Position numbers and translations under genes: made by a program. From positions 46,525 through 110,524 of the forward strand of contig JASGIW010000001.1 in the NCBI GenBank assembly GCA_047601695.1: a stretch of DNA of 64,000 nucleotides, given 5' to 3'. The notes below the pieces were generated by a model, which made no database searches, was not told the origin of the DNA, and worked only from the letters and a program-made list of their open reading frames with translations. Of the stretch, positions 1-64,000 are shown in pieces. This DNA is from Propionivibrio sp. (GTDB taxonomy: Bacteria; Pseudomonadota; Gammaproteobacteria; Burkholderiales; Rhodocyclaceae). Positions within the stretch are counted from its first letter, which is position 1, and every line of letters starts with the position of its first letter.

Positions 1-5
1 AGGCC

Positions 6-1229
6 ATGTACCAGGCCAAGGTCGCCGGCAAGAATCGATACCATGTCTTCGATGCCGACCAGGACCGCAGCGTGCGCGGACATCACGAAAGCCTGGAACA
101 CATCCGGCGCGCGTTGACCGCGAACGAGTTCGTGCTCCATTACCAGCCCAAGGTCAATATGCGCACGGGCGCCGTGATCGGCGCCGAAGCGCTCATCCGC
201 TGGCAGCATCCGGAAAAGGGGCTGCTGCCGCCGTCCGTTTTCCTGCCGGTCATCGAAAACCACGCGCTCGCCATCGATCTCGGCGAATGGGTGATCGCCC
301 GGGCGCTGGTGCAGATGGCGGAGTGGCGTGCCGGCGGCCTGCACATCCCGGTCAGCGTCAATATCAGCGCCCGCCAGTTGCAGCAAAGCGGCTTCCCGCT
401 GCGCCTGGCCACGATTCTGGCGGCGAATCCCGATGCGCGGGTCGGCGATCTGGAGCTGGAAGTGCTGGAAACCAGCGCGCTCGAGGACCTGATCGGCGTT
501 TCGCGCGTGATGCGCGACTGCCGCGATCTCGGGATCGAGTTCGCGCTCGACGATTTCGGTACCGGCTACTCGTCGCTCACCTACCTCAAGCGCCTGCCCG
601 TCTCGCTGCTCAAGATCGATCAGAGCTTCGTGCGCGACATGCTCGACGATCCGGACGATCTCGCCATCCTGGAAGGCGTCATCAGCCTGGCGGCCGCTTT
701 CCGCCGGCAGGTCATCGCCGAGGGCGTCGAGACGGTCGAGCACGGCAAGATGCTCCTGCAACTGGGCTGCGAACTGGCGCAAGGCTACGGCATCGCCCGG
801 CCGATGCCCGCGGCCGACCTGCATGCCTGGGTCACGCGCTGGCGACCCGATCCGGATTGGAGCAATCTGCAGTCGGTCGATCGCGACGATTACCCTTTGC
901 TCTTCGCGGCGACCGAACACCGGGCCTGGATTGCGGCCATGGAAAATCACCTCAAGGATGCTCGAAACGAGCAACCGGCCATGGATTTCCACCGTTGCCG
1001 CTTCGGGCAGTGGCTGGATGCGGACGGCCAGAACCGTTACGGCGCGCACCCCGAGTTCTGGCGCATCGAACATCTGCATCGGCAGGTGCACGATCTCGCG
1101 GAAACGCTGCGCGAACTTCGGAAGAGCCGGTCGTTCGACGAGGTGCGCGGGGACGTCCACAAACTGCACGCCTTGCGCGACCAGTTGCTGGCGCGCATGC
1201 AACTGTTGCTGCACCACAGCCGGCCTTGA
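6..1229 (+). CDS. EAL-domain c-di-GMP phosphodiesterase with C-terminal CZB domain; 5'-truncated (GGDEF tail at window edge)
   Basis: MYQAKVAGKNRY is a GGDEF C-terminal tail. EAL motifs AEALIRW, LEVLET, ALDDFGTGYSSLTYL, KID, AEGVE, QGY. C-terminal HRAW...HRCRFGQW...HRQVH is the CZB His/Cys pattern. Confidence 0.9.
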   Translation: MYQAKVAGKNRYHVFDADQDRSVRGHHESLEHIRRALTANEFVLHYQPKVNMRTGAVIGAEALIRWQHPEKGLLPPSVFLPVIENHALAIDLGEWVIARALVQMAEWRAGGLHIPVSVNISARQLQQSGFPLRLATILAANPDARVGDLELEVLETSALEDLIGVSRVMRDCRDLGIEFALDDFGTGYSSLTYLKRLPVSLLKIDQSFVRDMLDDPDDLAILEGVISLAAAFRRQVIAEGVETVEHGKMLLQLGCELAQGYGIARPMPAADLHAWVTRWRPDPDWSNLQSVDRDDYPLLFAATEHRAWIAAMENHLKDARNEQPAMDFHRCRFGQWLDADGQNRYGAHPEFWRIEHLHRQVHDLAETLRELRKSRSFDEVRGDVHKLHALRDQLLARMQLLLHHSRP

Positions 1230-1231
1230 CC

Positions 1232-2107
1232 GTGCAAACTCTTTCGCGGCGTTCGACCCGTATCGTTTCCGTCAAGCCACTCCACCATTTCTGGCGTTCT
1301 CCGGCGTTGCCTTTCGTCGAGAGCCGGCGTGCCAATGACAGCGCGGCCTGCTATGCGCCGCACTCGCATTCCACGCTGTCGATCGGTGCGGTCGACGGCG
1401 GGCAGAGCGTGTTTTCGCGCGCCGGACGGCGGCAGCGGCTGCGCAAGGGCGACGTGGTGCTGATTCCCGCCGGTGAGGTCCATTCGTGCAATCCCGAGAA
1501 CGACGGCCGCTGGAGCTATCAGATGCTCTATCTCGATCCCGCCTGGGTCGACGCGATCGTCGGCGAGATGGGCGCGCTCGATGCGGTCGTGATCAATCAC
1601 CTGCCGCCTGATGCCGCGCCGCCGCGCGTCCACCAGCGCCTGACCCGGCTCAACGCCTGTCTGTTCGGCCCGGCGACGGACGAGGACAAGGAAGCCGCGC
1701 TGCTCGTCTTCGTCGGCGACGTCTTCGGCGAGATCCGGGCGCGGACGGAAAGTCCGGGGTCTCGCCTGGACGCGCGGGAAGAGTCGGTGCGCCTGCGCAG
1801 GGCACAGGCGATGATCGCCGAGCGCTGCGCCGAGTCGCTGACCCTCGACGCATTGGCCCGCGAGGCAGGCATGAGCCGCTACCACTTCGTGCGCGCCTTC
1901 GGCCGCGCCGTCGGCATGACGCCGCATGCCTGGCAGATCGACCGGCGCATCGAGCGCGCGCGGAGCCTGCTCGAGCAGGGCATGTCGCTGGCCGACGCGG
2001 CGCTGCAGCTTGGTTTTGCCGATCAGAGCCACTTCCAGCGCGCGTTCAAGCAGCGTGTCGCGGCGACGCCGGGCGAGTATCGGCAGGTCGCCGGCAGCCC
2101 GCTGTAG
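1232..2107 (+). CDS. AraC family transcriptional regulator (cupin ligand-binding domain + HTH)
   Basis: PHSH cupin motif, LARE AGMSRYHFVRAF and LGFADQSHFQRAFK...TPGEY. Start uncertain (GTG at 1232, in frame of ORF 287..2107). Confidence 0.9.
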   Translation: MQTLSRRSTRIVSVKPLHHFWRSPALPFVESRRANDSAACYAPHSHSTLSIGAVDGGQSVFSRAGRRQRLRKGDVVLIPAGEVHSCNPENDGRWSYQMLYLDPAWVDAIVGEMGALDAVVINHLPPDAAPPRVHQRLTRLNACLFGPATDEDKEAALLVFVGDVFGEIRARTESPGSRLDAREESVRLRRAQAMIAERCAESLTLDALAREAGMSRYHFVRAFGRAVGMTPHAWQIDRRIERARSLLEQGMSLADAALQLGFADQSHFQRAFKQRVAATPGEYRQVAGSPL

Positions 2108-2112
2108 CCGGC

Positions 2113-2129
2113 GCAATTTCGTTCAATAC
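2113..2129 (+). promoter_or_regulatory. Candidate AraC-family activator site upstream of the LysE gene
   Basis: AT-rich GCAATTTCGTTCAATAC island in GC-rich DNA, just after the araC stop and about 50 bp before the lysE ATG. Inference only. Confidence 0.3.
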
Positions 2130-2180
2130 GCAACGCTCGCGGACTGCCATCCTGCGCCCATTTCATGGGTGGAGAACGGT

Positions 2181-2804
2181 ATGGCTTCGTGGCAGCAATT
2201 CCTGATCATCGCGGGCGCGCATTTTCTCGCCTTGTTGAGTCCGGGCCCGGATTTCTTTCTCATCGTGCGCAGCGCCGTGGTCAACGGCGCGCGTGTCGCG
2301 AGCGGCGTCTGCGTCGGCATCGCGCTGGCCAACGGCGTCTATATCGGCCTGGCGATCAGCGGCGTCGCCGTGTTGCAGGAGGTGGCGGGGCTGTTCGCGT
2401 TGCTCAAGTGGGGCGGCTGCGCCTATCTCGCCTGGCTCGGCTGGCGCTTTCTCACCGTGCGCGGCGAAGCGCTTGCGCCGGAAACGCGCGACGTCGGGCG
2501 ACAGCGCGGCAACTGGTGGCGCGAATGCCGCGTCGGCTTCCTCTCGGGCATCCTCAACCCGAAGAATTCCTTGTTCTACGCCAGTCTGTTTTCGCTTGGT
2601 TTCGAGCGCGGCACATCGTTCGGCGCGCAACTCGGCTACGGCGTCTGGATGTTCTGCGCGGTCCTGATCTGGGACCTGTGCATCGCCCGCGCCGCCGGCC
2701 ATCCACCGGTCGTGCGCCGCTTCATGGCGCACGTGCGCAAGATCGAGCGGATCACCGGCGTCGTACTGCTCGGCATCGCGGCGGGTATCGTCGGCGTGCG
2801 TTGA
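2181..2804 (+). CDS. LysE/RhtB family amino-acid exporter
   Basis: LLSPGPDFF, GFLSGILNPKN, six hydrophobic segments; GGAG RBS upstream of ATG 2181. Confidence 0.9.
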   Translation: MASWQQFLIIAGAHFLALLSPGPDFFLIVRSAVVNGARVASGVCVGIALANGVYIGLAISGVAVLQEVAGLFALLKWGGCAYLAWLGWRFLTVRGEALAPETRDVGRQRGNWWRECRVGFLSGILNPKNSLFYASLFSLGFERGTSFGAQLGYGVWMFCAVLIWDLCIARAAGHPPVVRRFMAHVRKIERITGVVLLGIAAGIVGVR

Positions 2805-2877
2805 GTGTCCGCCGGGTCTTGCGTGCAGCGGCATCGGATGATGAGATGCAGGCTTTCCACCGTTACGGGAGTCAGGG

Positions 2878-3234
2878 ATGAAGACCTATCGAGCCAGCTG
2901 CCACTGCGGCGCGATTCGTTTCACGTTCAAGGGGCCGGAAAGCATCGAAAACGGCCTGCGCTGCAACTGCTCGATCTGCCGGCGCAAGGGCGCGTTGATG
3001 AGCGGCTTCGTCGTCGCGCCGGATGACATGGTGATCGAGTCGTCCGGCGACGGCTTGGGGACCTACGAATTCGGCAGCGGCGTCGCCAAGCATCATTTCT
3101 GCAAAACCTGCGGCATCTACCCCTTTCACCAGACGATGCGCAAACCCGGCCATTACCGTATCAACCTCGGCTGCGTCGAGGAACTCGATGCGACGCGACT
3201 GCCGTTCGACGTGTTCGACGGCGCGTCGATCTGA
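2878..3234 (+). CDS. GFA/CENP-V family zinc protein
   Basis: CHCG, CNCSIC and HHFCKTCG Cys pattern. Confidence 0.9.
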   Translation: MKTYRASCHCGAIRFTFKGPESIENGLRCNCSICRRKGALMSGFVVAPDDMVIESSGDGLGTYEFGSGVAKHHFCKTCGIYPFHQTMRKPGHYRINLGCVEELDATRLPFDVFDGASI

Positions 3235-3257
3235 CCGGTATTGAGGAGCGACGCGCC

Positions 3258-4400
3258 GTGCGAATCGTCGTAGCGCCCGATTCCTACAAAGGCAGCGCCT
3301 CGGCGCCGGAAGTCGCGGCCGCCATGGCGCGCGGTGTCCGGCGCGTCTTCCCGGACGCCGAAGTCGTGCAGGTGCCGATCGCCGACGGCGGTGAAGGGAC
3401 CGTCCAGGCGCTGGTCGGCGCGACTGGAGGCATCATCCGGAAAAGCGAGGTGGCGGGGCCGCTCGGCGAACCGGTCGTCGCGTCCTGGGGCATCCTCGGC
3501 GACGGGCAGACGGCGGTCATCGAAATGGCCGCCGCTTCCGGCCTGACCCTGCTCGCCGCCGAACAGCGCGATCCGTTGCGGGGCACGACCTGCGGGACGG
3601 GCGAACTGATTCGTACTGTCCTGGATGCCGGGTTGCGGCGATTGATCGTCGGCATCGGCGGCAGTGCGACGAACGACGGCGGCGCCGGCATGGCACGAGC
3701 GCTCGGGGGGCGCTTCCTGGGCGAGGACGGGCGTGAATTGCCCGATGGCGGCCTCGCGCTCGCCGGACTGCGCCGGATCGACCTCGCGCGGCTCGATGCG
3801 CGGCTGAACGATTGCGAGATCGTCGTCGCTTGCGATGTTGACAACCCGCTCTGCGGTCCGCGTGGCGCCTCGGTGGTATTTGGCCCGCAGAAGGGTGCAA
3901 CGCCCGACGATGTCGTACTGCTCGACCGCGCGCTCGCCAACTATGCGGCGTGCGCCAGCGTTGCAACGGGGCGTGAAGTCGCCAGCCTGCCGGGCGCCGG
4001 CGCGGCAGGCGGATTGGGTGCCGGGTTCCTGTTCTTCACCAGCGCATGCCTCAAGCCCGGCGTCGAGATCGTCCTCGAAGCCGTCGGCTTTGCCGACCTC
4101 GTTCGTACCGCCGACTTGGTCATCACCGGCGAAGGACGAACCGACCGGCAGACCGCATTCGGCAAGGCGCCGGTCGGCGTCGCCCGCGTCGCCAAGGCAT
4201 TCGGCGTCCCGGTGTTCTGTCTCTCCGGCGCGCTGGGCGAAGGCGCCGACGACGTGCTCGAGCATGGCATCGACGCCACGTTGAGCATCTGCGACCGGCC
4301 GATGACGCTTGAGGCATGCATGCGCGACGCGGGTCATCTGATCGAATTCGGCGCGGCGCGTCTGTGCCGGGTGATCAAGGCGGCGCGCGGCCGCCGGTGA
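3258..4400 (+). CDS. glxK: Glycerate kinase
   Basis: VVAPDSYKGS, ADGGEGT, GGSATNDGGAGM, GAGAAGGLG, TGEGRTDRQTAFGK. Confidence 0.93.
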   Translation: MRIVVAPDSYKGSASAPEVAAAMARGVRRVFPDAEVVQVPIADGGEGTVQALVGATGGIIRKSEVAGPLGEPVVASWGILGDGQTAVIEMAAASGLTLLAAEQRDPLRGTTCGTGELIRTVLDAGLRRLIVGIGGSATNDGGAGMARALGGRFLGEDGRELPDGGLALAGLRRIDLARLDARLNDCEIVVACDVDNPLCGPRGASVVFGPQKGATPDDVVLLDRALANYAACASVATGREVASLPGAGAAGGLGAGFLFFTSACLKPGVEIVLEAVGFADLVRTADLVITGEGRTDRQTAFGKAPVGVARVAKAFGVPVFCLSGALGEGADDVLEHGIDATLSICDRPMTLEACMRDAGHLIEFGAARLCRVIKAARGRR

Positions 4401-4403
4401 GGG

Positions 4404-4448
4404 CGGGGCCGACGTGCCGCAACCGCCCGCGACGGCACGCCGGCCCCG
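4404..4448. terminator. GC-rich hairpin between convergent glxK and adhesin genes
   Basis: CGGGGCCGACGTGCCG (4404-4419) and CGGCACGCCGGCCCCG (4433-4448) form a 16-bp stem with one mismatch; no long U tract. Confidence 0.5.
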
Positions 4449-4451
4449 TGA

Positions 4452-6375
4452 TTACCAGGAAATTCCCACTCCGGCGCCGACGACGGTGCTCTTGCTGATC
4501 CCGCCGACCGTGGATGCGGAGACCCGTACGGCAACGTTTTCCGCCGCCCGGTACGAAGCGCCCAGGGCAACGGCGGTCATGCTTTGGAAGTTGCCGAGGC
4601 CAAGACCGACGGCGAAGCGTTTGTTCTGATCGACCTGCGGGATGTTGGCCATCGCCGACGTGCCGGCGACGCCGGCGGCAACGCCTTTCAGTTGCCTGAA
4701 ATTGACCGCGTCGAAATCTTCCGTTCCGTCGGCGACGCCGGTGACCTTGACCGGCGCGCCGTTCGTGGCGTTGCTGAAGCGCGCGCCATTGTCGTCGAGC
4801 GTCAGGCTGGTCGAATGCGTGCCGCCGGAAATCGTCGCCTGCTTCTCCGTGACGATCAGCCAGTGCGTGTTGCCGACGCCGTTGGTCAGGGTCAGCGAGG
4901 CGGTGCTTTGATCGACGATGCCGGTGGTGATCTTGCCGTTCTGGTCAACGGTGGCGCCGCTTCCGCCGCTGTTGACGATGGTCATCTGTCCGTTGGTCGA
5001 ACTGGGTGGCGTCGTTCAGGATCGAAGTGCCGGAGGTGACCGTCGTCGAGGCGGAAGTATTCGAGGTATAGACCAGCGTGCCGTTGATGTACATGTTGCC
5101 GTCGACCAGCGTATTGCCCTGCAGGCGGTTGACGTACGTAGCGCCCTCGACATTGGCCTGGCTGGCGGCGTCGCCGGCGATCAGCGCGGGACCGGAGGTG
5201 CCGACGACGTACGGTGTGGCCGTCGAGGTGTAGCTGCCGCCGCCGGCATTGCCGATCGAGGTCGATGTATTGGTCACATTGATGGAACCGCCGCCGACCG
5301 TGCCGTTGATGTGCGTCGCATCGACGGTCAGGGTATTGGCGCCGAACGCCGTTTGCGCCTGCGTGTTGGTCGCCGTGTAGCTGCCGCCGCCGGCGACCGA
5401 CAGGCTGGCGTCGTTGTTGGCGAGCAGCATCGTGCCGTTGCCGCCGTGCGCGGTGACCGTCGTGCTCGTGTTGGCGTTGCCGAGGGTATTGGTGCTGGCG
5501 TAGCCGGCGTTGGTGCCGATGTTGTTGATGGAACTGTTCAGGCTGGTGCTGTTGGCGGCGTTGCCGATGGTGACGGTGCCGGTGCTGGTGCCGATGTTGG
5601 TGGCGGCGGTGCCGCTGGCGTTGATGTTGGCGGTGCCGGCCTGGTTGAGCGTGCCGGTGTTGTTGATCCCGGCCGTCGTGGTCGTACCGGTGACGTCCAG
5701 CGAACCCGTTGCGATATTGCCGCTGTTGGTGATGCTGGACGAATCGATGTGGCCGGTCGATACGGCGTTCGACGTGACCGTGCCGGAAGCGCTGACGTTC
5801 CCGGCGCCGCTGATGTTGCCGGCATTGTTGACGCCCTGGTTGTGGTTTTCGAAGACGCCGCCGATATTCTCCAGACCGCCCAGGCTGGTGATTTTCCCTG
5901 AACTGACCATGCTGCCGCCGGCGAGAACGTTGCCGGAAGTGGTGACGTTGGTGGCCCCGATGGTACCGGCGTTGACGATGCCGGCGTTATTGTTGTTGAT
6001 TCCTCCATAGGTGTGGGTCGTACCGTACAGCGACGTATCTCCGCTGACTGAAAGATCGCCATCGATCCCGGTAATCCCGGTGATCATGGCGCCGCCGGAA
6101 ACGTCCAGACCATCGGTGACGCTCAGGCCGTAATTGATCAGGGAGCCGTTCAGGTCGCCCAGGCTGGCAGCCACGGTGGTCGTTCCGGGACCGTTATAGA
6201 TGATGAACGACCCTACGCTGCCATTGTCGGTATTGATGTTGACCGTCACATCGTTGGCGTCGGAGCCGATATTCGTCTGCGCGACGGCCATGCCGGAGAA
6301 ACAGCCGGCGACCAGCAGCGCGATGAGTTTGAGTTGATGAACGTTCATGTTCTGGTTGGCGCGCTTGGGTTTCAT
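4452..6375 (-). CDS. YadA-family trimeric autotransporter adhesin (about 640 aa; one frameshift near 5005)
   Basis: Signal MKPKRANQNMNVHQLKLIALLVAGCFSGMAVA; Gly/Asn/Thr-rich passenger; neck motif VKVTGVADGTEDFDAVNFRQL; anchor ending GAGVGISW. Removing one G from GGG at 5004-5006 joins the two ORFs (ATSSTNGQMTIVN). Confidence 0.88.
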
Positions 6376-6407
6376 AAGGATTTCTCGAAAAATGAAGTCA
6401 ATCGGAG

Positions 6408-6950
6408 TTACATAACGAGTTCTTTTTTGATCGACACGCAGCCGCTGCCGGCCGGCATCAGGAAAATGCGGGCCGGGGTTTCGCTTTCGAGCACGAGAAC
6501 GTCCTTCTGCAGCGAACGGCCCTTCCTGAACTGGGCGAACTGCCTGGCCGCGACGGTGTTGCATTTCTGCGGCCAATAGACGACGGCTTCGTAAACGGCG
6601 CCGCTGCCGTTGGCCTGGTTGGGCGCGAAGCTGGCGCTGGCGTAGGCGGGGGGCGCGTTGGCGGTTTGCGGCTGCACTTCGTAGGAAAAGGACACCAGAC
6701 GTTGGTCGGGCGGCGCGGGCGGGGCGAAGAAGTAGGCGCCGACCTTGGCGTTGGCGCCGATGAACTGGCTGACCTGGTCGATGCGCCCGGCGCAGGCCAG
6801 CACGCCGGCCCTGGACGCCGCCTGGGCGACGGCACCCGGCGCTGGCGACGGTGCGGAATTGGGTGAATTGGCCGGGCTGGGTTCGGCGGCGAGCGCTACG
6901 CCAGCGCAGGCGGCAAGGATGATGCACAACGCGACGCGTCGGGCGGTCAT
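6408..6950 (-). CDS. Exported hypothetical protein immediately upstream of the adhesin
   Basis: GGAG RBS; signal MTARRVALCIILAACAGVALA; Pro/Ser/Ala linker; globular domain with three Cys; stop 32 bp before the adhesin start. Confidence 0.75.
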   Translation of the reverse strand: MTARRVALCIILAACAGVALAAEPSPANSPNSAPSPAPGAVAQAASRAGVLACAGRIDQVSQFIGANAKVGAYFFAPPAPPDQRLVSFSYEVQPQTANAPPAYASASFAPNQANGSGAVYEAVVYWPQKCNTVAARQFAQFRKGRSLQKDVLVLESETPARIFLMPAGSGCVSIKKELVM

Positions 6951-7060
6951 GTCTCCCGACGGGTGCGTCAATGGATATGGCGATCGTTGCGGCATGCGTC
7001 CAGTCCGAATCTTCTGTTGGATAGCGTCGGCAAATGGTAGTCATCGAGCGCCGGTCGAAA

Positions 7061-7116
7061 CTGTCGCCTACTGTTGCCCGCTGTCGGTCGCATGCCGAGG
7101 CTGTCAAACGCTGTCA
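7061..7116. promoter_or_regulatory. Array of CTGT(C/T) direct repeats at exact 10-bp phase (candidate OmpR/PhoB-family boxes)
   Basis: CTGTC 7061, CTGTT 7071, CTGTC 7081, CTGTCA 7101, CTGTCA 7111, in the divergent intergenic region. Confidence 0.6.
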
Positions 7117-7157
7117 ATTGCTTGCCGCCGCTTTCGCTTGGGCTATATTCCGCGCCT

Positions 7158-9239
7158 ATGCGCCGATATTTCCTCCATGAACACCGGGATGCCGGATACG
7201 TTGAACGCGTTGAATCCGACCGACGCGCGCGCTGTTTCGGGCATCGTCTCCTTGCCTTCCTGCTGCCGCTGCTTTGCCTCTTCTGCGCCGCTTGCGGCCC
7301 GGCCCCGCTGTCGGGATCGTCGGGCGGCAGCGGCGCGGTTGCCGTGCGCGCCGTCGACGGCCGTGCTGGTCCCGGAAATCGCGGTACTGGTCAACGAAGG
7401 AGGCGGCGAGACCATCGAATCCGTGGCCGGCACTTCGGCCAGCCGGTTTCGCCCGCTGGGCACTCCCCTCAGCGCCGGCTACACGCGCAAGGCGCACTGG
7501 CTGCGGGTTTCGTTGCGGCGGGAGGCGGCGACTCCCTTGCGCTGGCTGCTGGAACTCGGCCCCGGCTACCTGGACGACGTGCGGCTGTATACGCCGGATG
7601 CCGGCGCGCCGAACGGTTTCCGCAAGCGTCTGGCCGGCGACCGCCTGCCGTTCGCGGCGCGCGAGGTGGCGCACCGGCTGTTCGTTTTCCTTGTCGATCT
7701 GCCCGATGGGAACGCGCCCTGCACGCTCTATCTGCGCCTGCAATCGACCAGCACCCTGATGGCGCACCTGACGTTCTGGGAACTCCGCGCCTTCGCGACG
7801 GCGACGCAGGGCGAATACCTGGTCCTCGGCGTTCTCCTCGGCGCTTTGTGCCTGATGCTGCTTTACTCGGCGACGTATTGGTATTTCCTGCGCGAACGCT
7901 ATCTGCTGCTGTTCGTCGGCCTCGTGCTGGCTATGCTGATCGCGCATTTCGGCACCAACGGCCTGGCTGAGCAGTTCCTGTTCCGGCGCATCCGGCGCTG
8001 GCCAACCTGTTCGCGCCGGTGGGGGCGTGCCTGTTGATACTTTTCGACTTCTGGTTCTTCCTCGACTTCCTCAAGGTCTGGCAACGCCATCCCTGGCTCA
8101 GCAAGTTCTACGTCGCCACCATGGCGCTCTCGGTCGTCGCGCTGCCCGGGATGGTCTTCGGCTACTACGTCGAGATCGCGCCGGTGCTGATGGCGTGTTC
8201 GCTGGTGAGCCTGCCGTTCTGCCTGGCGGTCGCCTGGCGCTCGATCGGCCTGGATATCCTCGGCAGCCGCTGGGTCGCCTCGGCCTATGCCTGGTATTGC
8301 CTGGTGGTCGCCTTCAACCTGCTGTCGGTGCTCGGCTTTGTTCTGGGCCACACGTTCACGATCTACGGCTGGCAGTACGGCGCGCCGATCTACGTGGTAT
8401 TCCTGATGTCGGGCGTGCTGACGCGCGTGCGCGAAATGGAGCGCCGCCGCGACCAGGCGATCGCCAGTTCGCTCGCCGCCGAAGCGAAGGCCGAGGTCGC
8501 CCACGCGCAACGGGAAGAAAAGAGCCGCTTCCTCTCGCTGATGACGCATGAGCTGAAAACGCCGCTCGCCGCGATCGACGCCGCCGTGCAGGCGCTCGGC
8601 TATGCGTCGGAACGGGAAGATCTGGCCGCCACGCGCCGCCACCAGCGCATCCGCGAAGCGGTGGCGCGCCTCAACATGCTGCTGGAGGATTCGCTGGCCG
8701 TCGTCCGCGATGAAGCGGCATCGAACCGGCCGTTCCATTTCCGCCGGAACCGGGTCGTCATGGAGGAACTGCTGCGTTCGCTCCGCGCGGCGTATTCGAC
8801 TTCCGGGTCCGATGGCGTCGGCACCGCCCGCGTTCGTTTCGAAGCGGTGCCGAACGTCGAGTTCCGTGGTGACGGCACGCTCTTGCGCCTGGCGCTCAGC
8901 AATCTGCTGGACAATGCGCTCAAGTACGGAATGGCCGGCCATGCGGTGACCGTGTCGGTTCGCGAACGGCCGCATCTCGATCAACCCGGCATCGCCTTCG
9001 AGGTCACGAGCGCTTTTGCCGGAGCAATCGATGAGGACTGCGCGGTCTGGTTCGAAAAATTCTGGCGCGGGAAGGAGCACGCGACGATCGAAGGTGTCGG
9101 CCTGGGTCTCTACCTGGTTCGTTCGATCGCCGAGGCGCATGGCGGTGACGCATGGTGCTGCGCGCGCAAGGACCAGAGCGGGCTCGTTCCGGCGTGGCTG
9201 GTGGCGACGCTCTGGATAAGAGGACTGGTTGCAGTATGA
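7158..9239 (+). CDS. 7TM-DISM sensor histidine kinase (frameshifts near 7360 and 7983)
   Basis: DISMED2-like HWLRV...WLLEL...LDDVRLY...LYLRLQS; about 7 hydrophobic segments; H-box MTHELKTPL; NLLDNALKY; GVGLGLY. +1 G at 7359-7360 and -1 C near 7983 restore one frame. Confidence 0.85.
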
Positions 9240-9381
9240 GAAGAATCGCCTCGAACTGCTGCTCTCACGCCTGCGCCGGAAATTCCGCGAGACCAATGAA
9301 TTGTCGATCAATCCGGTCAAGCCCGTACGCAACGAGGGATATCAGCTGACGATCTTTTTACGGGCGGACGACAGCCGTTGA
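9220..9381 (+). pseudogene. C-terminal fragment of an OmpR/PhoB-type winged-helix response regulator
   Basis: Not in the ORF track. Translates EDWLQYEKNRLELLLSRLRRKFRETNELSINPVKPVRNEGYQLTIFLRADDSR*, matching the recognition helix (SRLRRK) and wing (VRxxGY). In-frame TAA at 9217-9219; no receiver domain. Confidence 0.7.
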
Positions 9382-9487
9382 GGCAGCTTGATCCACTGCG
9401 GGATTGGAATGGCCACTCTAATATTTGCCGCAACAGGAAGCCCGGTTTTGACCAGTGGATAGTCCGTTCAGGGTGGCGGATTGACCA

Positions 9488-10186
9488 TCACTGCCTCGGG
9501 ATGGTGATTCTCTCCGCGCGTTCCAGGGCATCAAAGAAATCCGAAAGCCGCCGGCCGGGCAGATCAGGGAAGGTATCCTCGCTGACCGTCAGTTGCCCGA
9601 TGCGGTCGACGCGAAAGTGCCGGAAGCCGTCGCGCAACAGACACCAGCCGATGAGCGTCCAGTGTCTTCCCCAGAAGAAGAGTCCGAGCGGCCAGAGTGT
9701 GCGTTCGGACATTTCGCCGTCTTCACGCGTGTAGGCCATGGTGACGATCCGGCGTTGGCGTACGGCGCGGCGCAGTTCGGTGAGGTGGCCCGGCCGCTCG
9801 TTCTGCGGCGGCGGGATGAACAGTTGCGCGCGTTGCGCTTCGCGGCGCAGCAGGTCGGGCAGGACGTTGTGGATCTTGGCCAGCGCGGCGGTCGCGGCCT
9901 GCGCGAGGTCAGCGTCGCCCCAGGCCTGCACCATGCGCGAGCCGACGAGCAGCGCTTCGAGTTCGGCCGGATCGAAGAGCAGCGGTGGGACGTCCAGCCG
10001 GTAGCGCAGTCGGTAGCCGACGCCGGCCTCGCCCTCGATCGGCACGCCGGACAGCGTCAGATCGTGGATGTCGCGGTAGAGCGTGCGCAACGAGACTTGC
10101 AGCTGCTCGGCGAGCCAGCCGCCCGTTGCCAGCCGCTTGCTGCGCAGGAGTTCGACCAGGCGAAAGAGGCGATCGGCACGGCGCAT
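9488..10186 (-). CDS. yafY: YafY-family HTH-WYL transcriptional regulator
   Basis: MRRADRLF...VSLRTLYRDI...GEAGVGY; WYL domain WTLIGWCLLRDGFRHFRVDRI. Confidence 0.92.
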   Translation of the reverse strand: MRRADRLFRLVELLRSKRLATGGWLAEQLQVSLRTLYRDIHDLTLSGVPIEGEAGVGYRLRYRLDVPPLLFDPAELEALLVGSRMVQAWGDADLAQAATAALAKIHNVLPDLLRREAQRAQLFIPPPQNERPGHLTELRRAVRQRRIVTMAYTREDGEMSERTLWPLGLFFWGRHWTLIGWCLLRDGFRHFRVDRIGQLTVSEDTFPDLPGRRLSDFFDALERAERITIPRQ

Positions 10187-10220
10187 GGGGTGTGTATTCG
10201 AGAGAAGCGAGCACCCGATT

Positions 10221-10844
10221 CTACGCACTGACAGCCAGCATGAGGGCGTCGAAATACGCCCGGCGACCGGTTTTGAAAAGTCCGTACCAAGCATCGAGTA
10301 CGGCCGGTGGATAGAGATCCAGCCGGCGGAAGATGTGCTGTGCGAAGTCAACCGGCGCGGTACCGGAGGCGGTGATGACGTCGTCGTCAGTGACGGCGGG
10401 AACCTCTTCGTAAAGCGCCAGGCCGTGGTATCCGGTCGCTGCCAGATATTCGCGCGCATTGCTGGTATGGCGTCGCTTATCGAGCAGACCGCCGCGAGCC
10501 AAGGCGGCGGTCGCCGCGCAGATGGCGGCGATCGGTACGCCGGCGGCGATAAATGTCCGTACGGTTGCGATGGCCTCCGTGTTTCCGCCCGACTCCCAAA
10601 CGTCGCCGCCGGGCAGGATCAGCATCGCGGTCTCGGCGGAGTTGATCTCCGCGAGCGTCAGGTCGGGGACGATGCGGATACCACCCATCGTTTGCACGAC
10701 GTCGGGTCGCGCGGCCACGGTACGCACCCGGTAGCGGCCAGGGATGCGCTGGAACCGAGGGTTGTTGATCGCGGCGACGGCGTGGCCGGCCTCCCAGTCG
10801 GAGAGTCCATCGAAGACGAAAAGGAGAACATCCAGCGGTCTCAT
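10221..10844 (-). CDS. DJ-1/PfpI family protein
   Basis: DWEAG acidic residue, LILPGG, nucleophile AAICAA. Confidence 0.9.
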   Translation of the reverse strand: MRPLDVLLFVFDGLSDWEAGHAVAAINNPRFQRIPGRYRVRTVAARPDVVQTMGGIRIVPDLTLAEINSAETAMLILPGGDVWESGGNTEAIATVRTFIAAGVPIAAICAATAALARGGLLDKRRHTSNAREYLAATGYHGLALYEEVPAVTDDDVITASGTAPVDFAQHIFRRLDLYPPAVLDAWYGLFKTGRRAYFDALMLAVSA

Positions 10845-10913
10845 GTCCATTGCTCCGCAGAAGATTGGAAACCCGGGCGGAGGCGTTGTCGAAACCGGCT
10901 CCGCCCACGGCGC

Positions 10914-11282
10914 TCAGTGCAGCGAGTGCAGCCCGACGATGTTGCCTTCACTGTCGCTGAACATGCCGATGTAGCCGATGTCGTCGCGCAGGAAAGTCCT
11001 CGGCATGATGATCCGTCCGCCAGCGCCTTCCACCCGGTCGAGAATCGGCCGTAGATCGTCGCCGGCGTTGAGGTAGATGCGGACGCCGTCGGCGTGCGGC
11101 CGCGCCTGTTCGAATTCGATCAGGCAGCCGCCGACGCCGGGTTCCGTATAGGGCAGCATCGCCATGCGCATGCCGGGGAAGCTCTCGTCGATCGGCAGTC
11201 GGGCGGCGAGGATCTGTTCATAGAACTTCACCGCGCGTTCGAGCTTGGCAGCAGGGATTTCAAACCAGTTGAGCGCATTCAT
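10914..11282 (-). CDS. VOC/glyoxalase family protein
   Basis: MNALNWFEIPA...RAVKFY; FSDSEGNIVGLHS; AAGGAG RBS. Confidence 0.9.
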   Translation of the reverse strand: MNALNWFEIPAAKLERAVKFYEQILAARLPIDESFPGMRMAMLPYTEPGVGGCLIEFEQARPHADGVRIYLNAGDDLRPILDRVEGAGGRIIMPRTFLRDDIGYIGMFSDSEGNIVGLHSLH

Positions 11283-11329
11283 CGGGAACTCCTTGTAGTG
11301 GTGGGTTGGAGTCCGCATGATGCGCGCGG

Positions 11330-11355
11330 CCTGCTGACAGCGTGGTGTCAGCAGG
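11330..11355. promoter_or_regulatory. Perfect palindrome, candidate WYL-regulator operator
   Basis: CCTGCTGACA-GCGTGG-TGTCAGCAGG (10-6-10), 48 bp upstream of the VOC start. Confidence 0.65.
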
Positions 11356-11365
11356 GTTGGGGTGT

Positions 11366-11818
11366 TCAGCGGCCGGAACGTTGCGCCAGAAAACGGTCGA
11401 GATGTCCGGCGAACGCCTTCTGCTCGGCGGCGCTCATCGGCGGCGGTCCGCCGGTTTGGACGCCGCTCGCGCGCAGGTTGTCCATGAAGTCGCGCATGTT
11501 GAGCAGCGGGCGGATGTTGGCCGCGGAGTACCACTCGCCGCGATGGCTGAGCACGTGGCCGCCTTTCTCGATGACTTCGGCGGCGAGCGGCAGGTCGCTG
11601 GTGATGACCAGATCGCCGGCACTCGCCCGCTTGACGATCTCGTTGTCGGCGACGTCGAAGCCGGCCGCGACCTGTACGCTGCGGATGTACGGCGACGGCG
11701 GTACGGTGAGCGTCTGGTTGGCGATCAGCGTCAGCGGAATCCGCGTCCGGTTGGCGGCGCGGAAGAGGATGTCCTTGATCGCCCGCGGGCAGGCGTCGGC
11801 GTCGACCCAGATCTGCAT
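11366..11818 (-). CDS. yaiI: YaiI/YqxD (UPF0178) family protein
   Basis: [43 protein letters not shown]. Confidence 0.9.
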
Positions 11819-12831
11819 CAGATGAGCTTCACGGCCTTGAGCTCGTCCTTCAGCCAGGCGTAGGCGATGGGCGCGGCGACCAGGCCGGCGACGCCGAACG
11901 CGCTTTCCATGGCCAGCATGGCGGTGAGCAGTTCCCAGGCGCGGGCGTTGATCTGCCCGCCGACGATGCGCGCATTGAGGAAGTACTCGAGCTTGTGGAT
12001 CAGGATGAGGAAGCCGAGCGAGGCGAAGGCGATCTGCGGCGAGTGCGCCATGCTGACGATGACGATGACCGAGTTGGAGATCAGGTTGCCGACGACCGGG
12101 AGGAGCCCGGCGAGGAAAGTGACGACGATCATCGTCTTGGTGAGCGGCAGATGGACGCCGCAGGCGGGGAGGACGACGATCAGGTAGATCGTCGTAAAGA
12201 AGGTGTTGAGCGCGGAGATGCGGATCTGTGCGAAAACGATGCGGCGGAACGCCTCGCCCAGCCGGAAGACGCGTTCGGCCAGCGCGCGGGCGAGCGGCGC
12301 GCGTTGGGTGTCGCCCAGGGCGTCGCGCAGCGAAGCCATGGCGCCGATCACCATGCCGATCAGGAGTTGGGCGAGCGCGTGGCCGGTGTCCTTGCCGATC
12401 GATTGCAGCTCGGACGCGTGTTCGCGCAACCACAGGCTCAGCGTGTCGCGCACGCCCTGCGCGGTGCTCGGCAGGAACTCGACGATCCAGGCCGGCAGCG
12501 TCGAGCGCGAGTCCTCGATGATGTCGGCCATCTTGGCGAGCAGCGCGGAAAGACTGCCGCCTTCCCCCTTCATGAAAACGACGATCCCGAAGCTCGCGGC
12601 AGCGATGACGCCGATGACGATCAGCGAGACGACGACGATCGCCGCCGCCTTGGCGCGGCGCGTCGTCATGTGACGGGCGAAGAGCGGGGCGAGCACATGC
12701 ACCAGTTCGTAGACGAGCAGTCCGGCGATCAGCGCCGGCAGGAGACGAAAGTGCAGCGTGAACAGCATGGCGAGCGCGGCCAGTATCCACGAGGCGTATT
12801 CGGAGTGGGTGATACGTGTGTTCTTGTTCAT
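11818..12831 (-). CDS. AI-2E (PerM) family transporter
   Basis: Multiple TM segments; [33 protein letters not shown]. In frame with the upstream flavoprotein with no stop between them. Confidence 0.85.
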
Positions 12832-14130
12832 GGGCAATCCGTGGAACGGGGAATGCGCTGCCTCGGCGGCCGCGCGGGCGGCCAACGCGATGGATTCAAG
12901 CACGCCCTGCCCGGCAGTGTAGCCGCTCGCGAAGCATGCGGTCAGCAGGTAGCCGCCGGTCGGCGCTTCCCAGTCGAGCATTTCGCCGGCGCAAAAGACG
13001 CCCGGCAAGTCGCGCAGCATCAGGCGTTCGTCGAGCGCCGCGAAAACCACGCCGCCGGCGCTGCTGATCGCCTCGTCGAGCGGGCGCGGTGCGACCAGCC
13101 GCAGCGGCAGCGCTTTGATGGCGTGCGCCAGGTGGGACGGATCGGCGATTTCGTCGCGCGTCAGGCATTCGTGCAGCAACGCCGTCTTCACGCCCTTGAG
13201 GCCCAGACGGCTCCGCAGATGGCTCGCCAGCGAACGCGAACCGCGCGGCCGGGCGACTTCGTCGACCACGCGCTGTAGTTCGTGGCCGGGCAGCAGGTCG
13301 AGCCGAAGCGTCGCGCTGCCGTCGCGCGCTATCGCGTCGCGCAAAGGGGTGGAAAGCGCGTAGATCAGACCGCCTTCGACGCCGCTATCGGTGATGACGA
13401 ACTCGCCTTGCCGGCGATGCTCGCCGCCTGCCGGATCGGTGACCGACGCGCAGACGGCTTTCACCGGCTGGCCGGCAAAGCGTTCGCGCAGATACGGACT
13501 CCAGTCGGCGTCAAAGCCGCAATTGGCCGGGCGCAACGGCGCGACCGGGATGCCGGTCCGTTCCAGCAGGCCGACCCAGCGGCCATCCGAACCGAGCTTG
13601 GCCCAACTGCCGCCGCCGAGTGCCAGCACGACATGATCGGCTTCGATCCGGTTTTCGCCCTCCGGCGAATCGAACAGCAATCGGTGGCGGCCATTGGCCA
13701 AGCGCTCCAGGCCGGCCAAGCGATGCCGAACATGAAAACGCACCGCCTGCTCGCGTAGCCGGTGCAGCCAGGCACGCAGCAAGGGCGCGGCTTTCATCTC
13801 CTTCGGAAAGACACGGCCGGAACTGCCGACGAAACTCTCGACACCCAACCCAAGCATCCATGCGCGTAGCGCATCCGGGCCGAAAGCTTCGATCAGCGGC
13901 GCCAGCATCTCCCGGCGTGTCCCATAGCGGCCGAGGAACGATTCCCGCGGTTCCGAATGCGTGATGTTCATGCCGCCCTTGCCGGCCATCAGAAACTTGC
14001 GGCCGACCGAGGGCATCGCGTCGAACAGGTCGACTTTCGCGACCGATGCGCGCGAAATGACCTCCGCCGCCATCAGCCCGGCCGGACCGCCGCCGACGAT
14101 GGCGACATTCGGTATGACGTGGTTGTCCAT
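12832..14130 (-). CDS. HI0933/BaiN-like flavoprotein (TIGR03862-like); reads through into the AI-2E gene
   Basis: [59 protein letters not shown]. Confidence 0.88.
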
Positions 14131-14135
14131 GGCGC

Positions 14136-14925
14136 CTAGGCGATGGCGGACAGTTGCGCCGGCGCCGGCTGGCGGCTTTGGAGGTGGCCCAGGCCAAGGC
14201 GGTGGAGCGCGTCCTGCAGTCGCTCCGGCAGCGCGGTCGCCAGGAGCCGCAACTGCCGCGATCCTTCGCCAGCTTGGCCGGCCAGTCGTACACACTGCCG
14301 GGCGACGGCGTCGGCCACGTCGATCAGTTCGGCGCGGTCGCCGACGATGGGCTTGAGTATCGGAGCGAGAAAGGTGTAATGCGTGCAGCCGAGGACAAGG
14401 CGATCGCTGCCGCCGTCGAGCGTCGGCTCAAGAAGCGCGCGAACGGCGTCGATAAACGCCGGATCGTCGAGCAGGCCCTTTTCGACGCGAGTTGCCCAGT
14501 CCGGGCACGGCACGATGTTCAACTTGAACGTTGCTGGCGTGCCGCCGAACGAGATCCTTCAGGCGTTCGCTACGCGCGGTGGACACCGTGGATAGCACCG
14601 CGATGCGCCGGCTGCGCGAGGATGCCGCCGCCGGCTTCACGCCCGGCTCGACCCCGATCACCGGTAGGGCGGGCAGGACCGCGCGCAGTTCGGAAACGGC
14701 CGCCGCGGTCGCCGTGTTGCAGGCGACGACGATCATCGAGCAGCCTTGCGCCATCAGATGACGGCCGATTTTCAGAACGCGCTCGCGGATGAACTCGTCG
14801 CTTTTTTCGCCGTAGGGCACGTGCGCCGTATCGGCGAGATAGCACAGGTCGGCATCGGGCAGCGCTTCGGCGATGGCCGCCAGCACCGACAGTCCGCCCA
14901 GGCCGCTGTCGAAAACGCCGATCAT
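14136..14925 (-). CDS. murI: Glutamate racemase (frameshift near 14522)
   Basis: IGVFDSGLGGLSV, PYG, VACNTA and LGCTHY split over two frames; one extra base joins them. Confidence 0.92.
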
Positions 14926-14971
14926 GGGGGGCACCTGCGAGGAGGTGGGTTCATTCTTAAGACCTTGTTCA

Positions 14972-15113
14972 AACCACAACGACACAACGGGCACAACGAA
15001 AAAACGAAGCATTTCCTCTTGCCGATGATTCATTCACCGGGCGATGGGATGAGAGGGGTTGAAAACCCTGGTTTTCGCTTGGTTTTCGTCGTGCCCGTTG
15101 TGTCGTTGTGGTT
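14972..15113. repeat. 142-bp inverted-repeat element (31-bp arms built of CACAACG subunits); MITE/REP-like
   Basis: 14972-14994 is the exact reverse complement of 15091-15113; pairing extends to 31 bp with one mismatch; internal GAAAACC-CT-GGTTTTC hairpin at 15061-15076. Confidence 0.75.
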
Positions 15114-15152
15114 AACCGCTTTTTTCCAGTTTCATTCTTCAGAGCAACGAGG

Positions 15153-15179
15153 AAAAAAGCCGGCGCGAGGCCGGCTTTT
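15153..15179 (-). terminator. Rho-independent terminator downstream of fumA
   Basis: AAAAGCCGGC-GCGAG-GCCGGCTTTT stem with A/T tracts on both sides. Confidence 0.8.
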
Positions 15180-15197
15180 CTTGGGTTGTGTCGATAC

Positions 15198-16748
15198 TCA
15201 GTGCTTGTTGGCGAACAGCGTTTCGACCGGGATCTTGCCGATCTTGGTGCACCATTCGATCGGACCGGTCGTATGCACCGAGGTGCCTTCCGAATCGACC
15301 GCGACTGTGACGGGCATGTCCTGCAGGTCGAATTCGTAGATCGCTTCCATGCCGAGGTCGGCGAAGCCGACGACCTTGGCGCCCTTGATCGCCTTGGCGA
15401 CCAGGTAAGCGGCGCCGCCGACGGCCATCAGGTAGGCCGACTTGTTGTCCTTGATCGCGGCGATCGCCGTCGAGCCGCGCTCGGACTTGCCGACCATGGC
15501 GATGAGGCCGGTCTTCTCCAACATCATGCGGGTGAATTTGTCCATGCGCGTGGCGGTCGTCGGGCCGGCTGGGCCGACCACTTCGTCGCCGACCGGGTCA
15601 ACCGGGCCGACGTAGTAGATGACGCGGTTGGTGAAGTCCACCGGCAGCTTCTCGCCCTTGGCCAGCATGTCCTGGATGCGCTTGTGCGCGGCGTCGCGGC
15701 CGGTCAGCATCTTGCCGTTCAGGAGCAGCTTCTGGCCCGGCTTCCACGCGGCGACTTGTTCCTTGGTCAGCGCGTTGAGGTCGACACGGGTGGCTTCCTT
15801 GAGGTCCGGCGTCCAGGTGACGGCCGGCCAGTCTTCCAGCTTCGGCGGCTCAAGCTTGGCCGGGCCGTTGCCGTCGAGGTGGAAATGCACGTGGCGCGTC
15901 GCGGCGCAGTTCGGCACCAGCGCGACGGGAAGATTCGCGGCGTGGCACGGGTAGTCGAGCACCTTGACGTCGAGCACGGTGGTTAGGCCGCCGAGACCCT
16001 GGGCGCCGATGCCGAGCGCGTTCACCTTCTCGTAGATTTCGAGGCGCAGTTCTTCGGCGCGCGTGAGCTTGGCGCCGGAAGTAGCCTTGGCCTTCAATTC
16101 GTGCATGTTGCACGGCGCCATGATCGATTCCTTGGCCAGCAGCATCGCCTTTTCCGGCGTGCCGCCGATGCCGACGCCGATGATGCCGGGCGGGCACCAG
16201 CCGGCGCCCATGGTCGGCACGGTCTTGAGAATCCAGTCGACGAGGTCGTCGGACGGGTTGAGCATGGCGAACTTGGACTTGGCTTCCGAGCCGCCGCCCT
16301 TGGCCGCGCAGATGACCTCGACGTGGTCGCCGGCGACGATCTCGTAGTGCACGACGGCCGGCGTATTGTCCTTGGTGTTCTTGCGCGTGCCGGCCGGGTC
16401 GGCCAGCACCGAGGCGCGCAGCGGATTGGCCGGGTCGGCGTAGGCGCGCTTGACACCTTCGTTGACCATCTCCTGCAGCGTCATCGTCGCGTCGTCCCAG
16501 CGCACGTTCATGCCGACCTTGAGGAAGACCATGCCGATGCCGGTGTCCTGGCAGATCGGGCGGTGGCCTTCGGCGGACATGCGCGAGTTGGTCAGGATCT
16601 GCGCGATGGCGTCCTTGGCGGCCGGGCTTTCTTCGCGGTCGTAAGCTTCGCCGAGCGCCTTGATGAAGTCGAGCGGATGGTAGTAGCTGATGTACTGGAA
16701 GGCATCGGCGATGCTCTGGATCAGGTCTTCCTGCTTGAGGCTGGTCAT
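15198..16748 (-). CDS. fumA: Class I (Fe-S) fumarate hydratase
   Basis: PICQDTG, KGGGSE, GAGWCPPG, GRDAAHKR, GPAGPTTATRMD. Confidence 0.93.
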   Translation of the reverse strand: MTSLKQEDLIQSIADAFQYISYYHPLDFIKALGEAYDREESPAAKDAIAQILTNSRMSAEGHRPICQDTGIGMVFLKVGMNVRWDDATMTLQEMVNEGVKRAYADPANPLRASVLADPAGTRKNTKDNTPAVVHYEIVAGDHVEVICAAKGGGSEAKSKFAMLNPSDDLVDWILKTVPTMGAGWCPPGIIGVGIGGTPEKAMLLAKESIMAPCNMHELKAKATSGAKLTRAEELRLEIYEKVNALGIGAQGLGGLTTVLDVKVLDYPCHAANLPVALVPNCAATRHVHFHLDGNGPAKLEPPKLEDWPAVTWTPDLKEATRVDLNALTKEQVAAWKPGQKLLLNGKMLTGRDAAHKRIQDMLAKGEKLPVDFTNRVIYYVGPVDPVGDEVVGPAGPTTATRMDKFTRMMLEKTGLIAMVGKSERGSTAIAAIKDNKSAYLMAVGGAAYLVAKAIKGAKVVGFADLGMEAIYEFDLQDMPVTVAVDSEGTSVHTTGPIEWCTKIGKIPVETLFANKH

Positions 16749-16921
16749 TTCGGACTTTCTGTCAAAGGTTGGAGGAAATACTGGCGTTTCAAAAGGCGTT
16801 CGATCCGGCTGCGACGGGTTTGGGTCATGGGGTGAAGCTCATGCGGGCCCGGCCGCGATGCGCGCGATTTTATCACCAACCGGTTTCGGCCAAGGCGTCC
16901 GCAAATGGCCCGCTCGCCTCG

Positions 16922-17782
16922 TCAGGCCGTTTGCCGACTGATCGCCGCGCCGAGCGGAATGTCGGAGGCGGCGATGTGGTTGAGCATCCAGCGATAGATG
17001 AAACGGCAGAGCAGTTCGGCGGATATCCGGTCGCTCCGCCAGTCGTCGACCAGGTCGGAAAACTCATCCAGAAGCAGCCGATGCTCTTCGCGGTGCTTCG
17101 AGCCGTGCTCGAAGTCGATCGTCGACATCATCGCTTCCTCCTCGCGGAAGTGCGATTCGGTCGCGTTGCCGAACTGTTCGATCAGCGAAGCCAGCAGCTG
17201 TCGGTCGGACGATTTTCTCGCCACGATGATCCGGTTGAGCAGATCGATCATTGCCGGGTAGTGGGTGTCTATGGACTCGATTCCGGTCGAAACGTCGGTG
17301 GGCCAGCGGATGGCTTCGAGGTTGTTCATGCGCCTTTCCTCGAAAGCGTCGAAATTCTCGTCGTCTTCCCGGCGCCGGTCGGTGGTTCCGACCTGCGAAA
17401 TGACGGCGCGCCCGAACAACGTGTCCTTGCCGGCGATATGTTGGAACATCCATTGATGAATGAGATTGCCGAAGGTCGCGACGCTTTTTTCGAACGCTTC
17501 GAGCGCGTCGATTTCGCCCTGGACTTCGGCGAGCAAGCGCTGGTGTTCGTCCCAGTGCTCCTGCATTCCTTCGTACTTGCAGTCGCGCATCAGGGCTTCC
17601 TCGCGGGCGAAATGTGCGACCGTCTCCGTCTTCATGTCGAGCAGTGCTGACTTGAGCTCGGAGAAGTTGGCGTTGGTGCTCGCCTGTTTCAGGCGGTCGG
17701 CCCTTGCCAGCAATTGCTGGTGATCGTCGTCCAGCGTTGAAAGGCCGGTTTCCAGTTCGGATGTCCAACTGCTTGGCTTCAT
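16922..17782 (-). CDS. Tandem two-domain bacteriohemerythrin
   Basis: Two H...HFxxEE...HxxEH...HIxxxD sets (HFAREE/HWDEH/HIAGKD and HFREEE/HREEH/HIAASD). Confidence 0.88.
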   Translation of the reverse strand: MKPSSWTSELETGLSTLDDDHQQLLARADRLKQASTNANFSELKSALLDMKTETVAHFAREEALMRDCKYEGMQEHWDEHQRLLAEVQGEIDALEAFEKSVATFGNLIHQWMFQHIAGKDTLFGRAVISQVGTTDRRREDDENFDAFEERRMNNLEAIRWPTDVSTGIESIDTHYPAMIDLLNRIIVARKSSDRQLLASLIEQFGNATESHFREEEAMMSTIDFEHGSKHREEHRLLLDEFSDLVDDWRSDRISAELLCRFIYRWMLNHIAASDIPLGAAISRQTA

Positions 17783-17991
17783 GGCTTGATCCCGGTTGGT
17801 ATGGATACTTTTCATGTCGGCTGTGCGCTGCTTCGCAACAGCACCGTCGATGGTATTCCCTTTCGTGTTGGCTGTGCAGGGGGCGTAAGTGAGGTGTAAG
17901 GTTGCGTGAGCTAAATGACGCTGGTTTCGCCACGGCTCCGCGCGCTTTCATCCGGCGCAAAAGCGATTGAGAACAGTAAAGGAGGTCATCC

Positions 17992-19963
17992 ATGTCCCAG
18001 AATGAGTCCGTTCAGCTTTTTCAACCGCCTGCCGAATTCGTCAAGCAGGCCACGATCTCCGGCATGAACGCCTACAAGGCGCTGTGCGACGAAGCCGGCA
18101 AGGACTACACCGGTTATTGGGCGCGGTTGGCGCGTGAGCACGTGACCTGGAAACAGCCGTTCACCCAGATTCTCGACGAGTCCAATGCACCGTTCTACAA
18201 GTGGTTCGCCGACGGCAAGCTGAACGCGTCGTACAACTGCCTCGATCGCAATATCGAAGCCGGTCTGGGCGACAAGGTGGCGATCGTTTCCGAGACGGAC
18301 GACGGGGAGGTCAGGCGGATCACTTACAAGGAACTGTTGGCCAAGGTCAATCAACTCGCCAACGGCCTGCGCGCGCAGGGCATCAGGAAGGGCGACCGCG
18401 TCATCATCTACATGGCGATGGGCATCGAAGGCGTGATCGCCATGCAGGCCTGCGCCCGGATCGGCGTCATCCACTCGGTGGTGTTCGGCGGCTTCTCGGC
18501 GCAGTCGGTGCGCGACCGGATCAACGACGCCGGCGCCATCGCGGTGATCACCACCGACGAACAATGTCGTGGCGGCAAGAAGTTGCCGTTGAAGCCCGCC
18601 GTGGACGAAGGCATCGCGCTCGGCGGCTGCGAATCGATCAAGAAAGTGATCGTTTTTCGGGCGCACGGGCGGTACATGCCCGATGGTGGCCGGGCGCGAT
18701 CTCTGGTGGGACGACGTGATCGCCGGCCAGTCCGACGTTTGCGAGCCGGAGTGGGTCGACGCTGAGCATCCCTTGTTCCTGCTCTACACCTCGGGGTCGA
18801 CCGGCAAGCCGAAGGGCGTGCAGCACTCGACGGGCGGCTACCTGCTGCACGCCGTGCTGACCATGAAGTGGACCTTCGATCTGAAGCCGCACGACATCTT
18901 CTGGTGTACCGCCGACATCGGCTGGGTAACCGGCCATACCTACGTCGCCTACGGCCCACTCGCTTGCGGCGCGACGCAGATGGTGTTCGAAGGCGTGCCG
19001 ACCTATCCCGACGCCGGGCGCTTCTGGAAGATGATCCAGGATCACCGGATCAACATCTTTTACACGGCACCGACCGCGATCCGCTCACTGATCAAGGCGG
19101 CGGATACCCATCCGGAAGTCGCCCCGACCCAATACGACCTGTCCTCCCTGCGCCTGCTCGGCACCGTCGGCGAGCCGATCAATCCGGCGGCTTGGCTGTG
19201 GTACCACGAGAAGGTCGGCGGCAACCGCTGCCCGATCGTCGATACGTTCTGGCAGACCGAAACCGGCGGCCACATGATCACGCCGCTGCCCGGCGTGACG
19301 CCGCTGGTGCCTGGTTCCTGCACGCTGCCGTTCCCCGGCATCCAGGCGACGATCGTCGATGAAACAGGAACAGAGCTGGATTGGGGCAAGGGCGGGCTGC
19401 TCGTCGTCAGCAAGCCGTGGCCATCGATGATCCGCACGATCTGGGGCGATCCTGACCGCTTCAAGCGCTCGTACTTCCCGGACGACTTCCAGGGCAAGCT
19501 GTACCTCGCCGGCGACGGTGCGGTACGCGATGTGCACACCGGTTACTTCACGATCACCGGCCGCATCGACGACGTGCTGAACGTCTCCGGCCACCGCATG
19601 GGCACCATGGAGATCGAATCGGCGCTCGTCTCCCATCCGATGGTGGCCGAAGCAGCTGTCGTTGGGCGCCCCGACGAGCTGACCGGCGAGGCGATCTGCG
19701 CCTTCGTCGTACTGAAGGGCGCGCGCCCGGTCGGCGAAGCGGCGGGCAGGATGGTCAAGGAATTGCAGGACCACGTGGCGAAGGAAATCGGACCGATCGC
19801 CAAGCCGAAAGATATCCGTTTCGGGGAGAACCTGCCGAAGACGAGATCGGGTAAGATCATGCGCCGCCTCTTGCGTTCCCTGGCGAAGGGTGAGACAGTC
19901 GCGCAGGACGTTTCGACGCTGGAGAATCCGGCGATCCTTGAGCAGCTCAGAGGTCATGCCTGA
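17992..19963 (+). CDS. acs: Acetyl-CoA synthetase (frameshift near 18660)
   Basis: [47 protein letters not shown]; extra G in CGGGCGC at 18658-18664. Confidence 0.95.
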
Positions 19964-20090
19964 GATTGTTCAAGTTGCTGATGTTAAAAGGTTTTGATGG
20001 GGTGAGAGGAGGAAGGCGTCGTTTGTGGGCCGGTTTGCCGGCAGTCTTCGACGCGATTAGTGGTACCAAGCGGCACCAATAGACCGCGAT

Positions 20091-20121
20091 TCGGGCCGAC
20101 GCACGATGTGCGTCGGCCCGA
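20091..20121. repeat. Perfect 14-bp hairpin in the acs-DUF294 spacer (terminator or REP-like)
   Basis: TCGGGCCGACGCAC-GAT-GTGCGTCGGCCCGA, followed by CCATTTT. Confidence 0.6.
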
Positions 20122-20226
20122 CCATTTTGGGCGCGGCAAATGTGCAGCCATTCGAGCGAGTCGCAAGGTGTTTCGAGCGGGGAATCGAAATGGGCAGGCG
20201 TCAATCGACAGGCAAGGGCCACGGCG

Positions 20227-22134
20227 ATGGTCAATAGCGCGAGCGAAATGCTGATCGCCGCGACGATCGAGTTTCTGCGCTCCCACCCGCCGTTCGATCG
20301 CATGGAGGCGGATGCGCTGCGCTTTCTCGGCGAGCGCGTGAAGCTCGCCTACTACCCCAAGGACGTACAGATCATCACCCCCGGGTCCGGCATCGTCCCC
20401 GTCTTCCGCATCCTGCAGCGCGGCCAGGTCGTTGCGCGGCCAGCCGGCGATCTGGCGCTCGGCGAGCAGGCGTTGACGCTGGGGCCGGGAGAGGGCTTTC
20501 CGATCGGTTCGGCGATGGCGCAGCGGCCGTCGTCCAACGTCTATACGGCGATCAGCGATGTCTTCTGCTACGAATTGGCGGTCGCCGATTTCTTCCTGCT
20601 ACTGCAGAAGAGCGCCGTGTTCAATCTCTTTTGTACGCGATACATCGCCAGCCTGCTCAACCAGTCACGGCAACAATTGCAGACGCAGTTCTCGCAGCGC
20701 GTGGCCGAACAGCAGACGATGAATTCACCGTTGGCGTCGGTCATCAAGCGGCCGCCGATTTCGGTCCGGCGTGGAACGCCGGTGCGCAGCGTGGTCGAAA
20801 CGATGGCGGAGCGCACGATCGGTTCGATGATCGTGGTCGATGATGACGAAAAGCCGGTCGGCATTTTCACGCAATCAGACGTCCTGAAGCGCATCGTGCT
20901 GCCCGGTGCCTCGCTCGACCAGCCGATCGAAGTGCTCATGTCGCCGCATCCGCACACCTTGCCGCTGGCGGCGACCGCCTACGATGCCGCGCTGGCGCTG
21001 GCCATGCATGGTGTTCGTCACGTGCTGGCGGTCGACGAGGGCGGGCGTCTGAAGGGTGTCGTCTCGGAGCGTGACCTGTTTGCGCTGCAGCGTGTCGGTT
21101 TGCGGCAAATCCGGCAGACGATCGATTCGGCGGCCAACATCGATATGCTGCTGCAGGCCAGCCACGACGTGCGCCAGCTATCGCTCAACATGCTGGCGCA
21201 GGGCGTTGGCGCCGAGCAGATCACGCAGTTCATCTCGGCACTCAACGACACGCTGACGCGCCGCATCATCGCGCTCAATCTCGAGCGTCACGACCTGTTC
21301 GGCATCGAATGGACGTGGCTGTCCTTCGGCTCGGAAGGGCGCGACGAGCAGACCTTCAGCACCGACCAGGACAACGGGATCGTCTTCCTGTGCACCGACA
21401 TCATGGATCGCGAGCAGACCCAGTTGCGCCTCCTCGATTTCGCGCGCGACGTGAATGCCGACCTGGACCGCTGCGGTTTCCCGCTGTGCGTCGGCAAGAT
21501 CATGGCGAGCAACCCTGACCTCTGCCTGACGCTCGAGGAATGGGAGGAAAAATTCGCCGCCTGGGTGCGCAATCCAGAGCCGGTCGCCTTGCTCAACGCC
21601 ACCATCTTCTTCGATTTCCGGCCGCTGTTCGGTCATGTCAACCTGGCCGAACGGATGCGTATCGCGCTCCTGCGCCAGACGCGCGGGAATCCGCTGTTCC
21701 TGCGCATGTTGGCCGCCAATGCCTTGAGCGTCGCGCCGCCGCTCGGGAAGATCCGCGATTTCGTGACCGACGACGATCCCGAACATCCGGGCTGCATCGA
21801 TCTCAAGAAGTTCGGTTCGCGGCTCTTCATCGACGCCGCGCGCGTGTTCGCGCTGGGCCACGACGTGTCGGCGACCAACACGGTACAGCGGCTCAAACAG
21901 ACGGGCGCGGTAATGAACGTCTCGCCGGAGGAGGCGAGCGCGGCGATCGATGCTTTCAATTTCGTCCAGCTCATGCGCCTGCGCCACCAGCACTCGGAAC
22001 AGCGCCAAGGACGCGAAGGCGGAAACCTGATCCGGCCGGATGATCTGAACGAGGTCGAGCGGCGCATCCTCAAGGAGTCGTTCCGCCAAGCGCGCAAACT
22101 GCAGCAGCGCCTCAAGCTGGACTATCAGCTCTGA
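20227..22134 (+). CDS. cNMP-binding + CBS pair + DUF294 nucleotidyltransferase-like protein
   Basis: N-terminal cNMP-like fold (FLRSHPPFD, GEGFPIG); two CBS repeats (GIFTQSDV, GVVSERDL); NTase signature FGSEGRDEQTFSTDQDN; C-terminal DLKKFG. Confidence 0.9.
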   Translation: MVNSASEMLIAATIEFLRSHPPFDRMEADALRFLGERVKLAYYPKDVQIITPGSGIVPVFRILQRGQVVARPAGDLALGEQALTLGPGEGFPIGSAMAQRPSSNVYTAISDVFCYELAVADFFLLLQKSAVFNLFCTRYIASLLNQSRQQLQTQFSQRVAEQQTMNSPLASVIKRPPISVRRGTPVRSVVETMAERTIGSMIVVDDDEKPVGIFTQSDVLKRIVLPGASLDQPIEVLMSPHPHTLPLAATAYDAALALAMHGVRHVLAVDEGGRLKGVVSERDLFALQRVGLRQIRQTIDSAANIDMLLQASHDVRQLSLNMLAQGVGAEQITQFISALNDTLTRRIIALNLERHDLFGIEWTWLSFGSEGRDEQTFSTDQDNGIVFLCTDIMDREQTQLRLLDFARDVNADLDRCGFPLCVGKIMASNPDLCLTLEEWEEKFAAWVRNPEPVALLNATIFFDFRPLFGHVNLAERMRIALLRQTRGNPLFLRMLAANALSVAPPLGKIRDFVTDDDPEHPGCIDLKKFGSRLFIDAARVFALGHDVSATNTVQRLKQTGAVMNVSPEEASAAIDAFNFVQLMRLRHQHSEQRQGREGGNLIRPDDLNEVERRILKESFRQARKLQQRLKLDYQL

Positions 22135-22136
22135 TC

Positions 22137-22856
22137 ATGCGTTGGTTGAAAGTACTGTTTGGCGCAGCAACGAGCCGGCAGGCGGTCGATCTGACGCACG
22201 AGCAGCGCGAACTTATCGCCAACTGGCGGCAACTGCCGTCCTCCGACCTGAACGCGCCGCACGCGCAGCAGCGCTACGTCGTCGTCGATGTGGAAAGCAG
22301 CGGCCTGGACATGAAGAAGGACCGGCTGATTTCGATCGGCGCCGTGGCGCTGGTCGAGGGGCGACTGGACTTCAACGATGCCTTTCAGGTAATCCTGCGC
22401 CAGGCGCAGGTGAGCACGCACGCCAACATCCTGATCCACGGCATCGGCGGCTCGGCGCAGAGCGAGGGCGTCGATCCGGCGGAAGGTCTCCTGGCCTTCA
22501 TGCGGTATGTTGGCAAGGCCCCGTTGGTGGCCTACCATGCCTTTTTCGACCAGTCGATGATCGGCAAGGCGATGCGAGAGTATCTGGGCATGGAACCCGA
22601 TCTGCCGTGGATGGATCTCGCCTGGGTGCTGCCCGATCTGTTCAGTTTTCGTGGAGACGCCAACGTGCCGCTCGATGACTGGCTGCATCACTTTGGAATC
22701 GAGAACATTCAGCGCCATAACGCCGTGTCCGATGCCTTTGCGACGGCGAAACTGCTGCAAGTGGCGATCGCCGGCGGTCTGCCGAAAGGGGCGAATTCGC
22801 CGGCCAGTTTCATGCGCATCGAGAAAGCGCGCCGCTGGATGCACGAAAGCCGCTAA
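22137..22856 (+). CDS. DEDDh 3'-5' exonuclease (Pol III epsilon-like)
   Basis: VVDVESSGL, AYHAFFD, RHNAVSDA. Confidence 0.88.
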   Translation: MRWLKVLFGAATSRQAVDLTHEQRELIANWRQLPSSDLNAPHAQQRYVVVDVESSGLDMKKDRLISIGAVALVEGRLDFNDAFQVILRQAQVSTHANILIHGIGGSAQSEGVDPAEGLLAFMRYVGKAPLVAYHAFFDQSMIGKAMREYLGMEPDLPWMDLAWVLPDLFSFRGDANVPLDDWLHHFGIENIQRHNAVSDAFATAKLLQVAIAGGLPKGANSPASFMRIEKARRWMHESR

Positions 22857-22867
22857 GTCTTCTCCTC

Positions 22868-24917
22868 ATGCTTGAATCGACCGCTCAGCTCCGCCGTTCC
22901 TACGTGATCTATAGCGCGAGCTTCATCGCCTTCATTGCGACGCTCGCGGTGCTCGAGCGTTTCGGTCTGCCGCCGCGCTGGATCGGCTACGCGTTTCTCT
23001 TCCTGACCATCGCGTTGTATGCCAGCATCGGCATCCTGGCGCGCACTTCCAACGTGGTCGAGTACTACGTCGCCGGGCGCCGGATTCCCGCCGTCTTCAA
23101 CGGCATGGCGACCGCCGCCGACTGGATGAGCGCGGCGTCCTTCATCGGCCTCGCCGGAACGCTCTATCTGACCGGTTATCAGGGCCTGGCCTACGTCATG
23201 GGCTGGACCGGCGGTTTCGTGTTGGTCGCCTTGTTGCTGGCGCCGTACTTGCGCCGTTTCGGTCAGTACACGATCCCGGATTTCCTCGGCGCGCGTTATG
23301 GCGGCAATGCGGCGCGCCTCGTTGGCGTGGTCGCCGCCGTGCTCGCTTCCTTCGTTTACGTCGTTGCTCAGATCTATGGCGTCGGGCTGATTACCAGCCG
23401 TTTCGTCGGGCTGCAGTTCGAGATCGGCGTCTTTGTCGGCCTTGCCGGAATCCTGGTCTGCTCGTTCCTCGGCGGAATGCGCGCTGTCACTTGGACGCAG
23501 GCGGCGCAGTATCTCGTGCTGGTCGTCGCCTACGTCGTGCCGGTGGCGATGCTTTCGTACAAGACGACGGGCGTTCCCGTGCCGCAGACCATGTACGGCC
23601 AGGTGATGCAGCGGATCGAAGCGCTGGAGAAACGGATCGAGAACGATCCCGCCGACATTGAGGTGCGCCGGCTATTCCGCGAGCGTGCCGATGGTTATAC
23701 GGAAAGGATCGCCGGGCTGCCGCAGTCGCTGACCGAAGAACGTCGCCAGCTGGTCGGGCGGATCGATACCTTGAAGCGCGGCAACGTTGCGGTGCGCGAC
23801 GTGTTCGCACTCGAACGCCAGCGGCGCGAGTTGCCGAAGACGCCCGATGCCGCTCGCGACTACTGGTCTTCGTTGCAACAGCAAGCGGCTTCGCGCGGCC
23901 GGGCGCTCGTTCATCACGCCGAACCTTATCCGGGCCGTACCGAGGCAGAACGCAACGCCGCGCGCGTCAATTTCATCGCGCTCGTCTTCTGCCTGATGAT
24001 CGGCACGGCCGCCTTGCCACATATATTGATGCGCTACTACACGACGCCCAGCGTGCGCGAGGCGCGCAACTCGGTATTCTGGTCGCTGCTCTTCATCCTG
24101 GCGCTTTATCTGACCGCGCCGGCCTACGCGGTGTTTGCCAAGTTCGAGATCTATTCCAACCTGGTGGGGTCGGCGATCGCACAGCTGCCGAACTGGGTGA
24201 GTTCGTGGGGGAAGCTCGGGCTGGTTTCGATCGAGGACATCAACGGCGACGGTCTCCTGCAACTCGCGGAACTGGCGCTGAACCCGGACGTGATCGTCCT
24301 GGCTACGCCCGAAATTGCCGGCTTGCCATATGTGATTTCGGGGTTGGTCGCGGCCGGCGCCATGGCGGCTGCGCTATCGACCGCCGACGGCTTGTTGCTG
24401 ACGATCACTGGCGCCTTGTCGCACGACGTCTATTACAAGATCCTGCGCCCGAACGCATCGACGCATTGGCGACTCGTCATTTCGAAGACCCTGCTGCTCG
24501 TCGTCGCCGTACTGGCTGCCGCGGTGGCTTCGCAAAAACCGGCGACGATCCTCTTCATGGTCGCCTGGGCGTTCTCGCTGGCCGGCGCGGCCTTCTTCCC
24601 GGCGCTGGTGCTCGGCATCTTCTGGAAGCGGGCGAACAAGGCCGGCGCCGTCAGCGGCATGGTGGTCGGACTGCTCGTGACCGTGTATTACATGGTGCGT
24701 GTCCAGTTCGACGCAATTCCCTGGTTGGGGTTGTACGGCATCGGCATGGAACCCTGGCTTGGGATTCAGTCGAACGTCCGCGGGAATATGGGGCGTGGCC
24801 GCGGGATTCGTAAGCATCGTGCTGGTCAGCCTGCTGACCGATCCGCCAAGCCACGAAGTGCAGGGATTCGTCGAGCGCGTCCGTTCGCCCGAGACTTTCG
24901 GACAGGAAGGGCTGTGA
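22868..24917 (+). CDS. Large sodium:solute symporter, ActP-like (VC_2705-type); frameshift near 24773
   Basis: NGMATAADWMSAASFI, GTAALPHILMRYYT, AALSTADGLLL, LGIFWKRAN; extra A in TCGAACG; true C-terminus ...ETFGQEGL*. Confidence 0.88.
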
Positions 24918-25186
24918 TGTCGTCAGCCGAAAAACAGCGAGCCTACTGGCGGCGGACGTCGCGGCTTACCATGGCGCTGCTCGTGATCTGGCTTCTCGTG
25001 ACACTCGGCGTCTGCTTTTTTGCGCGCGAACTCAACGAAATCACTGTTTTCGGCTTTCCATTGGGGTTTTACATGAGCGGGCAGGGCGCCTTGGTGATCT
25101 ATGTCTTGATCGTCGGCTATTTCGCGCGAAGCATGAACGCCATTGACGAGAAGCACGTCGCTCGTCATGCGGAGCGTGACGAGTAG
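24917..25186 (+). CDS. DUF4212/DUF485 small membrane partner of SSS symporters
   Basis: AYWRRT, GFPLGFYMSGQGALVIY; ATG overlaps the symporter TGA. Confidence 0.88.
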   Translation: MSSAEKQRAYWRRTSRLTMALLVIWLLVTLGVCFFARELNEITVFGFPLGFYMSGQGALVIYVLIVGYFARSMNAIDEKHVARHAERDE

Positions 25187-25215
25187 ATCGCGCGCGACAC
25201 CGTCACCGTGGCCTG

Positions 25216-25224
25216 TGGTAGTAT
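25216..25224 (+). promoter_or_regulatory. Extended -10 promoter of the SRP RNA gene
   Basis: TG-G-TAGTAT ending 7 nt before the RNA 5' end. Confidence 0.5.
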
Positions 25225-25231
25225 TCGCGCC

Positions 25232-25326
25232 GGCGGGTCTCCCCGCATTGCGGCGTAGTGAACCTGGTCAGGTCCGGAAGGAAGCAGCCACAACTATTTT
25301 CCGTGAGTGCCGGGGTAAGGCTCGCC
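25232..25326 (+). ncRNA. ffs: Signal recognition particle 4.5S RNA
   Basis: Helix-8 motif GTCAGGTCCGGAAGGAAGCAGC; ends GGCGGG / CTCGCC pair; T-rich tail follows. Confidence 0.95.
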
Positions 25327-25381
25327 ATTTTCTTTGGCGCGCCGGCGTATTTCCGGGAGGCGGACAGGTTTCCGACAGAAG

Positions 25382-26260
25382 CTAGCCGGCAGACTTGCCG
25401 GGCTCCATAACCGATTGCAGAAGCATGAAGCGATGAACGGCTTCGTCCGGGACGCCAAGACGATGCAGCAGCGTTTGTCGATCGATGTGCAGAAGCCGCT
25501 CGATTGCCGAAAAATCGTCCGGCAATGCGGCATTGCTCCAGTCGTCGGTCGAATGACGGGCCAGATTTACGGCCAAAGTCACGTTCTGTACGCGCGGTAG
25601 ATGCGCGTTGGAGTCGTCCATCAGGGTATTCAACAGTTCCGGCAAATGCCAACTGGCGCACAGCGCCTTTTGCAGATCAAGAAGCGGGAAGCCCAGAACC
25701 TCCTGTTGCGCGACGTGGCTGCGTAGTGTCTTGTCTTTCTGCAACCTGTCGCGGATTTCTGAAGCCGACTTTGGCGCGAAGCACCATAACAGGATTTCCG
25801 CAAGGTCATGGAGCAACGCGGCAAGCGTGACTTCCTCGATATTCATGTCGTGGCGCTCAAAGGCCCAGTCGTGCGCATAACGGGACGCGCGCTGCACGCG
25901 TCGTATGACCTGCAATACACCGAGCAGCGCCTGCGGCTCCTCCCTCAACGCCGCCTCGATGGTGTTGGGAGTTTCGAGCTTCCTGAAAAACGGTTCGATG
26001 CCGAGCATCATGACTGCGTTGGCAATGGTTGTGATATCCGAGCGCAGATGCTTGCCAGTGAAAGGCTGAATGTAGGCCAATACGCGAACGGCCATCAGCG
26101 GATCCTGCAATACGATGTTGGTGATGTCTCGGCCGCTGATCGTCTCCAGGTGCTGCCTGGATTGCTCAAGTTTTCGCGCCGTCTGCCGGAGGATCGGCAT
26201 TTCGTTGTCGCTAAGAAATGCAACCCAATCGTCGATATTTTTCAGTGAGCGTTCGATCAT
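25382..26260 (-). CDS. HDOD domain protein
   Basis: IVLQDPLMAVRVL, AALLHDLAEILL, LCASWHLP. Confidence 0.88.
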   Translation of the reverse strand: MIERSLKNIDDWVAFLSDNEMPILRQTARKLEQSRQHLETISGRDITNIVLQDPLMAVRVLAYIQPFTGKHLRSDITTIANAVMMLGIEPFFRKLETPNTIEAALREEPQALLGVLQVIRRVQRASRYAHDWAFERHDMNIEEVTLAALLHDLAEILLWCFAPKSASEIRDRLQKDKTLRSHVAQQEVLGFPLLDLQKALCASWHLPELLNTLMDDSNAHLPRVQNVTLAVNLARHSTDDWSNAALPDDFSAIERLLHIDRQTLLHRLGVPDEAVHRFMLLQSVMEPGKSAG

Positions 26261-26530
26261 AGGTTTCGACTTCAATAGTTGGACGAAAAATACACGCTAG
26301 TGCTTTGATTTGACGATAGAGTTGCCTGTGTCGAGGTGCTACTATGCACGAGCCGAAGAGAGTCGGCAATCGCTTTGCCGGTTCGTGCCTGCCGCGTGGC
26401 GGGCACAATTTGCGATACTGCGCGTTTACGGCAAAGGCAGCCGACTCTTGGTACAATAAAAAGTTGTCCGAGGATTCCGCCGGATTCGTTAACCTTCGCC
26501 CTTTCTCGTCTTTCTCTGGAGTCAAGAACC

Positions 26531-26959
26531 ATGGCCGTCGAACGTACTCTCTCCATCATCAAGCCTGATGCTGTCGCAAAGAACGTGATCGGGAAGATCT
26601 ATTCCCGATTTGAAACCAATGGCTTGAAAGTCGTGGCCTCGAAGATGGTCTGGCTATCGCCGCAAGAAGCAGGGGCGTTTTATGCGGTGCATAAGGAGCG
26701 TTCCTTCTTCAAGGAATTGGTGGCGTTCATGACTTCCGGTCCGGTAATGATCCAGGTGCTTGAAGGCGAGAGCGCCATTGCGAAGAATCGTGAATTGATG
26801 GGTGCGACCGATCCGGCCAAAGCTGCGCCGGGAACGATCCGCGCCGATTTTGCCTCGTCGATCGACGCGAATGCCGTGCATGGATCCGATGGCCCCGAAA
26901 CGGCAAAAGTTGAAGTCGCGTTCTTTTTTCCGGAAATGAACGTCTACTCGGGCCGCTGA
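26531..26959 (+). CDS. ndk: Nucleoside diphosphate kinase
   Basis: [24 protein letters not shown]. Confidence 0.97.
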
Positions 26960-26986
26960 AGCACGTTCAGGCAGAAATAACTCATA

Positions 26987-28084
26987 GTGGCCATCAATCT
27001 TCTCGACTTCGATGCGACGGGACTCGTCGCTTTCTTCGCTGAACAAGGCGAGAAACCTTTTCGCGCCAGGCAAGTGCTGCGTTGGATCCATCGCTTCGGT
27101 CAATCCGATTTCAATGCCATGACCGATATCGCGAAGAGCTTGCGTGAGAAGCTCCTGGCGGATGCGGTTGTTTTGCCCCCCGCGATCGTGTCGGACAAGT
27201 TGTCGGACGACGGTACGCGCAAGTTCCTGTTCGACGTCGGTGGCGGGAACGCGGTGGAAACCGTCTTCATTCCCGAAGACGATCGCGGGACGCTGTGTGT
27301 TTCGACACAGGCCGGCTGTGCTCTAGATTGCGCTTTCTGCTCGACCGGGAAACAGGGCTTCAATCGCAATCTCACCGTTGCGGAAATAATCGGTCAATTG
27401 TGGCAAGCCAACCGGGCGTTGGGTGCCGATGCAAAGGGCGAGCGCATCATCAGCAACGTGGTGCTGATGGGTATGGGTGAGCCGCTGGCGAATTTCGATA
27501 ACACGGTGATGGCTCTCAGGTTGATGCTCGACGACAACGCGTACGGTTTGTCGCGGCGGCGGGTGACCGTTTCGACATCGGGCCTGGTGCCGGCCATGGA
27601 TCGTCTCGGCGACGAGTGCGCGGTGGCGCTTGCGGTCTCCTTACATGCGCCGAATGACCGGTTGCGCGATGAATTGGTGCCGATCAATCAGAAGTATCCG
27701 TTGCGCGAACTAATGGATGCATGTCGGCGTTACCTGAAGAAGGCGCCGCGTGATTTCGTGACATTCGAGTACGTCATGCTCGACGGCGTCAACGACTCCG
27801 ATGCGCATGCGCATGAACTGCTCCAACTCACACGAACGGTGCCGTGCAAGTTCAATCTGATTCCCTTCAACCCGTTTCCCGGCTCGTCGTATCGCCGATC
27901 GCCGCCCGTGCGCGTACGCCGGTTCGCGGAAATTCTGATGGGGGCGGGGGTCGTGACGACGACGCGCAAGACCCGTGGCGACGATATTGACGCGGCATGC
28001 GGCCAACTGGCCGGGCAAGTGCTCGACAAGACGAAGCGCTCGGCGCGTCAGGTGATTGGTTTACGCGAGGTCAGGACTCGATGA
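26987..28084 (+). CDS. rlmN: 23S rRNA/tRNA m2A methyltransferase
   Basis: CALDCAFC radical-SAM motif, [15 protein letters not shown]. Confidence 0.96.
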
Positions 28085-28896
28085 AAGTGATGGGGTTGCA
28101 AAAGCTATCAGTCTGTGTGTGCTTGTTGTGCGTTGCCATTCTTTCTGCTTCGACGGCGCGGGGCCAGAATCAAAACTCGAACGCGACGTCAACGGACAGC
28201 ACGACAATCTCCGGGAAGCCCAAGGATATCGTTACGCGAGCCAAGTTGCATACCGAGCTGGGGGCGCTGTACTTTCAGACTGGGAATCTCATCGTTGCCC
28301 TTGAGGAACTGACTATCGCGACATCCATCAATCCTGACTATGCTCCAGCCTACAGCACGCGCGGCCTGGTGCTGTACTACGTCAAGGAGCTTGCGTCGGC
28401 GGAAAGCGACTTTAAGCGTGCGCTGAGCATTGCCGAGAACGATCCGGAGATCAACAACAACTACGGCTGGTTTCTGTGTCAGACGGGAAAGGAAAGGGAG
28501 TCGATTCCGTATTTTGACAAGGCAATGAAGAACCCGCTGTACCAGACGCCGGCTTTGGCTTATTTGAATGCCGGGGCGTGCTACATAAAGCTCAAGGAAC
28601 TCGATATTGCCGAGGAGCATATACGGAAGAGCTTGCGCCTCATGCCGGAGAATCCCCAAGCGCTGTTTCAGCTCGCGAAAATCCTTTACCTGAAAGGGAA
28701 TTTCGATGCGGCCAGGGAATACCTGAAGAATGTGACGCGGTCCGGCGAGCCGAACGCCGAAATGCTTTGGTTGTACCTCAGAGTCGAACGCCGTCTTGGT
28801 GATAATTCGGCCGAGAACAGTCTTGCCGCGCAATTGCGGCGCAAGTATCCGGATTCTCCGGAGTATCAGGAGCTATTGCGGGGGAATTTCGAATGA
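28081..28896 (+). CDS. pilW: Type IV pilus biogenesis TPR protein PilW/PilF
   Basis: TPR repeats, [17 protein letters not shown]; conserved position after rlmN. Confidence 0.88.
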
Positions 28897-29843
28897 CGGG
28901 GTCGCTTTCTTCCGGGAACCCAGACGGGCGAATGAAGAATGATTCAAACAGCTTTGCCGGTGATGATGCAGATTTGGTTGTCGGCGCGTCGCCGCATCAA
29001 GCGACAGTCCGGCCCAGCGTTGGCCAGCAACTCCAGATCGGACGGGAACGCAGCGGCATGTCGGTCGACGACGTCGCGCGAGCGCTCAAACTGAGTACCC
29101 GCCAGGTCGAATCGCTGGAAGACAGCGATTGGGGGCGTCTGCCGGGTAAAACCTTGATTCGCGGTTTTGTACGCAATTACGCGCGCCTGGTCGGACTTGA
29201 CGGACAAGTTCTCATGTCGGAGTTGGAAGGCGCGACTTTGCCCAAATCGCCTGAATTGCGTGGCGCGCTTGGAACGCCGGTAAGCATGCCGAAGGAAGGG
29301 AAGTCTGATCGCAGGGATGTGTTCCGGGTGTTGGCCGGCGTGCTCGTCTTGATTCTGGCCGTGTTGGCCTACTTCTTTCTGCCGGCCGATATCTGGCAGT
29401 CGACCGTGCAGGCCTTCAATGCCGCATCGCAGTCGAATCAGGCGGAGGTTGACGTTGCGTCAGAACCATCGTCAGCGCCGTTCGAGGCGCCGCCGGTGTC
29501 TGCGGAGACAAACGAACCGGTGCCGACGGAGCCGCCGATTGTTCCACCTGGCACGGCAAGTGAAGCAATTCCAGAGATTCCCGCCCCGGTTGCCGAGACA
29601 CCGGTTGCCAACGTTCTGAAGTTCAGTTTCGCTCAACCCTCCTGGGTTGAAGTACGCGATCGAAACGGTCAGGTCATCTTCTCGCAAAGGAATCCTGGCG
29701 GAAGCCAGCGCGACATCGAGGGTCAACCTCCCTTTTCGGTGGTTATCGGAAATGCGGCGCACGTTACCCTGCAGTACAAGGGGAGCGCCGTTGACCTGTC
29801 CAAGCGCAGCAAGGACGACGTGGCACGCGTGACGGTCGAGTAA
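28893..29843 (+). CDS. rodZ: Cell-shape protein RodZ
   Basis: N-terminal HTH ([12 protein letters not shown]), one TM, C-terminal SWVEVRD...PFSVVIGNA. Confidence 0.9.
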
Positions 29844-29845
29844 GA

Positions 29846-31107
<1,262 letters not shown>

Positions 31108-31111
<4 letters not shown>

Positions 31112-32410
31112 GCCAATATATCCAGTCCGTGCGCGGGATGAACGATATCCTGCCGGGCGAATCAGAATTGTGGGAGCTCTTTGAGGAGACGGTTCGTTCG
31201 TGGCTCAAGAGCTACGGCTACAAACCGATCCGCTTGCCGATCGTCGAACCGACGCCTTTGTTCAAGCGGGCAATCGGAGAAGTGACCGATATCGTCGAAA
31301 AGGAGATGTATTCGTTTACCGACAGCCTGAACGGCGAATTGCTGACCTTGCGTCCGGAAGGCACCGCCGGTTGCGTGCGCGCGCTGATCCAGCACAAACT
31401 GGCCGCGCAGCATCCACAGCGCCTTTATTACATGGGACAGATGTTCCGGCACGAACGGCCGCAGAAGGGGCGTTACCGTCAATTCAACCAGGTGGGGGTC
31501 GAGGCGTTCGGTTTCAGTGGCCCAGATATTGATGCTGAGCTCATTCTCATGGGGGCCAGGCTCTGGGATGACCTTGGGCTGGATGATGTCAAGCTGCAGT
31601 TGAATTCGCTCGGACAACCCGGCGAGCGTGCCAAGCATCGCGCCGAACTCATTGCTTACTTCGAAAAATACGGCGACCTGCTCGATGAGGACGCGCGACG
31701 TCGCCTGCATTCCAACCCGCTGCGCATTCTGGACAGCAAGAATCCGACAATGCAGGAGATAATCGCCGGCGCGCCGAAGCTGATGGACCATCTGGGCGTT
31801 GAATCGATGGCGCACTTCGACGGCGTGCAGCAGGTTCTGCGCGATGCCGGTTTGCCGTTCGAAATCAACCCGCGTCTGGTGCGCGGCCTCGATTACTACA
31901 ATCTGACCGTGTTCGAATGGGTGACGGATCGTCTTGGTGCGCAGGGTACCGTGTGTGCGGGCGGGCGTTATGACGGCCTTGTCGAACAGTTGGGTGGTAA
32001 AGCAACGCCTGCGTGCGGTTTTGCGATGGGCGTCGAGCGACTGGTTACCTTGATTCGCGAGTCGGGTGGTGAGCCCGAGACTCCTGGGCCCGATGTTCTA
32101 CGTGGTGCATCAGGGCGATGCTGCCTCTCGCTTGGCGCCGCGCGTCGCGGAAGGACTGCGTGACCAGGGCATTGATGTCCTCTTCCATTGCGGCGAGGGC
32201 GGTTTCAAGTCGCAGATGAAGAAGGCCGATGCTTCGGGTGCAACCTTTGCGGTCATCATTGGTGACGACGAGGCGAACGCGGGTGAAGTGACGCTGAAGC
32301 CATTACGCTCCAATGGGGGCGGGGGCGTACAAAACGAACAGAAACGCGTCAGCCTCGATCAGGTGGCGGATGAAATCATGAACTCATTTTTGGATTGGGA
32401 AGAAGCGTAA
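31108..32410 (+). CDS. hisS: Histidyl-tRNA synthetase (frameshift near 32095)
   Basis: [28 protein letters not shown]; anticodon domain (KKADASGA) in the shifted frame. Confidence 0.95.
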
Positions 32411-33099
32411 TGGCGACCTACGACCTCGAAGAACAGGAACAACTAGCCGAGATCAAGGCTTGGTGGAAACAGTACGGAAACCTGCTGATCAATATTCTGT
32501 TGGCGGCGATGCTGGCGGTTGCGGCTTGGCAGGGTTGGAACTGGTATCAGTGCAACCAGGCCGGCCAATCCGCTGCCGTTTACAGTGTTTTGCAGAAAGC
32601 GGTCCAGGAAAAGGATTTGCAGAAGGTGAAGGCCGCGAGCGGCGAATTGCTCGAAAAATTCGGAAGCACGAGCTACGCCTCGCTGGGAGCGTTGTCCGCC
32701 GCCAAAGCACTGGTTGAGGCGGACGACGCGAAGACCGCGAGATTGCAGTTGTCCTGGGTCGTCGAAAACGGCAAGGATGAGTTCCGTGATCTGGCTCGCC
32801 TGCGTTTGGCGACGCTACTGCTCGATGACAAGGAATTCGATCAAGCGCTCAAGCAGCTTGAAGGAACGATTGGTTCGAGCTTGGAGATTCGCTTCATTGA
32901 AATGAAGGGCGATATTTACAGTGCGCAGAACAAGAAGACCGAAGCTGCCGGCGCTTACCAATCCGCGCTTGAAAAACTGAAGAGTTCAGACAAGAACGCT
33001 GGCAATGCCGCCATTCCCCAAGGTTTGCAGGGACAATCGTCGGCAGTCTATCAGCAGCTTCTCCAGCAAAAACTCGACTCGCTCGGCGGAGGACAGTAA
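32410..33099 (+). CDS. yfgM: YfgM family TPR membrane protein
   Basis: YDLEEQEQL...WWKQYG, ARLRLA. Confidence 0.9.
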   Translation: MATYDLEEQEQLAEIKAWWKQYGNLLINILLAAMLAVAAWQGWNWYQCNQAGQSAAVYSVLQKAVQEKDLQKVKAASGELLEKFGSTSYASLGALSAAKALVEADDAKTARLQLSWVVENGKDEFRDLARLRLATLLLDDKEFDQALKQLEGTIGSSLEIRFIEMKGDIYSAQNKKTEAAGAYQSALEKLKSSDKNAGNAAIPQGLQGQSSAVYQQLLQQKLDSLGGGQ

Positions 33100-34250
33100 T
33101 GCGGAAGTTCCTTCTGGCCGCGTTGTTGTCATCCGGCTTGGCGTGTTCTCTGACCGGCTGCTCAACGCTTGAATGGTTGAATCCGTTCGCCGATAGCGGC
33201 CCGAAGATGGCTGAACTGCAGCCTATCGATACAACGCTTGCGGCGCACGTGGCGTGGCAACAATCGGTGGGCAAGAGCGGCGTCTACTCATTCACGCCGG
33301 CGGTACTTGGCAATACGGTCTACGCTGCGGGCGGCAACGGCGATGTGATTCGAATCGACGATGGGCGGCAAACCTGGAAGATCAACGCGGGGCAGCCATT
33401 GTCTGGAGGCGTCGGCGCGGATGGAACGATGGTCGTGGTCGGTTCGCCGAAAGGCGATCTTCTGGCTTTCTCGAGCGCGGATGGAACGCCGCTGTGGAAA
33501 GTGAAGGCCAGCAGCGAAATTCTGTCTCCGCCGGTGCTCGGTGATGGCTTGGTCGTCGTGCGTAGCGGTGACAATCGACTGTCTGCCTATGACGCCACGG
33601 ATGGCACGCGGAAATGGTTTTTCCAGCGCCCGACGCCTGCGCTCTCATTGCGCGTCTCGGCGCGACCGCTTATCGATGGAAAATACGTTTTTGCAGGCTT
33701 TCCGGGCGGAAAATTGATCGCCGTCAGCACGTCCAATGGTGCGGCGGTGTGGGACGGCACGGTGGCTTTGCCGAAGGGTACGACCGAACTTGATCGCGTT
33801 GCGGACATCACCAGCGCCCCAGTCATCTCCGGGCGCTCGGTTTGCGCGGTGGCTTTTCAGGGGCGTGTCGCGTGCTTTGATCTCGGGAATGGCAATCTCG
33901 TGTGGGCGCGGGATATGTCGAGTGCCGTCGGGCTGGATATTGATTCGCGATTCCTTTATGTGTCCGATGACAAGGGGGCTGTCCATGCGCTCGATATGGC
34001 GAGCGGCGCCAGTATCTGGAAGCAAGACAAACTCTCTCTACGCCGGTTGACGGCTCCCGTCGCCAGACGCGGCTACATCGCCGTTGCCGACGTTCAAGGC
34101 GTCGTTCACTTCTTGAGCCGCGAGGACGGATCGTTCGTTGCCCGACTTACCACTGATGGAAGCCCCGTTGTTGCCCCGTTACAAAAACTTGGGAACGGCG
34201 TACTGGTTCAGACCAGCAAAGGCGGCATCTACGCTATTGAGGCCGAATGA
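33099..34250 (+). CDS. bamB: Outer membrane protein assembly factor BamB
   Basis: Lipobox LTGC, PQQ-type repeats, ELDRVAD. Confidence 0.93.
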
Positions 34251-35707
34251 AGCCAACCATCGTTATTGTCGGCAGACCGAACGTCGGTAAGTCGACGCTC
34301 TTCAACCGTTTGACCAAGACACGTGACGCGCTGGTCGCGGACATTCCCGGTTTGACCCGCGACCGGCACTATGGTCACGGAAAACTGGGCAGCAAGCCGT
34401 ATCTGGTCGTCGATACTGGCGGTTTTGAGCCGTTGGCCAAAGACGGAATCATGCAGGAAATGGCGCGCCAGGCCGAGCAGGCGATTGCCGAGGCAGACGC
34501 GATCATCTTCGTTGTGGACGGAAGAACGGGCATTACCGCACTCGACAAGGAAATTGCCAACAAACTGCGCAAGGCTGCGCGACCGGTGTTCGTCGCGGTG
34601 AACAAAGCTGAGGGAATGAGTCATGGCGTCGTTGTCGCGGACTTCCATGAGTTGGGTTTGGGTGAACCGGCGGCGATCTCGGCGACTCATGGCGAGGGCG
34701 TCAGAAGTCTGGTCGAGGATGTGCTTGATCTCTACCCTGATCCGACCGAGGATGCAAATGATGCCGATGCGTTTCGCGTAGCTATCGTCGGGCGACCGAA
34801 TGTTGGCAAGAGTACGATGATCAATGCGTTGATCGGCGAAGAGCGTGTGATTGCGTTCGATCAGCCCGGGACGACGCGAGACGCAATCTATGTCGATTTC
34901 GAACGCGGCGGGAAAAAGTACACATTGATCGACACTGCTGGTTTGCGGCGCAAGGGCAAGGTTTTCGAGACGGTTGAGAAGTTCTCGGTCATCAAGACCC
35001 TACAGTCGGTCGAAGATGCACACGTGGTGATTCTCGTGCTGGATGCCAGGCAAGATATTTCGGATCAGGATGCGCACATTGCGGGTTTCATCGTCGAGTC
35101 TGGGCGAGCGCTGGTTGTCGCGGTCAACAAGTGGGATGGGCTTGATCCTTATGTTCGCGATCAGCTCAAGGGTGACCTTGAGGCGAAGCTGAAATTCCTC
35201 GATTTCGCGAACTTCCATTACGTCTCGGCGCTCAAAGGGCAAGGACTGGCGCACGTGTTCCGCTCGGTTGATGCAGCCTACAAGGCAGCCACGGCCGATC
35301 TTTCGACACCTCAATTGACCAGGACGCTGATCGATGCGGTCGCCAAGCAGGCGCCGCCGCGCAGTGGGATCTTTCGTCCCAAGATGAGATATGCCCACCA
35401 GGGCGGACGTAATCCCCCTGTCATCGTGATTCACGGCAACGCGCTGGACAAAGTGCCTGATTCTTACCGTCGCTATCTGGAACACACTTTCCGTGAGGTG
35501 TTCAAGCTCCAGGGGACTCCGTTACGAATCCAGTTCAATGTTTCGGAGAATCCTTTCGCAGATCGCAAGCCGCCGGAGAAAACCCGGCGCAGACCAAAAC
35601 CAGAAGAAAAAGAGAAACCAAAAGCGAACGATGGGGTCAGACGCGCACGGGTTGGCAACCAAGGAAACGTGCGCGCAGCTAACCGCGCGAAGCCAAATCC
35701 GAAGTGA
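34247..35707 (+). CDS. der: Ribosome biogenesis GTPase Der
   Basis: Two [10 protein letters not shown]-domains; [10 protein letters not shown]. Confidence 0.96.
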
Positions 35708-35789
35708 TAGCGCCGGCTTTTATGGCAAATGCACAAAAAATCAATTAAGCTGTTTATCCAGACCAACAACGAAACATGGAGTTTGAACC

Positions 35790-36029
35790 ATGAGCAATAA
35801 AGGGCAACTTCTACAAGACCCGTTTCTTAATGTGCTGCGTCGCGAGCATGTTCCCGTTTCAATCTATCTTGTCAATGGCATTAAGTTGCAGGGTCAGGTT
35901 GAATCATTCGATCAGTATGTGGTATTGCTCAAGAATACCGTGACCCAAATGGTCTATAAGCATGCAATTTCGACAGTTGTGCCGTCCCGTCCCGTCAGTA
36001 TTCAACAGGATGGCGCTGACGAAGCCTGA
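35790..36029 (+). CDS. hfq: RNA chaperone Hfq
   Basis: [26 protein letters not shown]. Confidence 0.97.
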
Positions 36030-36131
36030 TCAGCGCGTTCTTCACACTATTTCATTTGCGGTTGTTCAGCGCCGGTTGCAGTTGCCCGGTGCTGCAACTT
36101 GTTTCGTCGCTGATTTCCAGTATGTGTCCTT

Positions 36132-37304
36132 ATGATTGAGCGGCCCTCGGCAGGAGAGCGTGCGGTTGTCGTTCAACTCGATTTTGGTGCGGATGACATT
36201 GCGGAACAAGTCGAAGAAGTGAAGTTGCTCGCCGGATCTGCGGGTGCTTCGGTGTGCGCCGTAGTTCATGGCCGGCGACAAAGTCCCGATCCTGCGACTT
36301 ACGCAGGAAAAGGCAAGGTTCAAGAGATTGCGGCTCACGTTGCGGCTCACGGCGCCGATCTCGTCATTTTCAATCATGAGCTATCGCCAGGCCAAGAACG
36401 AAACCTGGAACGCTCTCTTCAATGCCGAGTGATCGATCGCACGAGTCTGATTCTCGATATCTTCGCCCAGCGCGCTCAAACGTCTGACGGCAAGCTGCAG
36501 GTCGAACTGGCACAACTCGATCACCTTGCGACACGTCTTGTTCGAGGATGGACGCACCTTGAACGGCAGAAAGGCGGGATCGGCTTGCGCGGGCCGGGTG
36601 AAACGCAACTTGAGACGGACAGGCGTCTGCTGGGCAAGCGCGTCAAGTTACTCAAGGAGCGACTCCACAAGCTCGAGCGTCAGCGCGGCGTGCAGCGCAA
36701 GGCGCGTGCACGTGGCGAAGTGCTCAACGTTTCGTTGGTCGGGTATACAAATGCGGGTAAATCGACCTTGTTCAATGCGTTGACTCACGCGGGTGCATAC
36801 GCGGCAGATCAATTGTTCGCAACGCTTGATACGACTTCACGCCGGCTCTGGCTTGAGGGTGTCGGAAATGTCGTCGTTTCCGATACCGTAGGTTTCATAC
36901 GGGACTTGCCACATTCGCTGATTGCAGCATTTCACGCAACGCTTGATGCGACCTCGCAAGCGGATCTTCTCTTGCACGTCGTCGATTCGGCAAGCCCGGC
37001 GCGAGATGAGCAGATCGCGGAAGTCAATAAAGTGCTCGAGGAAATTGGTGCGAGTCAGGTGCCTCAATTGATGGTGTTGAACAAGCAGGACTTGACCGGG
37101 TTGCCGCCGGCGGTCGAGAGAAACGAATATGATAGAATCGTCCGGGTTCGCGTCAGTGCGATGTGTGGTGACGGGCTCCCGTTGCTGAGATCCGCTCTGG
37201 CCGAAATTGCACTCGAAAAGCTTGATAGTTCAAGCGGCCTGACACCGGCAGAGAATCCTCCTGGTCTCTCCGATCAAATCTTGGGTTCGGATTCATTCCT
37301 GTAA
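36132..37304 (+). CDS. hflX: GTPase HflX
   Basis: GPGETQLE, GYTNAGKST, LFATLD, DTVGFI. Confidence 0.96.
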   Translation: MIERPSAGERAVVVQLDFGADDIAEQVEEVKLLAGSAGASVCAVVHGRRQSPDPATYAGKGKVQEIAAHVAAHGADLVIFNHELSPGQERNLERSLQCRVIDRTSLILDIFAQRAQTSDGKLQVELAQLDHLATRLVRGWTHLERQKGGIGLRGPGETQLETDRRLLGKRVKLLKERLHKLERQRGVQRKARARGEVLNVSLVGYTNAGKSTLFNALTHAGAYAADQLFATLDTTSRRLWLEGVGNVVVSDTVGFIRDLPHSLIAAFHATLDATSQADLLLHVVDSASPARDEQIAEVNKVLEEIGASQVPQLMVLNKQDLTGLPPAVERNEYDRIVRVRVSAMCGDGLPLLRSALAEIALEKLDSSSGLTPAENPPGLSDQILGSDSFL

Positions 37305-37323
37305 TTTCTTGTTTGGAGTACGT

Positions 37324-38592
37324 ATGTCGCTAAATGATCCTCAATGGGGAAACCGCGGCAATGATAATGGCGGTGGACGGCGACCAAACCAAGGGCCTCC
37401 CGACTTGGAAGACTTGTGGCGCGATTTGAACCGTCGTTTGTCGTCATTGTTCGACAAGCGGTCCGGGGGGCGCGGTAATGGCAATAACGGAGACCGTCCG
37501 CCTGTCGATCTGACGCCAAAGATACTTGGTGGTGGTGTCGGTCTCATTCTCGCGGTGATTGTCGTCATCTGGTTGGCGAGCGGGTTCTACATCGTGGATG
37601 CTTCGCAACGCGGGCTCGTCCTTCAATTTGGCAAATACAAGGAAAGCACCGAATCTGGATTGCGCTGGCGTTTGCCTTATCCGATCGAGTCCCACGAAAT
37701 CGTCAATATCTCCGGAGTGCGAACGATCGAGGTGGGGTATCGCGGCAGCGAGAAGAACAAGGTTCTCAAAGAAGCCCTGATGCTGACCGACGACGAGAAC
37801 ATAATCAACATCCAGTTTGCTGTGCAGTACATCCTCAAGGATCCGGTCAACTACATCTTCAACAATCGAACGCCGGACGAGGCGGTGATGCAGTCGGCTG
37901 AAACTGCGATACGGGAGATCGTCGGCAAGAACAAGATGGACTTTGTGCTCTACGAGGGGCGTGAGCAGATTGCCGTTCAAGCGTCGGCGCTGATGCAGGA
38001 GATCCTTGATCGCTACAAGACGGGCATCCTCATCTCCAAGGTGACGATGCAGAATGCGCAGCCTCCGGAACAGGTGCAGGCGGCTTTTGACGATGCCGTA
38101 AAGGCGGGGCAGGATCGAGAGCGTCAGAAGAACGAAGGTCAGGCGTACGCCAACGATGTGATTCCGAAAGCCAGAGGAACCGCCGCGCGCCTGCTGCAAG
38201 AGGCGGAAGGATACAAGCAGCGCTTGATCGCCACCGCTGAAGGTGATGCGAATCGCTTCAAACAGATTCTTACCGAGTACGCGAAGGCTCCAGAAGTGAC
38301 TCGCAACCGAATGTATCTGGAGACGTTGCAGCAGGTCTATTCCAATACCAGCAAGATTCTCGTGGACGTGAAAGGCCAGGGCAGTTTGCTGTACTTGCCT
38401 CTCGACAAACTAATGCAAGCAACTGGTTCCAGTATGCCTGCCAGCTCGGCAGTTCCAGCTGGCGTTGGAGAGGCACCGGCTCAAACTCGGCCGTCTTCTC
38501 CTGTTTCTTATGACTCTCCCCCGCAGGTGGTGGACAGGACTGAGACGCGTGGGCGTGAAGCGCTACGCAGTCGGGATCGGGAGGTTCGGTAA
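37324..38592 (+). CDS. hflK: FtsH modulator HflK
   Basis: MSLNDPQWG, GPPDLEDLW, SPFH domain. Confidence 0.95.
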   Translation: MSLNDPQWGNRGNDNGGGRRPNQGPPDLEDLWRDLNRRLSSLFDKRSGGRGNGNNGDRPPVDLTPKILGGGVGLILAVIVVIWLASGFYIVDASQRGLVLQFGKYKESTESGLRWRLPYPIESHEIVNISGVRTIEVGYRGSEKNKVLKEALMLTDDENIINIQFAVQYILKDPVNYIFNNRTPDEAVMQSAETAIREIVGKNKMDFVLYEGREQIAVQASALMQEILDRYKTGILISKVTMQNAQPPEQVQAAFDDAVKAGQDRERQKNEGQAYANDVIPKARGTAARLLQEAEGYKQRLIATAEGDANRFKQILTEYAKAPEVTRNRMYLETLQQVYSNTSKILVDVKGQGSLLYLPLDKLMQATGSSMPASSAVPAGVGEAPAQTRPSSPVSYDSPPQVVDRTETRGREALRSRDREVR

Positions 38593-39482
38593 TGAGAGCG
38601 AGCGTGAATTTTGTCGTCGCGATTGTCGTGGCGCTGTTGGCCGTTTTGGGTAGTTCGATATTCACCGTCGATCAAAGACAGTATGCGATCGTTTTCCAGT
38701 TGGGCGAGGTGCGTGGTGTGATCGAGCAGCCTGGCCTGTATTTCAAATGGCCGATGATCCAAAACGTGCGGTATTTCGACAAGCGGATTCTGACGCTTGA
38801 TACCTCCGAGCCTGAGCGCTACATCACGTCAGAGAAGAAGAACGTGCTCGTTGATTCGTTCGTCAAATGGAGAATTGTCGATCCGCGTCTCTTCTACGTC
38901 TCGGTCGCGGGTGACGAGGAACGGGCGAAGACGCGCCTGTCTCAAACCGTGAATGCCGGTTTGCGCGAGGAGTTCGGCAAACGTACCGTGCATGACGTCG
39001 TTTCGGGAGAGCGCAACAAGATCATGGAAGAGATGCGGGAAAAAGCCGATCTCGATGCGCGCAAAATCGGTGTCCAGATTATCGATGTCCGGGTCAAACG
39101 CGTTGATCTTCCGTCTGAAGTTAGCGAATCGGTTTACCGACGCATGGAAGCCGAACGTAAGCGTGTAGCCAACGAACTGCGTTCCGAAGGTTCTGCCGAG
39201 GCCGAGAAGATTCGCGCCGATGCCGAGAAACAGCGTGAAGTGATCATCGCGGAAGCATATCGCGATGCTCAACTCACAAAGGGTGAGGGTGACGCCAAAG
39301 CGGCAGCCACCTATGCCCAGGCGTTCAACCAGAATCCCGAGTTCTTTGCCTTCTATCGCTCTCTTGAGGCTTATCGAAACAGTTTCCAGAGCAAGAGCGA
39401 TATTGTCGTTCTCGAACCCAATTCGGATTTCTTCAAGTACATGAAGAATGTGGATGGTACGAACGTCAAAATCGGCAAATGA
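38592..39482 (+). CDS. hflC: FtsH modulator HflC
   Basis: PGLYFKWP, YRRMEAER, FFAFYRSL. Confidence 0.95.
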   Translation: MRASVNFVVAIVVALLAVLGSSIFTVDQRQYAIVFQLGEVRGVIEQPGLYFKWPMIQNVRYFDKRILTLDTSEPERYITSEKKNVLVDSFVKWRIVDPRLFYVSVAGDEERAKTRLSQTVNAGLREEFGKRTVHDVVSGERNKIMEEMREKADLDARKIGVQIIDVRVKRVDLPSEVSESVYRRMEAERKRVANELRSEGSAEAEKIRADAEKQREVIIAEAYRDAQLTKGEGDAKAAATYAQAFNQNPEFFAFYRSLEAYRNSFQSKSDIVVLEPNSDFFKYMKNVDGTNVKIGK

Positions 39483-39664
39483 TTTCCAATTTGTTGATCG
39501 CCTTTGCGCTGATGCTGGTTTTGGAAGGTGTGCTTCCGTTTCTCGCGCCAACGACTTGGCGTGAAACATTCCGACGCTTGATTCAGCTTGGTGATGGGCA
39601 GTTGCGGTTTGTTGGCCTGACGTCGATGTTGGCAGGGGTCATATTGTTAATGGTTTTCAGATGA
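39479..39664 (+). CDS. DUF2065 small membrane protein
   Basis: [14 protein letters not shown]...QLRFVG; conserved position after hflC. Confidence 0.85.
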
Positions 39665-40809
39665 ACTGGCTGTTACCCGAATACATCGCTGACGCATTAC
39701 CTCAAGAGGCAATGCGAATTGAACGGTTGCGCAGGAGGATGCTTGACCTCTTCCGTACGCACGGATACGAGTTGGTGATGCCTCCCCTGCTCGAGTACTT
39801 GGATTCGCTGCTGACAGGTTCGGGCTCGGATCTCAAGTTGCGAACTTTCAAGCTGGTCGATCAACTGTCTGGGCGCACGCTTGGCGTGCGGGCGGATATG
39901 ACTCCTCAGGTTGCTCGAATCGATGCACATCTGCTCAATCGGCAAGGCGTGACTCGCCTTTGCTATTGCGACAGTGTGCTCCATACCTTACCCGCGTCGC
40001 AGGCGGCGAGCCGAGAGCCGATCCAGCTTGGCGCCGAACTGTATGGCTACTCGGGAATAGAAGCGGATCTTGAAGCCATTCGACTGCTTGCGAATGCACT
40101 GGCGACGGCGGGTACGCCTGCTTCGCGCATGGATATCGGGCATGTTGGCGTATTCCGCGCACTCGTCAGTGTTGCAGCCCTCGAGCCGGAGCTTGAAGCA
40201 AGAATCCTTCAATTGCTACAGGTGAAGGACGTTCCGGGTTTGCGCGAGTGTTGCGTCGGTATCTCAGAACCTTATCGCTCGGCGTTTCTGCGGTTGCCGG
40301 AATTGTTTGGCGGATCCGATTTTCTGGAGACGGTTGCGCGCCAATTGCCGGACGTTCCTGCTATTGGTGTGGCACTCGAGTCGCTGCAGACACTGCGAAA
40401 AGCAATGCCTGAACTTCCGCTATCGTTTGATCTGGCCGACTTGCGCGGCTATCACTACCACAACGGCGTTGTCTTTGCCGCTTATTATCCTGGCTTCCCG
40501 AGCGCGATTGCGCGTGGTGGACGTTACGACGGTGTGGGTAAGGACTTCGGACGTGCTCGTCCGGCAACAGGTTTTTCGATGGATCTGCGCGAAATTGCTC
40601 GTTTGGCGAATGCTCGTGAGCCGGTCGGCGCGATTTTGTCGCCGTATTCGGCGAGCAATACTCAGTTGGCTTCCATCGTGGCCGATTTGCGCGAACAAGG
40701 CGAAGTGGTCGTGGAATTGCTGCCAGGAGAAGTGTTGAACGAAGGTCCTGTGTGCGACCGACGGCTTGTTAACTGCAATGGGCAGTGGATTATTCAGGCA
40801 ATTAACTGA
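39661..40809 (+). CDS. hisZ: ATP phosphoribosyltransferase regulatory subunit
   Basis: [29 protein letters not shown]; located before purA. Confidence 0.94.
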
Positions 40810-40815
40810 GGTTGA

Positions 40816-42136
<1,321 letters not shown>

Positions 42137-42166
42137 TTCCCATCGGAGAAATCGGCAGCAAAGAAG

Positions 42167-43379
42167 CTAGATACTATGCCGTAATGCTTCATCCACAGGG
42201 GTTCTCGAAACGCGCCACGCAGGGATAATTGCGGCAAGCATCGTTGCAAGAGCGCCTGTCAAAAATGCATCAAATACAATTGATGGGATGATGAGTATAT
42301 GTGCGATGTATCCAATGTTCGCGTTCGGCGGGGGAGGCATTGGGATACCGACGATGGAGATGATGTGCGCCAGTGCGATGCCTAATAAGGCGCCCAGCGT
42401 GCCTCCCATAAGTCCGAGCAATGTATTTTCTACGAGCAGCAATCGAAAGACATACGATTTGTGATTGCCTAGCGCCATCATCGTTCCGAATTCACTCAAG
42501 CGTTCAAATACGCTCATATTGACGCTATTCGCAACACTCAAAAGAACGAGAACGAGGGTAATTAGCCTCAATACGCCGAATTGACGTTCATAAAGTTCGA
42601 CTGTACTTGCGTAAAAGCTGTTGAGGTCTGTCCATGTATTCACTTCAAAAATACTGGGATCCAACATGCTCCTCAATAGACCGGCAACACCCTGTGTGTC
42701 TTCCGTATTATGCAAGGAGAGTACCAAGGTGTTGATGCGCGTAGATGCCAAAAGGTCTTTTGCCGCGTTCAACGGAATTCGCACTGCGCGCGCATCGAAA
42801 TCAGCAGAAAAAGACTGGAAGATTCCTTTCACCTCGAAATCCAGATTGTTCAATGCGCCTTCCCCGATGTTGACCAATAATGTGACTTGGTCGCCAGGGT
42901 GCAGCTTAAGTGCCTGTGCCACGCCTTGACCCAGAAGAATGCCGTTGGTGTCAGTTTCCGAAAGCTGATGTCCTGAAGTTATCCTGAGCTGACTACCCAG
43001 CGCGGCTTCTTTTCCTGCCTCAATACCCTCACCGATGATTGACCAGTCGGTACGTCCGTTGTTTATCAACCCAGAGAAGTTTGACCCGAGCCATCTCGTC
43101 TTTTATGGCCGGAATTGCTTTCACGATACCCTTCAAGGTAACCGGATCTTCCAGAAGGTAACGTTCGGGGTTACGAGTCCCTTTGGCATGGAAGCCTGTC
43201 CGAGACACCTGAATATGCCCAGACTGTGAGTGGATCAACGCCTCACCCAATTGCTTATAGACGTCGTGAGAGAAGCCACCGCTGAGGATTAGTCCGATAA
43301 CGCCAAAGGCAATTGCGGCCAGCGTCATGGCGGTGCGAAAACGGTGGCGAAGAACATTGCGCAATGCAAGTTTCAACAT
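42167..43379 (-). CDS. MacB/FtsX/LolE-type ABC transporter permease (frameshift near 43080)
   Basis: LALRNVLRHRFRT; periplasmic domain; VFERLSEFGTMMALG; PAWRVSR. Confidence 0.85.
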
Positions 43380-43552
43380 GCTCGTAATCCCCAAACGGTC
43401 TGCGTAGATACGAATGACCGTGCGTTGCCACGTCCCTCGAGATTCACCGAACAATTGTCTGGCGCTTTGAAAAGTCGATTGAAATCAGCATCAGATGAGT
43501 ACGTTTCGGTGGTGGTATATTAGCCGAACATGGCTGACGTGGAGAGGTAGAT

Positions 43553-44443
43553 ATGAGCGGAAGTGACTCTGCATCTCAAGCGTTCGACTATCGTCAAGCG
43601 TTCTCGCGCAATCTTGGATGGGTAACCGAAGCTGAGCAACAGTTGTTGCGCACAAAGCGAGTTGCTATTGCCGGGCTTGGTGGTGTCGGTGGGATACACC
43701 TGCTGACCTTGGCTAGACTTGGGATCGGCAAGTTTACGATTTCTGATTTCGATAGCTTCGATATCGTCAATTTCAATCGTCAGGCTGGTGCCACACTGAG
43801 TTCACTGGGACGCCCCAAATCCACGGTGCTTACAGAGATGGTCATGGATATCAACCCGGAGGTGGATCTGCGTGTTTTTCCCGACGGCGTAACCGACAAC
43901 ACGGTTGCACCCTTCCTGAGCGACGTCGATGTATATGTCGATGGACTGGATTACTTCGCTTTTTCGGCACGGCGGCAGACTTTCGCAGCCTGCGAAGAGA
44001 GAGGTATTCCCATCGTAACGGCTGCTCCTCTTGGGATGGGCGCAGCAGTGCTGGTGTTTGGTCCCGGAGGCATGTCGTCCGAAGAGTATTTCGGATTTGA
44101 GGGTTGCGATGAGATGGAAATGGCTATCCGTTTTCTTGTAGGTCTCTCTCCCGCGATGTTGCAGCGCGGCTATGTTGCGGACATGAGTCGGATCGATTTT
44201 TCCGAACGGCGAGGCCCATCGAGCATTGCAGCTTGCCAGCTTTGCGCAGGCGTTGCCGCCGTAGAAACGCTGAAGCTGTTGCTCGGCCGTCGCGGCGTGA
44301 GGTTGGCTCCTTGGGCAAGTCAATTCGATGCTTATCGATCACGATACAAACTTACGTGGCGTCCGTGGGGATTCCGAAATCCTCTGCAAGGGCTCATGCG
44401 CTATCTGGTTCGTAGGCAGTTAGTCTCGGGAAAAAAAGCCTGA
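43553..44443 (+). CDS. ThiF/MoeB (E1-like) adenylyltransferase
   Basis: VAIAGLGGVGG, ISDFDSFDIVNFNRQ, YVDGLD; stand-alone, no nitroreductase domain. Confidence 0.88.
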   Translation: MSGSDSASQAFDYRQAFSRNLGWVTEAEQQLLRTKRVAIAGLGGVGGIHLLTLARLGIGKFTISDFDSFDIVNFNRQAGATLSSLGRPKSTVLTEMVMDINPEVDLRVFPDGVTDNTVAPFLSDVDVYVDGLDYFAFSARRQTFAACEERGIPIVTAAPLGMGAAVLVFGPGGMSSEEYFGFEGCDEMEMAIRFLVGLSPAMLQRGYVADMSRIDFSERRGPSSIAACQLCAGVAAVETLKLLLGRRGVRLAPWASQFDAYRSRYKLTWRPWGFRNPLQGLMRYLVRRQLVSGKKA

Positions 44444-44500
44444 AGAATTACTGTTGGCAGACGAGAGGTTGATGAGATCCTGCTTTACGAAACGCGTGTC

Positions 44501-45190
44501 TCAAGTCGGGTTAAGGGGTTTGCGTCCGACCACGTTGTAACAGTTCCCAACGCGCTCCTCTTTTTCGATCTCGAATCCAGCGGAAGCAACGCGCTGACGA
44601 ATATCGTTGAGTTGGTAGGGCGTGTAGAGAATTCCTTTCTTGATGCCCCAAGCGTTGATCCGCTCGGCGATCAATTTCAGCGGCCAAGGCCCCGAAGGGA
44701 AAAGCAATACGTTCGCCGCAAGTCGGCCGCCTGGTTTCAGCACACGATAGATCTCTTTGAGCGAACCATTCACATCGGGAAAGCAATGTACTGAATTAGC
44801 GATATTCGCGGTATCGAAGACGTTGCTGTCAAACCCAAGATCGGCCGCATCGGCATGTTCGAGGGAAATCAATGGGTTATCGGCGAATCTGCGCATTGCA
44901 CCTGCCAACATCGGTTCAGCGTAGTCAAACCCCGTGATTCGTACCGGCGGCATTCCTTTCCACTTGCGCCAGCGGAGTACAAGTTCGAGAAGAGTGCCGG
45001 TGCCACAGGCTGCTTCAAGATGGTTTTCACCAAAATTCCCGGAAAAAAAACGAAGCTGAGCCGGAAGCGTGCTGTTGTAGGCGAACGTGAGAATGAAAAA
45101 GCCTCTCAGGTCGTACCACCATGGTTCTGACACGTAAGCTTGCGCTATTTCTTCCTTCGTCTTTTTTGGATGCCCTTCAGAGTAAGCCAT
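44501..45190 (-). CDS. Class I SAM-dependent methyltransferase
   Basis: LEAACGTG, GFDYAEPML, ADAADL, YRVLKPGG. Confidence 0.85.
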   Translation of the reverse strand: MAYSEGHPKKTKEEIAQAYVSEPWWYDLRGFFILTFAYNSTLPAQLRFFSGNFGENHLEAACGTGTLLELVLRWRKWKGMPPVRITGFDYAEPMLAGAMRRFADNPLISLEHADAADLGFDSNVFDTANIANSVHCFPDVNGSLKEIYRVLKPGGRLAANVLLFPSGPWPLKLIAERINAWGIKKGILYTPYQLNDIRQRVASAGFEIEKEERVGNCYNVVGRKPLNPT

Positions 45191-45524
45191 TGTCAACCAA
45201 CCTTTCTCGGTTGTGCCTAGGAACCCGAGTCGAAAAGCGGAGACTGGATATTGCTCTTTTCTTTCCGATCTCGTTCGATTATGCAGCGCTGATCCTGTGT
45301 TGTACAGTAACGGGAAGGAGTTATCGAATTCTGGATGGACTGCTTTCCGCGCCTAGTCCGTTGCTGTTGATGGCATTGGAACGGCCTGTTTTTGACCGTG
45401 TTCAGCTAACGACTTTAGTCCGCCCTGTGTCGATGCTCCGCGCATCCAGAGAATAATTGAGTTGCATCCTTGTTGAAGATGTTTTCCTGGGCTGGTGGTG
45501 GGGCTTGACCTGGAGACCTCGAGT

Positions 45525-46745
45525 ATGGGGCGCGTATTTCTGCTGGCATTCCGGAATCTGTATCGACAACCCAGGCGGACCAGCCTCGCCTTGCTCGCCG
45601 TTGTATTCGGCGTTATTGCCCTTGTATTGGCGGGTGGTTTCATTGAATGGGGGCTCTGGTTCGGACGCGACTCGACGATTCATTCTCAGCTGGGTCACCT
45701 GCAGATTGTCAGGAATGGCTACTTCGAAAACGGCATTGCAGATCCTTTCAACTACCTGCTGCCGGACAAGTCAAAAGAACTCGATCGCATCAAAGCGCTC
45801 GAGGCAGTCGAAGCCGTTGGGCCGAGATTGTCTCTGAGCGGATTGATCAGTCTCGGTGAGTCCACCATCTCCTTCATTGGCGACGGAGTAGACCCAGAAG
45901 CGGAAATCAATCTGAGTCGATCTTTGACGATCCGTGACGGACAGAGTCTCTCTTCAGGCGATGCGAAAGGAATTATTCTTGGACAGGGCTTGGCGGCGAA
46001 TCTGGGTGCTCACGTGGGAGACTCAATCGTCTTGCTCGCGACGACTGCGCGTGGGACCACCAATGCCGTGGAAGTTCATGTTCGTGGCATTTTTTCCACG
46101 GTCACCAAGGCATATGACGACGCCGCATTGCGAATGCCTATTGAAATCGCCAGGAAACTCCTGCGCGTCGAAGGCGCGCATGCATGGGTTGTACTCCTGA
46201 AAGAGACGGATCTCACATCGTCGGTTGCGGAAGAAATTCGTATGACCTCCACCAAGGAAAACTATCAGGTGAGGGAATGGCGCGATATGGCCGACTTCTA
46301 CAATAAAACGGAGACGCTTCTGGTCAAGCAGTTTGGTGTCGTGAAAGTGATCATCGGGTTGATCATCGTGCTGAGCATCAGCAATACCATGATGATGGCG
46401 GTGCTGGAACGTACTGGAGAAATCGGCACGATCATGGCTCTGGGAGTTCGGCGGCGAGGCGTGCTCCAATTATTTTTGGCGGAAGGAGTCGTCATTGGAC
46501 TGACGGGCGCGGCGCTAGGCCTTGCGGCTGGATATGTTCTGGCCGGCATCATTTCATATATCGGAATCCCGATGCCCCCGGCGCCAGGCATGGCGGATGC
46601 CTATACCGCTCGAATCCTGGTCACCGGTTCCCTGGCCATCGAGTCGTTCAGCCTGGCTTCGTTAACTACACTTCTCGCCAGTTTCTATCCAGCGTGGAAG
46701 GCAGGGAGAATGATTGTTGTCGATGCGCTGCGGGCGAATCGATAA
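45525..46745 (+). CDS. MacB/FtsX/LolE-type ABC transporter permease
   Basis: LAFRNLYRQPRRT, VLERTGEIGTIMALG, PAWKAGR. Confidence 0.88.
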   Translation: MGRVFLLAFRNLYRQPRRTSLALLAVVFGVIALVLAGGFIEWGLWFGRDSTIHSQLGHLQIVRNGYFENGIADPFNYLLPDKSKELDRIKALEAVEAVGPRLSLSGLISLGESTISFIGDGVDPEAEINLSRSLTIRDGQSLSSGDAKGIILGQGLAANLGAHVGDSIVLLATTARGTTNAVEVHVRGIFSTVTKAYDDAALRMPIEIARKLLRVEGAHAWVVLLKETDLTSSVAEEIRMTSTKENYQVREWRDMADFYNKTETLLVKQFGVVKVIIGLIIVLSISNTMMMAVLERTGEIGTIMALGVRRRGVLQLFLAEGVVIGLTGAALGLAAGYVLAGIISYIGIPMPPAPGMADAYTARILVTGSLAIESFSLASLTTLLASFYPAWKAGRMIVVDALRANR

Positions 46746-46780
46746 GAGGATCGCCAGAGGGGCGGGTACTTCAGTAGGCT

Positions 46781-46797
46781 TGTCGGATATTTTGACA
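46781..46797 (+). promoter_or_regulatory. Enhancer for a sigma-54 activator (PrsR-type site)
   Basis: TGTCGGATATTTTGACA = TGT-N11-ACA dyad about 65 bp upstream of a -24/-12 promoter, with an AT-rich spacer. Confidence 0.65.
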
Positions 46798-46861
46798 GTA
46801 CTGATGATGGCGGGACTTGTTTTTTTGTCTATCTTCATGTTTTTTAATGGTATTCATAAGT

Positions 46862-46877
46862 TGGCACAGTAGGTGCT
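46862..46877 (+). promoter_or_regulatory. Sigma-54 (-24/-12) promoter of the PEP-CTERM gene
   Basis: TGGCAC-AGTAG-GTGCT; GG 46863-64 and GC 46875-76 are 10 nt apart. Confidence 0.75.
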
Positions 46878-46934
46878 TTTATCGAGCACACAGAGTGCCT
46901 TGCACCTGGTAGATGACTTATTAGGAGATGTCTT

Positions 46935-47765
46935 ATGAACACTAATTTTAGGTTTGCCAAAAAGCTATCGGTGCTGGCAATCGCAGCGGCTGCGACCACT
47001 TCTGCTCACGCTATCGGCACTTTCCAGGAGTTCGAAGTCAGCGAAGGCAGCGTTCCGGGAGCGTTTGCTAACACCTTCATCGCCGACAAGGGCAATGGCG
47101 GTTACAACGAAGTCCTGACGGTCAATATTGACGGGACCTTTGATACTCAAGCGTATGCTGACTTTACCGCTTACTACAAAAATGACGGCTCGAATCTGGT
47201 TTCCACCACGCAGATCGGTGGCGGCGCTTTTGGCGCTACCTACCAATACCAGATCTACGCAGTGTTCAACTCAAGCGGCGTTTTGACCCCTACGGGTTTC
47301 CAAGGTCTGACTGGGTCATTCAGTCTGTATATTGACCCGAATTCGAATACGACTAAAACGTTAGGCTCGACTGGTCTGGATGCGGTCATTCTCGGCAACA
47401 ATTCGGATGACTATCTGATCGCGTCGACGAGCAGCGTGGTTTACGCAAATGGTCTCGTCGGCACGCCCGGTGCATTTGACTTCTTGTTCAAGAATCTCGT
47501 GCTGACTTCGGTTGATCAGGATTTGCTGTCACCTGGCGTTCAAGCCGGAACGACGTATTTTACCGACCCGAATCCGTTCCATGTGCAGGTTCAGACCAAT
47601 GGCGATTTTGACGCCTTTCCCAACGTACCAGGCCCAGGAACCTACACCAATATTTCTGGTGACGTAAGTTTCGTTTTCCCGGTTCCGGAACCGGCTTCCT
47701 TGGCCTTGATGGGGCTTGGTTTGGTCGGGCTTGGCTTCAGTCGTCGTCGCGGGGCAGCGAAGTAG
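46935..47765 (+). CDS. pepA: PEP-CTERM protein, PepA-like (flocculation-associated)
   Basis: Signal ending SAHA; EGSVPGA..NTF.ADK N-terminus recalls Zoogloea-type PepA (from memory); VPEPASLALMGLGLVGLGFSRRR sorting signal; AGGAG RBS. Confidence 0.85.
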   Translation: MNTNFRFAKKLSVLAIAAAATTSAHAIGTFQEFEVSEGSVPGAFANTFIADKGNGGYNEVLTVNIDGTFDTQAYADFTAYYKNDGSNLVSTTQIGGGAFGATYQYQIYAVFNSSGVLTPTGFQGLTGSFSLYIDPNSNTTKTLGSTGLDAVILGNNSDDYLIASTSSVVYANGLVGTPGAFDFLFKNLVLTSVDQDLLSPGVQAGTTYFTDPNPFHVQVQTNGDFDAFPNVPGPGTYTNISGDVSFVFPVPEPASLALMGLGLVGLGFSRRRGAAK

Positions 47766-47798
47766 CCACCTTGAGATTCTAGTTATCCCGCAACATAC

Positions 47799-47834
47799 GA
47801 AGATGGCGGCTTGGGTATCCAAGCCGCCATCTTC
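47799..47834 (+). terminator. Terminator hairpin after pepA
   Basis: Perfect 16-bp stem GAAGATGGCGGCTTGG-GTAT-CCAAGCCGCCATCTTC, then ATGTTT. Confidence 0.75.
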
Positions 47835-48282
47835 ATGTTTGTACGGGCGAATTATGTATGCCGAGGATCTGTGGACGACAAAATGAAGATGGTCTTGGCG
47901 ATACGAACGACGTAGGTGTACTTGGATCAATGCGATTTTAGTAGTGATCGTTGTTACGCCAATATTCCTCAAGCCGAAATCGGCCGTGAAACGAAAGCGA
48001 GAACTATTTGCTTTTCACGAGCGGGGAGAGGCGCTATGTTGATCAAACGCGTCAGTCCGGTACGCGTTCGTTGATGGCACGAGGGGTCGGTTTCTGGAAG
48101 GCCGTTGTGACGTCTGAATGCGATGACCGTGGAGTGGTCGCGAGAGTGTTGTCAATATAATCAAGATGATGTTTTGTTGATTTGATCCAATTTGTAGTAT
48201 TGCTTTGGAGTAATTCAGCTACTATTAAGACTCGGCATTTCGCTTACGTTCATAGGGTCTTCGTTGAGCAAGGGAGAATGGT

Positions 48283-48912
48283 ATGTTTAGCAGCCTGTAT
48301 CGATGTGTTGGAAAGACATTTCATACTGTCTTGATCAGTGCTCTGGCGGCGATAGTCGTCGGGTGCGCTGCAACCAATCCTCCGGCTCCGTCGGTGGCCG
48401 CATCGCCGGACTACAACTACATCATTGGCCCGGGTGATATGGTCAATATCGTGGTTTGGAGAAATCCGGAACTCTCCATGTCGGTTCCGGTCCGTCCTGA
48501 CGGTAAGATCGCGGCACCTCTGGTGGAGGATCTTGTCGCCATGGGCAAGGACTCCACGACACTTGCGCGAGACATCGAAAAGGAATTGGGAAAGTTTATC
48601 CGAGACCCTGTGGTGACCGTGGTCGTCACTGCTTTTGTCGGTCCTTACAGCGAGCAGATTAGAGTCGTCGGCGAGGCCGCCAAACCGCAGACGCTTCCGT
48701 ACAAGCAGAAAATGACCCTTCTGGATGTGATGATCGCCGTTGGCGGGATGACGGACTTCGCGGACGGAAACGCGACGACGCTTCTGCGCACGACTGAGGG
48801 TGACAAACAGTACGGTGTTCGGGTCAAGGATTTGATCAAGCGAGGCGACGTTTCGGCGAATGTCGAGATGAAACCGGGCGATGTGCTGATCATTCCGCGC
48901 AGTTGGTTCTAG
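48283..48912 (+). CDS. Polysaccharide export lipoprotein (Wza-like, XrtA system)
   Basis: Lipobox VVGC, YIIGPGD, VRPDGKI, PGDVLIIP. Confidence 0.9.
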   Translation: MFSSLYRCVGKTFHTVLISALAAIVVGCAATNPPAPSVAASPDYNYIIGPGDMVNIVVWRNPELSMSVPVRPDGKIAAPLVEDLVAMGKDSTTLARDIEKELGKFIRDPVVTVVVTAFVGPYSEQIRVVGEAAKPQTLPYKQKMTLLDVMIAVGGMTDFADGNATTLLRTTEGDKQYGVRVKDLIKRGDVSANVEMKPGDVLIIPRSWF

Positions 48913-48991
48913 ACGATCTAGTGTCTTTCGTTGCCATGCCTTTATCGGGCTGAGTTGGCTCTCATCAATCAACTAGAGAAACCAAAGATCG

Positions 48992-50552
48992 ATGGACGAA
49001 ATAATCCGACAAGCGATTACGATCCTGAGAGGCATGTGGAAACACCGCTGGCTTGGGTTGGCGGTGGCTTGGATTGTTGGTGTGCTGGGTGTCGTTGTCG
49101 TACTCCGTATCCCCGACAAATATGAGGCTTCCGCCAGAATCTATGTCGATACGCAATCCATTCTGAAGCCGTTGATGTCGGGGTTGGCAATCGAGCCAAA
49201 CCTTGATCAGCAGATCATGATTCTGAGCAGGACGTTGATCAGCCGTCCAAATATCGAAAAGCTCGTCCGCATGGCGGATCTTGACCTCAATATCAAATCC
49301 AAACAGGGTCAAGAGGCGCTGATTGATGAGCTGATGACATCGCTCACCATCAAGAGCACGTCACGCGACAATCTTTATACGCTGGCCTATAGCTCCGAGA
49401 AACCCGAGCGAGCCAAGAAGGTCGTCCAGTCGTTGGTGTCGATATTCGTCGAGTCCAGTCTTGGGGATAAGCGAAAGGATACGGACTCGGCGATCAAATT
49501 CATCGACGACCAGATACTGACCTATCAAAAGAAACTCGAGGAAGCCGAGAATCGTCTGAAAGAGTTCAAGTTGAAGAATATTTCTTTGCAGACAGCGGAC
49601 GGGAAAGACTATTTCGGCAGAATTGGTGAAATCAGCGCTGTTCTGGCGAGTTCGAAGCTTGAACTTCGTGAGGCGGAGAATGCTCGGGATGCATTGAAGC
49701 GGCAACTTGTTGGTGAAGAACCCTCATTGCTGCCGGACACGCCGGAGAACAATGCGGCCATTTCCTTGCCGGAAATCGACGGGAGAATAGATGTATTGAA
49801 GCGGAACCTCGACGGGTTGCTGCAGCGATACACGGAAAAGCATCCTGACGTGGTTGGTACGAGAAGAATGATCAAGGAACTCGAGGAGCAGAAGCAGGAA
49901 GAGATTTCCGCTCGCAAGAAAGTGGCACCGACAAGTCCGGCATCACTCACAAATACGAATCCTGTCTATCAGCAACTCAAGGTTTCCTTGGCCGAGAACG
50001 AGGCAACCATTGCGTCGTTGTCAGTGCGGGTTGCAGAGTACCAGGCGCGTTACGATCAACTCAAGGACTCGGTCAAGATGATTCCGCAGATTGAGGCGGA
50101 GTTGACCCAGCTGAATCGCGACTACGATATCAACAAGAAGAACTATGAGAGCCTGGTTGCACGTCGTGAATCGGCGACGATATCCGGCGATATGGATTCG
50201 AGCGCAGCCGGCGTAGAACTTCAGGCTGATCGATCCTCCGCGTGTCGCGCCACAACCCGTCTCACCGAATAGGCTCTTGTTGCTGCCATTGACGCTGGTG
50301 TTGGCGATTGCCGTGGGACTCGCCGTTCCGTTCGCCGCAAGCCAGATTCGGCCGGTTCTGTTCGATGCAAAGGCGTTGCGGGAACTGACTGGGCTCCCGT
50401 TGCTTGGCACGATATCCAAGAATGTGGACGAGCCGTTGAAGCGGAAGGAGAAGAAAGACTTGCGACGATTTGTTGCGGTTACGGGTTCGCTTTTCGCGGC
50501 GTATGGGGCCGGGATAGCGTTGCTGGTATTCCTTAGCTTCCGCACCGCCTAA
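48992..50552 (+). CDS. Polysaccharide chain-length determinant (TIGR03007-like; frameshift near 50215)
   Basis: YEASARIYVD, YTEKHPDVV, coiled coils; FRLIDPPRV and C-terminal TMs in the shifted frame. Confidence 0.88.
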
Positions 50553-50561
50553 GGAAAAGCC

Positions 50562-51488
50562 ATGAGCCTAATTGAACAAGCGGCACAAAGATTGGAACAA
50601 CTCAGGCAAGCCGGAGTGGATGTTCCTGTGAGGTCTACGACCGAGCCGCATGCAGTTGGCGATGCGGCAAAAGTCGAGGTGCGCGACGAGGCAATGGCGG
50701 ATTCGCCTGCGCTACCGGAGAAGCATGCTTCGGGGAACACTGACGGTTATTCGTCGCGGCGAGTCGAACTGGACCTTCATGCGTTGTCGGCGGCCGGATT
50801 CGTTCGTCCAGACGCGCCGCGATCCCAGCTTGCGGACGAATATCGTGTCGTCAAGCGGCCGTTGATCGACAACGCCATGGGGCGGGGCGCCACACGAATC
50901 AAGGACGGTAACCTGATCATGGTTACCAGCGCGTTGCCGGGAGAGGGGAAGACTTTTACCGCGGCCAATCTGGCGATGAGCATTGCCATGGAACTGGACA
51001 ACACCGTGATGCTGGTTGATGCCGATGTTGCCAGACCAACGTTGCTGAACAAACTCGGTTTGCCGCCCATGCGTGGCCTTCTGGATGTGCTGGTGGATGA
51101 TTCGATTGACTTGTCCCAGGTCCTGCTGCGCACAAACGTCGAGAAACTGACCGTGCTGCCGAGCGGAACGCAACATCCGCGCGCCACGGAACTGTTGGCT
51201 AGTGATGCCATGATGAGCCTGCTTGAAGATATGGCGAGCCGTTATTCAGACCGGATCATTATTTTCGACTCTCCTCCGCTTCTGGTGACGACTGAAGCGC
51301 GGGCACTGGCATCGCACATGGGGCAGGTTGTGATGGTGGTCAGGGCGGAAAGTACGACGCACTCGGACGTCAGGCATGCACTTGCGGCGATCGAATCCTG
51401 TCCGGTGAAGTTGATGTTGTTGAATCAGGCCAGGTCTTCTGCACCGGACGGTTACGGTTACGGCTACGGTTATGGCTACGCGAACTAA
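50562..51488 (+). CDS. Stand-alone BY-kinase (XrtA-associated tyrosine autokinase)
   Basis: SALPGEGKT, LVDAD, IFDSPP, C-terminal Tyr cluster GYGYGYGYGY. Confidence 0.92.
   Translation: MSLIEQAAQRLEQLRQAGVDVPVRSTTEPHAVGDAAKVEVRDEAMADSPALPEKHASGNTDGYSSRRVELDLHALSAAGFVRPDAPRSQLADEYRVVKRPLIDNAMGRGATRIKDGNLIMVTSALPGEGKTFTAANLAMSIAMELDNTVMLVDADVARPTLLNKLGLPPMRGLLDVLVDDSIDLSQVLLRTNVEKLTVLPSGTQHPRATELLASDAMMSLLEDMASRYSDRIIIFDSPPLLVTTEARALASHMGQVVMVVRAESTTHSDVRHALAAIESCPVKLMLLNQARSSAPDGYGYGYGYGYAN
51450..51479 (+). repeat. Five-copy GG(T/C)TA(C/T) hexamer encoding the Gly-Tyr autophosphorylation cluster
   Basis: GGTTAC GGTTAC GGCTAC GGTTAT GGCTAC. Confidence 0.8.
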
Positions 51489-53034
51489 TCCCCGCAGCGG
51501 CCCAGCGACCCTGAGCCGGATTGCCGGCGTTCTATTGTCGGTAAGTGTTGTATCTGTCATGGTCCCGGCTTATGCGGGCGATTGGAAAATCACACCCACG
51601 CTAGCCATTACCGAAACGGCAACCGATAACGTCGGACTGACCAGCAAAAATACGCAAAGCGATCTGATCAGCGACATCAATCCCGGTATTCGCATCGAGG
51701 GTTCTGGCGGTCGATCGAAACTGCGTTTCGACTACCAGATGCACAATCTCTTTTATGCGCAGGATTCGTCGCGTAACGAGATACAGAACTCATTGAATGC
51801 GCTCGGGACGCTGGAAGCTGTCGAAAACTGGCTCTTCATCGAGGCCAGCGGGAGTATTTCACAGCAGAGCCTTTCAGCGTTCGGAAGTTCGTCGGCTTCG
51901 TCGTCGGTCAACGTCAATACGAACCTGAATACCACCGAGACGTCAACCTATCGGATTTCACCCTATATCGTCGGTTCGTTCGGCAACTTCGCCGACTATC
52001 AATTGCGCTATAACCAGAGCATCACGCGCTGGAAATCAGGTTTATCCAACGACGAGGACGTCAACGAACTGATTGGAAGTCTGAGAGGCAATACCCGGTT
52101 TTCAAACCTGGGCTGGTCGATCGATGCCAGTACGCAGAATGTGAATTTCGATCGTGGCCGCGATAACGAAGACGATCGAGTGCGCGGCATGCTCACTTAT
52201 CAGATCGATCCGCAATTTCGTATCTATCTCATTGGTGGTGTCGAGTCCAACAACTACCAAAGCCTCGACATGAAGTCGAACACGACGCAGGGTGCCGGCT
52301 TCGACTGGTCGCCGACGGAACGCACACAACTGTCGGTGAGCAGGGAGAATAGGTTCTTCGGCCCGGCCAATACGATCAGCTTTGTGCATCGGACCGCGAA
52401 CACTGCGTGGAAGTATTCCGATACGGAGGATGTGGTTACGCAGACGGATCAGAATTCGACAGCGAGCCTTGGAACCAACTACGACCTGTTCTACAACCTC
52501 TTCACCTCGGCGATTCCGGATCCAGTGGCGCGCGCGGCTTTCGTTAATGCACTTCTTGCAGCGAACGGTCTATCGCCCAACGCGCAAATGCAAGGCAGTT
52601 TCCTGACCAATGGCTCGACCATCGAGCACCGTCGTGAATTGTCGTTTGCCTTGCTTGGCGCTAGAAATACGCTGACATTTGCCGCCGGCGAGACGCAGTC
52701 CGAGCGCGCGTCGCAAGGGGCATTTATCAGTTTGTTGGGGGCCAGCGACTTTCTTGAGGCGCAGAAGATCCGCCAGCGATTCGCCAGCGTCAACTGGTCG
52801 CACAAGCTGACGCCGTTGTCGTCGCTGAATGCGTCGGTTTCTAGATCGAACAGCAAAGGTTCCGGCACTGGAACCTCGAATCTCGAGACGACGGAGCAGG
52901 TCTACCACGTGAATCTCACGACTCAACTCGGTCCGAAGACCAATGCGGGCGTCAGTTTCAGGCACGCGGAGGGTGATGGAACGGTAGGCTATACCGAAAA
53001 TGCGTTGTCCGGTACGTTGTCTCACCAGTTCTAG
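51472..53034 (+). CDS. PEP-CTERM locus outer-membrane beta-barrel protein (TIGR03016-like)
   Basis: Signal ending AYA; WKITPTL...TDNV; alternating beta-strands; terminal LSHQF. Confidence 0.82.
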   Translation: MATRTNPRSGPATLSRIAGVLLSVSVVSVMVPAYAGDWKITPTLAITETATDNVGLTSKNTQSDLISDINPGIRIEGSGGRSKLRFDYQMHNLFYAQDSSRNEIQNSLNALGTLEAVENWLFIEASGSISQQSLSAFGSSSASSSVNVNTNLNTTETSTYRISPYIVGSFGNFADYQLRYNQSITRWKSGLSNDEDVNELIGSLRGNTRFSNLGWSIDASTQNVNFDRGRDNEDDRVRGMLTYQIDPQFRIYLIGGVESNNYQSLDMKSNTTQGAGFDWSPTERTQLSVSRENRFFGPANTISFVHRTANTAWKYSDTEDVVTQTDQNSTASLGTNYDLFYNLFTSAIPDPVARAAFVNALLAANGLSPNAQMQGSFLTNGSTIEHRRELSFALLGARNTLTFAAGETQSERASQGAFISLLGASDFLEAQKIRQRFASVNWSHKLTPLSSLNASVSRSNSKGSGTGTSNLETTEQVYHVNLTTQLGPKTNAGVSFRHAEGDGTVGYTENALSGTLSHQF

Positions 53035-53043
53035 GCAGTCGCT

Positions 53044-54159
53044 ATGTACGAGTCTTTCTATGGCTTGAGCAGCAAGCCTTTTCAGCTCAATCCGGATCCG
53101 AGCTTCTACTTCGGCAGCAAGCAGCACCGGCGGGCGACGGCTTACCTCGAGTACGGACTGCATCAGAACGAGGGGTTCATCGTCGTCACCGGCGAAATCG
53201 GCGCCGGCAAAACAACGATTGTTCGCGGACTGCTGGGCAAGCTTGATTCTTCGAAGGTCGTGGCGGCGCAGCTCGTCAGCACTCAGCTTGATGCGGAAGA
53301 CACGCTGCGCATGGTGGCCGCGGCTTTTGGCGTCAATACTCGGAGTCTCGGCAAATCCGAGGTTTTGTTGGCGCTCGAGGCGTTCCTTGTCAACGTGACA
53401 CGGCAAGGGAAACGCTGCCTGCTGATCGTCGATGAAGCACAAAACCTGACCGCGCATGCGGTCGAAGAACTTCGGATGTTGTCGAACTTCCAGTTCGAGA
53501 CGCAGGCGCTATTGCAGAGTTTCCTCATCGGTGAACCGGAATTCAGGGGCATCATGCAGAGCCCTCATATGCAGCAGCTGCGTCAGCGTGTCATTGCAGC
53601 TTGCCACATCGGGCCGATGGACGAGGATGAGACGCAAGCCTACATCGAGCACCGGTTGAAATGCGCGGGCTATACCGGCGAACCATTGTTTGATGCGGAA
53701 GCCTATGAGGCCGTCTTCAGAGCGAGCGGCGGGGTTCCGCGCCGTATCAACTCGTTGTGCGATCGGGTTCTGTTGTCAGGTTTTCTTGGTGGAAAGAGCG
53801 AATTCAAGAAAAGCGACGTCGAAGACGTTGCGCGCGAATTGAGTGAGGAAACGCTTGCGCCTGTCACGATGAGCAGGGGGATTACGGTTTCCGTTGGAAC
53901 CGATGGTACTGGAACGCGTCTCACCGATAGCGCCATCCTCGATATCGACTTGTCGCGGCTGGAGTTGGCTGCCGGGGTGGCGGATGAGGCTACGCGCGCG
54001 ATTGCCGATCTCAAGAATGGTTTGAATGAGCAGCGCATCGTCCGACTGGAGCGGAGCATGATCCGGATCGAGCGGAGCAGTGCGGCGACGCTGACCCTGT
54101 TGCAGCAGCTGGTGAATTCGATTCGCACCCGCCAGACGCAAGAAGACGAGCCTGCCTGA
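53044..54159 (+). CDS. ExeA-like AAA ATPase of the XrtA/PEP-CTERM system
   Basis: MYESFYGL..KPFQLNPDP, GEIGAGKTT, IVDEAQNL, GVPRRIN. Confidence 0.9.
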   Translation: MYESFYGLSSKPFQLNPDPSFYFGSKQHRRATAYLEYGLHQNEGFIVVTGEIGAGKTTIVRGLLGKLDSSKVVAAQLVSTQLDAEDTLRMVAAAFGVNTRSLGKSEVLLALEAFLVNVTRQGKRCLLIVDEAQNLTAHAVEELRMLSNFQFETQALLQSFLIGEPEFRGIMQSPHMQQLRQRVIAACHIGPMDEDETQAYIEHRLKCAGYTGEPLFDAEAYEAVFRASGGVPRRINSLCDRVLLSGFLGGKSEFKKSDVEDVARELSEETLAPVTMSRGITVSVGTDGTGTRLTDSAILDIDLSRLELAAGVADEATRAIADLKNGLNEQRIVRLERSMIRIERSSAATLTLLQQLVNSIRTRQTQEDEPA

Positions 54160-54220
54160 CGAGCGGAGGTTCTCGCGGTTGTATCACCGATCAACACTTA
54201 ACGCTTGAGGTGGTGGCGTG

Positions 54221-55072
54221 ATGCAGGTCAAGACAATCAGAAATGCCCTGACGATTGACGTCGAGGACTATTTTCAAGTCTCCGCGTTTGCCCCGTACAT
54301 AGCGAGAGCGCACTGGGATGATCGCGATTGTCGGGTCGAGGTCAATGTCGAACGCATCCTGCAGATGCTGGATGACTATGGGACCCACGCGACCTTTTTC
54401 ACGCTCGGTTGGATCGCGCAACGTTATCCGCATCTTGTCCGTGCCATTGTCGAACAAGGGCACGAGCTGGCAAGTCACGGTTATGGACATCAGCGGGCGA
54501 GCGATTTGACCGAGTCGGCATTTTTCGACGATATCGACTCGGCAAAGAAGATTCTCGAAGATTTGTCGGGTTGCGAAGTCGCCGGCTATCGCGCGCCGAG
54601 TTTTTCCATCGGCGAACGAAACCTGTGGGCGTTCGATTGCCTGGAGCGTGCCGGATATCGCTACAGTTCGAGCATCTACCCGATCCGCCATGATCACTAC
54701 GGCATGCCGGATGCTCCGCGCTTCGCGCATCAGGTGCGCGCCGATTTGCTGGAGGTGCCGGTGACCACGGCCCGATTCCTCGACAGGAACTGGCCGGCAA
54801 GCGGTGGCGGTTACTTTCGGTTGATGCCGTATGCCGTATCGAGTTGGTTATTGAGGCACGTTAACCGGAACGATCGTCAGCCAGTGATTTTCTATTTCCA
54901 CCCGTGGGAGATCGACGCCGAGCAGCCGCGAGTCGAAGGTATCGACGCGAAGACGCGGTTCCGGCACTACGTTAACTTGCACCGGACCGAGGCCAGGATT
55001 CGCAGGCTTCTTGAAGACTTCAGCTGGGCCAGAATGGATGAAATCTTCCTGCCGAACGGGAATGCCCGATGA
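54221..55072 (+). CDS. Polysaccharide deacetylase (XrtA system)
   Basis: TIDVEDYFQ, HELASHGYGH, YRAPSFS, YFHPWEID. Confidence 0.92.
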   Translation: MQVKTIRNALTIDVEDYFQVSAFAPYIARAHWDDRDCRVEVNVERILQMLDDYGTHATFFTLGWIAQRYPHLVRAIVEQGHELASHGYGHQRASDLTESAFFDDIDSAKKILEDLSGCEVAGYRAPSFSIGERNLWAFDCLERAGYRYSSSIYPIRHDHYGMPDAPRFAHQVRADLLEVPVTTARFLDRNWPASGGGYFRLMPYAVSSWLLRHVNRNDRQPVIFYFHPWEIDAEQPRVEGIDAKTRFRHYVNLHRTEARIRRLLEDFSWARMDEIFLPNGNAR

Positions 55073-56157
55073 CTGGAAGCGGAGACGAGAAAAACGGAGA
55101 GACGCTAACCGCCAGTGCGGCATTGATCGTACGGCGCCTTGATCCGGACAACGAAGAGCAAGCCACGCGTTGGGATGAATTCGTCAACCGGTGCGCGGCG
55201 GCAACTTTTTTCCACAGATCAGGCTGGCAGACGATCGTTACCAAGGTGTTTGGTCATGCGGCTTTTTTTCTGTACGCGGAACGCGGGGGCGTCGTCGAAG
55301 GGGTGCTACCGCTGGCCGAGGTGAAGAGCCGGTTTTTCGGTCATTCGCTGGTTTCCCTGCCGTTCGCCGTTTATGGCGGAGTCGCATCCAACTCGGCGGA
55401 AGCGGTAGCGGCGCTCGAGTCGGAGGCGCAAGCCATCGCCGTCAACTGCGGTGTCGAACATCTGGAATTCCGGAATCTTCAACGCCGCCACGCCGACTGG
55501 CCCATGCAGGATCTATACGTCAGCTTTCGCAAGGTGCTGTTGCCGGAGGTCGAAGCGAACATGCAGGCCATCCCGCGCAAGCAGCGCGCCATGGTGCGCA
55601 AAGGGATCAAGCATGGCCTGCGCAGCGAGATCGATGCCAACGTCGATCGCTTTTTCGCGCTCTACGCCGACAACGTTCACCGGCATGGCACGCCGGCCAT
55701 GCCCAAGCGCTATTTCGAATCACTGGTGAAGGTGTTTGGCGGCGACTGCGAAGTGCTGACGGTGTCCAGCGCCGATGGCCGTCCGCTAAGCAGCGTGCTC
55801 AGCTTCTATTTCCGGGACGAAGTGCTGCCGTATTACGCCGGCGACGATCTCGCGGCGCGCGATCTGGCCGCCAACGACTTCAAGTACTGGGAGCTCATGC
55901 GGCGCGCCTGCGAGCGGGGTATACGCGTTTTCGACTATGGGCGCAGCAAGCAAGGGACGGGATCCTATTCGTTCAAGAAGAACTGGGGCTTCGAGCCGCA
56001 ACCCTTGTTCTATGAGTATTGTCTGTACAAGCGCGACAGCGTTCCGCAAAACAACCCATCCAATGCCAAGTACCGGCTGCTGATCGAAGCGTGGCGCCGA
56101 ATGCCGATCGGGTTGGCCAATTGGCTTGGGCCTTTCATTGTTCGAAATCTGGGCTGA
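55069..56157 (+). CDS. FemAB-like GNAT protein (XrtA system)
   Basis: PRKQRAMVRKG, FDYGRSK, FKKNWGF. Confidence 0.9.
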   Translation: MTGSGDEKNGETLTASAALIVRRLDPDNEEQATRWDEFVNRCAAATFFHRSGWQTIVTKVFGHAAFFLYAERGGVVEGVLPLAEVKSRFFGHSLVSLPFAVYGGVASNSAEAVAALESEAQAIAVNCGVEHLEFRNLQRRHADWPMQDLYVSFRKVLLPEVEANMQAIPRKQRAMVRKGIKHGLRSEIDANVDRFFALYADNVHRHGTPAMPKRYFESLVKVFGGDCEVLTVSSADGRPLSSVLSFYFRDEVLPYYAGDDLAARDLAANDFKYWELMRRACERGIRVFDYGRSKQGTGSYSFKKNWGFEPQPLFYEYCLYKRDSVPQNNPSNAKYRLLIEAWRRMPIGLANWLGPFIVRNLG

Positions 56158-56165
56158 GGTATCCA

Positions 56166-57380
56166 GTGGGCGATCTGCTCTATCTCGTGCATCGACTTCC
56201 CTATCCCCCGAACAAGGGTGACAAGGTACGCTCGTATCATCTGCTCAAGCATCTCGCGGCGCGGCATCGGGTATTTCTCGGCACGTTCATCGACGATCCG
56301 CAAGACGAAGACTATGTGGACGTATTGCCGCAATACGTTGCCGACATGCATATCGCCCGGATTTCACCGCGAACAGCCAGGTTGCGCAGCCTTTCCGGTC
56401 TGTTCGGCAATGAAGCCCTGACCTTGCCTTACTACCGTGACGCGGGATTGAAAACATGGATTGACCACGTCTTGCGTGAGAAAAGGATCGATGCTGCCAT
56501 CGTCTTTTCGTCCGCGATGGCGCAGTACGTGACAGATACTCCCGGCCTCCGAACCCTGGTCAACTTCGTTGACGTCGACTCGGCCAAATGGACCCAATAT
56601 GCGCCGAATCATCGCTGGCCATTGTCCTGGCTGTATCGCCGCGAGGGCGAACGCTTGCTTGCCTACGAGCGATCCGTCGCCAGGCAGGCGACGCATTCCT
56701 TTTTCGTCACCGACGCTGAGACGGAACTGTTTTGCAGCCGTGCGCCCGAATGCCGGGGGCGTGTCGAGGCAATGTGCAACGGCGTCAACGCCGAGTTCTT
56801 TTCGCCCGAGCATGATCTGGTATCGCCTTTTGGCGACGATGAGCTACCGCTTGTGTTTACGGGCGCCATGGATTACTGGCCGAATGTCGATGCGGTCAGC
56901 TGGTTTGTTGCGGAGATACTGCCTGGGCTGTTGCGGAGCCATTCCGCGCTGAAGTTCTATATCGTCGGGCGCAGCCCGACGCCGGCCGTCATTGCGCTGG
57001 CGAACGAACATGTCGTCGTCACCGGGACGGTGCCCGATGTGCGACCCTATCTGCGCCATGCGGCCACCGTCGTTGCGCCTCTGCGCCTTGCTCGCGGTAT
57101 CCAGAACAAGGTTCTTGAAGCCATGGCCATGGGGGTGCCGGTGGTCGCCTCGCAGGAATGTGCCGGACCGGTCGATGCGGTGCCGGAACGCGATTTTCTG
57201 ACGGCCGGAACGGTGGCGGATTATCAGCATCAGATCACGCGCCTGCTGCGATCTTCTGAGCAGGCAGCCGCAATGGGAAAGGCCGCGCGTGCACAGGTCT
57301 TGGCGCGCTACAGTTGGGACGCGCATCTCTCGCGCATCGACCGTTTCATCGAGAACTCAGACGCTCACCGGGAGCAATGA
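56166..57380 (+). CDS. GT4 sugar transferase (TIGR03087-like)
   Basis: VHRLPYPPNKGDKVRSY, FTGAMDYWPNVDAV, GIQNKVLEAMAMG. Confidence 0.9.
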   Translation: MGDLLYLVHRLPYPPNKGDKVRSYHLLKHLAARHRVFLGTFIDDPQDEDYVDVLPQYVADMHIARISPRTARLRSLSGLFGNEALTLPYYRDAGLKTWIDHVLREKRIDAAIVFSSAMAQYVTDTPGLRTLVNFVDVDSAKWTQYAPNHRWPLSWLYRREGERLLAYERSVARQATHSFFVTDAETELFCSRAPECRGRVEAMCNGVNAEFFSPEHDLVSPFGDDELPLVFTGAMDYWPNVDAVSWFVAEILPGLLRSHSALKFYIVGRSPTPAVIALANEHVVVTGTVPDVRPYLRHAATVVAPLRLARGIQNKVLEAMAMGVPVVASQECAGPVDAVPERDFLTAGTVADYQHQITRLLRSSEQAAAMGKAARAQVLARYSWDAHLSRIDRFIENSDAHREQ

Positions 57381-58934
57381 ATGTCCGCGCCGCATACGAT
57401 TCCCAACACTGGGACCACCAAGGGTGATTGGGCCAAAGCGCTGGCAATCCTGTTCGTCACTTTGTTGGCGATACTCGTCATCTATCGAGATACCGCGCTG
57501 GCAATGGCCGAAATCTGGGCACGCAGCGAGACGTTTACGCACGGCTTCCTCGTACCGCCGATCGCACTATGGCTGGTGTGGAGGATTCGTCACCGGTTTG
57601 TTGGCATGGAACCGCGGCCAAGTCGCTGGTTTCTCCTCGTACCGGCCGGAGCCGGCTTCCTTTGGCTGCTCGGCGAATTGTCGGCTGTTGGCGTCGTGTC
57701 GCAGTTTGCGCTGGTTACGATCGTAGTGTTCAGCGTTCCGGCGGTATTGGGTCTGCGGATTGCGCGGCGCATCGCTTTTCCGTTGGCTTTCTTGTACTTT
57801 GCCGTTCCCTTCGGTGAATTCGCGATTCCGTTCTTTATGGAGTGGACCGCGAAGATTACCGTCATCGGCCTGCGCATGAGCGGCATTCCCGTATATCGCG
57901 AGGGGCTGCAGTTCATCATTCCGTCGGGCAGTTGGTCCGTGGTCGAGGCTTGCAGCGGGATTCGCTACCTCATTGCCTCCGTGACGGTCGGTACGCTTTT
58001 CGCCTATCTGAGCTACACCTCGCTCAAGCGGCGGGTTCTTTTCGTCGCCGTTTCGTTTGTCGTACCGATCATTGCCAACTGGTTTCGCGCCTACCTCATC
58101 GTGATGCTCGGCCACTTGTCCGGAAACAAGCTGGCTGCCGGCGTCGATCATCTGATCTATGGCTGGGTGTTCTTCGGCATCGTCATGATGGCCATGTTCT
58201 GGATCGGTTCGCGCTGGCGTGAGGAGGAATTGCAGACGCCGCCTGGCGATGATGCCGCTTCGACGACGTTACAGGACGGACGGGGCATTCTCTCGACCGC
58301 GCTGACTGCAGTGATTTTCTTCTTGATTGCCGTGATGTGGCCGTTCGCTGAATGGAAACTCGGAAGCAATCTGCCGCCTCAGGTGACTCGTGTCGAGCCG
58401 CCGGGGCCGATTGCCGGATGGACGGTTTCTGAACAACCGGTTGCCGATTGGAGCCCGTACTACGAAAACCCATCGGCGACGTTCGGTTCCTCGTACGCGT
58501 CGAAAGGACGTACGGTGGGGCTTTTTGTCGCTTACTACAGAAATCAGGACTACAGCCGGAAGATGATCAGCTCGAACAACCGTCTGGTTGCCGGCAAGGA
58601 TCTTCAGTGGTCGCGGGTTTCCAGCGGCAAGCGCGATGTTGATTGGACTGGGCGGGTGCTGACCATGAAGACGGCCGAACTGAAGTCGTCGGACTCGCGC
58701 CGTTTGACCGTCTGGCAGTTCTACTGGGTCAATGGACACCTCACCGCCAGCGATGCGAAAGCGAAGGTTTACACGGCATTGTCGCGACTCACGGGGCGGG
58801 GGGATGATTCGGCGGTCGTGTTCATTTACGCGCCGGAACAAGCCGATGGTGCCCCGGTTGCGCTGGAGCAATTCTCGAGCGAAGCATCGTCTGCGGTCAT
58901 GGATGCGCTCGACCGAACCGGCGCGCTGCGATGA
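57381..58934 (+). CDS. xrtA: Exosortase A fused to an EpsI domain
   Basis: FTHGFLVPP, catalytic VVEACSGIRY, NWFR, VDHLIYGW; C-terminal EpsI-like WQFYWVNG. Confidence 0.93.
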   Translation: MSAPHTIPNTGTTKGDWAKALAILFVTLLAILVIYRDTALAMAEIWARSETFTHGFLVPPIALWLVWRIRHRFVGMEPRPSRWFLLVPAGAGFLWLLGELSAVGVVSQFALVTIVVFSVPAVLGLRIARRIAFPLAFLYFAVPFGEFAIPFFMEWTAKITVIGLRMSGIPVYREGLQFIIPSGSWSVVEACSGIRYLIASVTVGTLFAYLSYTSLKRRVLFVAVSFVVPIIANWFRAYLIVMLGHLSGNKLAAGVDHLIYGWVFFGIVMMAMFWIGSRWREEELQTPPGDDAASTTLQDGRGILSTALTAVIFFLIAVMWPFAEWKLGSNLPPQVTRVEPPGPIAGWTVSEQPVADWSPYYENPSATFGSSYASKGRTVGLFVAYYRNQDYSRKMISSNNRLVAGKDLQWSRVSSGKRDVDWTGRVLTMKTAELKSSDSRRLTVWQFYWVNGHLTASDAKAKVYTALSRLTGRGDDSAVVFIYAPEQADGAPVALEQFSSEASSAVMDALDRTGALR

Positions 58935-59011
58935 GCGTCCTTGGGGCCAAGGCTATCGTCAGGATTCGGTCGTCGTGGCCATTGTCAAAAACGATGCGGT
59001 GAGCGCGAAAA

Positions 59012-60919
59012 ATGTGTGGAATCACTGGAATATTCGATACTCGAACCAAGCGGGAAATCGACCGGCGGGTACTGACCCGCATGAACGAATCGCAGCATCA
59101 CCGCGGCCCGGTCGAAGGGGACTTGCATGTCGAACCGGGCGTGGGGCTGGGGCACCGCCGGCTGTCGATCATCGACCTCGCGACCGGACAGCAGCCGCTC
59201 TTCAACGAAGACCGGAGTGTTTGCGTCGTATTCAATGGCGAGATCTACAACTATCTTGAACTGATCCCGGAACTGCAGGCGCTCGGGCACGTATTCCATA
59301 CGCGCAGCGATACGGAAGTCATCGTGCATGCCTGGGAATCATGGGGCGAGGCATGTGTCGAGCGTTTTCGCGGAATGTTCGCGTTCGCGCTGTGGGATCG
59401 CAACCGCGAGTCCCTGTTCCTGGCGCGCGACCGGCTCGGCGTCAAACCGCTGCATTACGCGCTGCTCGCGGACGGCACGCTGCTCTTCGGTTCGGAGTTG
59501 AAGTCCCTGCTGGCGCATGGCGGGCTTTCCAAGGAAATCGATCCGCTTGCCGTCGAGGAGTATTTCGCGCTGGGTTACGTGGCCGAGCCGCGTGCGATCT
59601 TCAAACAGGCGCGCAAGCTCCCGCCTGCCTGCACGCTCCTCGTCCGGCGCGGCGAACCGGTCGGGCAGCCGCGCCGGTACTGGGATGTTCGATTCACGCT
59701 CGATCGGAAGATCGACGCGGTCGAGGCCATTGAAGAGCTGACGAGACGGCTGAGGGAGTCGATTCGCTTGCGCCTGATGTCGGAGGTGCCTTTGGGCGCC
59801 TTCCTGTCGGGAGGCGTCGATTCGAGCGCCGTGGTCGCGCTGATGGCCGGCTTGTCGGATGAACCGGTCAACACCTGCTCCATCGGCTTTTCCGATCCCT
59901 CTCATGACGAGGCCAGGTTCGCGCAGCAGGTTGCCGACCGTTACCGGACCAATCACTTCGTCGATATCGTCGAGAGCGATGACTTCGATCTGATCGACAC
60001 GCTCGCCCGGCTCTACGACGAACCCTATGCGGACAGTTCGGCGATTCCGACCTATCGCGTCTGCCAGTTGGCCCGCCAGCATGTCACGGTGGCGCTGTCG
60101 GGCGACGGGGGAGACGAGAGTTTTGCCGGATACGGCCGCTACAAGATTCATCTTGTCGAAGAGAAGATGCGATCCGCGTTGCCGTTGAGCGTGCGGCGTC
60201 CGGTCTTCGGAGCGATCGGCCGCTGGTATCCGAAAGCGGATTGGGCGCCGCGCGTCTTTCGTGCCAAGACGACGTTCGAATCGATGGCCCGGACTTCCGT
60301 GGAGGCCTATTTCCACTACATGTCGCTCATCCGGAATCCGACGCGCAACGCGCTTTACAGCGAGAAGTTCAAGTCGATGCTTGGCGGGTACAGCGCGCTC
60401 GACGTCTTCCGGCAACATGCGGCCAATGCGGAGACCGACGACCCGCTTGCACTGATCCAGTACATCGACTTGCACACCTATCTCGTCGGCGACATCAACA
60501 CCAAGGTCGATCGGGCCAGCATGGCGCATTCCCTGGAGGTGAGGGAACCGCTGATGGATCATCATCTGGTCGAATGGTTGGCGAGCTTGCCATCGTCGCT
60601 CAAGATGCATCGCTGGGAGAGCAAGTATCTGCTGAAGAAAGCCATGGAGCCGCACTTGCCGAACGACATCATGTATCGGCCGAAGATGGGCTTCGCTGTT
60701 CCTCTCGCGCGCTGGTTCCGCGGCCCGCTCCGGCAACGCGTGCGGGACTCGTTGCTCGGCGGCGAAATTGCCGATTCGGGCTGGTTCGACCAGAAAGTCA
60801 TTGCTCAGATCGTCGGTCAACACGAATCCGGGGTTCGTGATCACAGTACGCCGTTGTGGACACTCCTGATGTACGACGCCTTCCTGCGCAATGTGATGAA
60901 TGGAACGGCGGAAACGTGA
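59012..60919 (+). CDS. AsnB-like glutamine amidotransferase of the XrtA/EPS locus
   Basis: MCGI N-terminal Cys, FNGEIYN, SGGVDSS, SGDGGDE, KMGFAVP. Confidence 0.92.
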   Translation: MCGITGIFDTRTKREIDRRVLTRMNESQHHRGPVEGDLHVEPGVGLGHRRLSIIDLATGQQPLFNEDRSVCVVFNGEIYNYLELIPELQALGHVFHTRSDTEVIVHAWESWGEACVERFRGMFAFALWDRNRESLFLARDRLGVKPLHYALLADGTLLFGSELKSLLAHGGLSKEIDPLAVEEYFALGYVAEPRAIFKQARKLPPACTLLVRRGEPVGQPRRYWDVRFTLDRKIDAVEAIEELTRRLRESIRLRLMSEVPLGAFLSGGVDSSAVVALMAGLSDEPVNTCSIGFSDPSHDEARFAQQVADRYRTNHFVDIVESDDFDLIDTLARLYDEPYADSSAIPTYRVCQLARQHVTVALSGDGGDESFAGYGRYKIHLVEEKMRSALPLSVRRPVFGAIGRWYPKADWAPRVFRAKTTFESMARTSVEAYFHYMSLIRNPTRNALYSEKFKSMLGGYSALDVFRQHAANAETDDPLALIQYIDLHTYLVGDINTKVDRASMAHSLEVREPLMDHHLVEWLASLPSSLKMHRWESKYLLKKAMEPHLPNDIMYRPKMGFAVPLARWFRGPLRQRVRDSLLGGEIADSGWFDQKVIAQIVGQHESGVRDHSTPLWTLLMYDAFLRNVMNGTAET

Positions 60920-60932
60920 AAAGAGCGGGGCA

Positions 60933-62105
60933 ATGAGAATTCTTTATCACCACCGGACGGCCTCGAAGGACGGCCAGGCCGTCCACATTGAGGAGATGGT
61001 CGGCGCGCTGCGTGCGCTCGGTCACGAAGTGCTCGTCGTCGCGCCGGAACTCGGCGATCCGGGAAAAATGGGCGACGACGTCGGTTGGGTTCACCGGCTG
61101 AAGGCCGCCTTGCCCAAGGCGCTCTATGAATTGCTGGAGTTGGCCTATTCGTTGCACGCCTACCGCAAACTCCGGGCGGCGGCTGGGCGGTTCATGCCCG
61201 AAGTCATCTACGAGCGTTACAACCTTTTCCTGCTGGCCGGCGCCATGTTGAAGAAGCGCCTCGGCATCCCGCTGCTGCTCGAAGTGAATTCGCCGCTCGT
61301 GTTCGAGCGCTCGCGGCACAGCGGCGGCCTATCGCTGCCTTGGCTGGCGCGGTGGGCCGAAGGGAGCGCCTGGCGGGCGGCGGATCGCGTACTGCCGGTG
61401 ACGTGGGTCCTCGGTCGCCATGTGATGGATTATGGCGTTCCCGATGAGCGTATCGCCGTGATTCCCAACGGCATCAACCGGGCGCATTTCGAGTCGGCGC
61501 CGGAACCGGAGGTGGCCAAGACGCGGCTCGGCTTGCAGGGAAAGCTGGTGCTCGGGTTTACGGGTTTCGTTCGCGACTGGCACGGTGTGGACCGCGTCAT
61601 TGCCTGGATGGCGAGCGCCGATGCGCCGCGCAACGCGCATCTCCTGGTCGTCGGCGACGGGCCGGTACGCGACACGCTTGAAGAACAGGCCAGGCAACTC
61701 GGTTTGGCGGATGCGGTGACGTTTACGGGAGTTGTCCATCGCGATGCCGTACCGGCGCACGTCGCCGCCTTCGACGTCGCGCTGCAACCCGCGGTGACTG
61801 CCTACGCGTCACCGCTCAAGATGATGGAATATCTGGTCCTCGGTAAGGCCATCGTTGCGCCGCGTACGCCGAATATCATGGAGATTCTGGAAGACGGCGA
61901 TAATGCGGCCATGTTCGACGAGAACGTCGAAGGCTGCTTCGAGCAGACATTGACGCAGGTTTGCCGGGATGCGGAATTGAGACTGCGCCTCTCGCATCGT
62001 GCGCGAGAGACGATCGATCGGCGACAATTGACCTGGATCGGAAATGCTCAGCGGGTTACCTCGCTGGCGGATGAGTTGATTTCAAGAAAAGCAAGGAAGA
62101 AATAA
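60933..62105 (+). CDS. GT4 glycosyltransferase
   Basis: [29 protein letters not shown]. Confidence 0.88.
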
Positions 62106-63424
62106 TGAAGGTGACTGTGATCGGAACGGGTTATGTCGGACTCGTGAGTGGTACCTGCCTGGCCGAAGTCGGCAATGACGTGCTGTGCGTCAACGTCGAT
62201 CAGGAAAAGATCCGCATCCTGAAAGAAGGGGGAATACCCATCTTTGAGCCGGGTCTCCAGGAAATGGTCGCGCGTAACGTCGAGGCTGGCCGCCTGCGCT
62301 TCACCACGGACGTCGAAGAGGCCGTCAGGCATGGTGCCATCCAGTTCATCGCGGTGGGCACGCCGCCGGATGAGGACGGTTCGGCCGATCTTCAGTATGT
62401 GCTCGCGGCGGCGCGCAATGTCGGTCGCTTGATGACGGATTACAAGGTCGTCGTAGACAAGAGCACCGTTCCGGTTGGCACCGGCGACAAGGTCAGGTCG
62501 GCGATCGCCGACGAACTGAAGAAGCGGGGCACCGAAACGCCGTTCAGCGTGGTGTCCAACCCGGAGTTTCTCAAGGAGGGTGCGGCGGTCGAGGATTTCA
62601 TGCGGCCGGACCGCGTCGTCGTGGGCGCTGAGGACGAGCAGGCGATCTCGGTGATGCGCGCTTTATACGCTCCGTTCCAGCGCAACCACGATCGCTTGAT
62701 CGTTACCGACGTCAAGAGCGCCGAGCTTACCAAGTACGCCGCCAACGCGATGCTGGCCACACGCATCAGCTTCATGAACGAAATGGCCAATCTGGCCGAG
62801 AAATTGGGCGCGGATATCGAAATGATCCGGCAAGGCATCGGCAGCGATCCGCGCATCGGTTATCACTTCCTGTATCCGGGTTGCGGTTACGGCGGTTCAT
62901 GTTTCCCCAAGGACGTCAAAGCGCTGATCAAGACGGCGATCGACGATGCTGGGATCGAACTCAAGGTACTCACGGCCGTCGAGGAAGCCAACGACGCGCA
63001 GAAGCATATTTTGACGGCAAAACTGAAGAGCCGTTTCGGCGATCTCTCGGGAAAGCATTTCGCGCTGTGGGGGCTGGCGTTCAAACCGAATACGGACGAT
63101 ATGCGCGAGGCGCCCAGCCGTGAACTCATCGCCGACCTCTTCGCGGCGGGCGCCACGGTGACTGCGTACGATCCGGTCGCCATGGACGAAGCCAAGCGTA
63201 TTTTCGATGGCGATGCACGCCTGCGTTTTGTGAATGGTCCTCTGGAAGCGCTGGACGGTGCCGACGCACTGCTTATCGTTACCGAATGGAAGGAGTTCCG
63301 CAGTCCGGATTTCTCGGTAATCAAGAAGCGTTTGAAGAATCCGCTGATCTTCGATGGCCGCAATCTCTACGATCCGCAGTTCGTGCGCGGGTTGGGGGTC
63401 GAGTATCTTGCAATCGGGCGCTGA
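62105..63424 (+). CDS. ugd: UDP-glucose 6-dehydrogenase
   Basis: [44 protein letters not shown]. Confidence 0.94.
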
Positions 63425-63469
63425 CATGTCGGGAACTGGCGTCCATGCCTCGATTTCCCGGGAATGGGT

Positions 63470-64000
63470 ATGAAAAACGGCCGTATTCGCGTGCTACATG
63501 TACTCCAGACGATGGGAATCGGAGGCATGGAGAAGCGGATTCTTCGGTTGTGCAAAGGGCTCGACAGCGCCGTTCTACGATATTCACGCCGTCAGTCTGC
63601 GCCGGACGGAGGGTGCGATGATCGACTGGCCGGAAGATCGGCACCATTTCTATCCAATTGAACCCGGCCTGCATCTCGGGCAGCTTTTTGGCTTGGCAAG
63701 GCTCATGCGGGACGGACGTTACGACATTGTCCACAGCCACAACTGGGCGACCATGTTGTACGGCGTCCTGGCCGGGCGTCTGGCGCACGTACCCGTCGTC
63801 CTGCACGGCGAGCATGGATTGAATGACGAAGACAGGAAAGGCGTGTCATTCAAACGCGAAAGCGTGGCGACGCTCATCGCGCACATGGCGACGCGCGTCG
63901 TGGCTGTCAATGAGTTCATCCGGCACCAGGCTCGAAAGCGATGGCGACTTTCGTCTTCCTCGGTGATCAGCATTCCGAATGGTGTCGATATCGCCCGTTT
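63470..64000 (+). CDS. GT4 glycosyltransferase, 3'-truncated by the window edge (frameshift near 63573)
   Basis: RVLHVLQTMGIGGMEK, then in the shifted frame DIVHSHNWATMLYG...VLHGEHG...IPNGVDI. Confidence 0.82.

Follow-up and report, generated by a model that had tools for sequence, protein, structure and literature searches.

A conserved exported partner of trimeric autotransporter adhesins beside a divergent 7TMR-DISMED2 two-component system in Propionivibrio sp.

Does a gene for a small exported protein, lying between a trimeric autotransporter adhesin (TAA) and a sensor kinase, belong to one or both of its neighbors, and what might it do there? The question is raised by positions 4452–9381 of a 64,000-nt stretch of Propionivibrio sp. 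DNA (contig JASGIW010000001.1), referred to here as the window. A sequence-only reading of the window had placed in this region a minus-strand pair of genes, encoding an exported protein (the partner) and a YadA-type TAA, and divergent from them a 7TMR-DISMED2 kinase gene followed by the tail of an OmpR-type regulator gene. All of these were found at the positions given. Our best explanation of the locus as a whole, which we hold with moderate confidence, is that a conserved cassette of two genes is present here in one copy, joined to a dedicated two-component system. We also found lesions not described earlier: one frameshift interrupts the TAA gene and two the kinase gene, and ∼588 bp that would include the receiver domain of the regulator are missing.

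The TAA gene lies on the minus strand in two frames. Its C-terminal part (4452–5000, stop codon at 4452–4454) encodes a conserved pre-neck module, the neck VTGVADGTEDFDAVNFRQL, a short stalk and the YadA anchor. In Pfam searches the open reading frame at 4452–4985 matched YadA_anchor (PF03895, E = 2.8e-15, profile positions 1–60 of 60) and YadA_stalk (PF05662, E = 3.5e-11), and a neck-like motif, GVADGTEDFDAVNFRQL, was seen in the TAA sequence. The C-terminus is 81–90% identical to the C-termini of the TAAs at two related loci, L081 and L084. The N-terminal part (5002–6375, minus strand), aligned by tblastn to the TAAs of L081, L084 and L015, contains the signal peptide MKPKRANQNMNVHQLKLIALLVAGCFSGMAVA and a passenger in which Gly, Thr, Asn, Ser and Ala make up ∼64% of the residues. 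The passenger of the window copy matched no Pfam or NCBIfam family and has no recognized head of the YadA_head, Hep_Hag or a similar kind; when six TAAs linked to partners at other loci were searched, no head family came up even at E values up to 1. As assembled, passenger and anchor are out of frame, with an extra T near 5001. At the +1 frameshift site (4999–5004, minus strand) the sequence reads CAG-TTCG-ACC where relatives encode ATQ-S-TNGQM, one T being surplus. Indels of the same kind occur in hisS and acs.

The partner gene (6408–6995, minus strand) ends 32 nt from the adhesin start. Its own start is either at 6950 or at the ATG at 6995, which is invariant across five aligned orthologous spacers. 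The product was earlier described as a Cys-containing exported protein, and this description was confirmed: a signal peptide precedes a globular domain of ∼140 aa with conserved cysteines. We found 429 homologs, whose records are labelled as beta-, gamma- and deltaproteobacteria, Nitrospiraceae, Elusimicrobia, Planctomycetes-related groups, Holophagaceae, Omnitrophota and Bacteroidetes. The family alignment (A1) contains four conserved cysteines and no conserved lipobox, and 27 positions are invariant over 28 diverse members. In the window copy one of the four, Cys116, is replaced by Ser; this cysteine is kept in 90% of the members and in all close relatives. An AF2 model of the partner has a pLDDT of 81; the domain is of the α/β type, with the four cysteines probably forming two disulfides. 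Searches with the partner gave no family in Pfam or NCBIfam (E values up to 0.01) and no PDB sequence (E values up to 1). Foldseek against the PDB returned nothing below an E value of 0.07, with TM-scores ≤0.34 and mostly ∼0.2.

The kinase gene, on the plus strand, is spread over three frames as assembled. Frame 1 (7158–7352) carries the start codon and a signal/TM1 segment and is collinear with the uninterrupted kinases of L080 and L081. Frame 2 (7354–7983) encodes the DISMED2 sensor domain and the first 7TM helices, as identified by Pfam and by tblastn and blastn against L080 and L081, and frame 3 (7983–9239) encodes the rest of the 7TM region, HisKA and HATPase_c. Pfam matched 7TMR-DISMED2 (PF07696, E = 1.8e-31) and, in two pieces (profile positions 1–60 and 75–201), 7TMR-DISM_7TM (PF07695); HisKA and HATPase_c were both found. 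At the first frame break, near 7352, a GCGCGC run has lost 2 nt; at the second, near 7981, a TTT run is one T short. Downstream lies a remnant of the OmpR-type regulator gene (9220–9381, plus strand), recognized by tblastn, which consists of the 50 codons that end the winged-helix domain and has no start codon. It is 78% identical to residues 182–231 of the intact 233-aa OmpR-type regulator of L081, and its weak match to Trans_reg_C (E = 0.0049, profile positions 42–77 of 77), below the curated cut-off, covers an incomplete winged helix. Only the equivalents of these residues are left, and the receiver (REC) domain with its phospho-acceptor Asp is absent. The blocks flanking the junction (9218–9220, plus strand) are 75 nt apart in the window versus 663 nt in L081, and tblastn agrees with a loss of ∼588 bp. 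With the deletion went a few codons at the end of the kinase gene, the gap between the two genes and the regulator from residue 1 to about 181; the kinase frame now stops 7 codons past the junction. We believe that this deletion is probably real. Since the receiver and most of the DNA-binding domain are gone, the two-component switch is broken in this genome, and the earlier proposal of a ‘self-contained’ switch fails here.

The small frameshifts, of which the adhesin gene has one and the kinase gene two, may instead be assembly errors, because housekeeping genes in the same window (hisS, purA, acs and a racemase) contain similar ±1 indels. The strongest competing explanation, which we nevertheless consider unlikely, is that the module as a whole is decaying into pseudogenes: after loss of the regulator the adhesin and kinase genes would no longer have been under selection, and their frameshifts and the Cys-to-Ser change in the partner would be real mutations. 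The 4.9 kb of the module contain three small indels and the large deletion, compared with at least four indels in the other 59 kb, and a Poisson estimate gives P ∼ 0.005 for three or more indels at the outside rate. The loss from the partner of a 90%-conserved cysteine that all its close relatives retain points the same way. However, hisS, purA and others carry the same ±1 run-length indels, which points to consensus errors, and the detection of indels was much less thorough outside the module, so that the enrichment is overstated. Co-decay of linked genes would itself argue for their working together.

We scored the neighbors of partner homologs in 79 species-level loci, 58 of which are informative for a TAA and 67 of which have enough upstream flank. 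A same-strand TAA adjoins the partner gene in 50 of the 58 informative loci (46 downstream and 4 upstream), across many phyla, so the pairing seen in the window is genuine. The gap between the two genes, 32 nt in the window, is 18–51 nt in L015, L081 and L084. Distances between partners correlate with distances between TAA C-termini (Mantel r = 0.40, a value reached by 0 of 2000 permutations), which suggests that the two are co-inherited. Two loci, L065 and L072, have a partner and no TAA despite 8–10 kb of downstream flank, and no third conserved neighbor of the pair was found. The link to the DISMED2 kinase, which the sequence-only reading counted as part of the module, is found in a minority of loci: the kinase lies upstream of the partner gene in 7/67. 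Other two-component systems lie within 3 kb in 17/79 loci, once (L048) between partner and TAA. The partner–TAA cassette is real and the two-component system is an optional, dedicated addition, the regulatory link being optional because ∼90% of species-level partner loci have no DISMED2 kinase.

Only two TAA helper families have been described, SadB and TpgA, and a global survey in 2026 concluded that there were no others. That survey sampled only TAAs bearing a YadA head, and it missed the partner-linked TAAs because these have none. According to the SadB report (PMC3953254), SadB of Salmonella and other Enterobacterales is, like the partner, a small exported protein encoded next to a TAA, SadA, whose surface display it aids; the same report describes it as a trimeric lipoprotein similar to MATH domains, whereas the partner has no conserved lipobox and no significant match in the PDB. 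SadB is restricted to Enterobacterales, in contrast to the spread of the partner family over many phyla. TpgA of Acinetobacter sp. Tol 5 resembles the partner as a co-encoded periplasmic protein, one that associates with the membrane anchor of its TAA, AtaA (PMC12523085). Its homologs have a BamE domain, some with an additional OmpA peptidoglycan-binding domain, while the partner matches neither of these nor any other Pfam family. The searches speak against both a SadB-type helper (no conserved lipobox in A1, no PDB sequence match, no significant Foldseek match) and a TpgA-type helper (no BamE-like or OmpA-like domain in Pfam or NCBIfam at E values up to 0.01). The earlier suggestion that the partner differs from both types is borne out by the same searches, and the partner–TAA cassette appears to be undescribed so far.

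We infer that the most likely role of the partner is that of a periplasmic factor dedicated to this class of adhesin. The small Sec-exported protein, of an uncharacterized family, would be co-transcribed with a ‘headless’ TAA. At the outer membrane it would hold, fold or stabilize its adhesin in the manner of SadB and TpgA, though with an unrelated fold. Synteny shows linkage and not its manner, and the very high conservation of the family would also suit an enzyme or a ligand-binding protein. The partner could instead be a secreted or surface-located co-adhesin, a cap or inhibitor of premature self-association, or a periplasmic co-sensor of adhesin export, although we regard a role of this kind as improbable. 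The top Foldseek matches, mostly Bet v1/START-like or lipocalin-like ligand-binding folds, would suit it, but all are insignificant, and a co-sensor fits poorly with the large majority of partner loci that have no kinase. We judge it about evenly balanced whether the partner constitutes a third, previously undescribed TAA-dedicated family, specific to ‘headless’ Gly/Thr/Asn-rich TAAs of many environmental lineages and often under a dedicated two-component system, mostly with a DISMED2 sensor.

All six distinct closest relatives carry a divergent DISMED2 kinase gene, and three of them the complete four-gene module. The order regulator, kinase, then divergently partner and TAA is intact in L015 and L081–83; L080, L084/85 and L086, on shorter contigs, show the same arrangement as far as their sequence reaches. 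The intact modules share no flanking genes with the window, their contexts being always different. Over all gene orders, a DISMED2 kinase gene lies beside the cassette divergently in L007, L014 and L015 and co-directionally in L011, L021, L025, L026 and L028, and also in L093, a locus reached from the TAA side. These cassette-linked kinases come from distant lineages and show three gene orders and different output regulators (OmpR-type and NtrC-like).

The spacer between the two operons offers a possible means of control. Its length was given as 207 bp with phased repeats, which is correct if the partner starts at 6950; with the ATG at 6995 it is 162 bp. An array of CTGTC(A)-like pentamers (7061–7135, plus strand), with sites at 7061, 7071, 7081, 7101, 7111 and 7131, keeps a single 10-bp register and may be the operator of the OmpR-type regulator. 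It is the sole run of at least three consecutive sites on either strand of the 64-kb window, and 0.24% of shuffles match it. The conserved core is CTGTCAAACGCTGTCAA at 7101–7117; the core CTGTCAAnnnCTGTCAA occurs once in the window and again in orthologous spacers. Outside the window's clade, the CTGTCA repeat is found only in L015. At its downstream end the array overlaps a sigma-70-like promoter of the kinase gene (7122–7149, plus strand; TTGCCG, 16 nt, TATATT), whose TATATT element is conserved in orthologous spacers. This was the only promoter-like site in 4300–9600, and none was identified for the partner–TAA operon.

The kinase–regulator pair might stand beside the cassette by chance or shared mobility and regulate other genes. 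The low count of upstream DISMED2 kinases among the 67 loci would be expected in that case, as would the lack of any two-component system within 10 kb in the closest species-level relatives, L001 and L002. 7TMR-DISM kinases are rare, however, and the recurrence of so rare a type directly next to the cassette in lineages far apart, with three gene orders and differing regulators, makes a chance association quite improbable. The four genes move together into different genomic contexts, and the phased repeats sit between both operons. For the window's clade, where the cassette is divergent to the kinase and regulator genes, we retain a dedicated two-component system: upon a periplasmic signal the regulator, once phosphorylated, probably binds to the CTGTCA repeats that lie at 10-bp phasing in the common spacer, and would control its own operon together with the partner–adhesin operon.

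Some known systems resemble this arrangement in part. RetS and LadS of Pseudomonas aeruginosa share with the window kinase a sensor built of a periplasmic DISMED2 domain and a 7TM region, and they govern switching of the cells between a sessile and a motile or virulent lifestyle. They are hybrid kinases whose output runs via GacS/Rsm; a cognate OmpR-type regulator acting at a local operator is not known for them. In a review (PMC7695008) the ligand of LadS is named as calcium and that of RetS is unidentified; the ‘glycan-sensing’ assigned earlier to the window kinase found no support here. In the Burkholderia cepacia complex, TAA clusters (e.g. BCAM0218–BCAM0228) likewise have histidine kinase and regulator genes nearby, with proposed control of the adhesin (PMC3417366), but no partner of this family is described for them and their TAAs were placed among the classical ones, in contrast to the window-type TAAs without a recognizable head.

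A tightly linked, highly conserved partner of a mostly environmental TAA subclass provides a handle on the assembly of non-canonical type Vc adhesins. The recurrent DISMED2 kinase and the candidate operator make up a simple system in which a ligand of DISMED2 and the direct output of the sensor could be sought; for RetS-type sensors both have so far been hard to establish. Caution is needed with this genome, given a contig with indel errors in housekeeping genes and a deleted regulator. That all lesions, the 588-bp gap included, are assembly artefacts in an organism with an intact working four-gene module is very improbable: consensus indels are plain in essential genes of the contig and no other assembly was found to contain the junction sequence, but a clean 588-bp loss is unlike the run-length errors elsewhere in the window, and kinase homology continues up to the junction with regulator homology right after it. 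The two-gene cassette is also present in cultured strains, including Polaromonas jejuensis NBRC 106434 (L002) and Cupriavidus numazuensis LMG 26411 (L064).

The module at 4452-9381 comprises two minus-strand genes, encoding a small exported Cys-containing protein (the partner) and a trimeric autotransporter adhesin (TAA), which diverge from plus-strand genes for a histidine kinase with a 7TMR-DISMED2 sensor domain (DISMED2) and for an OmpR-type regulator. Pfam and ORF analysis placed every element where the sequence-only reading had put it; its interpretation was borne out in part. The partner ORF (6408-6995, minus strand) ends 32 nt upstream of the TAA start. The N-terminal part of the TAA, from an ATG at 6375 to a stop at 4945, consists of a signal peptide and a passenger of ~440 aa; about 64% of passenger residues are Gly, Thr, Asn, Ser or Ala, and the passenger matched no Pfam or NCBIfam family. 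The anchor part lies in another frame (4452-4985, minus strand; Pfam YadA_anchor, E 2.8e-15, and YadA_stalk, E 3.5e-11). The kinase gene starts at 7158 (plus strand) and encodes a signal/TM1 segment, 7TMR-DISMED2 (E 1.8e-31), a 7TM region, HisKA and HATPase_c, and it is followed by the final 50 residues only of the regulator (9220-9381, plus strand). G+C of the region is ~65%. Domain searches identified the flanking genes as a glycerate kinase (3258-4400, plus strand) and a WYL/HTH regulator (9488-10459, minus strand).

The partner belongs to a widespread family. Homologs numbered 429 at E <= 1e-3 in a 90%-identity collection, and a profile search of 1.84 billion 50%-identity clusters recovered 577 representatives, of which the 150 listed are without exception stand-alone proteins, roughly 105-300 aa long. 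In an alignment of 28 diverse homologs, a signal peptide and a variable Pro/Ala-rich linker precede a domain of ~140 aa. Four cysteines are conserved in this domain, and its 27 invariant positions include the hairpin motifs FAPNQANGCG and FLMPAGxGC. The LAAC motif of the window copy is not conserved in this alignment, and we therefore rejected the possibility that the partner is a lipoprotein. The AF2 model (mean pLDDT 81, mostly near 90 over the C-terminal 50 residues) predicts an antiparallel sheet with two short helices packed on it. No usable match to the partner was obtained in Pfam, NCBIfam or PDB sequence profiles (none of the last at E <= 1), and a Foldseek search of the model against the PDB gave a best E of 0.07, with TM-scores mostly ~0.2 and at most 0.34.

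One genome per species was scanned, giving 79 loci, and an iterated profile search was run over their six-frame ORFs. The record labels of these loci cover beta-, gamma- and deltaproteobacteria, Nitrospiraceae, Elusimicrobia, Planctomycetes-related groups, Holophagaceae, Omnitrophota, Bacteroidetes and Hydrogenedentes. A YadA-anchor ORF lies adjacent on the same strand in 50 loci (46 downstream and 4 upstream of the partner) and elsewhere in the flank in 3. Another 21 loci have <3 kb of downstream flank and are uninformative, and 5 have at least 3 kb but no anchor, the flanks being long only in loci L065 and L072. Direct adjacency thus holds in 50 of 58 informative loci. Distances between partners and between TAA C-termini are also correlated (Mantel r = 0.40; 0 of 2000 permutations as high). 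Clustering of all neighbouring ORFs revealed no third conserved gene. In the reverse direction, a homolog search from the TAA C-terminus returned only proteins of <=316 aa, apparently fragments, and four contexts were inspected: one (L093) carries partner, DISMED2 kinase and regulator, two with more distant anchors (L090, L091) have no partner, and one (L092) is at a contig end. The partner-TAA pair is a conserved cassette. Six loci of a Smithella-related clade (L018, L032, L041, L042, L055, L073) have a same-strand gene directly upstream of the partner that is short-chain dehydrogenase-like by sequence motif and may have joined the cassette in this clade only.

A 2026 preprint on TAA neighbours reported that no helpers other than TpgA and SadB had been described, and its survey added none for outer-membrane translocation. 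The partner-linked TAAs fall outside the sample of that survey because they lack the YadA head; YadA_anchor was the sole TAA-related Pfam match in those scanned, and Pfam recognised no head domain in them. TpgA homologs have a BamE domain, sometimes plus an OmpA domain, whereas the partner matches no Pfam family. It differs from SadB as well, and since it has neither a PDB sequence match nor a significant Foldseek match it is neither SadB-like nor TpgA-like, as the sequence-only reading had proposed. The partner-TAA cassette appears to be undescribed. It is the valuable part of the locus, a variant of the known arrangement in which an accessory protein is encoded together with a TAA; a dedicated two-component system is an optional addition. 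We favour a periplasmic factor dedicated to its TAA class as the probable role of the partner, a role to which the synteny points because the pairing is tight and co-oriented and the conservation strong. Less probably, the partner may act as a co-adhesin that is secreted, as a cap against aggregation or as a protein that binds a ligand.

The link between the cassette and the DISMED2 kinase is real but optional. Such a kinase is found again beside the cassette in a minority of loci: 8 of 79 species-level loci have it upstream of the partner within ~2 kb, or 7 of 67 when only loci whose upstream flank reaches 3 kb or more are counted. The kinase is divergent in L007, L014 and L015 and co-directional in L011, L021, L025, L026 and L028, and the output regulators beside DISMED2-linked cassettes are OmpR-type or NtrC-like. 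Neighbour joining of the partner sequences placed the DISMED2-linked loci at scattered positions within one half of the tree. A divergent DISMED2 kinase is present in all the closest relatives of the window copy (L080, L081-83, L084-85, L086). Six window flanking proteins were tested, and none recurs next to the module in the related loci, which suggests that the module travels as one unit. In L093 (1513-15036), the locus reached through its TAA, a minus-strand DISMED2 kinase diverges from a plus-strand OmpR-type regulator, partner and TAA; downstream of the TAA lie an OmpA-like outer-membrane protein and then a giant Big_13/FG-GAP surface protein. Counting any kinase or regulator gene within 3 kb, 17 of 79 loci are positive. 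In a Geobacteraceae locus (L048, 9935-16728), a hybrid histidine kinase and an NtrC-like regulator are located between partner and TAA. For the Burkholderia cepacia complex, sensor kinase and regulator genes adjoining TAA genes had been noted in 2011 (PMC3417366). RetS and LadS are known DISMED2 sensors; the ligand of LadS is calcium, whereas no ligand of RetS has been identified, although the RetS periplasmic domain resembles a carbohydrate-binding module (PMC7695008). The description of the window system as glycan-sensing was consequently a guess.

The spacer between the divergent genes contains CTGTC-like pentamers (<=1 mismatch) at 7061, 7071, 7081, 7101, 7111 and 7131, all six in a single 10-bp register, so the phased repeats reported earlier are present. 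No other run of at least three consecutive sites occurs in the window, and the array was matched in 0.24% of shuffles. Its core, CTGTCAAnnnCTGTCAA, occurs once in the window; of five aligned spacers, four carry it unchanged, and the L015 spacer has one base different. Exact CTGTC copies in L080, L081, L084 and L086 are likewise spaced by multiples of 10 bp. Tandem direct repeats at ~10-bp spacing are typical operators of OmpR/PhoB-type regulators, and the array is a candidate operator to which an OmpR-type regulator would bind. The only sigma-70-like site in 4300-9600, TTGCCG-16-TATATT at 7122-7149, faces the kinase gene and overlaps the downstream end of the array; no promoter was identified for the partner-TAA operon. 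Rfam detected no riboswitch or other known RNA in 6300-7400.

Comparison with intact relatives (L080, L081-83, L084-85, L015) revealed several lesions in the window copy that the sequence-only reading had not mentioned. The TAA is shifted in frame by an extra T at ~5001 (minus strand; CAG-TTCG-ACC in the window versus ATQ-S-TNGQM encoded by the relatives), and the kinase by the loss of 2 nt beside a GCGCGC run at ~7352 and by a TTT run short of one T at ~7981 (both plus strand). At 9218/9220 (plus strand) ~588 bp are absent: the homologous blocks bordering this junction are 75 nt apart in the window versus 663 nt in L081, and the missing DNA runs from the last few codons of the kinase gene through the intergenic gap and takes in regulator residues 1 to ~181. 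The partner has Ser at position Cys116, where 90% of family members and all close relatives have Cys. The junction sequence had no exact match in the metagenome contigs searched, and the nearest match to the partner protein in such contigs had 78% identity. A query of public sequencing runs for 4452-9381 listed none.

To judge the small frameshifts, the whole window was surveyed for indels by codon-model Viterbi segmentation with Pfam checks, which replaced a noisy GC3 frame plot. The segmentation missed the frameshift near 7352, and counts outside the module are thus minimum counts. Three plus-strand genes are split into two frames: acs, for acetyl-CoA synthetase (17992-18762/18650-19960; extra G in CGGGCGC near 18660), hisS (31108-32160, catalytic core, and 32066-32407, anticodon-binding domain; extra T near 32090) and, by its Pfam matches, purA (40822-41454, Adenylsucc_synt profile 1-199, and 41438-42133, profile 201-416). 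An Asp/Glu racemase gene on the minus strand (14139-14558/14431-15033) is apparently split as well; its Pfam match reaches no further than position 149 of the 211-position profile, the motif with the catalytic Cys being in the other frame. Housekeeping genes such as hisS and purA are not expected to be broken in a living cell, and the contig therefore carries consensus indel errors. The three small module frameshifts are indistinguishable from these and may be assembly errors. We rejected them as proof of pseudogenes, since hisS and purA are affected likewise. Small indels are denser in the module (3 in 4.9 kb versus at least 4 in the other 59 kb; P ~0.005 by our Poisson estimate), but because the rest of the window was searched less thoroughly this enrichment is only a hint of real decay. 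The 588-bp deletion differs in kind from the small indels and is probably genuine. The window copy is thus a poor specimen, with its regulator deleted and its assembled TAA and kinase interrupted, possibly by assembly errors, and this copy is not the self-contained system that the sequence-only reading proposed.

The window is chromosomal core DNA, as shown by a plus-strand housekeeping run at 26987-39482 whose Pfam content comprises RlmN-like, TPR, RodZ-like, GcpE (IspG), HisRS, TPR_21 and BamB-like proteins, Der/EngA-like and HflX-like GTPases, and two Band_7 proteins, the first with an HflK N-terminus. The IspG is ~90% identical to that of Propionivibrio sp., and the contig therefore probably belongs to a Rhodocyclaceae-like genome. 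A bacterial small SRP RNA at 25232-25329 (plus strand; RF00169, 80 bits) is the only Rfam match at the gathering threshold in the window. At 22868-25186 (plus strand) a sodium:solute symporter ORF runs in frame into a C-terminal DUF4212 match. This order looks unusual because DUF4212 proteins are normally encoded by small separate genes located before such symporters; the ORF could be a fusion or another assembly effect. Between 42000 and 53000 the G+C drops from ~65% to 51-56%. A PEP-CTERM protein (46935-47765), a Wzz-like chain-length determinant (48992-50272) and MacB/FtsX-like permeases are encoded in this segment, which may be a foreign island of the exopolysaccharide/exosortase type.

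Follow-up and report, generated by a model that had tools for sequence, protein, structure and literature searches.

The window analysed here, i.e., the whole stretch of 64,000 nucleotides from Propionivibrio sp. (GCA_047601695.1), contains a module of four genes in divergent orientation between positions 4452 and 9381. On the forward strand, a sensor kinase gene (7158-9239) with matches to the 7TMR-DISMED2, 7TM, HisKA, and HATPase_c domains is broken by frameshifts near 7350 and near 7983. It is followed by the tail of an OmpR-type response regulator (9220-9381), recognizable by its recognition helix and wing and by a weak Trans_reg_C match. On the reverse strand, the first gene of the adhesin operon (6408-6995) is intact and encodes a secreted partner protein of 195 aa with conserved cysteines. 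It is followed by the gene of a trimeric autotransporter adhesin with a YadA stalk and anchor (4452-6375), which has one frameshift near 5001. As assembled, three of the four genes are damaged (kinase, regulator, and adhesin), with the partner gene and the putative operator between the two operons being intact. The frameshift sites are not long homopolymers.

In the regulator, positions 9220-9369 are 78% identical to residues 182-231 of an intact ortholog (P0121). A tail of 53 codons remains, without the receiver domain and the beginning of the DNA-binding domain. Kinase codon ~684 is fused here to regulator codon 182, from which a deletion of ~586 bp is deduced. A WYL/HTH_11 (PafC-like) regulator gene, which appears to be unrelated, lies directly downstream of the truncated regulator (9488-10300, reverse strand).

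No Pfam or NCBIfam family matched the partner protein. Its start codon, the ATG at 6995 (MPQR...), is conserved in all orthologs and is the sole in-frame start in one of them (L002). A preliminary description of this DNA had placed the repeats treated below 110-165 bp upstream of the partner gene, taking 6950 as its start; with the conserved start at 6995, this distance has to be corrected to 66-121 bp. The partner protein represents a large unannotated family, with 429 matches in Betaproteobacteria, Deltaproteobacteria, Elusimicrobia, Planctomycetes, and others, where Cys53, Cys130, and Cys171 are invariant, Cys116 is near-invariant, and the C-terminus bears a FLMPAGxGC motif. Where checked, the partner gene is usually followed by that of a YadA-anchor protein.

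The repeat array and its conservation

Between the partner and kinase genes, the forward strand reads, from position 7060, as the decamers aCTGTCgcct aCTGTTgccc gCTGTCggtc gCATGCcgag gCTGTCaaac gCTGTCaatt. CTGTY thus starts at 7061, 7071, 7081, 7101, and 7111, with a period of 10 bp, and direct reading of the sequence bears out these five starts as they had been listed in the preliminary description. The first three boxes (7061-7085; CTGTC at 7061, CTGTT at 7071, and CTGTC at 7081) are weaker half-sites, in which CTGT alone is invariant among orthologs. Boxes 5 and 6 (7101-7118) form a strong, near-invariant direct-repeat pair, CTGTCAAA-CG-CTGTCAAT, which is presumed to be a high-affinity dimer site. 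The slot at 7091 had been taken as empty, but it contains CATGC (7091-7095), and both C7091 and C7095, at phases 0 and 4, are kept by all 8 orthologs (consensus C[T/A]n[G/T]C). It is better described as a degenerate half-site, presumably the weak partner of box 3 within a 20-bp dimer site. Two further degenerate slots (7121-7140), with CTTGC at 7121 and CTTTC at 7131, extend the array to 8 phased decamers in total (7061-7140) and overlap the -35 element and the spacer of the predicted kinase promoter.

Such a cluster is rare in this genome. CTGTY occurs at a background of ~1.55 per kb per strand, and a single site in 4.54 Mb has at least 3 of 6 slots filled at a period of 10, namely the present one, with 5 filled. 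At periods of 9, 11, and 12, a maximum of 3 filled CTGTY slots was found in the same genome. The motif GCTGTCAA-NN-GCTGTCAA has a single occurrence genome-wide, and a genome search for further sites of the strong pair, which could have formed a regulon, found none with up to 1 mismatch, except a weak one at C4:1192490. The uniqueness of the strong pair fits a locus-specific regulator and not a global one.

No homolog of the partner protein was found in 60 relatives, 36 of which are species of the same genus, so no orthologous spacer was available from close relatives. The spacers compared here come from metagenome contigs encoding the closest relatives of the partner (70-86% identity). Together with the window, they make eight distinct spacers (window, L002, L003, L005, L087, L100, L102, which is the same as L099, and L103), although the closer orthologs are interrelated and the spacers are not fully independent samples. 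The gene order, regulator <- kinase <- spacer -> partner -> adhesin, is kept in the orthologous loci. Intact kinases of 640-690 aa are found in L002 and L003, and the L005 contig stops within the kinase gene.

The overall identity of these spacers to the window is only 55-80%, with flanking bases that vary, while CTGT is kept in all five slots, in 24 of 24 instances for boxes 1-3 and 16 of 16 for boxes 5-6. The latter are invariant as CTGTCAAA-NN-CTGTCAAT in the 8 orthologs, save one base in L103. Slots 7 and 8 follow the pattern CTT[G/T]C with an invariant CT (16 of 16), slot 8 being CTGTCAC in L002, and the -35 hexamer by itself could account for the conservation of slot 7. All eight slots (7061-7131) keep the phase-0 C without exception, which indicates that those at 7091, 7121, and 7131 are degenerate boxes. 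When column identity is autocorrelated, peaks appear at lags of 10, 20, and 30. Judged from this pattern of conservation, the array is a classical phylogenetic footprint, with a period of 10 bp against the 3 bp of a coding sequence. The check that the preliminary description had named, conservation of the repeats in orthologous spacers, therefore came out in its favor, since they are conserved in phase in 8 spacers.

Two other explanations bear on these observations. The motif was picked after the sequence had been seen and its core has just 4-5 bases, so that a functionless chance cluster comes to mind. However, this is the sole such array in the genome, and its phase is kept in 8 spacers while the intervening bases diverge; chance clustering is effectively refuted by this conservation, and we give it almost no weight. 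The repeats could also act in RNA, as a protein-binding or structural element in the 5'-UTR of the adhesin mRNA, or be coding remnants, and an ORF starting from TTG at 7074 formally crosses the array. Nevertheless, the 10-nt period of conservation is not the 3-nt one, the conserved kinase start is located downstream, at 7158, the folding of the region is no better than that of shuffled sequences on either strand (z = +0.8 and +2.1), and no Rfam match was found for it. A role in RNA or a coding origin is consequently highly improbable.

Matches to the repeats in other collections were also inspected. Among 400 genomes of the order, the exact pattern CTGTCAAANNCTGTCAAT was matched once, in L094, where it falls at the end of a SecA-like ORF. 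It was rejected because ~0.65 matches are expected by chance and the neighboring genes are unrelated. In JGI metagenomes, the 20-base pattern retrieved the true ortholog L099 and one other match (L098), which is AT-rich, at chance level, and in an unrelated context, being also discarded.

One of the orthologous loci, L087, has a DDE_Tnp_1_4 transposase (591-2003) in place of kinase residues ~60-408, with the box array intact. Here the same two-component system appears to have been inactivated independently, and, beside the damage observed in the window, its loss seems to recur.

Promoters on both sides of the array

A promoter scan of positions 6900-7250 returned 7122-7149 as the sole promoter-like site, with 0.1 expected in shuffles. 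It is a predicted sigma-70-like promoter of the kinase and regulator genes on the forward strand, TTGCCG (-35)-N16-TATATT (-10). The sequence GGCTATATTCCGC..CTATG is conserved in orthologs, and the kinase gene calls in L003 and L005 begin at the ATG of this sequence, in agreement with the ATG at 7158 in the window. This codon lies 8 nt past the -10 element and lacks a Shine-Dalgarno sequence, and no further in-frame start precedes the signal peptide. The short distance and the lack of a Shine-Dalgarno sequence suggest that the kinase-regulator mRNA is probably leaderless. The same arrangement is seen in the window, L003, L005, and the more distant loci L021 and L104, where the kinase ATG falls 6-8 nt after a conserved -10 (TATATT or CATAAT) with no Shine-Dalgarno sequence.

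The strong pair is tightly placed in relation to this promoter. Box 6 ends 3 bp ahead of the predicted -35 and 25 bp ahead of the -10, so the putative operator adjoins the -35 of the predicted kinase promoter at 7122-7149, and its slots 7 and 8 overlap it. Boxes 5-6 are separated from the predicted -10 by a fixed distance of 33 bp, which is kept at 33-34 bp in L021 and L104. Counting from a predicted transcription start near 7157, they would lie at about -56 to -39. Since the strongest and most deeply conserved boxes are those at a fixed distance from the kinase -10, autoregulation is expected to come first.

On the adhesin side, the hexamer ATGGTA (7034-7039; TACCAT on the reverse strand) is near-invariant in orthologs and is a candidate -10 for the partner and adhesin promoter. 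Were TACCAT this -10, box 1 would be set beside its -35 position, but the distance from ATGGTA to box 1 is 6 bp shorter in L103, and because of this shift it is held as a candidate only. The consensus promoter scan of 6900-7250 found no site on the reverse strand and did not pick up TACCAT. The preliminary description had the array upstream of the adhesin operon; it is indeed located between both operons, but its strongest boxes lie beside the divergent, predicted kinase and regulator promoter.

The regulator family and the distribution of the motif

Tandem direct repeats at 10-11 bp are the textbook sites of OmpR/PhoB regulators, and the array consists of tandem short half-sites with this spacing. 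The intact ortholog P0121 has the Response_reg and Trans_reg_C domains and resembles OmpR/PhoB-family structures in the PDB (RegX3, BasR, PhoP, and others; E about 1e-16). Its best-scoring NCBIfam model is PhoB (TIGR02154), with 102.3 bits for a cut-off of 296.2. It scored 75.6 bits for the OmpR equivalog (cut-off 331) and 60 bits for the TorR equivalog (NF008034; cut-off 275), and P0121 reached no NCBIfam equivalog cut-off. In its DNA-binding domain, it comes nearest to atypical, HP1043-like regulators, the PhoB type being remote (E about 0.1). Regulators of 232-233 aa with both domains are intact in L003 (233 aa) and L104, the window keeping the equivalent of residues 182-231.

PhoB itself had been put forward as an alternative binder in the preliminary description, and the boxes could then be Pho boxes that bring the adhesin locus into the phosphate-starvation regulon. 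The core of the Pho box is CTGTCA, identical to that of the array. The genome encodes a true PhoB (C2:1234353-1235027; 354.9 bits against a cut-off of 296), which is the closest paralog of the lost regulator in this genome, yet with only 31% identity to P0121; in the absence of the cognate regulator, this PhoB would be the likeliest protein to cross-bind. A Pho box is formed by 7-bp CTGTCAT repeats with 4 A/T-rich bp between them, replacing the -35 at ~10 bp upstream of the -10. The Pho box of this genome itself was found ~60 bp upstream of phoB (C2, about 1235040-1235100), reading TTGTCAT-TAAT-CTGTAAT-CGTT-TCTTAAT; its period is 11 bp and its spacers are rich in A/T. In all orthologs, the array, in contrast, keeps to a period of exactly 10 bp and has spacers rich in G/C, which makes PhoB unlikely as its binder. 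Moreover, it lies upstream of a recognizable -35 (TTGCCG) and not in its place, with the last strong box ending well before the -10. The regulator of the locus is no PhoB equivalog and has a DNA-binding domain remote from that type, and the motif co-occurs with this specific non-PhoB family. Control by PhoB is thus very unlikely, though some cross-talk may occur.

The distribution of the motif in more distant loci points to the neighboring regulator. In 80 such loci with partner homologs, the CTGT phasing was absent from nearly all, the exception being L021, and no array was found in partner-adhesin loci that have a DUF900 hydrolase as neighbor and lack the two-component system. L021 is a Sulfuricella MAG carrying a related two-component system (regulator 50% and kinase 41% identical), in which CTGTCAAAGGCTGTTAAC is found exactly 33 bp before the CATAAT -10, with the ATG 7 nt after the latter. 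The proximal pair alone is present there, which makes the control of the adhesin through the distal boxes less certain than the autoregulation. In L104, whose regulator is 63% identical, CTGTCCGTTG is present in two copies, 34 bp ahead of TATATT, which the ATG follows after 6 nt, and additional phased CTGnC boxes extend toward the partner gene. L105 encodes a regulator with 47% identity and no adhesin, and CTGTCATTTGCTGTCG lies between a PEP-CTERM gene and the kinase gene. For comparison, CTGTC-N5-CTGTY pairs have a background of 0.001-0.007 per kb. All these regulators share with the tail in the window the pattern EKNRLEL..(S/T)RLR.K ... NPIKS.R..GY.LT, corresponding to the recognition helix and wing.

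In L105, the divergent upstream neighbors of the 7TMR-DISM kinase are a 52-aa ORF and then the gene of the PEP-CTERM protein, and the CTGTC-N5-CTGTC boxes (3040-3095) are ~250 bp upstream of this last gene. Judging from this layout, the regulator family may control surface proteins that differ from lineage to lineage.

Since the repeats are found beside distant orthologs of the regulator and are absent where the two-component system is lacking, the boxes track the regulator. The proposal of the preliminary description, that they are cooperative sites for the regulator whose tail survives at 9220-9381, has good comparative support in the phasing in 8 spacers, the recurrence at distant orthologs, and the absence without a two-component system. 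Phased direct repeats are not confined to the OmpR family of regulators, and a protein encoded outside the locus, such as another winged-helix or ToxR-like factor, could bind the array while the neighboring regulator acts elsewhere. We consider this unlikely, as the repeats accompany regulator orthologs in four independently diverged locus types, these orthologs conserve the EKNRLEL..(S/T)RLR.K recognition helix, and the motif pair is found nowhere else in the genome.

A putative operator and its relation to known systems

We suggest that the array is most likely the operator of a dedicated two-component system, made of tandem 20-bp sites for dimers of an OmpR/PhoB-family regulator. The regulator encoded downstream of the 7TMR-DISM kinase would bind as head-to-tail dimers, one per 20 bp, at three or possibly four contiguous sites, comprising boxes 1-2, box 3 with slot 4, boxes 5-6, and perhaps slots 7-8. 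The CTGTCAAA-NN-CTGTCAAT pair, just upstream of the kinase -35, would nucleate binding, and its occupancy would lead to positive autoregulation of the probably leaderless kinase-regulator mRNA. As the phosphorylated regulator rises, the weaker boxes (7061-7095) may be filled cooperatively, reaching the poor -35 region of the divergent partner and adhesin promoter, which would then be switched on.

A broader reading, which we find plausible but hold somewhat short of an even chance, takes the locus as an undescribed, horizontally scattered surface-sensing module. In this module, a leaderless two-component system would autoregulate through the high-affinity CTGTCAAA pair and, as the signal rises, switch on the genes of the cysteine-containing partner and the adhesin through the weaker boxes, and it would have been inactivated repeatedly, by a deletion and frameshifts in the window and by an insertion sequence in L087. 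With the regulator deleted and the kinase and adhesin genes frameshifted, the operator is probably vestigial in this genome, a still-intact relic without its cognate binder.

If the proposed operator is real, it gives an uncharacterized two-component system a defined binding site (CTGTC direct repeats with a 10-bp period) and a circuit. This system adjoins a trimeric adhesin and a widespread unannotated secreted partner in several environmental Betaproteobacteria. It would also allow the prediction of regulons for this regulator family in metagenomes, and would be a simple case of a single operator with graded site strength serving two divergent promoters. No new principle is revealed by it, since switches of this kind are common in bacteria. 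In the present genome, the module is decaying, and its operator has probably been left an orphan.

Among the systems that can be compared, the trimeric autotransporter adhesin cluster of B. cenocepacia (BCAM0218-0228) has adhesin genes beside sensor kinases and response regulators, which were proposed as their controllers (PMC3404963). No operator is defined in that cluster, and the present module is set apart by its small secreted partner and 7TMR-DISM sensor. The Pho box is similar to the array in its half-site core, its direct repeats, and the family of its regulator, but differs by the 11-bp period, the A/T-rich spacers, and its location in the place of the -35.

The OmpR sites at ompF and ompC (F1-F2-F3 and C1-C2-C3) are occupied in a hierarchical and cooperative manner. 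Like the array as read here, they are contiguous 20-bp dimer sites with unequal 10-bp half-sites, the last of which stops shortly before the -35. On the other hand, their half-sites are of the GTTACA type instead of CTGTC, the regulator of the present locus is far from the OmpR equivalog by the score given above, and the array, unlike those sites, would serve two divergent promoters.

The tor boxes are found in a divergent spacer shared with torR, the gene of their own regulator, and TorR autoregulates through the distal boxes. They are decamer direct repeats of CTGTTCATAT, with several boxes including a degenerate one of low affinity, and are bound by TorR, a member of the OmpR/PhoB family (PMC9239176). 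The tor boxes of E. coli and Salmonella therefore resemble the array in having decamer repeats that open with CTGT and a degenerate box among them. Unlike in the TorR system, the sensor associated with the array is a 7TMR-DISM kinase, the regulator is not a TorR equivalog, and the targets would be the kinase-regulator and adhesin operons and not torCAD. Furthermore, the tor boxes are four, whereas the array has five strong and three weak boxes, and the regulator here is predicted to be co-transcribed with its kinase.

What the first reader, a model, noticed from the sequence alone, without database searches (positions are those of the whole stretch)
42167..46745. ThiF adenylyltransferase + methyltransferase bracketed by two LolE/MacB-type permeases, next to the PEP-CTERM gene
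Seen: permease(-), ThiF(+), SAM-MTase(-), permease(+), then pepA and the xrtA/EPS locus. Known: PEP-CTERM loci are linked to N-acyl amino acid synthases, and ThiF-domain enzymes (e.g. OxzB) adenylate N-acyl amino acid carboxylates; the acceptor used by exosortase A is not established to my knowledge. Inference: this block activates, methylates and exports a lipid or amino-acid-derived molecule tied to PEP-CTERM anchoring or floc matrix, i.e. an uncharacterised pathway.
Basis: partly seen in the sequence, partly recalled or inferred. Interest (0 to 1): 0.68.

Follow-up and report, generated by a model that had tools for sequence, protein, structure and literature searches.

The report
Lipid-tailoring and export module beside exosortase locus
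Four genes sitting between purA and the floc protein gene pepA form a recurrent module that most likely activates, methylates and exports an N-acyl amino acid lipid. Across many Proteobacteria this module is physically tied to the exosortase/PEP-CTERM system, whose lipid partner has never been identified.

Summary
The order is permease(-), ThiF(+), SAM methyltransferase(-), permease(+), then pepA and a full XrtA exopolysaccharide (EPS) locus.

One amendment: the first permease is split by a 1-nt frameshift. This is probably an assembly error, because hisS, purA and the chain-length determinant gene are also frameshifted.

- **ThiF.** It belongs to NCBIfam NF006077, the family of the ThiF domains of OxzB/TyzB enzymes, which cyclise N-acyl amino acids using ATP.
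- **Link to XrtA.** Of 80 species-level genomes carrying its closest homologues, 69 have an XrtA/PEP-CTERM marker within 10 kb. 48 have the paired FtsX permeases, 30 a FeeM-type N-acyl amino acid synthase and 54 the nitroreductase-type oxidase partner.
- **Methyltransferase.** It is a dedicated partner: 17 of 18 informative homologue loci have ThiF adjacent, usually with a PepA-like gene and FeeM. It never co-occurs with the nitroreductase (58 loci nitroreductase only, 14 methyltransferase only, 0 both).
- **What the window lacks.** It holds no FeeM, ABC ATPase, LolA-like or DUF1302 gene.

[quoted passage not shown] The product and its role in anchoring are inferred, not shown.

The parts
42167..43379 (-). 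Permease 1. MacB/LolCE-type ABC permease with MacB_PCD and FtsX domains; ortholog of Azonexus permB. Reading frame broken by a 1-nt insertion at 43080-43082.
   Evidence: Pfam and NCBIfam. tblastn to L001 permB gives 55-58% identity in two frames. 76-84% amino-acid identity to the intact 403-aa L006 ortholog, with dN/dS 0.04-0.07 for both halves. Frameshift located.
43553..44443 (+). ThiF-family adenylating enzyme of the OxzB/TyzB type (NF006077/PRK08223), stand-alone, 296 aa.
   Evidence: NF006077 scores 459.5 bits against a cut-off of 266; the MoeB/ThiF/TcdA models are far below their cut-offs. The closest 50%-identity cluster representatives are ThiF-FMN oxidoreductase fusions. The GLGGVGG P-loop, D65/D67, NFNRQ, K89 and D130 are at least 97% conserved across 94 homologues. 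The closest solved structure is TcdA, E = 2.5e-17.
44501..45190 (-). Class I SAM-dependent methyltransferase, 229 aa from the ATG. Member of a conserved family that accompanies ThiF in place of the nitroreductase.
   Evidence: Pfam Methyltransf_11/25; no NCBIfam family reaches its cut-off. Homologues are 64-88% identical across Beta- and Gammaproteobacteria. ThiF is adjacent in 17 of 18 informative loci. AlphaFold2 model has pLDDT 81.6; the best Foldseek match is a bacterial phosphatidylethanolamine N-methyltransferase, TM 0.66-0.72.
45525..46745 (+). Permease 2. MacB/LolCE-type ABC permease; ortholog of Azonexus permA. The ORF opens at GTG 45495, but the likely start is ATG 45525, giving 406 aa as in L006.
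   Evidence: Pfam MacB_PCD and FtsX; lolCE scores 108 bits against a cut-off of 362. 56% identity to L001 permA. 82% identity to L006, dN/dS 0.06.
46862..46877 (+). Sigma-54-like -24/-12 element (TGGCAC-N5-GTGCT) about 60 nt upstream of pepA.
   Evidence: Pattern search, 1 mismatch, intergenic position. The window-wide count is not above chance, so this rests on position and on the published RpoN dependence of pepA (PMC9850573).
46935..47765 (+). pepA, the flocculation-associated PEP-CTERM protein gene.
   Evidence: NF033554 scores 170 bits against a cut-off of 80; PEP-CTERM motif at residues 249-271. PepA-like genes flank the methyltransferase in most methyltransferase-type loci.
47799..47834 (+). 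Intrinsic-terminator-like hairpin (16-bp stem) after pepA.
   Evidence: A stem-loop after pepA is also described in Aquincola (PMC9850573).
48283..63424 (+). XrtA/PEP-CTERM EPS locus (context). It encodes the export protein, chain-length determinant (frameshifted), tyrosine kinase, TIGR03016 outer-membrane protein, TIGR03015 ATPase, deacetylase, FemAB-family protein, stp1 glycosyltransferase, XrtA-EpsI (57381-58934), amidotransferase, a further glycosyltransferase and UDP-glucose dehydrogenase.
   Evidence: NCBIfam equivalog hits above their cut-offs.

Best explanation
The block is the tailoring-and-export part of an N-acyl amino acid lipid pathway that belongs functionally to the XrtA/PEP-CTERM (PepA, EPS, floc) system.

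**Proposed steps**
1. A FeeM/TIGR03694-type N-acyl amino acid synthase makes an N-acyl amino acid. It is adjacent in relatives but is not in this window. (Inferred for this genome.)
2. The ThiF enzyme uses ATP to adenylate the lipid's carboxylate, as the homologous OxzB and TyzB domains do. This gives an acyl-adenylate or a 5(4H)-oxazolone. (Family membership is shown; activity is inferred.)
3. The usual flavin-dependent oxidase of the nitroreductase family would desaturate the molecule. Here a dedicated SAM methyltransferase acts on the same intermediate or its precursor. (The partnership and the mutual exclusivity are shown. The site of methylation, whether C, O or ester, is unknown.)
4. The two LolC/E-like permeases extract the amphiphilic product from the inner membrane. 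They would work with a LolD-like ATPase, and in fuller loci with a LolA_like periplasmic carrier and a DUF1302 outer-membrane protein. The product is delivered to the cell envelope where PepA and the exopolysaccharide act. (Inferred from context.)
For: **ThiF family**
- NF006077 scores 459.5 bits against a cut-off of 266.
- The nearest cluster representatives are NF006077 plus Acg/Rv1355c-type FMN oxidoreductase fusions, which is the OxzB architecture, at 52-60% identity.
- The adenylation motifs are at least 97% conserved.
- TcdA, a cyclodehydratase, is the closest solved structure.
- OxzB and TyzB biochemistry is described in bioRxiv 10.1101/2020.06.11.147165 and PMC10404671.

**Context of the 80 closest genome loci**
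- 69 have an XrtA/PEP-CTERM marker within 10 kb. The markers are: at least 2 XrtA EPS genes (42 loci), a PEP-CTERM-motif ORF (54), PrsT (16) and TIGR03694 (15).
- 48 have FtsX permeases.
- 30 have a FeeM-type synthase. TIGR03694 scores 224 bits and PF21926 175 bits.
- 29 have DUF1302, 27 an ABC ATPase and 24 LolA_like.
- FeeM-permease-permease operons lie next to ThiF without any EPS genes (L046, L051, L052, L054, L055).

**Methyltransferase**
- 17 of 18 informative homologue loci have ThiF adjacent. Examples are the three-gene cluster ThiF-MTase-FeeM in Methylococcus mesophilus and the Hahella locus PrsT-MMPL-ThiF-FeeM-PEP-CTERM-MTase...XrtA.
- The nitroreductase and this methyltransferase never co-occur: 58, 14 and 0 loci respectively.
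- Methyltransferase-linked ThiFs are scattered at 7 or more places in the ThiF tree.

**Selection**
- Purifying selection on the module against L006, with dN/dS 0.04-0.07 for ThiF and both permeases; dS for the methyltransferase could not be computed.
Against: - No biochemical data exist for any stand-alone ThiF or methyltransferase of this type.
- The 64-kb window has no FeeM, ABC ATPase, LolA_like, DUF1302 or nitroreductase gene. In this genome the pathway is therefore incomplete unless the partners lie elsewhere.
- Permease 1 is frameshifted as assembled.
- In the canonical Rhodocyclaceae layout the two permease genes head the EPS operon. They could therefore serve EPS or protein export rather than lipid export.
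- The methyltransferase fold search gives only generic class I small-molecule or lipid methyltransferases.
- The neighbourhood counts come from crude ORF calling, tblastn and a regular expression for PEP-CTERM. About half of the loci are Rhodocyclaceae, so the counts are not phylogenetically independent.
Confidence: 0.6

Rival explanations
1. The permeases belong to the EPS/PEP-CTERM export machinery and move polysaccharide, PepA or another envelope component. ThiF and the methyltransferase make a separate small molecule, such as a signal or a surfactant. The adjacency then reflects co-regulation only.
For: In about 26 Rhodocyclaceae loci the two permease genes are co-directional with Export, ChnLen, TyrK and the following genes, and divergent from ThiF. 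In Methylotenera, Acidovorax and Roseateles, PepA-MTase-ThiF sit at the EPS locus with no permeases.
Against: Permease pairs stay with FeeM and ThiF where no EPS genes lie within 10 kb (L046, L051, L052, L054, L055, L070, L078, L103). In other loci they are replaced by MMPL plus LolA_like plus DUF1302, which is a lipid-type export set.
Confidence: 0.15
2. In this genome the block is a decaying remnant. The oxidase, synthase, ATPase and carrier genes have been lost and one permease is a pseudogene, so nothing functional is made.
For: Frameshift in permease 1. Absence of all partner genes from the 64 kb. L103 shows an IS-flanked copy of the module with a split ThiF.
Against: dN/dS is 0.02-0.10 for the genes where it could be computed, including both halves of permease 1. 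The arrangement is identical, with an intact permease, in L006. The essential genes hisS and purA, and the chain-length determinant gene, are also frameshifted within 20 kb, which points to indel errors in the assembly.
Confidence: 0.12
3. ThiF acts like an E1 or MccB enzyme on the C-terminus of a peptide or protein, for example a processed PEP-CTERM protein or a ribosomally made peptide. The methyltransferase and the ABC permeases would then modify and export that peptide.
For: ThiF-fold enzymes commonly adenylate protein or peptide C-termini. There are weak matches to MccB structures, E about 1e-7. A PepA-like gene is almost always adjacent.
Against: The family is that of OxzB/TyzB, which act on small N-acyl amino acids. 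FeeM synthases co-occur. No ThiS-like or small conserved ORF is present in the intergenic regions. ThiF has no signal peptide, whereas PEP-CTERM processing is expected at the membrane or in the periplasm (inference).
Confidence: 0.07
4. These are ordinary housekeeping genes that lie here by chance: MoeB/ThiF for molybdenum cofactor or thiamine synthesis, UbiE/MenG for quinone synthesis, and LolC/LolE for lipoprotein release.
For: Superficial domain names: ThiF, Ubie_methyltran and lolCE hits.
Against: All these equivalog models score far below their cut-offs: ThiF 86 against 275, MoeB 60 against 377, UbiE 58 against 216, lolCE 108 and 73 against 362. No ThiS/MoaD or lolD gene is present. The context is strongly conserved.
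Confidence: 0.02

Closest known systems
OxzB (Pseudoalteromonas rubra) oxazolone synthetase with OxzA N-acyltransferase
   Same: The ThiF domain is of the same NCBIfam family (NF006077), 52-60% identical to the closest fusion proteins of OxzB architecture; OxzB itself was not compared. Both are ATP-dependent and act on the carboxylate of an N-acyl amino acid. A FeeM-type synthase is adjacent in many relatives.
   Different: Here ThiF stands alone, with no nitroreductase domain or gene in the 64 kb. A SAM methyltransferase takes its place. The module is joined to ABC permeases and embedded in an XrtA locus.
TyzA/TyzB/TyzC (Mycobacterium tuberculosis) N-acyl tyrazolone pathway
   Same: A stand-alone ThiF (TyzB) plus a stand-alone flavin-dependent oxidase (TyzC), as in most Rhodocyclaceae relatives of this ThiF. 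The published TyzC subcluster (FDO-A23) includes Betaproteobacteria. The relatives' nitroreductase matches the Acg/Rv1355c-type FMN oxidoreductase models.
   Different: The window lacks a TyzC equivalent and a TyzA equivalent.
Stieleriacine, kyonggic acid and thalassotalic acid clusters (N-acyl amino acid synthase + ThiF + nitroreductase ± methyltransferase)
   Same: N-acyl amino acid synthase, ThiF and a methyltransferase are clustered. The role of ThiF is called enigmatic in PMC12479983.
   Different: Those clusters keep the nitroreductase. Their methyltransferases are aromatic-ring C- or O-methyltransferases. No exosortase link or Lol-like exporter is described for them.
Link between N-acyl amino acid synthases and PEP-CTERM/exosortase (Craig, Cherry and Brady 2011; NCBIfam TIGR03694)
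   Same: The same biological association: N-acyl amino acid synthases next to XrtA systems. TIGR03694 members lie within 10 kb of ThiF in 15 of 80 loci.
   Different: The paper could not be read here. ThiF, the methyltransferase and the permeases appear neither in the founding PEP-CTERM paper nor in any searchable paper together with exosortase.
LolCDE and MacB type VII ABC transporters
   Same: Four-helix FtsX domain plus the MacB periplasmic core domain. Paired non-identical permeases like LolC/LolE. A LolD-like ATPase and a LolA_like protein are present in the fuller loci.
   Different: Scores are far below the lolCE cut-off. No ATPase gene is adjacent in the window. In other genomes the partners are DUF1302 and LolA_like, not LolB.
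TcdA (tRNA threonylcarbamoyladenosine dehydratase)
   Same: Closest solved structure (E = 2.5e-17). It is a ThiF-fold enzyme that performs ATP-dependent cyclodehydration of an N-acylated amino acid moiety.
   Different: Only the N-terminal 150 residues align. The TcdA family model scores 67 bits against a cut-off of 304. TcdA acts on tRNA.

Membership tests
OxzB/TyzB-type ThiF (N-acyl amino acid adenylase/cyclase; NCBIfam NF006077) | Sequence membership in the family that contains the ThiF domains of ThiF-nitroreductase oxazolone synthetases | tested here: met
   NF006077 scores 459.5 bits against a cut-off of 266. The fusion proteins P0123, P0128 and P0129 hit the same model at 394-438 bits and carry an Acg/Rv1355c-type oxidoreductase domain. 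They are 52-60% identical to the window protein.
OxzB/TyzB-type ThiF | Intact ATP-binding and adenylation motifs | tested here: met
   GLGGVGG, D65/D67, NFNRQ, K89 and D130 are at least 97% conserved across 94 homologues and present in the window protein.
OxzB/TyzB-type ThiF | Fused or adjacent flavin-dependent oxidase of the nitroreductase superfamily | tested here: not met
   No nitroreductase homologue anywhere in the 64 kb. It is present at +1 kb in 54 of 80 related loci.
OxzB/TyzB-type ThiF | Adjacent N-acyl amino acid synthase (OxzA/TyzA/FeeM type) | tested here: not met
   None in the window. Present within 10 kb in 30 of 80 related loci and in 5 of the 6 methyltransferase-homologue loci first examined by contig look-up.
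OxzB/TyzB-type ThiF | ATP-dependent cyclisation of N-acyl amino acids | not testable with these tools
   Requires an enzyme assay.
MoeB/ThiF sulfur-carrier adenylyltransferases | Score above the family cut-off and an adjacent ThiS/MoaD carrier gene | tested here: not met
   TIGR02356 scores 86 against 275; TIGR02355 scores 60 against 377. No small GG-terminated ORF nearby.
LolCDE lipoprotein-release transporter | lolCE equivalog score and an adjacent lolD gene | tested here: not met
   TIGR02212 scores 108 and 73 against 362. No ABC ATPase in the window.
MacB/FtsX type VII ABC permeases (superfamily) | MacB_PCD periplasmic domain plus C-terminal FtsX four-helix domain | tested here: met
   Both Pfam domains are above their gathering scores in permease 2 and in the C-terminal part of permease 1.
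UbiE/MenG quinone methyltransferases | Equivalog score above the cut-off | tested here: not met
   Best score is 57.6 against 216. The context is ThiF, FeeM and PepA, not quinone genes.
XrtA/PEP-CTERM system (context) | Exosortase A, a PEP-CTERM substrate and the XrtA-type EPS genes in one locus | tested here: met
   TIGR03109 scores 351 against 208, with an EpsI domain. PepA NF033554 scores 170 against 80. TIGR03027, 03007, 03018, 03016, 03015, 03006, 03019, 03087 and 03108 are all above their cut-offs.

The most novel reading that the evidence does not exclude
The FeeM-ThiF-methyltransferase product, exported by the Lol-like permeases, is the long-sought co-substrate of exosortase A. Either it is the lipid to which the cleaved C-terminus of PepA is transferred, or the ThiF-activated (azlactone or adenylate) N-acyl amino acid is itself the acyl donor that lipidates PEP-CTERM proteins. 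On this reading the module is what anchors floc proteins to the outer envelope. The near-constant adjacency of a PepA-like gene to the methyltransferase fits this idea but does not prove it.
Probability: 0.12. Interest if true: 0.9.

Novelty: new variant of a known kind. Interest (0 to 1): 0.63.

Why it matters
**Open questions.** Exosortase/PEP-CTERM systems are widespread in floc- and biofilm-forming environmental bacteria. Neither the acceptor used by XrtA nor the role of the linked N-acyl amino acid synthases is known.

**What this analysis adds.**
- The link extends to a whole conserved module: an OxzB/TyzB-type ThiF, alternative tailoring enzymes (a flavin oxidase or a dedicated methyltransferase) and a Lol-like envelope export route.
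- The module sits at the head of XrtA EPS loci, next to pepA-like genes.
- This gives concrete, small gene sets for testing what lipid is made and whether it is needed for PepA anchoring and flocculation. One example is the three-gene ThiF-MTase-FeeM cluster of Methylococcus mesophilus.
- It defines a nitroreductase-less branch of the recently discovered oxazolone and N-acyl amino acid lipid pathways.

Tried and rejected
**Searches that gave little or nothing**
- The metagenome scan with the methyltransferase gave only 10 loci, mostly short. It was still useful for adjacency.
- No public sequencing run was found for the block, so the frameshift could not be checked at read level.
- Looking up the last gene of the window to walk further along the contig found nothing on record.
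- Craig et al. 2011 could not be read.
- Cluster names for the distant ThiF representatives were empty.
- The Rfam scan of 41-49 kb found nothing.
- No small ThiS-like or precursor-peptide ORF was found in the intergenic regions.
- The sigma-70 promoter and terminator scan was at chance level, apart from the pepA terminator.
- The fold search of the methyltransferase returned only generic class I methyltransferases. The best match was a phosphatidylethanolamine N-methyltransferase, which does not decide the site of methylation.

**Readings considered and rejected**
- Housekeeping MoeB/UbiE/LolCE, because the family scores are far below the cut-offs.
- A horizontally acquired island inferred from low GC. 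The GC content is already 0.54-0.58 across the housekeeping genes upstream.

**Method note**
- My first GC3-weighted ORF picker mis-called genes in this low-GC stretch. I replaced it and backed it up with tblastn.

Full report
**1. What is in the window**

- Permease 1 lies on the minus strand at 42167-43379.
- A ThiF-family protein lies at 43553-44443 (+).
- A class I SAM methyltransferase lies at 44501-45190 (-).
- Permease 2 lies at 45495/45525-46745 (+).
- pepA lies at 46935-47765 (NF033554, 170 bits against a cut-off of 80).
- A complete XrtA-type exopolysaccharide (EPS) locus follows at 48283-63424. Nine genes of the locus score above their NCBIfam cut-offs, in addition to the XrtA-EpsI fusion gene at 57381-58934.
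- Upstream is an ordinary betaproteobacterial housekeeping run: ndk, rlmN, pilW, rodZ, ispG, hisS, bamB, der, hflX, hflK, hflC, hisZ, purA.

Both permeases carry the MacB periplasmic core domain and the FtsX domain. They score far below the lolCE cut-off: 108 and 73 bits against 362.

**2. Frameshifts**

Permease 1 is read as two ORFs. Comparison with intact orthologs places one extra base in a TTT run at 43080-43082.

Three other genes are also frameshifted within 20 kb: purA at 41428-41443, hisS at about 32.1 kb, and the chain-length determinant gene at about 50.2-50.3 kb. Two of these genes are essential. Both halves of permease 1 show dN/dS of 0.04-0.07 against the intact ortholog on L006.

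I therefore read the frameshifts as assembly indels rather than gene decay. No public reads were available to prove this.

**3. What the ThiF is**

- It passes the NCBIfam equivalog NF006077 (PRK08223, named only 'hypothetical protein') at 459.5 bits against a cut-off of 266.
- It misses every MoeB, ThiF and TcdA model by a wide margin.
- An exhaustive HMMER search of 1.84 billion cluster representatives shows that its nearest relatives are mostly proteins of 650-690 aa with the ThiF part at the N-terminus.
- Three of these representatives were scanned. They combine NF006077 with an Acg/Rv1355c-type FMN oxidoreductase domain. This is the architecture of OxzB, the oxazolone synthetase that adenylates and cyclises N-acyl amino acids.
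- The split version of that enzyme, TyzB plus TyzC, is characterised in M. tuberculosis. The TyzC subcluster is reported to include Betaproteobacteria.
- The P-loop, the two aspartates, NFNRQ, the lysine and the Mg-binding aspartate are at least 97% conserved across 94 homologues and present here.
- The closest solved structure is TcdA, a cyclodehydratase.

**4. Context of the ThiF family**

The genome-contig scan returned 80 species-level loci with ThiF 56-83% identical to the window protein. I called ORFs, clustered them, annotated the recurrent clusters and cross-checked with tblastn.

The canonical Rhodocyclaceae layout has three parts:
- the XrtA EPS genes (epimerase, TIGR03015 ATPase, TIGR03016 outer-membrane protein, tyrosine kinase, chain-length determinant, export protein) followed by two permease genes, all on one strand;
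- divergent from these, ThiF, a nitroreductase-type oxidase, and a variable gene (a PEP-CTERM protein, a GT28 glycosyltransferase, a hexapeptide acetyltransferase or a second methyltransferase type);
- then a DUF1302 outer-membrane protein, a LolD/DevA-like ABC ATPase and a LolA_like protein.

| Feature within 10 kb of ThiF | Loci (of 80) |
|---|---|
| Any XrtA/PEP-CTERM marker | 69 |
| At least 2 XrtA EPS genes | 42 |
| PEP-CTERM-motif ORF | 54 |
| PrsT | 16 |
| TIGR03694 acyltransferase | 15 |
| FtsX permeases | 48 |
| FeeM-type synthase of either kind | 30 |
| Nitroreductase-type oxidase | 54 |

Outside the Rhodocyclaceae, 24 of the 30 loci L057-L086 (ThiF at most 63% identical; mainly other Beta- and Gammaproteobacteria, with a few Rhodocyclaceae MAGs) still carry a marker. 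In several genomes a FeeM-permease-permease operon lies beside ThiF with no EPS genes nearby. This ties the permeases to the lipid pathway rather than only to EPS.

**5. The methyltransferase**

It has no specific family in Pfam or NCBIfam. Its homologues are nevertheless 64-88% identical across Beta- and Gammaproteobacteria. Every long contig I examined carries ThiF close by.

| Locus | Gene order |
|---|---|
| L087 | LolA_like, ABC ATPase, DUF1302, PEP-CTERM, permease, MTase, permease, ThiF, FeeM, then EPS |
| Methylococcus mesophilus | ThiF-MTase-FeeM |
| Aquabacterium | PrsK-PrsR-PrsT-PEP-CTERM-MTase-LolA_like-DUF1302-MMPL-ThiF, then EPS |
| Hahella | PrsT-MMPL-ThiF-FeeM-PEP-CTERM-MTase...XrtA |
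| L101, L102, L103 | further variants of the same set |
| Methylotenera, Acidovorax, Roseateles | PrsT-FeeM-PepA-MTase-ThiF, then EPS |

- Counting the short metagenome contigs as well, 17 of 18 informative loci have ThiF adjacent.
- None has the nitroreductase next to ThiF. Over 93 loci the split is 58 nitroreductase only, 14 methyltransferase only, 21 neither and 0 both.
- Methyltransferase-linked ThiFs are scattered among nitroreductase-linked ones in a neighbour-joining tree. The window's ThiF is 78-82% identical to nitroreductase-linked ThiFs. The two tailoring enzymes have therefore been swapped repeatedly on an otherwise unchanged ThiF.
- The AlphaFold2 model (pLDDT 81.6) resembles small-molecule and lipid class I methyltransferases. 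The best match is a bacterial phosphatidylethanolamine N-methyltransferase. This does not fix the chemistry.

**6. What the window lacks**

tblastn finds no FeeM, nitroreductase, ABC ATPase, LolA_like, DUF1302 or MMPL gene anywhere in the 64 kb.

The window type of the module (permease, ThiF, MTase, permease, pepA, Export) recurs in L006 and L090 and is under purifying selection. The partners are therefore probably encoded elsewhere in the genome. That is inference.

**7. Mechanism**

*Shown:*
- the family membership of ThiF;
- intact catalytic motifs;
- the conserved association of ThiF with FeeM synthases, paired permeases or MMPL, LolA_like, DUF1302, PepA-like genes and XrtA loci;
- the dedicated methyltransferase-ThiF partnership, which is exclusive of the nitroreductase.

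*Inferred:*
- ThiF adenylates or cyclises an N-acyl amino acid.
- The methyltransferase modifies the same intermediate that the oxidase would otherwise desaturate. Candidates are C4- or O-methylation of the azlactone tautomer, side-chain methylation, or methyl ester formation.
- The Lol-like system carries the product to the outer envelope.

[quoted passage not shown] That product class is one possibility but is not supported further here.

**8. Comparison with what is known**

- The link between N-acyl amino acid synthases and exosortase is established (TIGR03694; Craig et al. 2011, cited).
- Synthase-ThiF-nitroreductase pathways are established.
- I found no paper that connects ThiF, this methyltransferase or these permeases with exosortase systems.

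**9. Verdict**

- The product, and any role in PepA anchoring, remain to be tested.

Noticed in passing
window 31108-32420 (hisS), 41428-41443 (purA), 43080-43082 (permease 1), about 50217-50302 (chain-length determinant): Four genes within 20 kb are interrupted by single frameshifts. Two of them, hisS and purA, are essential. This pattern points to indel errors in the assembly rather than pseudogenes.
   Followed up: partly
window 46862-46877 and 47799-47834: A sigma-54-like -24/-12 element (TGGCAC-N5-GTGCT) lies about 60 nt upstream of pepA, and a 16-bp-stem terminator lies just after it. This matches the published RpoN-dependent, terminator-bounded pepA of Aquincola (PMC9850573).
   Followed up: partly
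window 1-64000: GC content falls from about 0.66 (1-15 kb) to about 0.51-0.53 (42-50 kb) and rises again to about 0.6. The housekeeping genes at 26-42 kb are already at 0.54-0.58, so the low GC is not confined to the EPS or ThiF block.
   Followed up: no
L103 6751-16000: A copy of the four-gene module (permease, MTase, ThiF, permease) plus a PEP-CTERM gene lies among IS1595 and DDE transposase genes, next to Calvin-cycle genes and away from any EPS locus. Its ThiF is split and one permease is truncated. The module may be mobile or decaying there.
   Followed up: no
L004 1-8692 (same as L005 and L007): In a soil Proteobacteria MAG, a different methyltransferase (292 aa) with ThiF and the nitroreductase follows two giant ORFs (more than 2167 aa and 2014 aa) that have no Pfam hit. 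No permease or EPS gene lies within 10 kb.
   Followed up: no
L014, L025 (Dechloromonas agitata), L043: ThiF lies directly between the two permease genes and the EPS export gene, with neither the nitroreductase nor the methyltransferase within 10 kb. ThiF plus permeases may be the minimal core.
   Followed up: no
window 22868-25186: A 772-aa ORF matches both the large subunit (TIGR03648) and the small subunit (TIGR03647) of a VC_2705-type sodium/solute symporter. This appears to be a fusion of the two subunits.
   Followed up: no
L035 (labelled Candidatus Obscuribacteraceae) and L058 (Bdellovibrionota MAG): A ThiF 60-72% identical to the window protein, with a typical Rhodocyclaceae-type layout in L035, occurs in MAGs assigned to unrelated phyla. 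This is probably binning contamination or horizontal transfer.
   Followed up: no
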